This document shows, in pieces, positions 1 to 64,000 of a stretch of 64,000 nt of DNA. The first letter of the stretch is position 1, and each line of letters opens with the position of its first letter. A program made the position numbers and the translations under genes. The DNA comes from Acanthaster planci (lineage: Eukaryota), in the NCBI RefSeq assembly GCF_001949145.1, contig NW_019091355.1, forward strand, positions 4,599,374 to 4,663,373, given 5' to 3'. Under the pieces are notes generated by a model. The model made no database searches, was not told the origin of the DNA, and was given only the letters and a program-made list of their open reading frames with translations.

Positions 1-2559
1 CAAAGTTAAAGGAATGAGATTTTTTTGGGTCAAACACAGCTCCAAAAGATTTTTTTCAAAGAGACACGCACGCCATCATTCCTGGCCAACCAGGCAGATC
101 CCCAGCATGTCGCCAGTCCGTCACAAGCCTGAATACTCCGGGAGAGTTCACGCGGGGGCCACCGCAGGTCCTCGAGCTACGCAACTATATCACCGCCAAA
201 AACTGTATTAATAAGCAGGCAAAGAGACAACTGTTTTGAATGACGGTATTTTCCAGAATTAATCACCGCGACGCTTTTGAGCGCCGGCAGTGGAGGGGAA
301 CGAACTTCTTTCTACCCTGCTGAATAACGCCATTTTTTCTCTTCTCTCACCGGACCTCAAGCAGCTGTCTCAGAAAGGCCCAATTTCGTGCGGAGTTAGG
401 AAATATTATGAAAGAGCTTGAATAGGAACGACTTTTTCTAGTCCTGCCGGCCCGACAAACTTTTACTGTTTGAATTCTTCAATGGAAATTTGTAAATATT
501 TATAAACAGATTGGCCCTTAGCATGAAAATGGCTTGTACCCATCGTATCCCGCCTGATTTGAGCCCGTAGTGGTTGAACTAATAAACGGTGAACCACTGA
601 CAAATAGGCCTACCCAAAGCAGCCTCGTTTTCTAACACGCAACTTGTTGTCTTATGGTCTAAGATGAATCCGGACCAGTCACTATGGGCATTCGGGGAAT
701 GGCCCAGCCTGAAACACAAGCGAACAAATAACTAATGTCAAGGTTTTGACTGTTGTTCTTAATGTACATACACATTTATCTTAAGGTTTTTGCAGCAGAC
801 TCACTATACAAAAGAAACAATGATTGCTGGATGACAGGATGGCTAAGCTCTTCCGCTGTACCTAATTAATTGATCTGTTAAATTTGCGATGACACCGATG
901 AGCGTTTAAAGGTTGATTTTTGGCTTATGGTTGTAATGGTTCCATTTTCATTATTTGTTCAAGCGACTTGGAGCATGCTTTTTGATGAAAAGGGCGCTTT
1001 ACAAATTTGGTATCATATTATTAAATAATGTTATCCGACAGTGTATTTGGGGATCATACTATTGGCGTTTCAGCACTTTCAAATCCTCTGTCTATTGTCA
1101 CCACTGTCTGTCGTAAATGTCACTCTCTCTTATCTAACACACTGCCAACGGATGATTTTCGAAGACTTCCGGAACAAGACGACATTGTTAAAACATGGCG
1201 CATGAGGTGTTTCCAAAAAGCTGTTAATTTCACCTTTGAGCGGCCAAGGGTAACTGTTGGTATGGACGCTAAGTCTTTCAGCAGTAAACGGTAATCCTAG
1301 CTTCCGGTCATGACTTTGTTTTCTGTCCCCTCCCACCCACACTCTCATAAAAAAAAACCCCACTGCAGATATATGGAGACATTGTTTACCCTTCTCTCTT
1401 TCGTCTGGTTTAATCTGCATAAGTGAATAATTCGTTCCGCACTGTACATTTGCAAACGGTGCGCCATGCGTTACGCTCGTAAACACGTCTCGTGTCTCAT
1501 GTCCAAAATAGGCTTGATCATAAAAAGAAGGGCATTTCAGTTTATTTTTTTTTTAGGTTGATTGAAAAGTTTGTAGTCAACATAAGCATCGAGGGTGCTT
1601 TTGTTTGAGAACTGTGGACCTACTTTTGACTTGAGTCGGGAGAATATCATTAAAAAGCACCAACAATGACCAACACTGGGCCCCATCCAGGTCTCTTGAA
1701 ATAACCTTGACGCCACGTCCACGTGAATTTTTTCAACAGAGACCAAAAGATAGCTTCCACTGAGGGGAAACCATAATGGGGAAGGGAAAAAAGGAGGAGT
1801 GTGCAGAGCAGTTATGTGTGAGAGACGGGCACGCTTGACTGCTCTGGCTGGCGGAGCGGAGCAGACAGACGTCTCCACAGAAACCCGTGCGCCTGCAGCT
1901 TGCCTAAAAGTATGTTTAAAATAAAGAGAAGAAAAAGTACTGTCGAACCTGCCCAGAGTTTACAGTCCCTGAGGTCGTAAATTATTGCACAATGGAACGG
2001 GTTTACAATTGCTGTCTCCCCCCTTCTCCAGATTTTTTTTTTGGGGGGGGGAGGTTGTTGTTTTGGGGGTTTTTTGTGGGTTTTTTTTTGCTCGCAGAAT
2101 TGAGAGCTAGCTGGACACGCATAAATTAACTGAACGGTTGGGCGGGTCAGCTATCCAGTCCCGCGCATCGAGCAATACGGGTAAATGTAAATTAATGATG
2201 GGGGTGTCAATATTTCTACATCCGGGACACTGCCGTCATTGTTTCTATTCCTGTGGGGTCTTTTCCCCCGTTCTTCTTTCGCTTTCTTTTTGTAAGCAAT
2301 GCAAGAGGTCGTTGTGTCTAAATATACCAGTTTTTACATTTACAAGAACGAAACAAAAGCTACGATGCAACGGTCTTGGTTTTGAAGAGTTCTGGAGCGA
2401 TCAAAACGTGTCAGTCCGTTCAAAACGTTTGGTACTTTCAAATTCTGCCTGTTTACCTTTAAAGTACAGGAGGAAATAATGGATTTTTCGGTTTGATCCA
2501 ATGTCAGTTTCTCACCCGTTTTATGAGTGCGCTTTTTGTGGTTCGTTGATTTCTGTTTA

Positions 2560-3020
2560 CTGATTTGTTGGTTGGGCATGCTTTGTTGGTTGTCCTTTTT
2601 GTAGGCCGTGGGCGCATGGTTGCCTGTCTAACTGGTTTACTGGCTGGCAATATGGCTGGCAGGGATATGGTCCGCTATAGCCAGCCAGCCAGAGAGCTGG
2701 CTTAACCTGCAGCTGTGAGCTGGCCAGCACGCCAACTGGCTGTTCAGCGCAATCTTGAAACTTACGAATATTAATCGCACTCAATCCAGAGTTGACTTGC
2801 CTTGAAATAGATTTGCGCAACAGTCAAGATTCCGCTGAACACGGCCATATCTATAAACCCAACCCAACCAGCCAGCCGACCGGCCAACGAACGCGCCAGC
2901 TATGGCAACTACAGCTAGCTGCCCCTGGCTGGCTGACTGGATAGCTGCATGGCTGATTGGTTGCCTTGCATGAAATTTAAGGCTGCTGGCCTGGCGATCT
3001 GGATGGCTGACTAGCTGTCA
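2560..3020. repeat. Degenerate (TGGC/TGGT)n and (GCCA/ACCA)n low-complexity region in both orientations
   Basis: tggctggc, agccagccagcc, aacccaaccagccagccgacc and ctggctggctgactgg tracts. Confidence 0.6.
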
Positions 3021-6000
3021 CGCTGACGGATGTGTTTCGTTGGTCACTTACCAAAGCCCAGTTTCATCCACACAGGCACAAGAATCTAAAAGACACAGAT
3101 GCAATGGTTGCAAAAACTCTTCGAACACTTTTTTCTCCGCACAAATTTAACGCTGAAGAATTTAGTCCAAAGCACAGCCTTCCGTGAACAAAGACTTCTA
3201 ACCACCGTCGCAACAAAATTTAATAGAGGTCATATAAGGGACACAAAAATTAATGTCAACAGTAATCAATCATCGCTCTGGTTGTCATTACAGGTACAAT
3301 TGCACCAAACAAAGGAAGAATATTTCTCTTTAAAAACACCCACAGAACACGAAACTGTTAGCTAGGCCATTTGGATCATTTCAGGAACAGAATTCAACGA
3401 ATCTGAACATAATGGGGCAGCTGACTTCATTTCAGCTCTCCAGTGCTAAATACTTTTATCAAAGAGTCTTTTCCCTCGGTATGCGAAGTTACCTACCGAG
3501 CATGTTCTGCGTGCATACGCATGGTGCGCGACGGTGGGCTGAATGTCCCTCATAATCTTTTAGTTTGCAAAAAGTCAGTTCACGTTTGGCTGCCCCACTT
3601 CAGTTCTCGTCTGTAAGTGTAAAAATGCAACATCGATTAATATTTTCATTAGTATTTGGTAGTTTTAGTGGACTCCTGACTCAGCAACTGCTTGGGATTT
3701 TTTTTTACGTTTTGGGCGTTGTTCTAAAACGGCAAACTAATAGTTTGCCAAAAGCTGATTTGCAAAAACGGAAACTGTGGAATTTGTTGAGGGGAATTCC
3801 TACATGCTTTTATCAAGTTTCTTTTAAGCCAGTTTTATAGATCTGCTTGACTCAACAGATTCGCTAAGCGAAGAACATTATTTGGTGGGTAAAAGCGGGT
3901 TACCAGCAAAGAAAATCATGGCAAGCTCTTCTGACTGATGCCCTGCTTATGTTAGCTAATTAAACTTGCTAATTTGCTAAGCCGGGTGGTTTGATGTTAA
4001 GCCCTTTCAGAAAAGTCCAGGTGACAAGCCAGTCTCTTTGTTCTCTCATGATGGCCCAGAGTTGAAAAAAAGAAAAGAAATAGATAAACAAAAACCCACA
4101 ACTTCCAAATACCTCTTAAAAATCTTCAATAATTGAACTCGTAAAAGACTGGCATTGTATTTTTTTATGCCTGTACTTTGGCTGGTTGCAAAATGTCACA
4201 TCCATCATTGATGGTTGCTCTAATAGCTTGCGCGGTACAGACTTGGCTATGCAGGCGGGAGGTCGGGAGAGTCAACCTTTTTTTCCTTCATCAATGAAAA
4301 AGTCCAAATTCAAATAAAGAAATCACACCATCGACTCAATACTTCATACAAAAAATTCCCGGGTTTCTTTATCAAAAAAGGAGGCACTAAAACCCCTTTT
4401 GTCCTTTCTTGCTCGTCTCTAAAAGTTTTTCCAACGCTTGTCGTTTGTAAAGACTGCCTTTTAGAAGCTGGCTACTTCTTTTGAATTGTAAATATCGTGC
4501 GTGGCAGATTTGAAACCGCGAATTCTTGGATTTAAAGCCATCTATATCCCTGTTGTTTTGCGTGGTAACTTAACCGTGCAGCCGAAGGATTACTGTTATA
4601 TCCCACTGTGAAAACATTTTAAACCTTCTTTCTTTGATTGGACTCCTAGCCAGCCTCTCTGTTGTTGAAACCCCCGTTACGCAAAATGCCCGAGAAGTTA
4701 ATGGTGTACACACGCACACAAGTCGATTGGTAAGCTTGCTCTGCCTCACCTGTTGGCGTGACGTTAACAGAAGTCCACGTGACATTTAAACAAGATCTCT
4801 GCTCGTATGGGACCTTTGTCAAAGTTAATCCATGGGTTACAAAAAAAGATCCAGGTTTGTCTTCAGCACTCTGTTCTTTGGGCATTAATGCGCACAAGAC
4901 CATTTTAAGTTCATAATCCACTTCATACGTTTCAGTTTATCAATGTATTGTTTTGATTTTTACAAATACCTCTCGGGACATTTCGAAAACACGGCATGCC
5001 ATGCTCGGACAGTAGTGTCGAGTTTGTCTACTTGTCATTTTATTTGTTAGAATAACAACTGGGCGCATTGAAACATTGTGGAAAATGCATTTAAAATTGT
5101 TGTAAGTTATAGTGATAGTTAAATTGCCTGTTTTCTGGTTGAAGTGCCAGGCTCACTACTCCCGATAAAGCAACATTAAGTAAAGACAAAAAAACACTCT
5201 TTATTCTCCCAAAAACATCAAGCCAAACAAAAACAGTACACGTTCACTCGTGATTCAACAGAGAGAGGCGCTTATAGGCCTATATGGAAATTCTTCTGCG
5301 TTCGGGTCCAGCGCTTATACTCGGCAATAAATATACCTCGAGCCGATCCAAACTAAGCCGTCAGCGTTTACGAAATGAGACAACTAAAGCAGTGGTATTA
5401 AATTCTACACATTCATTGAGGCCTGTTCAACCGTTCTCAGTGTGGAAACATGTTTCATCTGGTGTTGTAAATACACGGGATTTCCACGGCATGACAGTAA
5501 CGGCGACCACTTCATGCCGGCAATCCTTCGGCTGAGGCGAGGGGGCTTTAGCGAGGGAAAGGCAGGGTCGCTCCGGCGCCAGGTTTCGGTCGGTAAATCT
5601 CTGCCGTTGTTCGATCCCCCTAGTCTAACTGCGCCAGCACTATATGCAACCCCCGTGCGATTAGTTAGTGGCCAATCCGCATCGCGCCCCCAAATCCAGC
5701 ACAAGAGAGAGAGGAAAAATCTTCGTCCCTTTTTATTTGTGCGAGACTCGGGGATATTCCTGACATGGTCTGCTGGGGCTGCGCGGTCATGTCTGGTGAG
5801 CTTTGGAGGGCCCTTCGACAGCGTGGAGCGTTGCATTCTCCATGGAGCTGCCGGTTTCGGGCCTGCAGCGCTGGAAATATTCATATTATCACCAGGTAGG
5901 TTTGCTTTTTCAGTATCCTTTTATGATGACCTGTAGGAGGAGGTTCAAATTATCCCCGCCTCCCTTGTGGTAATAGTAGCTTTTCTTGACTTCGTGTGGC

Positions 6001-9000
6001 TTTCTGCCTCCTGTTGTAGGACGGATCTTCCTAGTTTTATCAAGATGCTCGCAGAATGTAGTCAATTCTGCTGGATGCTGCGACGAATAGAAAAAAAAAA
6101 AACTTGTGCAGTGATGGCTGTTTAGATACTCAATCCATATACTAGAGGTGTTGGCCCTGCTTGGACAGGCAGGAAACGTATAGCTGGAACTTATGAGCCG
6201 TTAATCCATGCGTCTCAAAGAGCTCTGAACATTTTACCACAGGGACCGCAACTTTCAATTAAGCAGTCACTTCCTTCTCGATTTCACCCTTGAGTATCAA
6301 ACAGTTCACTTTCTTTGGATGAGAAATGTCTTTATTATAGTTCAGGGATTGACATCCTGAAGGGTTGTTTCACTGGCGTGACTTCCTCCTGCTTTGGAAG
6401 AACCGTTGTCCGCTACCAGGCTTACCATGTTCCAGCTATATCCGCGGCGATGCTGGTACAGCGCGGGCCACACCAGTCATTTTGATTCGTTCTTTGAGCC
6501 GAGAGAAGAGTGAGAAGGATACACCCACCAACATCCTTCTCCCCCATACCTCCTCCTCCATTGGTCAGTGTCTGCTCTGGCCTTCAGGGGAGGTCATTCG
6601 TTGACAAGGGCCCACAGAGTCGTGTACGCTTTCGCGGAAGCATGCGTGTCTCTTGCTCAAGACATAAACTACGGTACTTTTGAACGTTCAACGAGCAGTG
6701 CGCAACGGTGCGCTTGTAGCCTGTACACGGGCGCCGCGCCATCTACCAAAACTGCCCCCAGATATAGATCGCTGTAAACCTCACTCCATCTGCAGCCGAT
6801 TTTGGGACTTAAGTCAGCAGAACGATTGGATCACATAGCCGATGTCCATGAGCATAAATTCCCCTCGTTCAGATGTGGACGAGCCGATACAGGGTGATTT
6901 GTGGCCAATTCAGAAGCAGTAAATAAAAAGGGGGAACTGAACTACTGAGGCCAAGACTATTGAGATTTACCAAAATGTTTGAGAAAGATGTGATTGTTTA
7001 CCTTCTGCCTTTTGAAATTAAACTGGACAAAACGCACTACTGTCTTTTGAACCGGCGGCACAAACGCCATTTAAGGTTATTTGTTTTTTATTGACTTGAA
7101 ACAATTTACTGCGCCCAATACTTTGAAATAGGATGAAGCTTTCAAGTTTATTTTTATCTGTCTCTATTTTTCCATAAGTTGTTTGATGTGCCAAGCGTAG
7201 CCACAGATTTATTAATCATGTGTCTTATAAGGTCTCTACTCGAAATGCAATTGTTAAGAAAATCAGTGGCATTTAGCTGGATAAATTCACTATTCATAGG
7301 CCCAGGAATTTGGTGAAAGTCGGTTTGATAAGGGAACTGATGAAGTCACTGTGCGCCACATTAGACACCTTAACTGACGCAGTTCAACTGACTGTTCTTC
7401 GACTTTCTCAAACTTTCCGCGGGTTGAAATATCTGTATCGGGCCACTGGTTTGCGGTTAACTTTTTACCTACAAGTGCCCGTAAGTTTACATAATTTCCA
7501 TGCAGTGCCCGGATGAGAATGTAAACACGGCACAATCGTAACCTCCAGCACAACCAAGAGCGCATACGTCAGATCGAACAGTCAGAAAAGTTTAGTTAGC
7601 AGTAAAAAACAGTTAAGTGAAAAATGGTTTAAGCAAGCAAAAAGAGCTTAATATGATGCCTGGCTGTGTATCATACCAACGTGTCCTTACCGTGGCCAAA
7701 GCAGGGTGATCTATATGCATAATTGGGGTTTTCTTTTCAATGGCATGTCTGTGTGGATTTTAGAGGAATTGTGGAACATAATGTTCTCTTTCCAGGGATG
7801 AGGTTCAAAGTGACGACGGCACGAATACTGGGCATAATGATCTGACATGGCATAGTCAAATAACAGTAATTGTTGTTTTTCAATTTGTTCATATTAAGTC
7901 TACACTATTTTCATCTTGTTTGAGGATCATGTCCAAGTCGGATGTTAGCATCTTCGTTACATTACGCCAATATTTTACGCTTCTGCAATTTCCATTTCTT
8001 CTAATAATGCGCATGTCGACGTATGCAGCGACATTATTTTGGTCGTTTTTATTGGTTGAAAACGACAGCCCACTAATTTGTAAACGGATAATTTCCGCAC
8101 AGTCTGGAGAACAAGAGTGATGGAGGCAAAATATATTCAAATTCCTGAATATAATTACGTTCTTCGAGAGCCATAGTACTCATCATAAGCCCTATAGGAT
8201 GTGCATACTTTCCCCAGATCACAGGGGGCTTAGATGCCAGAAGACCAAAACAGCTTTGACGGTAACTTTTTCTTCTGTCATTCGCAAAGTGAACGCAATG
8301 AATTGGTACTCTTGTGTCTTTTCAAACCCTTAAATCTGATCACAACCCACAGAAACCAAAAGCCTGCTTTTTTTTTCTTCACAAACGCCCGAGGGTACAC
8401 ACGGCCAAAGTTTTAGGCAACTTTATGCTGGCATGTGTGGGCAACTGCAGCATGTTAAGGGAACAGTGGTACAGGAAATAAAGAAAATGTATAGCCTTTT
8501 TGTTTTCGGAGGCAAACATCAAACCAGAGCAGAAAACATAGTGGATTCAAATTAACTGATGGTTAAATTAACGTTTTGGTGGAAATATTACATACTTCCT
8601 TTGTTGTCGAGAGAAACACAATAGTTCACCTGGTACCCGCAACTGTAGTCATGTATGGTTGTAAACAATTTCAGTCCTAAATACCCCAAACATGATGCCA
8701 GCCGGTTGCATTGTAGGCCTATGTGAATTCTGCCCTAAAGCCGACTTTAATCCTGAACTGTCTTCGTCTTAATCTGGAGTGATACATGACCATCAGTATT
8801 GTTCCATGTGACTGCAGCGTCGTCGACCAAGAGACAAAGTGAATAGACCCAACTAATTAAGGGGAAAAAAACCCCAAAAATATGAGGTCCGGTATAACAG
8901 GGGAAGGTCCAGGATTTTTTTTACTGTGGGGTTTGGGAAACTTTGTTCGTACAAGTTTGGGCTTACCACGTGTAAAGTTGTCGCCGTTGGTTAAGCCATG

Positions 9001-9156
9001 GAATCGCTTTGTTTCGTCCTCACCCTACACAAAGTAAAGACACCAACATGGTTTATGCTTTTAGTGGGTCTTCCAACCTTTAGGCGTAGGGCTTTACAAA
9101 GTATGGCAATAAGCAGGGAGTGATCCCCACCACACCCTTGGATCCAGACCTGCATA

Positions 9157-9367
9157 CGCTCTGAAAATTGTTGGGTCATATTGACCCGGAATTGGGTCCC
9201 ATTCGGCATGACCCTTTTCCGGGTCAAATTATGACCCAGGATGGGTCAAATTATGACCCAGAAAGGGTCAAATATGACCCGAAAGGGGGTCATATTGTAC
9301 ATCGGAAAAGGGTCACGCCGAATGGGATCCAGTTCTGGGTCAATCTGACCCGGAAATTTTTAGAGTG
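9157..9367. mobile_element. Foldback MITE with ~65-bp terminal inverted repeats and internal GGGTCA-n-TGACCC palindromes
   Basis: Left end cgctctgaaaattgttgggtcatattgacccggaattgggtcccattcggcatgacccttttccg matches the reverse complement of the right end, cactctaaaaatttccgggtcagattgacccagaactggatcccattcggcgtgacccttttccg. Confidence 0.8.
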
Positions 9368-12130
9368 ATAATATTCAAAGAATTCAAAATGCACGTGTAC
9401 CATGACATCAGTTTAACCATTCGAACTTCTCCCTTTTGTGCGAAGGTTGCACAGGTTGCATTTCTGTGCGGCAATGGCCAGTCGTTCAGTCCAGACTTCG
9501 AGAACAGTTCCAGTTTATTCCACTTTCGTCACGTCTATTACATGGAAATGTTATTATTTTTTCCTTTTCGGTTAGTGGTTGTGTCCACTGCGGACAGCTA
9601 AGCTTTGATATTAAAAGTGCGCATGTTTTATGCTGTAAATAAGTATCATTCTTCTGCAAAAATGCAAAAAAAAATTCTCACGGATTTCGTACATGTATCA
9701 ACAGAGAAATCATATTTACATTTCCCCCTTTTTCGAGGAGCAAAATAAAAATAAGTAAATAAATAAATATAACTTGCCACACATAACAGCTCAGAGAAAG
9801 CTTCAGAGGTATTCATCTAACCGTTTTGTTGTTGACTGCCCACAAGCGATCCGACAGTCGGGTTTTTAGCGCGACCGGCGGAGGGACATAAGCCCCAATT
9901 ATCGCGTCTGCTGCCCGGCCGGGCCGACGCAGCTAACGGTGTGCGGTGTGCTTTGAGCTGGACCACAGGAGATCTCCGCCGTGTCTAGCACCCTCACCGC
10001 TCACACGGATGCAGACGCTACCGGTACACGGCGAGACCCTCTCTTGCATAATAATAGGGAGTGGTTATCACCCCGCTGAAAATCAGCCTCAAAATAGCGG
10101 TAAACCGTAACGTCCACTGTCATGTTTTGACCACGTATTTGTGGCGTTTTTGTCATCTCGAAAAGAGAGTTTCTCCGACTGGAAGTAAAAAAAAATGGAA
10201 GACTGTCGCCGACAACCCTGATAGCCCGGTGCAAAACATGATGACTTCAGAGTGCATATACGACTAGGTAAGTGAAACGAAGCTACCAGAAGTTGTGTTA
10301 GAGAATTGACGCTTTGGTTTTAGCCCGCTGGAACTGTGTCTATAAAAAAAAATCGCACTCATGTTCTAAAAGTCGGAAGGTCACAATTGTTCAGTGAGGC
10401 TTTTCACGAGAAAATATTTAAAGAATTTTGAGAAATTGCACCATTTTCCCTGACTTAAAAAAACACGCGTGTTGCGAGCATTTCGTTGCCGTCACAGATT
10501 CCATAAGATGAAGAACGTGACGGCAAACACAGCACCAGACGCCATCTTGGGTGTTCACGTCACCACAGCATAGCCTCAAGGACATGTTCACATTGTAACT
10601 GATGTGTTACCCTCTCGATTACAGATCTGATAAAAGGTATATTTTTCCGGAAAATAACTGGCACTTCGCAACGAGGCCTTGACGTAGATTAGGACGGAAG
10701 GTTTCCACCTTTTGCTGAGCATGATAAATGGTCGAAATTGGCGCCTGTGTATCAGCCGACAAACGACCTGCTCGCGAGGCCGGCCGCTTTGCACCGTCGC
10801 ACCTCATGCCGAAAATTTGCCAGTGTTTCCCCGCCTCCATACACACTCCCAAATCCTCCTTGATTGGACTGATTTCTTAATTAACCATGGCAGGGCCATG
10901 GTAAATGGCCCTTGTCGGACAAGAAGAGATTCTGACAATCTTGGGGGGGGGAATCATTAGATTTGCTGAATAAGATTGACGCGTCTGAATGGCGACTCTG
11001 ACAGTAAACTTTTGATGTAAAAAAAGAGCCAGACATTGAATCATCAGTTAACGGAAAACTGATCAAAATGAGAATGATGGATAGCGAATATTATCATAGG
11101 AACTGGTCTCTAATAGTATGGATTTCAATTATGACGATTTTGTCAGCATTTATCTCTATCACTCGTCGGCAAAATGATTTAATTTTGGGATCTAATCTTC
11201 ACTGATGCATGTGTCAAATGTAAACTGAAGCGTCAGGTACCTTCATGTGACATAAAGATCAAGGCATGGTGCACCATCCGTAAGTGGCTTGCCGCCTGGA
11301 ATTTGGTGCACCGGTGCGTGGCTTCGAATCCGCATCGGTTCACGAGGAAAAGAAACCACACCATGTAACTGTTTATACCCAGAATGTCATGTATGAAAAA
11401 TTCAGCTTAATTCCAGTTCCTTGGTAAGAAATTAACTTTCATTTACTGAGGGATAAGGTGTGTGTGTGGGGAGGGGGCCGGGGTTAAACTGCATGCTCAT
11501 GCATTGTGCCCTGAGTGCTGATACTGCACGGTTTATATAACATATTGAGAGCCGCGTATTCCACGTTTGTTCTAGTGTTCATTACAATTAATGATGCAAA
11601 GTAGGAAGTCCAAAATATCTTGCCCTGGACATTTTTTTTGACTTCCCAATCGGAATCGACCACTCCATTTTTGTTTGCAGATGTCTCGTCATATCTTGGT
11701 CCCCAGGGTTTAACAGAAGATCTCAGCACTCGAAGCAGGCACGCGTGTTTCCATATTCCCGAAGCTAAGCTGTCTTTTACAGAAGACGGGTAAAAATAGA
11801 ACGAAAAACCTAATGCCAAGTAAATGAAGTCCAAATCCGTCGATCGTGTGGCCGGAAAAACAAGAAACGTCGTTAATTACAAAAGGGGATATGTGAAGTT
11901 AAGCGTGACCCCGGGCAGTGCAGAGACGAAGCTTAATCCAGGCAAAACACGGGCCGTAACCGCGGCAAAATTTCCCCGCAGTGTCAAGGGGGAAACAAGC
12001 GGTCGGGCTCCCCATCAAGCGTTGTATACCTAAGCCAGCGATGGATGGACCAAGGGACGACGGAGCCCTTGTAGTTTGTCTGCAGGCATGCTAAATTGAC
12101 TTCGGCTCGGTAATCCCCTTTCAATTCAGT

Positions 12131-12131
<1 letters not shown>

Positions 12132-12198
<67 letters not shown>

Positions 12199-12206
12199 GG
12201 AGAGAG
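12132..12206. repeat. (GA)n microsatellite
   Basis: About 60 bp of perfect GA repeats with a degenerate tail. Confidence 0.98.
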
Positions 12207-15200
12207 CGCCCGAAACCTGAGGCCGGTAACTAGCTCAGGCTAATAAGGTGTACATCATCTTACGGTCATATATCAAATTCATATCCGTGCCATTGTACAT
12301 GTAGACGGCAACACACATGCATGGCTGTGTGTTCATTAGCTGTGCGCTCGTGTCCTGCGAGTGTGGTATGACAAGCTGGTCGTGACGACCGCGCCGAGCT
12401 TCCATCGTGCAACTCCCCGTGAAAATGGCCAATTTCTTGGCCATTTGAACCGGTAATCTCCGTTTTGGTGCTTGGCACGCGAGACTCCGCAAAGTCGTGA
12501 GGACTGAAAAGCCTCGTCAAAACTGAGCAAATTTGATCGGATAATTGAGAACAAAATTAATATTCTTTAAGCTGCCCTGTGTGAAGAATTCATTCGGTAC
12601 ATTTGTAAATGGAAACTTGGACCGCCAACGTGGTACAAATCACCCCAAACACGACAAAAAGCCTTACCCGAAACCTTTCACCGTAGTGCTCGCCTCCTCC
12701 ATGATGATCAATATGTAATGTATGGCAAAAACACACCTACTTGTAACTAATCTCGAGGTCCTCACTGTAGTGGAACATGCAGATATAGGCTACGAGACAT
12801 CAAAACAACAACAAGGGGTGAAAATCACCCGGGTGATTTTCAGAATAATGCAACAGAATGCAACCAGAAGGACACTTTGACATGACGCTGAAATCATTTA
12901 AAGATCTATTCAGTTCAAAACTGGAAACGAGACTTTAGAAAATTTCAAAATTGAGCGTAAGAATGAAGCAGAAGAATATCTGCATCCAGCGCTCTACATG
13001 TAGTGCAGGGAGTAAGGCGCTGAAACGAGCTGAAAATCCGAAGTTGCGTTATCAGCCTATTCACAGTCAACAGAGGCTGTTTACGCAGGCCTACATTGGG
13101 TCTCCCTCGACCTTCGACCTCTGACCTTCGTAACACAGAGGCTTTTCTTTAAATCTGTGAACGGATTAGGACCACGATCGTAGCTTTACTCGAGTTGGTC
13201 CCAAAGATCACTTCTTTCTGTATTCTCACCTACCGCATCCTGAAGGATTCTAACGCGGTTATCGTAGGCCACTGCCGTTCTACCAATGTTCTGGGCACTA
13301 TTGATTTCATCAGTTAAAGACATTATTATTTCATGCAAAACAAATTATTTTGTCTCACTTCAAGACGTGATGTCTGCCATCAAATCCAGGACACTTGCTT
13401 GTAAAATTAGATAGATATTTACAACTATATGGGAGATTTGGGTTTTTTAGAATTCGCTCCAAAATGCAGAAGGCTTTAACTTTGGTAACATAAAATACAA
13501 GGCCCTGTTTATTTCCTCTCTGTGTTCCATTGGCACAGAGGTCAGCTTTAAAATTACCGGAGGTACATGTCCACCCATATATCTTTGCAAATTCTGATAA
13601 GCAGTAATTGGAGAAAAATCGCAGTTAAAATTCGACACCTGTAAGCTTACGAGGAGCGAATCCCTTATTCGAGGGGGATTAGGCTAACAATATCCTGTCT
13701 CCTCAACTCCATCAATCCGAACACTGTATTCGGTTACAGTTGAAGTGTCCAGTGTCTCATCCTGCAGAACTGTGTTGCCTCGTTTTTTCTCGCTAACCCG
13801 GGACCACTGTCTTATTCCCCATCCCTAAAAAGTGGTGTCCCTTTCATCCTCCGCTGTAATTACCAGCTATAAATTTACACGGCCAGCCAGACTCGACCAC
13901 ACGGATTCGTGACCCTGCTTAATTAAGAAATATATCTTTTAGAAAAAAAAGATAGCACAGAGCCACATTTCCCGCCCAAAACGGTGCAGATCTCTGACCA
14001 CGTTGCCTGAATTGGAGGGCATTAGAGGAGCAGACGGAGTTCGTAGCCGCTAGCCATTGTGGTGTATTACAAATTTTAAAGAGGGTTTCGAATGTTTACG
14101 GTGCACACATCCCGCGGCGTTGGGTATAATATCGTCGATAGGCCGCACGCAGCGTGGCAAGTGCAAGCTCTTGTTCGCGTTAATGTATATTGGTTTAAGG
14201 TTATTATCTGTTCCGGCGAGATACTGGCGCGGCATCCAAAAAGTGGTCCCTCGTACACTTGAAGAATATGGCGATTCCGGGGCGATGGGTACGCACCACG
14301 AACGCATCCAGTGGCATGCCGGACTTGTATTGCGGGATCTGTTTCTGACGAGCCAGACCCATACACTCGCAGAATAAACTTAAAAATAGGCCGTTTAAAT
14401 TTACCTGTAGATTAGAGGCGACATGTTATGCCCAAAGTGAGTCGTGTCGTTAACTCCTTTTGACGTCATGGGAATTGACTTTCACCTGGCAAGTTTATCA
14501 GCCAGAGATTATCTCAGTCTAAGAACCGTTATAACAATTCGAACAATTTGTAAGCTTTCAAATTTTGGCCCGTTACGTATATAACACCAACTCGCGTACA
14601 GGTCTGTTGGCCTACAAAACTGGCATTAATGGTATTGCCAATAACTTCAGTTCTTTTTCATCTTTCAGGAAATGTCATTGCATAATGCACGCGTGGTTTG
14701 TGTGATTTACACTGTGCAAACATAAGGAAATCAGTCAAAAGGGAACTTTCGCTCAAAACCTTGATAATTAAAACTTAAAACGCAGCTTACTGCCTAATCC
14801 CTACACACTTTTAAAGGATTTTCTCAGATCAGACATTTCACATCACTACATCATGTTTATTCTGTTGGTGATCAAGGCGATTAGTTTAGCATTTGCTCTT
14901 CGTATGTCGTCTCGTGTTTACAATAATGACATCATTATCACAACCGTTGATCGTTGGGGAAAAAATTGGTCCCCCCCCCAAAAAAAACCAGTGTACTCTC
15001 ATAACCTTATAGTTTCCTGTCAATGTAAAAAGAAGGAATGTAAAAAAGAAGCACAGTCTTCAACCTCCACCTCCCCCGTCGATCGCTGCAGGAGTTCATT
15101 GTATCCAGCGTGTCGCATTTGAGACGCGATTATGGGATTGGGGTTCTATGAATACTGATTAAGTCGCCCAAACAGCACTAACGGGCTAATATATACGACG

Positions 15201-18200
15201 TGTACCAATGACGCGGTGAAAAACCCTGCGCTCGTATGTATGCACGCGGTTCAAGAGCTGTTAAAGACTTCTCCGAGGGCTCTGTGTGGGGGGGGGGTGC
15301 AGGGAGAGCGAACCTAAAATTGGGAGGCAGATCAGAATGAAAGCAAAGAGCAACAAGGGAAAATACAGTGCAAAAGGGTCAATCAGTTCTAATCCATGGT
15401 ATCAAACATTTTCAATTTCTTTGAAAATATATAGCAGGCCACAGATAATCGAATTTGGTCATTATTTTGGCGGTGTCCAAGTTCGTAAATGCCTTTGTAA
15501 AAAAAAAGTATTGTTGGAACACTGTCTTCCAACCGTGTGAAGAAGCCAAAACAAGACTAGTCTCATGTCGATGGTCACGACGACATGTTTGTCTAATATG
15601 CATGAGGAAAAATGTCATTCGAGGGCGTAATGTCAATATTTGAAAGCATACCAGAGCTTTAGGGTACGGGGGCTACTAAGTAAGGTTTCACATCCCACCT
15701 CCAAAATAGGCCAAACCATGGATCCTTGTGAGACCATATCGTGCGCACAAGCCGCACTATACCAACGCACCATTTGACTCGACCCCAAACCATACGAATT
15801 TAAAGTGAATTAATATCAACAAACAACCCATGACATTTACACTCACAGTCTGTTCCTTGTTCAGTATTTTATCCAAAATAATTCCGTCACCAAAGCTTTA
15901 AGTAAGAAATACAGCATACCAACAGATATGCAGTATGGAATATCGTCTTGATTCTATAAATAAGGATCGAATGACTTACTAAGCAGGTAATGGGAAATCC
16001 GCGAGCCTAAAACCTGCCACATTTTATTAACCGCTGTGTGTTGTCGCAAATGCAAGGTGACTTGGACGTCATCAAAAATGGAAAGAATTTCGTAACTGCA
16101 TTGTGCGAACATGTGGCAATGACGTCATGACGTTGCTATGCTATAGACACGTTCCCGTGAACACGACAGTCATCTGTCTAATAAAAATAACGTTGCACTT
16201 TGTGTTTGTTAACCCACTATATATGTATATATATACTACGTATCCTCTTTATGTTACGTCCTATTAGATGGAATAGTTTAATGCTGTGGTTGTCATTTTG
16301 TCACTTCTGTTCCCATTCTTATAACCTGTATATCCATTTTACATCGGCATTATCTTACATGCGAAATTTTTTAAGGCGGTGCTTCAATTAAACATGGCTC
16401 TGTTTGGTTTATTATACTGCGTGTACCAGTGTACTTTAAAAAGTCTTCGGCTGGTTGTTATGGTCAGAACGGTGTCTATTTTCCAAGTGCTCAGACGTTT
16501 AAATTGAATAACAATCACACCACCCATGTGCTATATTATGCCAGTACACATCTACCGCGGAGAAAGATGAGGGACCGACCTCTTGTCCCCCAATTACGCC
16601 GTCTCACACCTCCCATTTCTCCGGCCATTGCCTGGTCACTCTCACCGGCTCGCCGCATTATCCCCTGTCAGGACGGCCTAATTGGTCCCGCTATGTTTGA
16701 TGAGACCAATTGTTCCCGAAATACGCCAATAAAGAGTGCGTAGGCTTAACTCAAGGCAATTGAAAGGATCCATGTAGCGCTCTCCCAATATAGTATACTT
16801 AACTTGAACGTGTACCGCTAACCCTTACGGTGAACAGTTATTGTTCTTTTTGAACTGATTATGTTTGTAAACTGGTACACTGTTCCGGCAGAACACTGCA
16901 GAGCCCGCCATGTGGTTTTGCATTGAGAAAATTCTAATTACTTTTGAATCAACTATTAACTGTTATATTTGTAATTATCCTTAGTCACCGTTGTCATTAT
17001 TTTCAAATACAAGTATTTAATTTCGTTGTGCAGTCGATTTTAAAAAATGACATGCATTTAGGTGAACACATTTATAAGTACAAACATAAGTTTAACCCGG
17101 CAAGGTTTTGTTGTTCTGGTCAGCACAGGACCGACCAAATGTCTCAAGTTTCCAAATTAAATGGAAATCAATTTACATAAGGAAGTACTACACTTGGTGT
17201 TAGAAATCATTTCGTCAACAAAGTTGTGAATCTCAGCAAAGGAACAATTTTGAATGAAACATTTTCTCATCTTTCCAGTGGGAGTCCAAATCGAAAATAA
17301 AATGCATATGAAAAACACGGTGTTCTAACACACGGCGGCATCGTTTTTAAATGAGAAGAAAGAAATGATTTTGATCCAAAAGTTAAAGCTTCCTTTTAGC
17401 TGCCACCAAAAGCTTACGACAAGTAGCTTAACCTTCTCTTGTTTATGAATTCATGTATCAGTTTATTAACGCCTTTCTTCACTGCATCACAATCTTGACC
17501 CACACGAAACATACTGTCGTTGGTGGCGTCCTCTACATAATTGTACACACCACAAGTCCTCGAGGATCGTAACATCGACATCGGACATTGAGACAATGAA
17601 ACGAAATAACGTTTGCTGTGAATCTTTCGTTAACTTTTAAGGAGTCCTGCATATTTTGTGGTCTTTGCCTTCAGAATAAGGAAATGAATTCAGTTGATTA
17701 TTGGCATGATGACCAGAAGTTGCCGCAAAAAAAGGAGCTTCAGAGATAATGAACGCCGTTCATTACTTGATGTTACTTTATATTGACAGTCATTTTTGTT
17801 TGATTCAAGCCGCATCCCAGCCTCATCCGTCTTTTTGTCCAGGTTTCATTTTCTGGTGTTGCTCCACAAAGTAACGTCAGAAAATACCAGGACGATTTCT
17901 TTCAAACCTGTACCCATTGTTGTCATAAAACGTTCAAAACGATCATTGCAAAAGAAGAGGGCACAGGAGGTTCCATTTTTATGAGTATTGCAAAGCTTAA
18001 TATGTACATTAATTGTCTGGATTCGAAAATTATGGTCGGAGTTGTTACTTTTCATATGTAAGCAAGAAATGAAAAAAGCCTCCCGCATTTCACCCTCTGC
18101 ATGGGATTTAGGTGAACTTAAAACCACATAAAGTGTGTGCACGCTTCACAAATGACCTCTCCGGGCGTATATACCTGGACATGTTCACATAGGACATGCC

Positions 18201-19558
18201 ACTTCCGAACCACTGAAAACAAACTGATGTCCTTGAAAACCTTCCAGTTTGTTGGCATTATGCCCTCTGTGTAATAACCTGATCCCATTCACCCCTAACC
18301 CCATATACAACCCACTATTGTGGGGTTACATAACCTTATTAACTCACCCAAACCAGAAGTTTGCAAAAGACCCCATGGGAAACGGACGAGTTCTTCGAAT
18401 AGTGCATGAGTGCTGTGTAGTCCCGTTTAATTCAATTCCGGACAAAATTTACACGTTATGAAGTGGGTGTCGAGAGATGAGAGTGCTCACATCAGCTGTT
18501 GGACGAAACGTACACATGGAGTCGAGTATATGTACTTTTTTTATTTGACGAGAGTGAATTAGCGCATCTTATGAATTGAAGATGATTTCACATTGGAAAT
18601 AATTTTGGAAATGATCAATACAAAATCCTTTCTTTACTTATCACCAGTCGTTTTTCTTCAAATGCTATCTACGTAATATATGTTGTTATGCTCATTTGTA
18701 TGATGATTACGCCGCCTGAACTCTTTACCATTTTCAAATGCGACTTAGTCTGATTTCCACAGTAACCTTTGCAAAATAGTATACATTATTTTGTATCATT
18801 ACCACGAGTAACGAATTTTGTACCAATATTATACAAATTATCATTATTTTCTATTTCAACCATTGAAAAATGATACATTGCCTCTACTTTTGGATACAAT
18901 GCACTCATAACACAGAAGACCCAAGGTGTTGTCTTTGCTTAAAGAAGTTAGTTAACTTTCTTTATGAAATTGTAGGGCTATTTGCATTGGTTCGTGCTAG
19001 GTTTGGTTGCTTTGCTCCATGAAATGAAAGAAACGTTTTTTTTGTTCTCGCTCGTATTTCCATTGTGAATTCATGCGCCCTGATTTTTACACTTGGGCTG
19101 TCATTCAGCCATACATGTATCACGACAACAGACCTTTAGAATGGTTGGTGAAAATCCTCCCAATATTTCTGACAATTGCACGGGAACCAGCACGGTGGCC
19201 GAGCAAACGAAGCGTCAAGATGTGCCGTTCAAGGGGGATTATCACGCCACGTTAGGCGTTCATCGGTCCGCACCGCACTCCGATCCACCGCAGAATAACC
19301 TCGAGCGAGATTCACCCGAATTCCCATGCCGGAAAAGAATCGCACCAGACCCGTGGGCGACTATGGTATTGATTGCAAGCTCGCCGAAAAAAAAAACAGA
19401 AGAGGGAAATACCAACGCACTATATGGCACGGCGCGGTAAACATAAGTTACATGCTTGCTTCGTCAAGAGGCACATGGTATAAAGCTGAAGATGTGGCTG
19501 TGAGACGAGGGGGCACATAACTTCAACGAAATTTTTATATTTCTGCATGTTTGGCAAA

Positions 19559-19648
19559 ACGGGCGGTTCACAATAGTGCGCCTCCTAGAGTCTGCTACGC
19601 ATTGGCCGGTCACAATGTGCGAAATCTGTGGACTCTTTCAAAACGGGC
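19559..19648 (+). repeat. Dispersed ~90-bp repeat, copy 1
   Basis: acgggcggttcacaatagtgcgcctcctagagtctgctacgcattggccggtcacaatgtgcgaaatctgtggac matches the reverse complement of 35281-35370. Confidence 0.75.
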
Positions 19649-22600
19649 GTTGGGTCGACAACTTGCAAACTCTAGTACGCATCAATATTTTCTGTAATTA
19701 GAATGAGTCACCTTTGTCTTTGCTCCTCCATTTTTAAGGCACTGAGTTGGCCTACTGAATGCAGCCCTACAGCGTAATTAGTTCCCCAAACATGTTAACA
19801 GCAAGATGTGGCAATGTATCTTCAACTTCACGACTTTTGACGCCAAGCATCATAATCACAAAAAAAGAAAAGAAAAAAGAAAATGATTAATTAGGCCTGG
19901 GGCCACACACACTTCGTTTCAAGAAGGCTTCATTGAAAATTTATCGCGTGTCGATCCATCGAGCCCGGAAGTTTGGACCAGACAAAAGAATGTTAATGAT
20001 GCTATGCAATAAAAGCCAGTCGCGCGTTAATGTTCCCGGTCGCAAAATGTCATCGTCTGGTTGCCATGGTGACAGCAACAGGTGTGCATTCAGTGACCAT
20101 AAATCATCATTTTTTGAGACCGAGGGTTGGCTCTTCACGCACACAAAAAACCCTTGAAAGTAGCAATAAAAGTGAAGCTGTACCACCTGGTCGCTTATTT
20201 TCCCGTACAGAGAGGCTGAGTCCTGAATTTGGAAGTATCCGTTCTTCAGTTTTCTCGTTGTTTGATATCGTCAGGAAAGAAAAGGCCTGGAAATTCGCAT
20301 CCAATCAACCCTCGAAACTGCTTCCCATTTATGTCAGAATTCCGTTCATGCGCCAAGAAAGCTTTATTTGTGACCAGCATTGATCCCTAAAATTGGAGCA
20401 TGAAATGATCAGACTTCCAACTCTGGAAGGATAATTCGTAAAGTAACATGTTCTGTCTTGACTTCTAAAACCAAAATGCATTTTGAAGGCATTGAATTCT
20501 ATAAAAAAATGTTGATTAAGACACTCAAAATATTCCAATTATTCCTTTTTTTTCAATTGCCCCTATCTTTGGTAAATCTTAGGAGTACCCTGCAGTCTCT
20601 ACTGAGTGCAGTTTGGTAAATTTCTGTATTTAGGCCTGTACGTGTGGTTGTTTTAGTGAAGCAACGCAGCAGGCGATGCACGTTTCTTCAGAACTCGTAA
20701 TAATTCAACAAACATTTGTACAAATTTGCGTCTGTGAAGCTTGCTTTCTTGCCTTTGTCACCCCACATTACGTTTATTGACTTACCACCTGTAGGCCTAC
20801 AAGTGGTATGGTTAGGTTCAGCATGATCCCTGGATGCCATTGTATCGTAATCCTTTCTCCATCCCTTCCTAAGATATCATGTCCTGATGCGTTAACTGGC
20901 ACCCTTTTCAGGAATGAGTCTCGGGCACCTCATCCGCATTATGTCAGCTCCATGAGACCTTAAAGACTTACTTGGGCTATATATACCTCCCCCAGCCCGG
21001 CCCCAAGGCGCTGTGTTATTTTCAACCCTTATCGTGCCCCTTATGGTGAACGCTTTATGCAGGTTGCCACAAAGAGTAAGTGATTCTTGAGGCAAAAGAT
21101 GAAAAAAGTTGGCAGTGTACTTAAGAGTATATGTATAGTGCAGGTCGACAACATTCCGTAAGACCAAAATAATTGGAACCAACTGTCGCGGTGTGGCTCC
21201 TTCGCCGCCCATAAAGTAGTTCCCGGTAACTAAGCATTGTTGTAAAAAAGTGGTTGGAACTTACGTGCCAATTAAACCGCGCCCTTTCAGTACTAGAAAA
21301 AGCGGTGGGGAGGTCATTCAAGAATACTGGAAAGCTTCACAGTCAGTTTGAAGTCGCTTTTAATAAGAAGTTTAGCCACCTCCTCACTTCGCTTATACAA
21401 AATTTGCAACCTAGTGTTTCACATTCATTCAATTAAGGCAGAATTCGGCGAATTATTTCATGCTGGAGATTGTCCACGTCTTTAATTTGTTTGTTTGTTT
21501 TTTGTTTCTGTTTTTTTCTTCTTTTTTTTGCAAACAGGTGCACAGCGTACCAACTTTTTGGGGGGTTTTCTGTGGAATTCCACAGGGATTGCTTCCGGGA
21601 AAACGTTACTGGATAAAAAATGCATAAGCCGAGGGGAGGTATTGCGCTGTTTACGGTGTATAGCTCGAGTCCAGTGACTCATTGGATGTGTTTAAACAAA
21701 TCCACGCATGACTTCATTCCTTGTCCATAATTAAGTAAGAAAAGACAAACCCTATAAAACAGGTATAATTCGTTGAACGCGAGAGAGACAGGTTATCGCA
21801 GATTATATCTGGGACCAGAAACCAAGGATTGAAGCATTTGGTAACGAGAACATTTTGTACCTGCCAGTCTCCACTGGACAACAATTATTCAGGATTACTT
21901 TTTGAAAACCAAATTCCAGGTCAGGAAATTTGGAAGCCGCTGAGGGTTTTTGTTTGGTTAGTTTTTGTTTGTTTTTCCTCAAGCATCACGATGCGGGATA
22001 TCTGGAACTTGTTGCACAATGCAATGGAGTTCCGCGGTTGCACATACACGCTCGAACCCGTACGACAACGGAAAAGAAAAAAGGTCAAAGACCCCCTCCT
22101 GAAGAAGGTGGGCAGGTGAGAGGAATTCATACACAAATTGGTTGATGATATCCGTGCAGGCAGCAGATTAGAAGCCTTTTCTTCTCTCCTTCCCCCCCCA
22201 CCCTTTTCATCCAAATTAGAAGTCTTTTCTGGGGAGGGGGACAGCATCGGGTTGTTGTTGGATATTTCTTTGTATTTCCTCTCGATTTGAGAGAGCTTTT
22301 GCAACAATCACGCGTCAAGCTTGGTGGATTACAGTAAGCAAAGAATGGTTTGTTTAGTTTCTCCAGTGTTGTGGGTTTGGGGTTTCGTCGAATTTTCCAG
22401 CATCTCGTCTGAACGAATTTAATGAATTCGGTGGTAATTTGTTACTATTGAACTCACAATCCGGCTTCACAAACACTTATCTTTACCATATTTGGTAAAA
22501 CAGTAGAGTACACTTCATTTCTTGCAACGTAATGCATGCGATCATGCCTACTCACAAGTTCCATTGCTATGACACTTGTTCATTTCTTGGGGGTAAGGGA

Positions 22601-25600
22601 ATTAACGTATTGTTCACACTGCAACACTGCATTGGTCTCTGTGTCCAGAATCATGGGATGACAGATTATCGAAAGTCGTAAACCTTTAATTTTCCATCGT
22701 TATTCAGGGTCATAAAATCTAGCGGTAGATGTAGCCCCTCTCTTTGGCCAACTTCATTGTGACATCGAGTTCATTATCGTTTTCTATCTATCCGAGACTC
22801 GAAGTAAATACGGACTCCGGGAAAACCAGCTACTTTTCTTTTAAAAATGCATGAATGAAAATTTGAAATTAAGATGCTGAACAAATTAACCGCTAAGTGT
22901 GACATGTGGTTGATTTATGGAGGGAGTTACGTTTAGCATATTGTCGGCAAACAAAGACCTTGTGCAAAAAAAGTCCAGGATAGATTCAAAAATCGATAAA
23001 TGAGTCGGGAATTATGATTGTCAACACCATCTTTCACAATTACCGGCACTCGCCAGCTTCAACCGTCACGTCTGTAACATATGGTTAGCTGCCACGTTTA
23101 TGCTTGATGATTCTGTCTCCGTTTTGTGGCCTTTTCACCCCTAACTGATGAAAAATGTTAAGACAGCCATTTCCCCCCCCCCCTTTTTTTGTGGGGGCTC
23201 GCTGTCGCTATATAGTTAACTTCTCTTGTGCGTGTACATCATGCTCAAAGAATTTGAGCCAATTATGATTCAAGTTGACACAACCTACAGACGGCAGTGG
23301 TCAACAGGTAACCGAATATGCTTCGCCAGATTGCATGTTTACGTAGGAGACCGCCCGTAAATTCGAACGGTTCTCTTGTGCCTCAACTCGACCTGCCTTC
23401 TGGCAAGGTTCCCAGTCTCCCTCTCAATAAGAATTCCACTGTGCGAGAATATGATAATGATAAGATGCCATCTTGAAGACATGAAGATTGGAGAATAAAA
23501 TGTTATACACCTGGAGCTTTTTTCCTCCTACACCCGGGACTGAGTTACTGGCAATTTGCCAAAAGTCCCATGTCATTTTGGGGGTCACTCCATACAGATG
23601 GAGATGATTTTCTGCTTGCAATTTGATCCTGTACGGGTCCTTTCGTCGGTATCATAAGGGTTGTTTACGTGGACGGTGCATGGATGATAGTCAGGATTCC
23701 ATTCTGAGTTGGTTTGAGTAGACATTCCCTCGGTTGGAACTGTATCAAAAGTAACAAGAAGCACATAAGAATTGGAATGGTTCCCAGGAAGGTTATCAGT
23801 ACGTTAGTCGGCCTTGCCGGTAGCCAAATCGTCTTGGGGTCGACTCGGGTCCGGGCACACAGGGACGGGCCAATTCGGGCCACACGGCGCCACGAAGCCA
23901 ACAAAATTCACGCTGGACGGTGGATGTGCGGTGTATTTAACAGAGCGACACAACCGTCAAATATCAATGAATGTTATTAACTTGATGACTATGTAACCAA
24001 AAGCCAACTTGGTTTCCTTTCTTGCTGGGATGATAAATGCCCCATAAATTGCTCAATTTGGCTGAATTCGTTGAGTTTAATGGCCAAATCAACTATTGTT
24101 GAGAGGACTTTGCGTAAAAGGCCTACAGCCCTTCCAAACGAGATTGTTATCAGCATAAACATAACCTATATTCAATGAACACTGACCCATAAGAGATATG
24201 GCACGTTTATTTGAGATAACACTGCCAAAAAGAACAGCGGACAACTAATTTTCTTAAATGGTGATTTAAGACGGAAATTGAATCATGGTTTTCTTTTTCT
24301 CTCGAAAAGTAGACCTTGTGCTATAGGCTTTTATTAAGTCACTACCCACATCAGTATGTGCTTTTGAAAAATGCTTGGCTTATTTATGTATCGATTCTGT
24401 TCATTTTCCTGATTATCGATCCTGCGTTTTGACTTCACGTATTCTATGAGACATTTTAAACGAAAACAAAGTGATTAAAAACAAGTACAAAGAATAGTTT
24501 ATAAACCCCTACTTGTAATAATTGCAATTGCTGATGTAGTTACCGTCACTCCTCGTAACACGATTTATGTTGCAGTGGTGCAGCTCTGCTCTGAAAGATT
24601 TGCCGCGGTTAACGAAAATATAAACCACAAGACAAATATGCTCGTTTTTAGAAGTCATTTAAGATTTGATGTATTTATTCTTTTGTACAATAATGGAATT
24701 ATTGTTCGATTTCCTAACTTGTCATTGCTAACCCGTAAGCACCGTTGGAAAAAAAAACAAATGAGTTGAGCATGCGCCGGTCAATCTCATGACAACCACC
24801 AAGGTTGTTCATCGAACCACGCTGACGTGATAACAACCTACAAATGTAAATACTGTCTAGGAATGGCCTGGATCCGCTATTCTGGCCAGAATTCTGGCCT
24901 TGCTGGCGTTCAGCTTCCCCTGAGAAACAAACTGCGATTGAGATTGAAAATGCCGGCCCCCTGCTTTCAACACTCACATGCAAGAAAGACAGTAAAAAAT
25001 CCTTGGGACAAATTTTAAAAAAACTCATCGACTTCTGAGGTGGAATGGCGTGGCCCAAGGGGAGGACAAAAAGGCTTCCCGCCCAAAATCATCGGCGACC
25101 TGTTTGCTCTGCCCATTCATGCTGCCTGCTCACTGAGAGGGGACACTCTCGGGGGTTGACTGAAGAGATTAATTCGGTCACTTTAAATTTACCCCAACTC
25201 ACCTTGGAATTTGCTGACACTTAATGGATTTGGTTACACGAAACCTGGTAAATAGAGAGTTAGTTTTGCAAAATTTTATTCTGTTTCTTTTGGTAGAATT
25301 TTAGTAAATATTTGATTTGAAAATGTATTTTCTGCAGTCTTGCCAACTAAGAGAAGGCCACAATCTAGTATTGGCTGTGACTAGACCAACAACGCTGCAC
25401 TTTATTGCGTTTTAAAAATAAGTATTACCCTACAATCATTACTTTCTCAAACAAGATTTAAACGTTGGACCAGAAAAAAATGTGTCGATGGCTATCACAC
25501 CCCCGTTCACGTAACTCCAGGAGTGCACGGGATATCTGCTGTACATGTACATCCCAGAGCTCCTCAAGTAGATGTGGGTGCGTTCGTAGTCCGTCTGAAG

Positions 25601-27800
25601 TTGGGACAAAATCTATTTGGCTCCCCCCCCCAATCAAACGTCGATCGTCACTTAGCTTTTACTTTCCCCAACCACGTGTATCTTACTCGCTGAGCGTTTT
25701 GCCTGTGTTCATCTCTCTCAAATATAGGAAAAAAATGTTCAATGTCAGGCCCGAACTTTCTGGAGTTCATCACCTTTGTTTACTTTTTTTTCCCTTAAGC
25801 TGCGCCTACTCCCAACGGGGTTCTAAAGTGCGCCCTCTATTTGCTGTGACTATTCCTTGTCAAATCTTGCGTGCGACTCCGAACACTTTCGAGGGATTTC
25901 CGCGCTGCAAAGAGGTAGCACCTGCATTGCAATTAACACGACAAAAGCAAGCGAACATTAGGTCTGATTGTCCTCAGTCATTTTTCATGTTGGGTTGCGC
26001 CCTGTGTTTGCAAGAGTATTCTGGACCGGGTGCGGTTGCCAGGAAGAGTTCCTTAATGTGAGGAGAGGCACAATGTGACTTGTGTCAGTGATCGATGTTG
26101 GTAACGTGACTCTGTGATACATCAATGTCACGCTCACTTTACCATACCTTTCAGTTGGTTTGCACTTGTCGTAAAAAAGCAATTAATCAAAAAATTCCAT
26201 CAATAGTTTACCTATCATTAATTTAGTCAGTGTTTGGTTCTCTGAGTTTGGGCCATAATACTTACCCATCCCACCACAGACGAACCTCGCGTAGGCTATG
26301 GTTCATTGCTCTGCTTCACCCTTCCAATATTAGCTCTCCTCTAAAATCATGGTTATTGCCTTTTGATATTCAAAATTAACAGCAGTACAGGGAAATTCTT
26401 TCGGTCCCCAAGTGACGTTTTGATGTTTTTGATTCGACTTGGCCACGGAGACCAAACGTTACATCTCGATGTCGAACGTTGCAGCTGAGGCATGCCTTGG
26501 ATAGGAATAGATTTTGTTTCTTTTCTGTTCTAAACCACATACACAGTCACTATGTTTTTGGCATGGCTGGAACTTTATTACAAAGGGGAAATTAAGAAAA
26601 GGCTATATGCCGGCTATGCTTCTCAGAATCGCCAGCTTACACACGGGTACAACAGTTGAACTGTGATTAAAACAAGATATATTGCCTTGTGCTTATTGTG
26701 TCTTAATTATTTAATAAATCGTCGTTTCATTCGATAGTATATAGTAAAAACAGAAACGATTACCCTGCTCAAGGAATTAAAGAAGCCTAACCATTGCAAG
26801 GACACCATTGTAACGAGTAAACCCAGTTGTTTGTTATACATGTATCAGTTTTCCTGTCATTTTCCTATAATTCTGGGAGCTGAGAAGGTAATGTTCTTTT
26901 TAAAATACCCGCCAGTGCAATCTACAGGAGACGAACCTTTTACCTTTGATCCCAGTATGACTTATTGGGTATTCTTGCCTTTTAGGTGTTGCCAGTGTGT
27001 TGTCAGTTAATCTTTAAAATCCACGCAGAACAGCAATTGCAACCCCTCATTTTACACATAATAACACCCACAAAACTTTTAAAAGGCCATTCAGGAGAAT
27101 CGATTCCTTTGGAGACGACAAACTATTCCATTCCTTTTCTATTTACCGCGCCTCGGTGCCTCACTTGATCCACTCCCTCTTCATTAAGAATTGATTTCAT
27201 TCCTCTCATCGATTACTTGATTTCTTCTCCCCACGCCTGGCTTAATTCGGCACTCCAGGTGGTACCAATTTATTCGATCAGACCTGACAAGATCTTTTAT
27301 ACACCACAGTGTGTTTACCTTTTCAATCAACATCGATTTTGTCCGATGGTATTTAATGGCAGACTTCAAACTGAAAGTTGGAGCCGGCTTGGCGGGCCTT
27401 TTCCCCACCAAAGCGTTATCATCATTCTCGTTCCTAACTTCTTGTTGCATTTTATTTTGCCTCTTTAAAAGTGATTTTTAAAAATTACCAAGTTGAAAGG
27501 AGTTTGTGGATGTGAATTGACTAAGAAATATAAGGGTCGTAACTTAGAATCATGTTTCCCATTCAATCTTCCTATTTGCTTACAGGTGACGCCGAGCCTT
27601 CCTGGCTGTGAGTACCACTGTCAAAGATCGATAGGACCCTTTGACGTTCAGCGAAAGATACGCAGACACCAGACGCAAAAACGAACAGGGCATGGCAGAC
27701 GGTGTGACCGGACGGTATCTGTTTATAATTCTTAGCCATTTCATCAGAGAAAATCTTTATTTCTTCAGTCACATTTTTCACATGCAGAAGAAAGACTTTT

Positions 27801-27854
27801 GTCATAAAAACGAGAAACTGTCATAATCCTGGAAACTCTCATAATCCTGAAAAA
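27801..27854. repeat. Short tandem repeat, three ~18-bp units (tcataatcctggaaact)
   Basis: gtcataaaaacgagaaact / gtcataatcctggaaact / ctcataatcctgaaaaa. Confidence 0.65.
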
Positions 27855-30800
27855 ATTAAGGACACCATAAATTTTCGGTAGACCCAAATTAATCATATAG
27901 AACAGGTGAATCCATTATAGCTTAAATTCTCAGAAATCTAATCCATACAGGTGTTATTGTTTTATCATTCGTGATAATGATACAGGACATAAGGATTTCT
28001 AAAAACAAAGTGAGTTCTCTTGGTTTTTTTGTAAACAAATTTGTCTCCAAAACCTGAGACGAAGCCATTCAAATGTATGTCTATCTAAATGAGAATAAAG
28101 TTCCTTGCAGTCTTTAGAAAGCTAAGCTTTAAAATATTGTGTTGGTAATTTGTCACATTCACCTCAGTTTGCGGTTTGGTAGATTTACTACAAAACGATG
28201 TGTTCTTGGAGCAAGCAAGCGAGCATTCTCTCTTCCAACCTTCATGTCCATTTCCGCACAGCACGCGTGGCACGGGAAGAATCCTAAATTTGCCCGACAC
28301 CAGACGCCACCAGCTCAAAAGAACCCAAGATTAAGTCCATTTCTGCCGTCGCTCCATCATCGCTCAGGAGAATGCCGGCATTCGTTTTTTTTTCTTTTTC
28401 ATTACTATTATTCATATCCAAAAAATGATACATCAGAGATAATGTGGCAACAAATATGCAGGCGCGCAGCATTGCCTCCACGGAAGCAACAATAGGGCAG
28501 CGTGGGTCTTTTTTTCGGTTACTTCTGCGTGTGTTCGTTTGGGCTCCAAATTGTAAATTAGTGCATTTCGAGGGGTCCGGGTTGCAAGCGAATTACAGAC
28601 GGAAGGCGAAGTATCCATTTGGGGCCGCGGAATGATTGATCTGGGTGAGGCATCGTTGCGACATTCAGTGGATTTTGAGATGGGCGATATGTCGAGAGTT
28701 GTGATAAAAATGATAATACAAGTATACAATCTCTAACGTCCTTGTGCGTTGAATGCAATACAGGCAGGCAGTCGCAAAAAACACAGAAACCTCTAGATTG
28801 TTTTCTTTCATAAAGGATTGTAAGGCAACATTAACTTTAAAAATGTCATTTCTCCGACAAAAGCACTCTTCAGAAATCCTCCTCTTCGGTACAATATTTG
28901 CAGATACGGGCCCTCGTTCTATTCAGTAAAATATGTATAAATATTCCCAATGTTTAAAAAAAAAAGGAAAAAAATGTTTCTCTGCCCCTCGCACCACACG
29001 ATTTGCTGTCCTCACCAAATATGGGACCGTGACAAGTATGACCGAAACTTCCCTGCGACGTAGATATCGTTTTGCATGTGTACACGGTCATTGAATTGCA
29101 GTCTATGTGATCCTCGGAATGACATGTAATTCTGTCATCGCACAGACCAGAAATAAAAGTCATGTGAAACAAAATTCATCTTTTCTTTTTCTCGTTGTGT
29201 TTGTTATTTTATGGTGTTTGACAATGCAGGATTGCTCACTGGAAATATGGCTTAAACTTGTAGTGACATTTTGAGAGTCGTTTAGACAAAGAGGATAGCA
29301 TCAAGGACAGAGAACCGTCTTTGAAAACAACAAACCTATACCTTTGTAAGTTCTTTTAAGTGAGAACAAAAGACATGCCAGCAATCCTGGTCTCTAACGA
29401 TGGCTTCGACGTGGCATAATAAACCAATTAAAGTCTTTGTCGAAAAAACTCTGAAGGCTTTGTGGACAATTAATTAAGTCGGCGGAGTTATTTCGTCCCC
29501 TGGCGAGGTGAAACTACCGTTTCAAAGAGATTGGCCAGGTTTTGTTTAGACAATAACGTTTGTTCTTTTTTTTTACCTGTGTAAATGCGAGTTTATTCCA
29601 TGCCTTGTGTGCACCACAATGGACTTCATGTTTACGTGTACGAGCAGACGACACTTTGCCTTGATTCGCGCCAAAAAAGTGACTCATCGTGGTACAGGGG
29701 AAATCAAAGGTCACGAATCCTCCGAGGGTCAACTTTTGTCGCGAAGTGGTAAAAAGACCAAAAGCCGCTGACAAAGATCGTTACATTTTCAATGACAAGA
29801 TGATACACGCCCTTCCAATTGCATTAGGGGTTTGTTCCATTCAGTTGGATCAAAGAGCGAGATCAGAAATTGAAAGGGAAAATGGGCAACCTCTTATAAA
29901 CCTTCCCGCCCTTTTCACTTCGAATGGAGGAAGCCGCAGAAGTGGAAGAATATGATAAATCCCCCTCCCATTACACTAAAGCCCCCTCCGATTCATTTCG
30001 GTTGTCGGCCAAATGAAAATCCGCGCCGAGAGCTATTAACTTTTTTTCACGGTGAATTACTCGGCATTGGCTCTGGAAAGAGGGTGGTGCGTTGCGGAGT
30101 GGAATACTCGCAGGGAGACCTTGCACGATGTTGTGGCCCCTTTTTGTTTTCTTTTCGAGGTAAAAATCCCGCGGTTTCCCGTCCGATTTTTGGCTTGCAC
30201 GTGGAGCTCTGAGATTTAGGAAAGGCAAGAATTGGTTGTCTCGCTGGCATTTTGCCCTCCTTTTCCTATTTCTTTTTTTTTTTTAAATTCGTCATTGCAA
30301 AGTAGCCCAGGGGAAGCAGGCAGCAACGTCCCCCGTAGGGAGTCTCTCTCCATTCCCCCTCCCCTTTCTGAGGGGGAAAACTGTCGCCACGCCATCTGTA
30401 GATGTGTTGATATGCGTTCCTTTAGTGTGGACACAGGCCCTTTACCAAGGTTCCTGACACAGCCGTCCATTATACAAACTCAGTGGCGTAGGAGGGGGGC
30501 AAAGGGGACAACTGCCCTTTGTGGAGGCTCTTCCCCCTGTCCCCCCCCCCGAGCCTGGCTATACCACATTACCACCTAGACGTCCTTTGTCAGTTCCGCT
30601 TTTTGTTTGCCTGACCGCCGTTGACTCATGTCAAGGCAATTGTCTCAGTGAGTGATGTTACCGTGGCTGTTATTTCTACGGCTGTCGACACTGACTGGAC
30701 ATTTTCACGCCATAATTATTTTGTGTGTGAAATTGCAATGAATAGGCATATTTCTGAGAATCCCAGACAACGGAGGAATTAATGAACTGGCTGAAAAAAT

Positions 30801-30904
30801 TATGTGAACTAAATATTCATCAAGAAAGTCCACTCTCATCCTGAATAAGGACAACAAACTTAATTTCAAACGATGTGGAAAACTTAACATTTACGTAAAA
30901 ACAT

Positions 30905-31165
30905 AATACACCGATTGCACCAGCTAAGTCTCGTGACCTATAGTGGGTATCAGATATCAACAAACACGGTGTCCACCCAAAGCAAAGTGTGTCATAAGTA
31001 ACATTTACCAAAGCTGACGGTATAAAGCACCGTACTCGGACTACTGATGTTCTGGGTGCTATCCTGTAACTTTGCTGTATTGTTTGTTAATACTCAAAAC
31101 ACACGTTGCTATGCGGTTGATACCCACTACAGGTCACGCGATTGAGCGGGCGCAATCGGTCTATT
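30905..31165. mobile_element. MITE with ~47-bp terminal inverted repeats
   Basis: aatacaccgattgcaccagctaagtctcgtgacctatagtgggtatca versus reverse complement of the right end, aatagaccgattgcgcccgctcaatcgcgtgacctgtagtgggtatca. Confidence 0.7.
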
Positions 31166-34100
31166 CCTCCTGAAATGTAATCAAGTTATTATGTAGTCAG
31201 TTCCCTCGTAAACATGTGTTTCGTGTCGTAAAATTGGAGGATAACGAAAACTGGAATTAGCAATAACTTTGAGTTATTCTTTTATATGCTTTGGTGTAGA
31301 TCTACCTTAATCAAAAAAACAAAATGTTGTCAACCTTTTCTCATACAGGAGGGACCAGACAGATACCGTGGAGATGCAAATTTTGTACACCAAATCTAAA
31401 AACTTCCTGTCGCTGTATAGAAACACGACAATATTGGTCACAGGGGAATGAAATGCCCTTTCCAAGTTTGGTATAAAACAAAAATCGAAGCAAGGCTTCA
31501 CTTTGTAAAGTCATAGAATAATGCACACAGCTGCACAAGAATAATCCAATCACCCACGGCGGTACATTATCTCTTACCTTTCAGCCGGCCAATCAAGGGT
31601 CTCGATGAATGCAAACCGGGTCCACGCTCCCGCCATCATTCTCACAAGGCAAATGACCGCAGAAACCAATAACTGTCACTGGTCATTTGGCACCACCAGC
31701 CTGCACGCGCGGTCGTCATTTCATGCCTCTTTATCGGGAGTCGCAGCTACACCAGTTGTCTTCTTCCTCCGTTCATTTCCGATGCTTCCGGAATAAGCAG
31801 GTGGAAAACTTTTGGCGACAAAAAAACGAGGATTTTCTACTCAAAAGTTTCTGGGATGTCAGTTTTGGCTGCCGTAAGTCTCTGATCGGTTCAGATGAGA
31901 GGGGTCACAGAAACGATACCGTGTGCACTGGCAGGCTCGAAAACTGCCGTTTCGTTGTTCTTGATTCAGTTCACCAAGATTTCCTTCTTACAGGGCCTGT
32001 TGGGTCATCTTTAATATCGTTAAAATGATTGAAATTTACAAACCTTACAATCACGGAGTCTAAATCGGCCTAAGTTGCCCAACGGTGCGGACCTGTGGTG
32101 TTAAATGTAGTTGATCAATTGAAAATTACGTCTATTTCCTTTCTTGATTTTTACAAACAGAACATTTTGTTCACTAAAACTATTAACGGCAAAGAATAAC
32201 AGCTCAAAGAGTTTCAACACACACTTAAAAATCACCGCCAAATGGGTGGGAGCTATCAGATGTTTATTTAACCGGTGACATATTGCCATCAGACGACAGT
32301 GGAGAGTGTGTTTAAAATGAAATTGATACGATTCACCCCGGCAGGAGAGAGATTTAGCAACCGCTGGCCAGGGATTTAGAAGATTACCTTCGGTTCATCT
32401 TGAAGTGAGTCTAAATGAGACCAGAGTAGATCGGTTAAAACCGGCCATCGATCGTATAAATTGAATCTGTGGCACTGCTGATTCCGCCAAACGTTTTAGC
32501 TTGACTTTTTTTTTGGGGGGCGGCACTTTTGTTCAAGCGGGAAGTGAAATATCGTATGCTTGCGCTGCCGGCTTCCGTTTGCCAGAGATGGTTGTTGGGT
32601 TAAAATAAAATTGGGCATTCCTTTAATTTGTATCATGTGGGAATTGCTATGGAATGGAAAGGAATTGGGATAATATCTGTGGGATTTTCGGCCACTTTAA
32701 ACCATTAAATTGGATTGCACGGAATAAGCCTTCCTTCGCATTCAATTAAAATTGTTGTGTGGTTCAATACGGATAGCATGGCGAAAGTTGGTTTACACAT
32801 AGATGTAGAAACTTTTTGTCTGGATGCGAATAACGTACTTCACAGTTATTTGGTGGCTATATTTTGAACTGTGCAAAAAATATTATTTGAACTTTGAAGC
32901 TACTATTAGACGTATTGATAATGCACGCAAAAGTTGAAAAGGAAGCAGTTTTCTCACGTTAACTACATTTGAGTCAGTATCAGTACTAATCAGCTGAAAC
33001 TTTAAAGCAAATACACGATAATCGCTTTCTTTTGGCAAGGTAAATTTGTCACACAATGTTAATGTGGACACTATACGTCCATTTCAAAATATAAAGAGGA
33101 CAAAATCTCAAAGCAGCATGGGTGCCTGAAATGAGACAAAATACAAATGAACAGCCAATCATTGAAATGCTCCTTAAACATTCGAGAGACCTTCATATTT
33201 TCATCTTTCCTTATCGTTCTACACTTTGCTGGTAGCACCCAGACAGGTCTGCGGGATTAACCCCACTGAAAGTCCCGTCGAATTCCGTACCTCGTTCATC
33301 AACTATCTACGGTAGATGTAGCCAGACAATAGCACCGACTGCTGGTGCGCGCGCTCCCGGGATCCGGTGGACCGCCGCACGTGGCCGCGGGACATTTTCC
33401 GGAAGTTCAGACTTGGGGATCGGTGTTGCGCCACGACATGGAACGGGACTTGAAGGAACATTTGGCGTCGAGGCACGGCATGCCGTAATAAAAACGACAG
33501 GTACACAGGGACAAGGACTGCCAATTCGGCATGGATCGCACTTACTCCCATAAGAGAACCCTGCGGGCAAGACGTCGGGTATAGAAATCGAGGAAATCTC
33601 ACTCTTACAGTGTCAACATGTACAAAAATGAATAGTGCTTATGAGAAGTGGGAGACTGAGTTGACAGAAGGCGTCCACTCTGCCCACACTTTTAGGTGTA
33701 ATACAAAGACCTGCAGTCAAGAAATGGAAGACTTGTAGACTCTTCAAAATTCTAATCTAATATCATACTGTAGAGTCATTCACCTTGTGTCACAAAAAAC
33801 CTTTTGTGAAGTTGGATAAACCTGCGCAGACAGAGGTTCACTGCTTTATCATGGTAAGTTTCGCTCGTGACCTAGTGGTCGAAGTAGGATCCTCAACCCG
33901 AGGGGTGCCAAACCGTCAGTTAGATGGATGGCTCCGATTTACCGATAACCAAGGCATTTCTTAAGGATCTTCGGGAGAGCAGATGTGCTGGTAATTCCCG
34001 CGCTTTGCGTCTGCCGTAATACCGGGCAGGTGACGTGCCGGGGATTGGCTAGCCGCGGCCGGTCCGAGCGCAGCGCGACTTAAGGGGGAGATTTGCCCGG

Positions 34101-35280
34101 CCAAGGAATATTATTCTCGGATTGCGATGGCAACATAACGAGAGAAAATGTCTGTTATCGGATAATCTCTCTGCGCAATGATGACGGCGAACTTCAAAGT
34201 TCCATGGAAAGCTGCTCCTATAGGTAACAAGCTGACGAGTTAACACCATTTTTTTGAGCGATGCACTTCAAGTTTACTTTCGAACAGATCTCTGGTAAAG
34301 TCCCTTCGTAAAAATTTCTCGTTGGCATTGGTCCACAAATCACGAATCTGAATACCTGTTCTCACCTGCAAATGAAATCTTCTATGTACTAGCTGTTCTC
34401 AACTTTGACTACAGTATACACCATTTTGTTACCCATATTATTAAAATAGACAGATGGAACAACCATGGAACAAATAAAGTTTGTATTAATAAAAGGGATT
34501 TCCATGTATACAGGAGAGCTTTGACCCGAACAGATGTAAACTTCAACATCGGGTTTTACTCTTAAGTTGTCCTTGGCTAAATGAGAGACAAAATACATTG
34601 CTACAATTTGCATAATGTGGCTCAACGAACATCACAGATTTTCTGTCCCTGGTGTTAAAATATGAACGGTCGGTTGGGGATTGGACGTTTAATACAGAAC
34701 AGTGGTGGTGCAAACGTCACTAGGGAATAGGAAGCTAGTAATCCTCGTTTAGGCCTAAGCTGCTCACCTTTCAGCATGCCCAGTACAGAATATTTGACGT
34801 CCTAGTTACACTTGCTCAAGTTATGAAATAAAGACAGAAAGAGCTTCACAAAGGACGGAAATGTGGCCCTTGAAAGTATATGATTCTTTTGTTAGTGAAT
34901 GGCTTTCGGTCAAAGCATCCATCTATCTTGATCATTGTGTACCCCTGCACGGAACAAGGTCTTGGAATTCGTTCAATCTACCCCCCTCCCCAGTCATTTA
35001 GTGAATCGGTAGTCTAGCACCTGGTGTACCTTCTTGGCTGTCAGCAAGTCAGCTGTTTCACAAAGTCGAAGTTAAATTTGTCATGGGCGTTTGTTCTTCT
35101 TCTTCGAATGCATTAGAATTTGAGAATTCCAAATCCCTCATTCCACACTCTGCGGCCTCCCAGAATATCTTGGCTGTACAGGCGTAAACATCAGAGGAGT
35201 CTCTTATGGTGAAAACCGCTAGTCAAGTGGCTGCAGTCCTTTTCCATACCTTTGCGTGTAGTTATGGGCGGTAGCACAAT

Positions 35281-35370
35281 GCGCGTTCGGATAGGGTCGA
35301 CAAATTTCGCGCGTTGTGATTGGTCAACACGTTGCAGACTCTTGGGGGCGCACTATTGTGAATCGCCCGT
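35281..35370 (-). repeat. Dispersed ~90-bp repeat, copy 2 (inverted)
   Basis: Reverse complement acgggcgattcacaatagtgcgcccccaagagtctgcaacgtgttgaccaatcacaacgcgcgaaatttgtcgac. Confidence 0.75.
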
Positions 35371-36259
35371 ATTGTTTTGAACCCAGCCCAGGTGGAACAA
35401 TGGAAGCACTGACTCTGGCCAAAAGTGAAATTCCTTCTTACTAATGTTTGCCGTTTTGCGACAGTTCTTCTTATAGAGGTTTACGCGTTAACGTGTCCTA
35501 AGACGGCAGGCGTTTTGTATCACTGGGATAGGCTCGAGTAAACCTTTTGTGCATTCCTTGCAACTACGTGTACATCAAATAACAAAGAACGTGTAAGCCT
35601 TCGAGACAAAATGGAGACACCCCCAACGCACAAGCTCTACACGCATTCCCAAAGCAGCGTCCGATTTGTCTCGTCATCATCCTGTCCTGTAAGTAATCTT
35701 TCCGAAATCCCCTTTCTTTTTCACTTCATTGCCACTTCCATTTATTCTTGTTGTTTATTCTCCGCCAGGAATACGCCCGTTCCCTGCCTGCAGAAAAACC
35801 CATCTCGTGCGTTTGCTGTGACTGCCTCGCCACTGCATGTTTTGGGCCTGTTGGAATTATTGCCAGCTGCATATATTTAAGACTTGGCCTGCCATTAACC
35901 AGCTGCGGCTCTAACAAAATTGTCTCTCGCGATTCTAACATTCCAGCACCCCAACTTCCAAAATCTCCCACACAGACAAAACCTTAATCCCTAAGTCTCA
36001 AATGACAGTTCGTGATCTCTTGATTTCTCCTGTCATTTTGAAACTTTTCACAAATCTATTATCAGAGATTTTTCTTACTATTGAGTGTTATAAGAACAAA
36101 GGAAAACAATGAAACATTCCTCCTTTTACCAGATGCTAAAAGTTGAATCACCAACTGAATGAATAACGATGTCGCATTAAAAATACAATTCCAACGAAAC
36201 TATAAATTCATCAAGAAATTCTACACGCATACGAACAAGGATTTCGTGACATCTGTCCG

Positions 36260-37961
36260 AAGCATTCCGCTCTCCTGTTTTATTTCAGCCTTTTTGTCAC
36301 ATTATAAAATTGGCACAAAATCTGCACTGAGATTAGAGTGAAACAAATACTGTGAACATTGTGCGAATGTTGTCAGCAGTTAAAAAAAGACTATGAAATC
36401 AGACTTTAACGGCAAACGTACATTATTTCAGTGCAGAGAAATCCCTCTTCAGGTTATATACTGCAAACTCAGCCCGCTGTCAATCTAAGATTACCAGAAT
36501 TGGCAATTTTGTGCAATGTACGTGTACCCTTTTCTTAATAGTTTCCCACACGAACACAGATGACGAATAAGAACTTTCCTATTCACATATCCACTACAAT
36601 ACATAACTGTCGCACGGGCAAAATACAATCAACATCTTGCTGTAAGGGCACAATACAAGTCATTCTTTCATATTACGTAAAGCTAAAATAAAACATAAAT
36701 TTTGCAATTTAGTCCTGAAAAATTTCTAACGCTAATAATAACTGGGTTCCAAGATATCCCGTTTTAATATGATTGTGAATTTCTAAAACATTTACAACTT
36801 TGATAAAATGTACATGACAGACTATTTACAAAAGTAGATCAAAGATCTAATAATATGATAGGACATCTTTTGACGTAAATGCTACCCCAATTTATCGGTA
36901 CATGACATTGTGCATCTAAAGCAGTTTTACATGCAGCGTTGGGAGACATTGAAGCATCTGATTAAACCACAAAAACATTATAATTATAATGTTATAATAC
37001 CTCAACTAGGCTAAAAACAAAATTCCATCAAAAGTACAGCCGCTGAGCACTTAAAAAATAGCCCCAGAGTGCCACACATCAGCAAAGAGTACCTTGATTT
37101 CAGCGTTTGAGGTTTTCACACCATGGTCGACATATGGATCGACGGTTGCCATTTCCCCGCGCAGTTTCAGATATCAAACTACACTTTCCAACATTCACAA
37201 CTCTGAAATGGAGAGATAAACCTCTCGTGAGCTGGCTAATATTCCTTCCTACGATCAATCTGCAGAGCTATCAAATTTTGGCAACTATGCGTAGCTCTTG
37301 GATATCATTAACAGATTGTGAATGATTTCTTATTTTTTATATACTGAAGGCCAGCTGTTGTTTTCTAGCCGCCGGTAAGACTTAGACGAAAAAAGAGAGA
37401 AAGGCCTACATATACCACGCGTAATTGCCTATTTTTTTATTTTACTACGGACTACAAAATCCACATTTCTCCTCGAAGCCACGACAAACACCAATCGTCT
37501 GGTGCATTTGGCATCACTGGTTGCCTCAACGACCCTGACGTGGAAAGCTAAATACCCAAGCTATATACACTATTGCACACAAAAAAGTTTAATGACATGA
37601 GTCTGTGAAGTGTAACTTGATTTTACCTCATGCTAAAGTTATTGAAAAGAAATGACGCAAGTGAGTGAAAAGAAAAAGCAGGAACTATCATCTGGTTTTG
37701 CCAGCGATTTCCTCGTACATTGACGTCTTTTGATAACATTGACGTCGTTTGATACTTCACTGACATTTGGTGACTGTATAGAGACTACATACTTGCAGTA
37801 ATAACGAATGTAACTTTAACATCGCCACTCTCGAGTGCCCATATGACATTCGCTTACTTCACTAGTGGGACATGGTGTACATGTGTGGCGCTTCCAACAA
37901 AAGACAGAAGAAAAACGAGAAGGGGGGGGGGTAATTACACATAATATTATGAGGGTCGTTA
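36260..37961 (-). other. Probable long AU-rich 3' UTR of Pitx
   Basis: AT-rich sequence after the stop. Minus-strand AATAAA candidates near 37436-37441 and 36279-36284, with further ones near 35741-35759. The true 3' end is not determinable. Confidence 0.45.
37717..37754. repeat. 19-bp tandem duplication in the Pitx 3' UTR
   Basis: acattgacgtcttttgata / acattgacgtcgtttgata. Confidence 0.8.
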
Positions 37962-38498
37962 TCAAGGTTGACCGTTGAGCGTTGCGTACTGACAGGCTGA
38001 GAGTGTGTGGTTCTGGACCGGGTAGGTGAATCCCCCAACCCCGCCGGAATGTTGCTTCGCCTTCAAGCACAGTGACGCCAAACTCCCAGACCCCGGCTCG
38101 GCCCGATAGACGTACGGGGAGGAGCCGTGCGGACAACCCGCTGTCCCTGCCGCCGCAGCCGCGGCGGCCCCTGCCTGGTGACCCAACGGGCCCAGGTTCT
38201 GGTGAGGGGTCACCCCGCCCATTGGTGCCGAGGAGAAGCTCGGGCTAACCGCCGACTGAGGAGGGTTGAAACACATGGGCTGCGAGGTGACCGAGCCCAG
38301 CGAGTTGAGCGACCAGGGGAAGCTCTTAGCGGCAGCGGCTGACTTGGCGGCCCAGTTGTTGTAGGAGTAGCCGGAGTATAAACCGTCATCGAAAGGCTGC
38401 ATCAGACCGTTGAACTGAGAGCCAAAGCCGTTCTTGAGCTCATTCAGCTGGTTCCTTTCTCGCTTCCTCCACTTGGCTCGCCGGTTCTTGAACCAAAT
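37962..38498 (-). CDS. Pitx: Pitx last coding exon: IWFKNRRAKWRKRERNQ...GFGSQFNGLMQPFDDGLYSGYSYNNWA...OAR motif (SLASLCLKAKQH)...LSACQYA
   Basis: Acceptor ttttttggcag|ATT. K50 homeodomain end (WFKNRR), Pitx-specific FNGLMQP/YNNW block, OAR motif and LSACQY terminus. TGA at 37964-37962. Spliced CDS 226+218+537 = 981 nt = 326 aa. Confidence 0.96.
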   Translation of the reverse strand: MWFKNRRAKWRKRERNQLNELKNGFGSQFNGLMQPFDDGLYSGYSYNNWAAKSAAAAKSFPWSLNSLGSVTSQPMCFNPPQSAVSPSFSSAPMGGVTPHQNLGPLGHQAGAAAAAAAGTAGCPHGSSPYVYRAEPGSGSLASLCLKAKQHSGGVGGFTYPVQNHTLSACQYATLNGQP

Positions 38499-41400
38499 CT
38501 GCCAAAAAAAAGGTACAAAGCCAGTGCACGTAAGGTTGAAAAAGTCGGGTCCGGATTCAAACAGAAACACTAATTCCCAAGTATTCCACTACATTAATGA
38601 TCAAGGAAGCAAGAAGCTCCATTTTACACTTTTTCAGCACAGCTTCCGAAACTAGCTGTCTGGAAATAATGAGCATCCTGTTTAACTATAAATAAAGTCG
38701 TCAGGGGGTCAATTCTTGCTCAAAATGCTCAGTTCATTTGCAGTGAATTCATACATCTTCATCAGATTGTGTTTTATACTTTTCGGGGGATCACAAGAAA
38801 AACTCCTGCCAGCATGCTTGCTACCCCTTGCCTGACAGACCCAACAGCATCATTCACCATCATCGTCGTGACAAAAGTACAGTACCCAGTCTCCCCACCT
38901 GCAAAACCAATCATCCACGTGCTATCCTCCCAGACAGTCTGCGTCACGCTTTGCACTTTTTAATCGCTCTTGCGAAAACACCTTCTCACAATGAGCGCCT
39001 CTGTGTTGCACATTTAATGTCCAATTTCTGACGTGGAGCGCAGGCCTGCGAGTCTGTGAGAAAATGTCAGCATGTCAACGTGAGGTGTGAAGGTCTAATG
39101 TGTATAGGGACGTCGTTTAGTCCACTGCGTAAGTTTTGAGCGGTGGTGAATTGAATTCAACAAATCCCGGCTCAAATCTCTATAATCACGTGAGATCTTC
39201 GATTAATAGACTGCTCATCCATGTTCACTTGTTAAGTTCTCGCGGGAGGATTTTCTTTAGAACCAGATCCTCACACAGCGCACATTTTCCAGTGAGAAAG
39301 CCAGTGCATTAGGCGGAGCAAGCCGCTAATTCCTTTAAGAAACAGCAAAGAATAAAATTTACATAGTCATAAGGTTGAATGCCCTTTCTGCAGTTGAATG
39401 ACTTCGGTTCAACGGTTGGACTAACTAACATTTTCTTTACACTATATGCAAATTGGCAGGGGATATTACCATACACATGCCCCATGATTCGAACCATCAC
39501 GCCACACCACAGTTTGAGTTATTTACATACATATGTCTGAACGCTCAAACGTTTGCTGTAAAAGTAATGGTTGTCGCGTTTAGTATTCCACAGTTTGGTT
39601 TTAATAATGCTTGTCTGAGGCATACAAATGTAAGCCTCTTGGTTGTGATTTAAGCGTCTTGCACAGGGAGATAAAGGTACACTGTGGTCTCTGTCAGTTC
39701 ATTACAATTTCGGTTTATTTGACTTGCTTTTAAAGTTATACATAATATTTCTGACATCAGCTATCCCGTTTGATTGTGTAAATTTTAGTTTATTCACTGT
39801 TTTAAGTTTCCAGCTCTTTCTTGTAATTTTGCCAAGCTGCGGTTGCACCCACGAATATTATCAGAAACCATTTACATCGGAGGTTTTTAAAATTACTTAT
39901 CGCTCACGATGCCTTGCGCCATTCCTGAATCTTTCTTTTTCTGTTGTTGGCGATTTAACTGACATAAAATGATTTAAAATGATATCTGCCATCAGGAGAA
40001 TTTGTGCATCACCTGCGACGTTTTTCAGGGACATCTTTTAAAGTGACAAATTCAGGAAAGTCTCGGAAGCAGAGCACTGTTTCAGGGTTTCAGTGGGACT
40101 CGCTGCTACAACTATATGACACATTTCGTATAGTTTGTGGTGGAGACAGACAACCGTCCATAAAGTTCAGTTCTTGGCATTCTGTTTTTCTTTTTCTGTC
40201 CAGTTTACAGACGAAGTTGTGACCATTCGCCAGAGGGCAAAATTACGTCTGACAGCCCCACTGCCACCATTGTAACGTCTTTACTGTTTTTGTAATGTCT
40301 CATAATTCCAAAGCCAAACGATGCCAATTATACTGGCCAGACAGTGATTATTGTAACCCAGCGGGTCCTTTGATTCCGAAAATTGACGAAAAAGCTTCTT
40401 AATTTCCCCATGGTCTAGGAGTTAGAAGAGATGACAAAGCGTATCAACTGAAGGAACTCCGTTGCGTCTTAACCTATTTTTCGGTGGTGATATTTTCTCC
40501 GATTTTGTGGGTCACGTCAAGGTTGGGGTGTCATTTTGCAGCGCACCGTCAGGTGATGACAGCTCACGGACACTACCATCGCATGCCATGTGAAACCATT
40601 TTTACGGCGAATTCCTTTCTCCCCCGCGCCACGGATGTTATTATGGCTTTGCCAGCCGTCTGTACTTCTAGTGCCGAGCGACCCGGCCGCCTCACCCTCC
40701 CGACAATTAATCCGCCAATTGGAGAGACGAGTGACACATCTGATTGGAGCAGACGCGCGCGCCGGCGCACTGGCAACGCCAAGCCCTGCGTTTTACCTTT
40801 CTTCATGGGTTGAAGAAGCGGGTTCTCAGGACGAAAGAGCTCCACTAACCATAGGTAATCGCAGTTAATTATTTCGTATTGGCCGAGTTACTCCCAGAAT
40901 AAGCAGAAAAGATCAATCACCCTGAATCTTGTCCACAGATGAAAAATCCATACGGGGCTTACAGTAGAAATTGGCAAGACTGGAATGGAATTAGCAGCTG
41001 ATGGAGGCTTAACTTATATTGCCTCATTCACATTGTGGGCAAATGGAGGCACTGTTTACAGTCAATGCACAACCTGCGTGTTACAACAGCTCTAAGGCTG
41101 AGGATAAGCACAAAAATCCCAGATTACTGTCACAACCAATAGCCTATCCCTCGATGTTTTGCTTCAGAGCAGCCATATTTCAAATTGAGGTCAGTTTTGG
41201 CACACAGACTCTGTCAGCTGAAATCAAATGTAATCGGGAGGCAGTCCCATTTGATCCCAGGATTTCTCTTTGCGTAATAAGACACTGCATAAATTCTGTG
41301 AGGATTAAGCTATTTTCATAGCAGAAGCCCAGTCGCAGAGCATGAACGCTCAGAATAAGTGGAAGAGATATACAGATATCAAGGACATTTGGGAGTTTTG

Positions 41401-41505
41401 CAAGTTTGTCAGGCTTGACGTTTTGCGCACAGACTGGTTTGGCCTGGGACTTCCAGCACTGAGTTACAGCCAGCTACTTAAAGCATGCCCATACACACAC
41501 TAAAA

Positions 41506-41687
41506 GGCCGGTTCACACTTCAAGCGAAAGCGAACACAAAACGCGAACTTATGGGGCCAGATAGCATATTCGTGCTGCGAATTCGCAACAGTTGAACACG
41601 TTTCAACTCGAGCCAAAAAATTCGCTTCCATTTTTTTTTGGCGTCAAATGCGCTTACTCTCACGTTCGTCGGTAGTATGAACCAGCC
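41506..41687. mobile_element. Harbinger-like MITE in the Pitx last intron
   Basis: TIRs ggccggttcacact ... agtatgaaccagcc, with internal gcgaa/ttcgc inverted motifs. Superfamily inferred from the GGCC-type ends only. Confidence 0.6.
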
Positions 41688-42464
41688 CAAATAAAGTATT
41701 TATGATATTGTTACTTTGTAAGTCGTAAGAACCCCGAATGTTCCATTTTAAAAGTCTCAAGTTAGTAAGTGATAAAAAGTCATTTAATGCGTAGAAGATT
41801 GTTTCCACAACTCAAAGGAGATATACTAACGTTCCCGGATAGGATAAACAATGTTCAAATTTCAAGGTACAAAATATATTGCATATGTACGGGTATTTTT
41901 GCCCTACATGATCGCCAACGTTGCTTATGCAATTTTAGTATTTTCTGTGCAAAATTAAAAACAAAAGGCACAACTGTGTTTCTACATTTCATACTGGTAT
42001 GCGCCACTGTTGGAATGCTGAATATCACTTCAGAGACCTTCGTCGGTGAACATAATTCATAAGTGAAAAGTACAGGAGCCTGTCATAACGGTTTTAGAGT
42101 CTGCGGTAGCCTTCGAAATGTTGTTCAAAGTTAACTAGTGCATGGTATTTGCGTGGCTGCGGTCATGGCTAGCGAGCTTTCGCCCTCCACAGCGGCAGAA
42201 AATGGACTTACCAGATCCTGGCGGTGCTTGCCAAGTGTTAAACGCTTAATCTATGGATCAACGCTTTGCTTGATAGAATCATTTGGCTCGGTGGTGAGAC
42301 AATACGAAGTCGCGTTTGAACCGACCAGATGACATAATTCGAGCTGAAATGACGGGAGGAATGTCTTTGTCGCTTTGTGGATTTCTGTGCTGTCTTTCTC
42401 TCTGTTGCTCAACATCAGTTGGTATATTTGTTAGTTTTACACTGTTTCGTCGTGAAGGAACTGC

Positions 42465-43030
42465 TTAACCCTAAACAGACTGGAGGACGTTCACTTTGAC
42501 ACCCCCCTGGAAATTTTGCGACTACTCCCAAACCACTGCAAACACTGACGTGTTCTTTCATGACTTTTCTCTTTGAAGTCTTGTGCAACTTTTGAAACTA
42601 ACTTTGCGAAATCAAGACAAAAGGTTTTCAGGTTACGTGACAGTTGAGGATCAAAGGTCATCCCTAAACTGTGGCTTTTTCATTTGCATGTGTAGGAATA
42701 AATGGAAGTGTTATGCAAACTTACTGAAAAACATGCTTTCTTGCTATCAAGTTGTAGGTTCTCCGAACAGTGATTTTATATGATAATCCGTGTGTTCCGT
42801 TTTAAGCCAAAAGGCCTATAGGGCCCTAGGGTACTTTCGCCTTGAGTAACAAAAAAAGGAAAATATGCATAACATATGGGTACTTTATTTATTTAATATG
42901 AGTTGAATGAAGTTATTTATATAGACATAAATTTATTCTACTCTGTATAAAATTTCATCTCCGAGATCTTGGGGGTCAAGTTGACCCCCTATAGTAAAAA
43001 GATACTCCAGAAAAGCCCAGCGTGTGGGCC
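42465..43030. mobile_element. Possible degenerate piggyBac-like non-autonomous element
   Basis: Starts TTAACCCT...gacacccccc and has a subterminal ggggtcaagttgacccc palindrome near 42972. The right TTAA end is not visible. Confidence 0.3.
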
Positions 43031-43814
43031 TCTAGCGAGCTGGTGTTTCATTTCAAAGCCAGTTCGGGGTGGATCCATCCAAAGCAAGGTCTCAGCTGTT
43101 CAATGACAAATGCCACTGATGCCTTTCATGGAGAAACATCCACGCTCGATATAGTTATTTGCAAGGTTTATTTCAAATTGAGCGAAGTATTTTGTCATTA
43201 TTTTCATTATTGTACTTCACACCTCAAATCGTCGGGGTTTTTTCTTTTGTCCCGTCATTTTGGAATGCAGAGTACGTTTTGAAAGGTTCTTTGCCTTCTG
43301 CATTGGGAAATTGACTTCATGACCGACAGGCCCAATTTTCACAGAAGCGGCGTCAAAATGTGCGTAAGGTGAAACACACATAATGGCGTCAAAAACCCGC
43401 TGTGTGGCTGTGATTTCAGAGATTAAAGCAGTGGCGGAGGAGGCAGGGACCAAGCAGGATATGCCCCCCCCCCGGTTTTGACTAAGGGAATTCCTGACTC
43501 CATTCTTGATAGATCCTTTAATGGGGCGGGGCTTCATGGATCGGCCTACTGATGGCTAATGTCTGATAGTCTAACAGATGACCCCTACCTTGAAAATCGT
43601 TCCGCCACCGTTGGTGTAAAGGGAGCCCCAACCCTTGAATGGTTTTCAAGAGCGAAAATGTCGTTTGTTTCGTCCATGTTTATGAAAGGTATACAATGCT
43701 GTTAAGAACATGATCAAGGTTAACCTCCAAACAACCCCCATTTTGTCGAGGACGCGGTGTCCTCTATTGCTCCCTCTCAACTTCACAATTGTCCCTTTCT
43801 TTCCTTCTCTTTTA

Positions 43815-44099
<285 letters not shown>

Positions 44100-44799
44100 T
44101 CATTTTTCATGTGCAGCGTCACCCAGCATCCTTACTTCGAAACGTCAATATGTTGGATGACGGGAGGCCAACTTTCAGATAGCTACTGACTTAATGTTCT
44201 ACGGCAGTTTGGCATCGTGGCAAATTTTTAAACCTAAAAATAAAGAGCAAAGGGCATAGTGTCACTGAAAACTGTATACTTTCAACTAAGTAAATGAAGG
44301 CTACAATCATGCGCATAACCATGTGCAATCAACGACAGAAATCCGTCGCCAAATTTGCAAGACTCCGTGGCAGGAATATTCTGTGTGCGGTGGCGGATAT
44401 GTTAGAGTGTAACTTATAGCAGTTTGTAGGGCATAACTTGAGGGAGAAGGTTTAATTCTTCACTTTAATGAAGGCATACACACTTTTAATACAGAAATAA
44501 ATCTGCACATTTACATTTTTTTCATAGGGGGTGTCAGAGGTGTGTTTTGACAGCATTATAGAAATTCTTTTCCATCAGGAGTTGGAAAAATATCAACCTG
44601 TCGTCCCACTAGTCCCTGAGAGCTAGTTCTGTAAACAGTGAGTGATTTTCCCGTGTGCGCGCGGTAAAAACGTGGAGGAAGGATTTTGATCCACATCGGC
44701 AAGGTGAGCAAACTCCCGTCGTTCCTTTGGAAGAAATTCTTGATTTCATTATCGTTATTACATTTTAATTAACTTATCTGTGTAAAGATGTCACGTTAT

Positions 44800-45272
44800 C
44801 ATGGGCGTAAGTCCTGAGGGGATCATGGGGTATATGTCACCTCCACATTTTGGACCAGGGGGTGGGCTATTGAATCACCCCCCACGATTTTCTGTGAGAA
44901 AACGGTTTTTTAGGGCCGATCGTGAATTTTTTTTCGGACTTCCTATAACAGCCAGATATATTCAATAGCACTCAAAAAGGTACGACTATCAAAAAAGCCA
45001 TAATATGCCGCTCTGACGTACTACTCTGTAGGAATGTAATACGCATAACAGATGTGCATCTGAATCATGAACATCGCCCCTATACAGACTCATAATTATG
45101 GTGCACCCCCCCAGTCTATGTGATAGGTGCGCGATCGTACATGCGGCGAGGTGATACTCACACTACCCTGTCCCCTCCCACTTTTCAAATTTCCATGGCC
45201 GGGCAAGTTATCTCTCCAGAATTCCACATCCGCCACCCACAACTTTCCGGCACAATTAAATTCACGCCACTG
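44800..45272. mobile_element. Degenerate non-autonomous DNA element (CATGGGCGTA ... TCACGCCACTG ends), related ends at 30481 and 61478
   Basis: Imperfect terminal inverted repeats followed by G-rich/C-rich subterminal tracts. Similar starts cagtggcgtagg (30481) and caagggtgtaaatcacgggggatggggtatata (61478). Confidence 0.4.
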
Positions 45273-45713
45273 CACGTTATAAAACTACGTTGGGCATTAT
45301 GAGATTCACAGTTTCTCTGATCGCCCCATCACACTCTGACAACCACCAGAACGACCCCGCTATCTTATAAAATTTCGTTCAAACGTTGCTAAGACGGGAT
45401 GAAACATGGTTCTTTCAACATCGTTACTACGTTGCCGGCACGCGTGTGAAGTTCGCATTACGTTCTCAGGACTATTAAACTGAGTTCCGACTCTGCTTAG
45501 ATGTAATCGGATCGTTCCACGATGTAAAAGACTTGGATACGATTGTACTGTGAGCTAAAAGGTCACTGTATGGTGGTAATACGTTGTTGCTGCATGCATA
45601 GCGTGTGTGGTATGCTTTTAGCGAGCCGCCGTCACGTTCCTCAGTGTTTCCTGTATGTACATTGGCTGAAACAATGCACTCCATCAGTTCTGTCTCCCAG
45701 TGGGAACGGAATG

Positions 45714-45924
45714 AGGCCCTTTTCCAATACTCGACTTGGGCTCCGTCTGAGGCTTCGTTCCCAAAACCAATACCCGATTGTGGGCATGAAGCGGCTCTCT
45801 TGCATTTCATTTGTGTTTTGTGGCACTATTAAACTAATTACTGCGCTTACAGCTTCAACGTCAGCTAGTTAAAAAACAGTTGAAGCCTGAGACGGAGCCG
45901 AAGTTGAGTACTGGAAAACGGCCT
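45714..45924. mobile_element. MITE with ~44-bp TIRs in Pitx intron 1
   Basis: aggcccttttccaatactcgacttgggctccgtctgaggcttc versus reverse complement of the right end, aggccgttttccagtactcaacttcggctccgtctcaggcttc. Confidence 0.75.
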
Positions 45925-46743
45925 ATAATTCTTCCCGATCGAGCTGCGCTTGTCCCACCAAGAACCTACTGCGATGCTGATGCGCCAAGACTACGTGTAG
46001 GCCTATGCGTCTTCAGGATAGGTTGTTATTACGCTGTCACTGTGACTGGAGGCCTCTACGACCATGTATGCTACGTAAATTTTGAGCATATGCCCCAAAA
46101 TTTTGGCACAACCTCCCCGTCCATGAAGACTATACCATGCTGCTGTCACTTCTCACTGAGTTCTTACTAAGATCTCAAAACGATTGGCTACGCTCTCCCG
46201 ATTTTTTGAGGACGTAGAACGGTCGTGTTTGAGTGCGATGGGGGATTTAGTTTTCGACGTACCCCAATAACTGGTTTGTTTCCGACCAGAGGCTGATCCA
46301 CAGAAGAGAGCTGCAAATTGGGGAGGGGATCCCCAAGAGAGTTTGCCTTCATATAAAATCAGAGGAATTGAACGAGCCAGGACTTCAAAGTGGTACACAG
46401 GCATCTAACCCTTGCCTGGGTTTAGAAACTTCTGTCGAGTTATTCTCATGGAAATAGTACTGCTGTCTATAAACTGGACATGTTACTGCTTCCGATTTCG
46501 ATTTTCGATTAATAAGAATTGAAGGGAACAGTTCGGGATTCCTGCGCAGAAGCACAACTGGCGGAGTGATTTAACTTATTCGAAAACTCCAGTACGCATA
46601 ACACAATCAGGGTAACCCACGTCATTCTTTGAATGACATTTAGAATAATTATGCCAAATGTGCGAGATTTTTACATTTTAAATTGTTGGTTGTGCTTGTT
46701 TAGTTCTTAAATTTTTTTTGAGGGGGGGAGCATTGTTTTGGTT

Positions 46744-46795
46744 TCTCGTCTCGTCTCATCTCATCTCGTCTCATCTCGTCTCGTCTCGTCTTGTC
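46744..46795. repeat. (TCTCR)n pentanucleotide microsatellite
   Basis: tctcgtctcgtctcatctcatctcg... Confidence 0.9.
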
Positions 46796-49178
46796 CCTTT
46801 TGTCCTTTCCTTTATGGCAGATCCACCAGTGAATACATTTCATTTTGAAACTCTTCTTTGTTTTGAATCTTTGCTACTGTAGACGTAAGTCAAAAATGAC
46901 CGGGATGAAAATTTGCTTCTATAGTCAGGACTCTGGCAAATCATTACTATGCAATGAGATACCTTTGAATGTACTTCGCTACGGGGGATACTATGCGACT
47001 GCTTAATTCTGCTGAAGAAGTCCCCCTTTCCAATAAATCTGAGCCAATATTGACCGTACAACCCAACGGGATTAAAAACAATCTCGGCTGGTTAAACATA
47101 TGTACATTTTGAACACCCTAAAACATCGCGTTGCTTTTCATGCATATACATTGGTGAAACAGCGCATTTTGAGTTGGGTCCTACCTTTCTAGGGGAATGA
47201 ATCTTTCATTGATGAAGTTCGCTCTCCTTAAGATCGGTGAATTTTTATCCAAGGTTTATCCTCCAGCGAAACGGCAAAACAAACATTCGTGAGCAAACGG
47301 CTAAGTCCATTTCCCGGTCTCGGCGCAGTATTTATACCCAAAGTCCTCTCCTGCATAACTTTGCAATTTGATGTGGCATTTAGCTTTGCGGTTGTCGCTC
47401 AAAAAAAAAAAAAAGAAACAGACAAAACTCGAATGGCATTCGGTGAAATGCCGGGCCCCGTGTAAAAATGTGCTGAAACGTCCCCCGGTCAGTGGAAGTC
47501 CACAACTGCTTTCAATTCGGCGGGAGCAAGTTGTGGGGTTTCTTTGACTATTACCCTTGATGCATTTGTGAGAAGTGAGGCTGTAAGTATTTCATGGGGT
47601 TTTGCAGACAGTTGGCAGGAAATGAAAGAGTCTCAACAGATTCTTATACTTTTTTGAGGGGTTGTGCCCCCCCCTCCATTGTCACAAGTATAAGTGTTTA
47701 AAGAGCTAGTTTTCAACGCTAAATGTTTCAGAAAGATAAAACCCCCATCTCGGTGACAATCGAAAGCAAGCATCCTCGTTTATTTTAGTATGTATTCCTC
47801 ATAACTTGAAAGAGGAATTATTTTGATTTAAACCGTCACCGAATGTCCAGAAAAACAACACTATTTACTCAAACCCCGACGTTATGCCCCCCATCAACTT
47901 GACACGACGCTCGAGTAAGGCAAAAATATCTGGAAAACAAAACTTCACACTCTTCTTAAGCTTCAGATAAATACTGCAAGCCCCATTACTGATCAGCCTC
48001 ACGTTGGTTGTTTTTTAATTCCAGCTCAAAACCGTCCCACGGGAAGGTGCGCTAGTCCACTGGGCCTTATGCATGTTAGAACTTTGATCCAAGTTACCAT
48101 GGTGACAAATTGAAAAGTGAGCCCACGTTTCTTAAGTTTGCAGGCCGTACATCATCTTAAAGAGGAAGGGAAATTTTGACAATCACGCCAGGGAAGATTT
48201 CGAGTCTTTATTGGCTCAACACGACTCTTATTTAATTAAGAAGTCTCTTTGTTATTTTTATCATTTTTGTTTGAACTGATCTTGCTATTGTCAACTGGAT
48301 GCCAACTGCGCGTGCGCGCAACCAAAATTCTCGCAGTTTTTATTTTAAAAAATCAAATAGTCCAATTATTTTCATTAAACCTTTATACTTACTTGATATT
48401 GACCTGGGTACACTTTCGAGACATTAGGGAACGATAGACAGGGCGAAATATCTTCAACGTTTTAAGTACATTGCCAACCAAAACCGTGCTAAGAAGTAAG
48501 CCATTAGGCTGGAATTTTCGTTTAACTTTATAATAACTGCATTGGAGGCATTCAAGCCAGCAATGTACTTTAAAACGCTGTAATGACTAGGATGATGTTA
48601 TATATGTTAAACTGACAGACACACTTGTAGAAATATCCATTACCTGTTTTTCAGTTAGTTACTTCATTACTATTTGTAGTGAACTTGTTTTGCCAAAAAC
48701 GCATGCGTAATTACACAAGGTAATGCACAAAATTACACACTCCATTCTTGATTAACACGGCCCGCAGTCAACGAAAGTGAAGCATTCATAGAGAACCTTT
48801 CTGAGTAGTCGCCTTAACCTCCCCGATCGTTAAGCAGCAAAATAAGACTGAACAAACGCAGACCGTTATTTGTTCAATGACAGGAGGGAAAATGCGACAA
48901 GGTGGAAGTATTTCAGTACTTAAGGATGTCTACACATACATGGAGGCGAGGAACCGTTAAGAGCATGACATTTCTCTGTGGTCATCTTTGGCAAAGAAGA
49001 TTATAGTGCATGTGTTAAATACATGTAATACTTTTCAATTTTTACTGACACGAAAACAATCAAGATTGTAATAAGCTTCTCAAATTAACAATGCCTATTT
49101 TAAATAGTAGACAGACTAAATATTGCATGATGGCTCTTAATCAAGTTAACTAGCAATACTGTTTACAGAGTTAAATAC

Positions 49179-49404
49179 CTCGTGTCGATCTTTCTCGGCT
49201 ACCGGCATTAACCCTGTTACTCCATGCCGACCCATGGGATCCTTCGGCGCTCGAGACTCCATGACGGGAGAGGTGGTTTCCGCTACCTCCGTCGCCGCTC
49301 ACAACCTTTTCCACCACGCCACGAGGTAGTCTGCCCGCCGTCCTGAGCGCATCCGTCCCGGCGTATGTCTCCAGTGCTGACAGCGGAGCGCTTAAAATCT
49401 CCAT
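49179..49404 (-). CDS. Pitx: Pitx homeobox gene, first coding exon (MEILSAPLSALETYAG...RERSTR)
   Basis: ATG-initiated GC-rich ORF. It ends CGA G|GTATTT (phase-1 donor at 49178), which joins in frame (G+CG = Ala) to the phase-1 acceptor of the homeobox exon at 44050. Assignment rests on phase compatibility and position, not on recognisable homology. Confidence 0.7.
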
Positions 49405-50473
49405 GGTATCTCGAGGAAAAAGCTCCAGTATCTAGATGATCAGGCTAGATTAAGGTGACTCTAGACCACCAGCTTCGCCCGGCTTAGCTTGCACTCAACG
49501 GAGGAGGGAAGCTTCTGTGCGAAAGCTGAGGGATAAGACCACAATCGTGGGCCGAGGCTCAACTCTTAAACCCCCCACTAGCCCGACAAGCCAGCACGGT
49601 ACAAGTCCAAACAGTCGAACTTGCGTTTGTAAATTGGGTTCTTCTCTCGCGTCACGCACGTGTGTGTATGCACGGTCAGGTCATTGCATTAAGCTAGCAA
49701 ATTTTTCTCTTCGTATTCTCACCTGAAAAAAACTCTGCCCTTCGAACAAAGACCACCTGAATATTGTCAAAGAAGAGGTTTTTTAATGCGAAGGTGAACG
49801 ACAGAATATGCCAGTCTCCTTTTTGTCGCTTGATTTGAATTTGACATGTACAAGCCAAGTAGACAATTCTAAACTTTCAATCGGCGCCCATATTTCTTTT
49901 CCGCTCGCAGCAAATGTCACGTTCAGTCTGTTGGCTGAGGGCCAGATTACGCATGCGCACGTTGAAGCCTAGAGTCCCTTTTCAGGATATGAGCATGCGC
50001 ACAAGGTCTAGTCGCTTGCACTTTTAAAATGGGCCAGTGACGGCTTGCAATGCCTTACAACTGACTGAAGGAAACTTGCAATTCAGACCCAAAAATAACA
50101 CACTGAAAGTGAAGTGTTTCCCAAGATATTGGCTGTGTCAAGGATCACAACTGAACGTGCAACCTACAGGGCGCATGTGTGCGGCAAATTATACCACAGT
50201 ACTCCATTCTTCGCTGTGTCTGGATTCCATGCTATGATTATTTCGGTATGAGACTTAAAAAGATGGCCATTATTGCATCACAAAATTCTTATTGTACACT
50301 GCAATTAAAATCGGAACTCAAAAGTTCTAAAATATTTCTGCCATCGATTTGTTCACGCGTCTTGTGTGTCCATGTTTTCTTCTGCATTACAAAAAAAGAG
50401 AGATTAAATAAATCATCGAAACAAAATTAAATTAATGTAAACTGTCCACCCTGATTGTTATTTAAGGATTCAG

Positions 50474-50615
50474 AAATTACATTTTTAAGAAGCTGACGAG
50501 TTGATTTGGTTAGTCCAAACTGAAAAGACAAGCAGCAATTATCTTCATGAAAGCTTGCTCGGTGAAAATAAGGCGACAGGAGGGCGCCATTTCAGTTTGA
50601 CCGTTCATCGATCAT
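50474..50615 (+). repeat. 142-bp segment duplicated at 51872-52013
   Basis: Ungapped direct match by eye from aaattac...aagaagctgacgagttgatttggttagtccaaactg through ccgttcatcgatcat. Confidence 0.9.
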
Positions 50616-51819
50616 CCTCCTGTTTGTAAAAAATGAAATGAAATCAACAGGGGGCGCTATGTATTGATATGCGACTGCGCTAATTAATGCAGTTTGCATG
50701 TCCTCTATTAATTTGAGGGCTTTGCAGTCTATGTATTGGAGGGTTTGTTAATTAAAAAAGTTTAGCTTTGAACAGGGCTGTGAGCTGGTATTCTTCAGGA
50801 ATTTGGATGAAATTGGAATCTGAATCTGGCCTATTTTGCAATGAAGTGAAGAGCTACGCATAGCTGTGTTTCTCCGAACTGCCTTAGGGATACTTTAAAT
50901 GTGATCACCGTTGCTGGTAAATTACACCCATTAGTGATCGAATTACCTCCCCTTAAATTAGAAACAAAAGGCAAGGCTGAACAGCGATACTTTCTAATGC
51001 AGCGTGAGCTTGTCACGTGCCCATCATTAAATAATAACATCAACGTGCCTCTGTTTCAAATTCCTTTTTTTTCTGAATGAAAACCTTTTTATCACTTTCC
51101 GAAATGCGTAGAAAACGTTTTGGGTATTGCTTAATCAATGATGGCAACTCTGAGATAGTCTTAGCAGACCAGTCGTTTGTGTAAAATCTCTAGCAAAATG
51201 AGCCTTCGCAAATGCAGAGACTGCGAAATTGATAACTTTCACTGAAGGAGTCATTAATTTTTTTTAGAAAGTGTAGGCCTAGTCATTTTGCTGCCGTACG
51301 GTATTCTTTGATCTTTGTGCCATCTTTTATCTCAAATAAGTGATGCTTTAAAACGGTTATTGTTTACAATTCCGTTGAAACGACAGCGAAAACCAATTTA
51401 TTGGTCATAAAATCATTGTCGCGGCCTTGAAGGATAGGCCATCGTTGTCATGATTGCCACTGTTGCCGACACGATCCGCGTTATCACGGATCAGAGTTGA
51501 ACCCACCCATTTTCAAACTTGTTAGACAAACAGAGAGGTTATCATATTACGGGAAGTGTAAATACAAACTTTGATAGCATTGCCCGAAATTAGTCCTCCT
51601 GTTATCTAAGGCCGCTTGATGAGCCCCCCGCCTCTTAAAACCTCTTGAAATGGATTTTATTGCTCGCTTTGTCAGGTCACGTTGGTGCTGAATTGATTTA
51701 ACCAAGTCGATTCACCATTTTGTAAGAAAAATTACGCGAAAGCGGAATGTAACACGAGCACACATCAATCGCTTCAAATGAGCACGTCACAGTTCGGAAA
51801 GTCTTGCAGATTGACCAGC

Positions 51820-52070
51820 TATGCCAAATTCTACGATGCAGAGGGTTTTTTTCTTAAACAACGAGCTTTTCAAATTACAATTTTAAGAAGCTGACGAGTT
51901 GATTTGGTTAGTCCAAACTGGAAACACACGCAGCAATTATCTTAATGAAAGCTTGCTCGTTGAAAATAAGGTGACATGAGGGCGCCATTTCAGTTTTACC
52001 GTTCATCGATCATATGCAAAATTTTACGATGCAGAGGTTTTTTTTTTCTTAAACAACGAGCTTTTCAAAT
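51820..52070 (+). repeat. Copy of the 142-bp segment (51872-52013) flanked by ~56-bp direct repeats (51820-51875, 52013-52070)
   Basis: tatgccaaattctacgatgcagagggtttttttcttaaacaacgagcttttcaaat occurs, near-identical, on both sides of the insert. Confidence 0.9.
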
Positions 52071-52903
52071 GTTATTTTGAAGATGTCCCAACCTTATTTA
52101 GAGATGTATCGGCCGATCAAAAAACGAGAGCACTTGGCGTGTCTGATTTATGTTGCTTCGGCTTTTTAATGACCACAGGCAGCCATGTAAGGCGCTAGCA
52201 AATAGCTTTAGGCATTCCACCTATAGATGCATGTCTTATTTCCGAACACTGTTTCCCATGGAGGCAAACTATAGTTCAGTAGAAAAGTTTAAGCATTGGG
52301 TTTTGCACGACTAGTTGTGAAACAGTGTTGTCTCTCAACTACCCGGTCTTCTTATAAAAGCGTCTCCAGTAGGTTGCTTCGTCACTAAGAAATTTGGAAT
52401 CGCGGTCAGACAGTATGTTACTCCGGCAGGTTTCATTAATAAAAGGAAAACGTGAAAAAAATCGCATCCGATCAAGTGTGTTTATTCCCCAATCGATCTA
52501 CTTTTATTAAACTGATTTCATTTCGCAAGTCTTCTAAAGCTCAACCATGTGGTTTGTTATTTTTACAAGCACGAAAACATAAAACAAAGTCGCTCTTTTT
52601 TTTTACTGCAAGGTTGTTCCGGATATATTAACAGTTGTTAATTCATCTGCGATGATATTTTAATTTAACTAATTCCTGTTGAATTTTTAATACATCTACT
52701 TACTAGTAAATGTCGTGCTCCATTCAGAAGGACATGCGCGATCCCCCCCCCGACAACTCACCATGAAACAGATGGCTTAATTACGCTATTTTGCCACAAC
52801 AGACGAAAAGGTCGGTGCACTGAACTTCAGTTTCATGTGTTTGAATCTGCAGTGCTTGGCGGTTTAAAATTTGCCGTAGGTGAGACTCCACTGGCAACTG
52901 AAG

Positions 52904-53000
52904 GACAGGGGCAAGTCTAGTTCCTTATCGAGCGGATCAGTATTATAAGGCCACTTCAAATATAAAGACCAAGCAACTCGTTTACAACTTGCCAGTGTTG
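52904..53000 (+). promoter_or_regulatory. Candidate core promoter of exon 1A (GATA site CTTATC 52924-52929, TATAAAG 52961-52967, Inr-like CCAGTG ~52992)
   Basis: TATA about 33 nt before an Inr-like motif and about 180 nt before the ATG. Block is homologous to the 1B upstream region. Confidence 0.5.
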
Positions 53001-53138
53001 GTTATGGGTCAGTGCCACTCAGCGGCACAAGCGGATCGACTCGCGTGCAGTAGATGACTGGTTGAAAACCAATACACAGACTGATGCTTACATTTCAAAT
53101 TTCATTTTGAAAAAGACGTCCATCGCGAACTCATCAAA

Positions 53139-53851
53139 ATGGGAGCTAGCGATGAACTGAAATTGAATGGCATGGAAATAGATGAAAACGGGAGCTACTC
53201 CCCGCCTGAAAAGGGTGGGGTACACTGCCGTATGAGTCAGATCGCTGCTGCCGTGGTCCTGGTTCTCGTGTTGTGTACGGCTGTTGGCCTCATGGCGGGC
53301 CTTCTCCCGCAGTGTGAAGTTCCACAGGTTGAACCCATCAAAGGCACCTCGCCGAAACCAGAGCCGCCGATGAAGACCACAAAAATGCCGCCGATGAGCA
53401 CCAAGAAACCAATGATGACCACCGACGCGCCGGCAACGACGCCCACCCCGTGCCTGGAACCCTGGTGTAACCTTAGACTGCCTTCTGCCATCTACCCGGA
53501 ACACTACAAGTTGCTGCTCTACCCAGATCTGGACACCGCTAACTTCACCGGCACGGTGGATATCGACATCGTGGTCAAGGAAGCCATCAGGTTTCCACGA
53601 CTCCACATCAAGGAGATGATCATCCACTCGTCTCAGATTAGGCCTGCGGTGGAATCCGGCTCCACACCGGCACCAGCTCTGGAGGTTGTCCGGTCTTTCG
53701 AGTATGTTCCTAATCAGTTCTACGTGATGGAGATGAAGGACGATCTGATGCCAGGGAACTACGTCTGGAGCTTGGAGTTCCAGGGATATCTGCAACCAAA
53801 CCGTGTGGGGTTCTACCTGAGCACTTACACCAATGAAAAGGGTGAAAAAAG
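53139..53851 (+). CDS. Enpep: ENPEP-like M1 aminopeptidase, variable first exon 1A (tail, TM, 45-aa stalk, start of N-terminal domain)
   Basis: Type II TM segment IAAAVVLVLVLCTAVGLMAGLL, P/T/K stalk, PWCNLRLPSAIYPEHYKL (M1 family WxxxRLP...P.HY.L motif) and GFYLSTY. Donor AAAAG|GTAAGA, phase 2. Confidence 0.9.
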
Positions 53852-53998
53852 GTAAGACCATACCGCCACCTGTATGATTAGGCCGAGGCCGAATCATAAT
53901 GGCTGTGGCTTGAGATTACATGAGACTACAGGAACTGCCTGCAGCCACTGCCGTGGACCTGTGCGTAAATTTGTAGCCGCAGCCATAGAGATCATTAA

Positions 53999-54123
53999 AG
54001 TAAAGCTAAAGGGGTTAGGCCCGTTCCTGTACATGTACGCTACGCCAAGTTTGCCCCGCATATAGTGATGATAGTAAAGCTAGAGGTGTCAGGCCCATTC
54101 TTGTACGTTACGCCAAGTTTGCC
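53999..54123 (+). repeat. Local direct duplication (~55 bp x2) in the intron after exon 1A
   Basis: agtaaagctaaaggggttaggcccgttcctgtac...tacgccaagtttgcc repeated as agtaaagctagaggtgtcaggcccattcttgtacgttacgccaagtttgcc. Confidence 0.75.
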
Positions 54124-56113
54124 TTATCGAACAGAGCGACATGATGTTCTACTATTACTCGACCATGTAACACCACTCACGAGATCACGCGTACTAAGTT
54201 GCTTCTTGCGTAATGGTGCATCACCTCTTGTTCTACTTACCTCTACGGTTTGCCTATTCATCTCTATTGTATAGACTGGATAGGATATCGCGTCCAAAAT
54301 GCATCCCGCGTATTCGTATTTTCAGGAGGGTAAATAACGAGCGTTGCGAATTTGGTTGCGTAGGCCTACACTTTCAAACGGATATTTTTCAAGAACTGGT
54401 TGAGGTTAATGTACGTCGGTCGTCACATTTCGAAGAAAAACTGAATTCTGGACAAATTTTGGAAAGACTTATGGTTGAGGTATGCACAGCAGTGAATTGC
54501 CAGAGATCAATGAATCACGTTTGGAAGAAGGAGCAGCTTTTCACATGTGAGTAGCATTTACAAAAAGTTCCTACATGCCTTGTACTCTATAATTCTTGAA
54601 TTTGTATAGTATGCCAGTCTATTTAGCTTATCAGGCTTAGTAGGCCTATATGAGTCTTCACTATGTCGAAGTTGGGACCCTCTGAAATGTTACTTATTGG
54701 CTAAAGTGGTTTCAATAACTGAATGATTAATTTGTCGTTCATTTCCCCTAGATTTCAAAAATTCCAAGAATGCAGACGCATTGAACCCAGATCGAGTGAC
54801 AGACGATGTGATATCAAGTGACAGATTCCTTCAGGGGAGAGATGAAATCAATAAGACGAGATGCAGAGACCTGGCGTTTCCGTTGAATGAAGTAACAAGC
54901 AAGGAAGGTCAAAGACAACGTAATGAATTTAAGAAAGAAACTTTGTCTAAATTATAAAATTATTTGTTCTCAGTTAACAGTGACTTTATTATGAAAGTAG
55001 TTTTTAAACATAAATCTTTGGTTAGTGAGTCAGTTTGGCTGTTCAGTTATAACTGCGCTCACTTTGTGCTCACCGAAAAGATTCTCACATTTCTGTATGT
55101 CACATGTCGGTTTTCAATCAATTTATTTAATATGTGAATGGATTTCCCTACATTTTTTTCCTGTGAGTGTGTAAACTTAAAATTAAGACTTAATTTCAGT
55201 TTTTGATGAATTTTTCAGTGTTGGCTCATCGAATCAGTACGGGAAAATAAGGTGGACAGTTTGGCATCCTAATCATTGGTAAACCTACATGTATATTGTC
55301 GGTCTTCGGGGAAATTTCAATTTTTTACACATTGAACAAATGACGAATGAAGTGACCCGTGGAAGGGAAAATATTGCCCAAGTAAGACCGTTGACAACAG
55401 CTGTGAAAAATTAATTTTAAAATAAAAATAAATGCACACATGCACAAAAAAAGGTTGATATTGTCGAGTAGGTTATTTAATAGGATAATGGTCTGGTGAT
55501 TCCGCGGAAATGATATTCTTGCATTTTCTGTTATTTTTACTTGTTTTTGCGAGGGAGGCCCACAAGAAAAGGTTGTTTCAATGTTTCCCTAATGACCCAT
55601 CTACCAGAAGGAGGCCGAATTTTACAGTCCAAATTTGGAGATGATAGCTTAGGGTCTAAATTGAAAACATACAAAGTTTGGTTCAGATCAGATCAGGGAA
55701 TATTTACTTATGTGACACTAAAGTTTGTGCACGTTCTTATGGGAATGTCTCCCAAGTGACCCATTTTTGTCAATGAAAGATTCACCAAAGCATCCACTGA
55801 CTTAGGCCTGCCTTTTTGAGGCAGGAATGGGGGGGGGTTCAGTATTGCACCAACATACACGATATTGGATACTGTTTTTAGGGAGATGATTCTACGGGTC
55901 GACGGTCTTTCCTAGTAATGCAACTGAACGTTTTCTCTGATAGATTTAAACTTTCGTTTATTGACCTGTAGATGTTACTAGCCATTCTCCGAGGCTGAAT
56001 CTTCTACAGCGTGTAAAACGCCAATGATCAACTTCGGTTTCGTCTGTGAGACATTTAAGGTATTGCATGTATTACAGGTTATTGGTGTGTATGGTTCCAT
56101 TGACAATCAAGCC

Positions 56114-56202
56114 GACAGTGACAAGTCTATACTCTTATCAGGTTAATGGGTTTTAAGGCCACTTTGGACATGGTGCCATCGTTTCCAACTTGGCCAGTGT
56201 TG
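56114..56202 (+). promoter_or_regulatory. Candidate core promoter of exon 1B, paralogous to the 1A promoter
   Basis: Shares blocks GACAG.G.CAAGTCTA...CTTATC, TAAGGCCACTT and TCGTTT.CAACTT(G)GCCAGTGTTG with 52904-53000. Confidence 0.5.
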
Positions 56203-56349
56203 CTTGCAGTAGGGAATATCCACTTGTATCCAGTGGGTGATCAGTGATAGACGTAAAAATTGATGCTGCAATTCAGCATTCCTGTTAGGAAAAATACTTA
56301 GTCGAGGTGCTCCGAAGTAGAGGTTCGGTTCTTTTACAAACGCATCAAC

Positions 56350-57098
56350 ATGGATGGCGAGAAGTTTAAAAACATGGAAATAGATGAAAACGGGAGCTAC
56401 AAACACGTAAAGGGCGGAATATTCGTCAGTAAGATTCAGATAGCAGCGTTCGTGGGCCTAGCACTCTTGCTGTGTACAGCTGTCGGTCTCATGGCGGGGC
56501 TTATACCGCAGCGTGGCGTCCCAAACGGCGAACCCACCCCTAGCCCTTCGGCTAAACCAGAGCCCCCAATGGAAACCACAAAGATGCCAACGACGACCAC
56601 CAAGAAACCGACAGTTAGGCCTACCACCAAGAAACCGACAGTGACTACCAGCAAACCGATGATGACCACAAACCGACCAGCAACCACGCCCACCCCTTGC
56701 GTGGATCCCTGGTGTAATCTACGCCTTCCCTCTGCCATCTACCCGGAACACTACAAGTTGCTGCTCTACCCAGACCTGGACACCGCTAACTTCACCGGCA
56801 CGGTGGATATCGACATCGTGGTCAAGGAAGCCATCAGGTTTCCACGACTCCACATCAACAAGATGATCATCCACTCGTCTCAGATTAGGCCTGCCGTGGA
56901 ATCCGGCTCCACACCGGCACCAGCTCTGGAGGTTGTCCGGTCTTTCGAGTATGTTCCTAATCAGTTCTACGTGATGGAGATGAAGGACGATCTGATGCCA
57001 GGGAACTACGTCTGGAGCTTAGAGTTCCAGGGATATCTGCAACCAAACCGTGTGGGGTTCTACCTAAGCACTTACACCAATGAAAAGGGTGAAAAAAG
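56350..57098 (+). CDS. Enpep: ENPEP-like aminopeptidase, variable first exon 1B (61-aa stalk)
   Basis: Paralog of 1A with its own ATG (caacATGG), TM and longer Thr-rich stalk. Donor AAAAG|GTAAGA, phase 2. No stops or frameshifts. Confidence 0.9.
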
Positions 57099-58993
57099 GT
57101 AAGACCATATTACCGCGTATAATTATGAAGGCTCTCTGACACCTAGGAATAATGTTAAGATTATATTTAGAGCTTGGATTTTCTTGGAATGTACTACCAA
57201 GCCGAGTAGGGGCCTACCATAAGCACTAGTAAGACCGAGATCATGGAAATGCACGTTAAAAGGCATGTCTATAGCCTACCATTCAAGACTTCTCGGCCGC
57301 CAACATGAGCAATATTTGTCTGTGTGAAACTTACCGCCCATCGCTCAGAGAGGACTTCAGGCAGGCCAAATTTCCCAAGATCCAAATGGATTTCATTAAG
57401 ATTACAGCTGAAATTTCAGTCTTCTCTGGGATTAATTCTGACGATGCCAACATTGAGCTTTGACTCCAGGGGGGACTTGATCGAACAGAGTCAGGGGAAT
57501 CAAGTTGGCGCACTGCCTCTTTCCTCGCGCCTTTCACCTTAGCTCCCTGGGTTCCATTTCCAGCTCGGCAGTCCTCCTGTGGATTGGGTTTTCAATACTA
57601 ACCTGATTCTGTGGATATTACCCAGAATATTTGAAAACTGTAACTGCTTCTCTTTCTCCTTTCCAAGGGTTTCTTCAGGCCTGGGAGCTTCATTTCTTTC
57701 GGACATTTTTGAGGAATCTTTGGTTTCATTTCCAGAAGTACTTAATAAAAGCATAAGCTATGCTGTCTTCATATTTAGAGGGGTTGACCGGTTTTGACAA
57801 TTTTGACCACAGGTTTAAAACTGCTCGGCCTTAAATTTTCAGCGAGGAACTGGAAGAAGAAATGCGCTTCGTCTGTCAATACAGACCCGTCACCACTTCA
57901 AGCATTTTTTTAAAAAAATTATCATGGCGCCATGGGTTAAGTTTTTATTAAAGCCCCCCCCCAAAAAAAAGCAACTACAACAACTGCAACAAAAATAACA
58001 ACGACAAAAATTACCCTTTTCCACTGAAAAATTCCGAGAAGAAATGATTCCACAGAACTATTTGGCTATTTGGATCTGGGCACATGCCCAAGATATTTTT
58101 AATCAGGATAATAATGCACAGTCATTTTGTATATTAAGCCCTTGTAACTCTATACGCGAGCAAACAAACAATTTAAACATGCACTAAACAAATTCAAGCA
58201 ATAAGTTTATCGCCATTTACAAACCACCACCATTACATCAAATACTGAAGGTCAACGAGCAGAAATAGGCTACGCCTAGGGCACATACGCTGCTAGTCTA
58301 AGTTATCAAGTGCCTCATGACCCTTGAAAAGTGGACTTGCCCGAGTCTCACGAGTACGGTAATTTTTGAAGTACCTCCCCTTGAGAAATCACCTTGGGAT
58401 CTTTCTTTAGTGCCACAGCTTAAGAACAAGATTTTCCTCTGCTCTCTGGGGCACAATTCTGCATAGGTGCAGTCAAGCTTGCCGGTATCGGTCACCCTCT
58501 CGTAAGTTTTTCGGGAAATTAGAGAATCAGTTTATCTTGAACATAACCTGCACGTTCTGCAAACAGCCGATGTGAGCGACGCTTTATTTCTCCCAAGAGT
58601 TTTAAAAAAACATACCGATTCCACAGCCCCACAAATCGCGTATTATCAACACACGGCCTCCCACAGAAAGTTCGACTTTGTCACTATCACATGTCTTTAG
58701 GGGCGTGGTTTCAGCTAACCGCCTTATTCATAGTTGCATCTTGTTCAAAACCCATAGAGAGTTGCCACATGGGTCATGTTTTGTTTACTTGGGTCATAGT
58801 TTACAACTGTTCACAGGACTCTTCGTTTAATTGATTTTTTTCAGGCAACCATATTTCTCTAAGACAAGGCCACAAGCACATCTCACAACTATGAAAAACC
58901 TGGCATACTGCATGATGTTACTGTCGACCTTGCATACATGTTGCTGCTCGCAATTTCAGTCTACATGTAATGGGGTGGGAAAACTACTAATTC

Positions 58994-59034
58994 TATATAT
59001 TTAAAGCTCCTCAAAGCAGTCCATTTCGTCAGTT
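58994..59034 (+). promoter_or_regulatory. Candidate core promoter of exon 1C (TATATATTTAAA + Inr TCAGTT at 59029-59034)
   Basis: TATA-like run about 30-35 nt upstream of a consensus TCAGTT initiator. A possible 5'-UTR intron GTGAGT(59165)...TTGCAG(59315) follows. Confidence 0.45.
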
Positions 59035-59331
59035 TTTTTCTCTCGTGAAGTCAACATGGAAACCGCGTCTAAACTCATGGATCTTCGACGCACGTCTGTA
59101 CACATTTGCAATGCTGGTGTTTATGGAAACGACATTCAGTTGAGCAGTATTAGCTGGCGCTACTGTGAGTAATTACAATGTAGTGACGTACTGTCGCAAA
59201 GAAGGGCCTTGGCCACGACTGCCACAGCTTGAAGTCCCCTCACAGATGGTTAATTCGATTTGAAGTCAAGGTTAGCGAGGAGGTCAAACTCTTTCAGCAT
59301 AATAATATATTGCAGACAGCTCGATGGCACC

Positions 59332-60002
59332 ATGGAACTTCCAAGGAAAGAGTGCGTGGCACACGAATTGAGGTTCTCCGACACCTCTATGGACGAGGTG
59401 TCAGACGGAAGTGACAAGGACAGTGACAGGGAGAAAAGAGGAGTCTACGTCCGTAGGAGCCAGATTGTGGCTGCTGTCATCCTGGTACTTATGGTGGCGG
59501 CAGTCGTGGGACTGTTGGTGGGCTACTTGCCCGAGTGCGAGACGACTACCGAGACTACAAAGCCTAGGCCGACGGTCACAACGCCTGCGCCCACCCCGCC
59601 GTGTCTAGATCCCTGGTGTAACCTTCGACTGCCTTCTGCTATCTACCCGGAACACTACAAGTTGCTGCTCTACCCAGACCTAGACACAGGTAACTTCACC
59701 GGCGCGGTAGATATCGACATCGTGGTCGAGGAAGCCATCAAGTTTCCACGACTCCACATCAACAAGATGATCATCCACTCGTCTCAGATTAGGCCTGCCG
59801 TGGAATCCGGCTCCACACCGGCACCAGCTCTGGAGGTAGTCCGGTCTTTCGAGTATGTTCCTAATCAGTTCTACGTGATGGAGATGAAGGACGATCTGAT
59901 GCCAGGGAACTACGTCTGGAGCTTGGAGTTCCAGGGATATCTTCAACCGCAGCGCACAGGGTTCTATCTGAGCACTTACACCAACGAAAAGGGTGAGAAC
60001 AG
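59332..60002 (+). CDS. Enpep: ENPEP-like aminopeptidase, variable first exon 1C (acidic tail, 21-aa stalk)
   Basis: ATG in good context (caccATGG at 59332; the ORF-track TTG start at 59260 is unlikely). TM IVAAVILVLMVAAVVGLLVGYL. Donor AACAG|GTAGGT, phase 2. Confidence 0.88.
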
Positions 60003-62210
60003 GTAGGTACCATTAAGGATATTATTCCACCCAAATCGCGTTTCAGTTTCGGGATCCTCGCGTTTTATAAAGGATAGAGCACAGAGGGTCTTTTTAAAAA
60101 AATATAACCACCTCGTGGATTTTAAACAGCATGCTTTGAAGGTTACTAGGTTGCCGGTGTGGATAAAAAACTCATGATATTACGCCATCAACATTACTAA
60201 ATGATGACATGAACTGAATGCAGTTAACCAAGGAAACGAAAAGAAGAGGCAAAGTTGACGAACAGTCGGGTAACGTATAGCAAGAGGTTACGTAAATCTG
60301 TCACAATTAAATTTTTTTTGTCTTCAGAATAATATAATTACGTAGTTACGTAGTTACGTAAATACGTAAACTTTAATCAATTAAAGTTATTAAAGCAAAC
60401 CTAAATCAAACTAACTTACACGCACCCGTCAAAAACCGGCCACATTGAACATACAACGACATGTAATATATTCGCTAATTGTGATCGTTTGCCTGAATTT
60501 CCTGTTTTTTACATCATCGAGGAATTCCTCCATATTTACATTGAGGTCTCGACCTTACAGTGAACGGTTACTTTGATGGCCGGGGTGGAAACTTGGCGTG
60601 CAGTTTTCATGCCAGTTCAATCATTGAATTAGTCCCACTGGGTCTCTGTGGTATGCCGTGGGGTCGTGCACTTTCCGACTGAGAACGGGGGTTTCTGCAG
60701 CTGTCCCATTGAGTTGAAAGTTAGCTTCGATATCACCTGAGTGCAGCAGGACGCGTGTGCTTGGGAGTGGTAGGGACAAAATGAAACAAGGAGGCTTGTC
60801 CCCTTGGTGAGATGGCGACACACATCTGGTCTTTCTCAAGTCTGTACTTTTCCCTTCTCTGTTTTCGTATTTTTTACGTGTCAATAATTCAAAGACGTCG
60901 GTGATTGAACCGGTCGACCAGGAAGACGCAAACTTAGTTGCTTGAATAAGACCCAACTGCGCAAACCGGCGTTGGCAGGGCAGGTGGATCTGTATACAGA
61001 CGGTTTCAGTTGGGGTTGTATTGGTGTATTTGCGTCAACCAGACAAAAGCCAAGTATGGATACACGGACGTATGGCTGAAAGTACAGGAACGTGGTGTGG
61101 GAACTAATGTTTGCTCTAGAATGTATGATTAACCACGCAGGTCTTGCGTCAGGGTTCTCTAACAGATGTAAATAAAACTTGCTTGAAACTTTGGACTGGA
61201 TTTCTGGATGAACTTTGGTCAGCCTTGTCCGTTATCGCGTCTGCACTCCAGTGCCAGGCAGTGACTTGCTATCTTTTATTCAGTGGTGAAATAATCCGTG
61301 TGTAGATGGGATAAAGTTTTGTCAACAGGCAAGCTGATGATGGTGAGCTGGTGATGCAATTCTCGTCCCTGGGTGCCTTTTCTGCACTGTGGCATTCAGT
61401 GGCTTGGAGGCTCCAATAGAATTCAAGGCTGTGTAATATTTCCGAAGAACTTGATTCCAAGGTTTTGAACCTTGAGTCAAGGGTGTAAATCACGGGGGAT
61501 GGGGTATATACCCCCCACCCACACAGGCACACGCTTTTTGTTGTGAGCAAAAAATAAAAGCGGACTGTGAACAAGTTTGCCGCCTTGAAAAAAGAAAAAA
61601 AAAACAATTTTTAAGAGCCCTAAATGTGCCATTCTGAATACATATTACAGGTGTACATCACTATCATGGACATCGACCTGTTTTAGAGGCCCCCCATTGC
61701 GCCATTCCTTAAATTTCAATAAATGGCACTTGTTTGTTCCAATTTTCTATTGATGTGGTCCTGTTGGAGTTATTTGTGACTCACTGAAAACTATGTGACT
61801 TGAGATTTCATAGTTGTCTTTGTGACGCCACGAGTATAGCTTTTTATCGCTTACGATTATGTATAGCGCCCTCGTGCGAGATTGACATCGAAGTTTGTGC
61901 CGTAGATTTTGTTAGGCGTTTTCTGCGTTGTCGTCTGCACTTTTCGCAGCTGGATTGTGAACCCCGGCTGAGTTAAATTTGACTTAAGTGTTATACCCCT
62001 CCCGTGAGTGTGTTCAGGACTGTCAGTTTCTCAGAAAATATTCAGCTCTCTATAACCAAAACCAGCATAACAGAGAGTACAGCAGGTCAGTTCAAGAAAG
62101 TATGGAAGTGAACATACGGTGAGAAGTGAGCAATCTAACATGTCTAACGCTTTTGGCCTGCTTCATGGAATAAATTTTGAAAACAGGTTGTGTGAAGCGT
62201 TAGAGAAATA

Positions 62211-62800
62211 TTTTTATTTATTTATTTATTTATTCTGATATCCAATTGCGGAGATCCGCCACTTACAGGTAGGGCCTATCATGGAAAACAAAACAAAAAC
62301 AACTAAAAACAAAAACGGACTTACAGGTAAAAAAAAAGGGACAAATCCAAATTAACTCGTAAATAAATAAATAATTGTATAAACACAAACTTGAGCAAAT
62401 ACATACATTTAAGTTAGGTTAATTCAGTGTAAAACTGGCTAAACCTGTGGCAGTTTACATGTACATAGTTGAGTTATGAGTGCAAAGAACTTCTGTAAAT
62501 CTCTGTACGGAACTGGTTCTTTCCTTGGTTCTTTCCTTTGAGTTTTCTGTGTCTGTTATCAGTAGTGGAGCGTTTGAAGTGCCTATTATAACATCACTGG
62601 GTCAGTTAGTAGTGATACTTAACGTTAGTTTTGTTAAACCGGATCGAGCTACTTTTAGTACTTGTGAAGTGCTGACAACATCCAGTTAGGAAATGAAAAT
62701 CAAATTGTTAGCAGTGATACAGATGTTGCTACTGAAGCAGATATGATGTCTTAGCTGGAAGCAGACCTGTAGTTTCTTAACTCGCTTATGTCTTGATTAG
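62211..62800 (-). mobile_element. Possible decayed LINE 3' end
   Basis: Minus strand ends in an (AATA)n tail (62211-62233). Upstream a broken frame reads FRTEIYRSSL, reminiscent of the RT.RY..SF C-terminal motif of CR1/L2-type ORF2. Weak. Confidence 0.3.
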
Positions 62801-62896
62801 GCCTACTAATAATATTATCTAACTTATCTATGTATTACACATAATTAAAATCCACATGTAATTCTGTTATAAATGATGTCAATATGGAAATAAATG

Positions 62897-63013
62897 TTGT
62901 TGCATCGTGTTGCGTTGCATTGCATTGTGTTGCGTTGCATTGTGTTGTGTTGCATTGCGTTGCATTGTGTTGCATTGCATGGCATTGCATTGCATTGCGT
63001 TGCGTTGCATTGC
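62897..63013. repeat. (TTGCA/TTGCG/TTGTG)n pentanucleotide microsatellite
   Basis: Visible 5-nt periodicity; explains the repetitive CNATQ/QRNAM ORFs in the track. Confidence 0.95.
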
Positions 63014-63153
63014 TTGATGTGAATACCTGGTAAAATAAAAATAAGCATCATTCACATTTGAAGGGGTTTTTCCACAGACTGGAGATATGCACATAGTGCT
63101 TGTTTTGTACTGCCCAAACCACACCGATATTTTTCTTCTCTTTATTTTTTCAG

Positions 63154-63298
63154 GAAAATGGCCACTAGCAAGTTTGAGCCCACCGATGCGCGTCGCGCAT
63201 TCCCATGTTTCGATGAGCCTAACTTGAAGGCTAATTTTACCACCTCACTAGTGCGACCACAGACCCCTTACATTGCCCTCTCCAATATGAATGAAGTT
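63154..63298 (+). CDS. Enpep: ENPEP-like aminopeptidase, shared exon 2 ([48 protein letters not shown])
   Basis: Strong polypyrimidine acceptor ttttcttctctttattttttcag|G; AG+G = Arg completes the phase-2 junction. Hallmark [16 protein letters not shown] and ALSNM motifs. Donor GTT|GTAAGT, phase 0. Confidence 0.95.
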
Positions 63299-63872
63299 GT
63301 AAGTGTTACAGTTCCCGTAAATCAAGAAAGGAGTAAGCCTAGTGTCTAGAACAACAAATGATCAGTTTTGATAACTGCTGTTTTGTCTCCTGTAGTCTAT
63401 TCTATCGCAACTCCTGTTTCTTTGTATCAGAAGATACCGCAGATCCCTTTATTGTTTAAAGTTTACATCCCCCCAATAGATTGCTCAAAATTGTTGGAAG
63501 ATGTTGAGAGATACATGGAAAGACAACTGATCACAGCTCCAACAAACTTTAACTTTTTCTAGTCTTTAAGCAGAGAGCTTTACAAAAAATACAGAACAAC
63601 TACTTTCATATATTTGGCCAGACTGTCTTGGTTGTAAAGTCCTCCAGAATATTTTTATATAGCCTTGTAGTTGCTGGAGTTCATAGTTTCAAATCTTTTC
63701 ATATCTATTCCACTCACACAGTCAGATGTACCAGTTTTGCAGATATGTTGAAGGTGTTTTGTGGTGCCCACTCCACAGAATATCCCAAAGCATTTCTCAG
63801 CACGCCTCAAATGAAGTTTGTATTTCTTGTTTTTTTTTCTTTTTCTTCCCCCTTTTCTGTGGCACAAACTAG

Positions 63873-64000
63873 AGTTCAACCCCTTATCTCAGCACAAACA
63901 TGATCAAGACAGACTTTGCCCCCTCTGTGAAGATGAGCACATACTTGGCTTGCTTCATCGTCTGTGATTTCGAATTCAAGGAGTCATTCCTAAAGAGTGG
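63873..64000 (+). CDS. Enpep: ENPEP-like aminopeptidase, shared exon 3, truncated by window end (SSTPYLSTNMIKTDFAPSVKMSTYLACFIVCDFEFKESFLKS)
   Basis: Not in the ORF track. Acceptor ...aaactag|AGT in phase 0 after a long pyrimidine tract. Contains the M1 motif F..SVKMSTYL.CF.V.DF. Confidence 0.9.

What the first reader, a model, noticed from the sequence alone, without database searches (positions are those of the whole stretch)
52904..64000. Aminopeptidase with three tandem variable first exons spliced to one constant region (protocadherin/UGT1A-like architecture)
Seen: three intact paralogous exons (53139-53851, 56350-57098, 59332-60002), each with ATG, cytoplasmic tail, TM anchor, stalk and about 125 aa of the M1 N-terminal domain. 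All end AG|GT in phase 2. I found no copy of exon 2 ([16 protein letters not shown]) between them; the only one is at 63154, and it accepts all three in frame ([10 protein letters not shown]). Known: clustered protocadherins and UGT1A use promoter choice among variable first exons joined to constant exons, whereas vertebrate ENPEP has a single first coding exon with an intron at the equivalent position. Inference: one catalytic M1 peptidase is delivered with three alternative membrane-anchoring modules chosen by promoter. I am not aware of this being described for M1 aminopeptidases, but I cannot check the literature.
Basis: partly seen in the sequence, partly recalled or inferred. Interest (0 to 1): 0.9.

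Follow-up and report, generated by a model that had tools for sequence, protein, structure and literature searches.

The report
Sea-star peptidase with three swappable anchors
A sea-star aminopeptidase A gene splices any of three duplicated first exons onto one shared body, which likely lets separate promoters display essentially the same enzyme on three different membrane anchors, a layout known from a few other animal genes.

Summary
Confirmed. Three intact paralogous first exons (1A, 1B, 1C) precede one exon 2 of a sea-star glutamyl aminopeptidase (ENPEP-like, beside Pitx). RNA reads join each to exon 2: 1A and 1B with tens of reads in 4 of 6 raw-read runs, 1C with 7 reads in 3 runs. Use differs between samples: 1A-only, 1B-dominant, 1C-only, or none. 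Contigs of a DNA-like run carry each 5' half on its own flank, so an assembly artefact is unlikely. Separate promoters are likely but unmapped.

New here: the exons are mosaics. The enzyme-coding 3' halves are 93-98% identical with few silent differences, while tail, anchor and stalk are 40-66% identical. This points to gene conversion. The S1-pocket residues are in constant exons, so, unlike UGT1A, the variation probably changes anchoring and expression, not substrate. Patiria miniata has three comparable exon types, and a cricket ENPEP has two annotated paralogous first exons.

It is a new member of a known kind (GCNT2, UGT1A, protocadherin). Forms 1A and 1C are already in automatic annotation. 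My paper searches found no report for M1 peptidases. The scan noted this layout in other genes, not this one.

The parts
52823..53117 (+). Putative promoter and 5' leader of exon 1A; TATAAA at 52961
   Evidence: Homologous to 56030-56297 (local score 89 vs 24.1 +/- 3.6; 0 of 500 shuffles); TATA-like motif by pattern; a spliced contig starts at 53003
53003..53851 (+). Variable first exon 1A (CDS from 53139): 34-aa tail, TM, 54-aa stalk with juxtamembrane Cys59, start of the M1 N-terminal domain
   Evidence: junction to 63154 in runs X10, X13, X12, X15 and in a 4306-nt contig of X1; public full-length form P0004, 992 aa
56030..56297 (+). Putative promoter and 5' leader of exon 1B
   Evidence: Homology to the 1A upstream region; read starts and ends cluster at 56242-56253 in X10 and X12
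56242..57098 (+). Variable first exon 1B (CDS from 56350): 30-aa tail, TM, 70-aa stalk without the juxtamembrane Cys
   Evidence: junction reads 28, 32, 6 and 31 in X10, X13, X12, X15; no full-length 1B protein among the 6 members of the window's cluster
59332..60002 (+). Variable first exon 1C (CDS; 5' end unmapped): acidic 44-aa tail, TM, short 30-aa stalk; minor in the sampled runs
   Evidence: junction reads 5, 1, 1 in X10, X13, X12; only exon with depth in X11; public full-length form P0001, 978 aa
53484..53849 (+). Homogenised 3' tract of 1A (counterparts are the last ~366 coding nt of 1B and 1C); likely gene-conversion tract
   Evidence: 1A/1B: 6 differences in 366 nt vs 87 in 333 nt of the 5' part; four-fold sites 2 of 54 vs 21 of 42, Fisher p 9e-8
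62102..62118 (+). Tiny alternative coding start (MEVNIR) used by annotated model P0007; gives an anchorless, truncated protein; probably negligible
   Evidence: Sequence; zero depth in the bins holding it in all 7 RNA or RNA-like runs laid
63154..63298 (+). Constant exon 2 (single copy); encodes the positions matching human APA Asp221, Glu223 and Asp226 (here Lys244, Glu246, Asp249 of P0004)
63873..64000 (+). Constant exon 3 (runs off the window)
   Evidence: Junction 63298>63873 with 62, 77, 4 and 59 reads

Best explanation
This is one sea-star glutamyl aminopeptidase (ENPEP-like) gene whose first exon was duplicated in tandem to give three copies, each spliced to the same exon 2, each likely driven by its own promoter, and likely kept identical in the enzyme-coding half by gene conversion while tail, anchor and stalk diverged. 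Shown: three intact exons, three junctions, sample-dependent use, and the mosaic divergence. Inferred: the promoter was copied with the exon, so a cell type chooses an isoform by firing one promoter, and the cap-proximal exon splices to exon 2, skipping downstream first exons. Inferred: because the intron cuts through the M1 N-terminal domain, each copy must supply the same ~125 residues to fold with the constant half, so conversion plus selection homogenises that part. The products would be the same peptidase with different sorting tails, stalk heights and glycosylation, and, for 1B, no juxtamembrane cysteine.
For: Junction reads 1A/1B/1C to exon 2: X10 40/28/5, X13 41/32/1, X12 47/6/1, X14 0/0/0; X15 40/31/none listed, X11 none listed, X1 one spliced 1A contig. 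Their sums (73, 74, 54) match the exon 2-3 junction (62, 77, 59), so these exons supply about all input to exon 2. The unique 5' halves show sample-specific use. In X12, 1A depth is 2-7 and 1B is 35-59; in X10, 25-40 vs 59-82; in X13, 15-43 vs 34-43. X1 has 1A at 137.8 and 1B at 0; X11 has depth only on 1C. No joint enters any first exon from upstream within 46000-64000. The 1A and 1B upstream regions are homologous (0 of 500 shuffles). Four-fold-site differences, 5' vs 3': A/B 21 of 42 vs 2 of 54; A/C 21 of 30 vs 9 of 51; B/C 28 of 32 vs 9 of 51; all p < 4e-6. The 3' parts group by species (window clade 96/95); trees pairing 1C with Patiria X2, or 1A with Patiria P0194, are rejected for the 3' part (p-AU 2e-4, 4e-6), while the 5' part pairs 1C with X2 (76/84) and 1A is 67% identical to P0194 against 47% to 1C. 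S1-pocket positions map to constant exons.
Against: No CAGE or long reads, so no start site is mapped; 1C's upstream region is not homologous to the others (268 and 34 of 500 shuffles reach the score) and its 5' end is unresolved. 1A and 1B junction reads cannot be assigned cleanly, because their 3' ends differ at only two sites in the last 200 nt; X12 has most junction reads on 1A although its 5' depth is on 1B. The 5' tree is weak: grouping the three window exons is not formally rejected (p-AU 0.053), nor the four Patiria ones (0.15). 1C is rare in all sampled runs. X1 is contigs, where a hole proves nothing. Tissue labels are coded, so sample differences could be tissue, stage, condition or genotype. 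No functional difference between the anchors was tested.
Confidence: 0.7

Rival explanations
1. The array matters only for expression: three promoters subdivide where the enzyme is made, and the tails and stalks differ by drift with no functional effect.
For: Tails and stalks of ENPEP orthologs are poorly conserved in general (33-45% to Asterias, brittle star and urchin). A tyrosine-based motif in the 1B tail is not kept in the RNA reads (substitutions at 56406 and 56408 in most reads). The juxtamembrane Cys is present in only 54 of 96 anchored homologs screened.
Against: A short-stalk type and long-stalk types exist in both this species and Patiria. The conversion tract stops at the stalk/domain boundary instead of erasing the 5' differences. 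The Cys lost in 1B is present in 9 of the 10 echinoderm rows of that screen, the exception being a crinoid protein with a signal-peptide-like N-terminus.
Confidence: 0.2
2. One upstream promoter transcribes the array and the three exons are chosen by mutually exclusive splicing from a shared non-coding leader.
For: Start sites are not mapped; the loose-end tables show only the best-supported rows (36 and 61 hidden); low-depth X1 contigs lie upstream of 1C (58043-59239).
Against: No joint into any first exon. The X1 contig simply ends at 53003. Read ends cluster at 56242-56253. No pyrimidine-tract acceptor was found by a simple pattern within 350 nt of any ATG (weak test). Pitx begins about 3.6 kb upstream on the other strand, leaving little room.
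Confidence: 0.05
3. The duplications are recent and independent in each sea star, and the 5' halves diverged fast; no gene conversion is needed.
For: The 3' tree groups by species; the 5' tree does not reject species clades (p-AU 0.053 and 0.15); Patiria X1 and P0193 are 98-99% identical, so recent duplication (or a duplicated haplotype) occurs.
Against: Silent sites are half to nearly fully diverged in the 5' part and almost invariant in the 3' part of the same exon, which protein-level selection cannot produce. The 1A contig of X1, a run with no 1B depth, carries the 1B-specific base at 53477 and 53774 (2 of 7 variant sites checked; 3 match both 1B and 1C, 2 match neither).
Confidence: 0.08
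4. The three exons are haplotypes or an assembly artefact, or two of them are silent relics.
For: The 3' halves are 93-98% identical, as alleles might be; no contig or read spans the whole array.
Against: Run X6 has contigs joining each 5' half to its own upstream flank at similar depth (33, 26, 41). The 5' halves are only 40-66% identical in protein. All three are transcribed and spliced. Patiria has matching exon types on one scaffold. X6 may be related to the assembly source, but the RNA runs come from four studies.
Confidence: 0.01

Closest known systems
Vertebrate GCNT2 (IGnT) cluster (PMC1885805, passages read)
   Same: Three similar tandem variable first exons, each with its own promoter and an N-terminal transmembrane segment, spliced separately to constant exons.
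   Different: Unrelated enzyme. The paper finds no predominant gene conversion in Gcnt2, whereas here the enzyme half of the variable exon is homogenised. Promoters here are inferred, not mapped.
UGT1A / UGT2A clusters (PMC1885805, passages read)
   Same: Variable first exon plus constant exons give several enzymes from one locus.
   Different: In UGT1 the variable exon diversifies the acceptor-binding domain by birth-and-death evolution. Here the S1-pocket positions are in constant exons and the variable enzyme part differs by 2-9 of 126 residues.
Clustered protocadherins and chelicerate sDscam (PMC1885805 and PMC4835542, passages read)
   Same: Promoter choice among tandem 5' cassettes; gene conversion among protocadherin variable exons; sDscam shows the layout in invertebrates.
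   Different: Those are recognition receptors with many cassettes that vary the ectodomain. This is a three-cassette ectoenzyme varying its anchor; nothing suggests stochastic single-cell choice.
Mammalian ENPEP / aminopeptidase A (PMC5995572, PMC5587309, PMC4416339, passages read; PDB 4kx7)
   Same: Best solved match (771 bits vs 625 for aminopeptidase N); exon 1 carries tail, anchor and the first beta-strands; HEXXH and Arg887 equivalents kept; adjacent to Pitx.
   Different: One first coding exon in mammals (20 coding exons). The Ca2+-binding Asp221 is Lys here, as in most invertebrate hits, and GAMEN reads GAMEH. Enpep lies downstream of Pitx2 in mammals but head-to-head with Pitx here.
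Anabrus simplex glutamyl aminopeptidase isoforms X1/X2 (XP_066993049.2, XP_066993050.2)
   Same: Two annotated isoforms share exactly the last 760 residues from the same exon boundary and have paralogous M1 N-terminal halves.
   Different: The halves are only 42% identical (not homogenised), one starts with a signal-peptide-like segment, and this is automatic annotation that I did not check against reads or DNA.

Membership tests
Variable-first-exon cluster (GCNT2/UGT1A/Pcdh type) | Tandem array of paralogous first coding exons | tested here: met
Variable-first-exon cluster (GCNT2/UGT1A/Pcdh type) | One common set of constant exons, none between the variable exons | tested here: met
   Single exon 2 and exon 3 in the window; P0001 and P0004 share the whole C-terminal part
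Variable-first-exon cluster (GCNT2/UGT1A/Pcdh type) | Each variable exon is separately spliced to the first constant exon | tested here: met
   Three GT..AG junctions in RNA reads; 1A/1B read counts are confounded by near-identical 3' ends; 1C rests on 7 reads
Variable-first-exon cluster (GCNT2/UGT1A/Pcdh type) | Each variable exon has its own promoter | tested here: inconclusive
   Supported for 1A and 1B; unresolved for 1C; no CAGE
Variable-first-exon cluster (GCNT2/UGT1A/Pcdh type) | Differential use of variable exons | tested here: met
   1A-only, 1B-dominant, 1C-only and silent samples among 7 runs; tissues unknown
UGT1A-style substrate diversification | Variable exon diversifies the substrate-binding site | tested here: not met
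   Positions matching human Asp221, Glu223, Asp226 and Arg887 are in constant exons; variable enzyme part 93-98% identical
M1 aminopeptidase, ENPEP group | M1_N + M1 + ERAP1_C domains with GAME(N/H) and HEXXH motifs, type II anchor | tested here: met
M1 aminopeptidase, ENPEP group | Closer to ENPEP than to ANPEP/ERAP; Pitx synteny | tested here: met
   the tree held only ENPEP-like proteins and has no outgroup
M1 aminopeptidase, ENPEP group | Ca2+-binding Asp221 in the S1 pocket (vertebrate APA) | tested here: not met
   Lys244 at that position; acidic-residue preference is therefore unproven
M1 aminopeptidase, ENPEP group | Preference for N-terminal Glu/Asp substrates | not testable with these tools
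   Needs an enzyme assay

The most novel reading that the evidence does not exclude
Sea stars evolved an anchor-swapping cassette: gene conversion confined to the enzyme half of each first exon keeps one peptidase constant, while selection keeps three distinct sorting and stalk modules, one lacking the putative dimer disulfide. The promoters sit head-to-head with Pitx and may compete for its enhancers. The same phase-2 intron has been used for this trick independently in sea stars and in an insect, making ENPEP a recurrent host of variable-first-exon arrays.
Probability: 0.3. Interest if true: 0.65.

Novelty: new member of a known kind. Interest (0 to 1): 0.48.

Why it matters
It adds an echinoderm ectoenzyme to the short list of genes built from similar variable first exons and constant exons. 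It shows a different use of that layout: changing where and how an enzyme is anchored rather than what it binds. The sharp boundary between diverged and homogenised sequence within one exon is a clean case for studying conversion under selection. In practice, automatic annotation lacks the abundant 1B form and lists two Patiria first exons as separate genes, so similar arrays may be hidden as orphan exon-1 models elsewhere.

Tried and rejected
No whole genome is held for the window, so the rest of the gene and other species' loci could not be read as DNA. No indexed holder was on record as RNA in the run list; this is no evidence either way. A tyrosine-based sorting motif in the 1B tail (YKHV) was dropped because most reads change it. 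A fourth exon-1 copy or a hidden exon 2 in the window: none. Short annotated forms (760 and 753 aa): no read support in the runs laid. Alternative N-termini in other animals: of 20 clusters inspected, only Anabrus showed paralogous first exons; Asterias, urchins, holothurians, amphioxus, Lingula, medaka and the two mollusc clusters printed (Mytilus, Ruditapes) each showed one N-terminal type; three further mollusc clusters were judged from the listing only (one equal-length protein per species). That is annotation, not proof of absence. Introns downstream of the donors are not homologous (18, 141 and 195 of 300 shuffles reach the score). A paper for the interchain cysteine of aminopeptidase A was not found, so that role is recalled. 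Searches with no report of this layout in an M1 peptidase or a sea star: (listings and abstracts only); no report of Pitx-Enpep linkage outside vertebrates in the listings. The library lacks most subscription papers, and no supplements were read. Earlier scan notes by sequence and by place gave nothing related. No structure or complex was predicted.
Full report
Observation. Each encodes a tail, a 22-residue hydrophobic segment, a Pro/Ser/Thr-rich stalk and the first ~113 positions of Pfam Peptidase_M1_N; exon 2 continues the same profile at positions 117-161. tBLASTn over the whole 64 kb finds no second exon 2 or exon 3 and no fourth first exon.

Identity. The public collection holds full-length proteins from the same contig that start with 1C (P0001, 978 aa) or 1A (P0004, 992 aa) and share the whole C-terminal part. 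It also holds three N-terminally short models; none of the 6 cluster members is a full-length 1B form. The nearest named relatives are sea-star glutamyl aminopeptidase-like proteins: the constant region is 80.5% identical to Patiria miniata and 74% to Asterias rubens, and groups with Patiria (99). The organism is therefore inferred to be a sea star close to Patiria. The best solved match is human aminopeptidase A (771 bits, next 625). The upstream gene on the minus strand is Pitx: homeobox exon near 43958 (best match PITX2/3, E 9e-24), last exon near 38495 with a weak OAR hit (E 0.005), and a putative start at 49404. Enpep is the neighbour of Pitx2 in mouse and human (PMC4416339, passages), which supports orthology. 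There it lies downstream; here the two genes are head-to-head.

Splicing. I laid 8 of the 23 listed runs. Junction reads 1A/1B/1C to exon 2 were 40/28/5 (X10), 41/32/1 (X13), 47/6/1 (X12) and 0/0/0 (X14), and 40/31/none listed (X15) and none listed (X11); X1 gave one 4306-nt contig running from 53003 through 1A into exons 2 and 3. The sums match the exon 2-3 junction (62, 77, 59), so these exons account for about all input to exon 2. The split between 1A and 1B junction reads is unreliable, because only two bases differ in their last 200 nt. The unique 5' halves are the better guide. X12 has 1A at depth 2-7 and 1B at 35-59; X10 and X13 use both. X1 has 1A at 137.8, 1B at 0 and traces of 1C; X11 has low depth on 1C only. 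X1 is contigs, where a hole proves nothing, and tissues are coded.

Artefact check. Contigs of run X6 join each 5' half to its own upstream flank at depths 33, 26 and 41, and break at the near-identical 3' halves. No piece spans the whole array.

Promoters. No joint enters any first exon from upstream between 46000 and 64000. The 1A contig ends at 53003, about 40 nt after a TATAAA. Read ends cluster at 56242-56253 before 1B in two runs. The ~300 nt upstream of 1A and 1B are homologous (score 89 against 24.1 +/- 3.6; 0 of 500 shuffles), so the promoter was probably copied with the exon; the region before 1C is not (268 and 34 of 500). Separate promoters are likely for 1A and 1B and assumed for 1C.

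Mosaic divergence. The last 366 coding nt of 1A and 1B differ at 6 sites; the 5' aligned 333 nt differ at 87. Four-fold sites differ at 2 of 54 against 21 of 42 (p 9e-8); A/C and B/C give 9 of 51 against 21 of 30 and 28 of 32. Patiria has two annotated isoforms (X1, X2) and two exon-1-only models on the same scaffold (P0193, nearly identical to X1; P0194, a third type). In the enzyme part, paralogs are 90-98% identical within a species and 80-87% between species; the window's three form a clade (96/95), and cross-species pairings are rejected (p-AU 2e-4 and 4e-6). In the tail-anchor-stalk part, 1A is closer to P0194 (67%) than to 1C (47%), and 1C pairs with the short-stalk X2 (76/84). However, species clades are not formally rejected there (p-AU 0.053, 0.15). 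The 1A contig of X1 carries 1B-specific bases at 2 of 7 checked sites. Together this favours an old array with conversion limited to the enzyme half. Conversion is well supported by the silent sites; the age of the array less so.

What varies. Human APA's S1 pocket uses Asp221, Asp226, Glu223 and Arg887 (PMC5587309, passages). These align to Lys244, Asp249, Glu246 and Arg924 of P0004, all in constant exons. The isoforms should therefore share substrate preference. One caveat is a QPNRV/QPQRT change near the end of 1C, whose position relative to the active site I did not test. The differences lie in tail length (34/30/44 aa; 1C acidic), stalk length (54/70/30 aa) and loss in 1B of a juxtamembrane Cys. 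That Cys is present in 9 of 10 echinoderm rows and in 54 of 96 anchored homologs screened; proteins outside 880-1100 aa or without a hydrophobic N-terminal segment were dropped before the count. That this Cys forms an interchain disulfide in mammalian APA is recalled; my searches did not find a paper for it.

Comparison. GCNT2 has three similar variable exons, each with a promoter and a transmembrane segment, and two constant exons. Conversion is reported as predominant in protocadherins but not in Ugt1 or Gcnt2 (PMC1885805, passages). Chelicerate sDscam shows 5' cassettes with alternative promoters in invertebrates (PMC4835542, passages). Mammalian ENPEP has 20 coding exons, and exon 1 carries tail, anchor and the first beta-strands (PMC5995572, passages). 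Of 20 homolog clusters inspected, one outside sea stars shows paralogous first exons: Anabrus simplex X1 and X2 share the last 760 residues from the same boundary, with N-terminal halves 42% identical. That is unchecked annotation. Six paper searches (listings and abstracts) found no report of this layout in an M1 peptidase or a sea star; the library lacks most subscription papers and no supplements were read. Earlier scan notes record the same layout in unrelated genes but nothing on this gene.

Verdict. A real, expressed variable-first-exon array, with comparable exon types in Patiria; a new member of a known kind, with an anchor-swapping twist that is inferred and testable. Interest 0.48.

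Noticed in passing
window 37965-49404 (minus strand): Pitx homeobox gene, head-to-head with the peptidase; its putative start codon (49404) is about 3.6 kb from the 1A transcript start. Pitx2 and Enpep are neighbours in mammals in the other arrangement, so the linkage may predate the echinoderm-chordate split.
   Followed up: partly
P0193, P0194 (Patiria miniata, same scaffold as X1/X2): Two exon-1-only RefSeq models that look like further variable first exons annotated as separate genes; P0193 is 98-99% identical to X1's exon and could be a duplicated haplotype.
   Followed up: partly
P0143, P0144 (Lytechinus pictus): Two 202-aa exon-1-only models differing by a few residues from the full-length ENPEP-like protein; could be extra first exons or assembly fragments.
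   Followed up: no
P0082, P0162 (Anabrus simplex): Two annotated isoforms with paralogous M1 N-terminal halves joined at the same exon boundary: a possible independent origin of the layout in an insect.
   Followed up: partly
window 63170-63172 (Lys244 of P0004): The Ca2+-binding Asp221 of vertebrate aminopeptidase A is Lys in most invertebrate hits (SKFEP/SKFQP) but Asp in one holothurian paralog (TDFQP/TDFEP); the Lys may replace Ca2+ as the positive charge for acidic substrates.
   Followed up: no
window 63295 > 63873: Minor alternative donor 3 nt upstream of the main exon 2 donor (6 reads in X13; the same reads are listed with three extra letters, so it may be a variant rather than a donor).
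   Followed up: no
window 57971 / 53900 in run X6: One contig (depth 24.6) joins these positions with 31 unmatched letters between; could be a low-complexity mismatch or a structural variant that would change the copy number of 1B.
   Followed up: no
window 55576-55767 and 54770-54811: High-copy, partly palindromic interspersed repeats in the intron between 1A and 1B (summed contig depth in the thousands in X6); also a 142-nt direct repeat at 50474-50615/51872-52013 and a 207-nt palindrome at 9159-9365.
   Followed up: no
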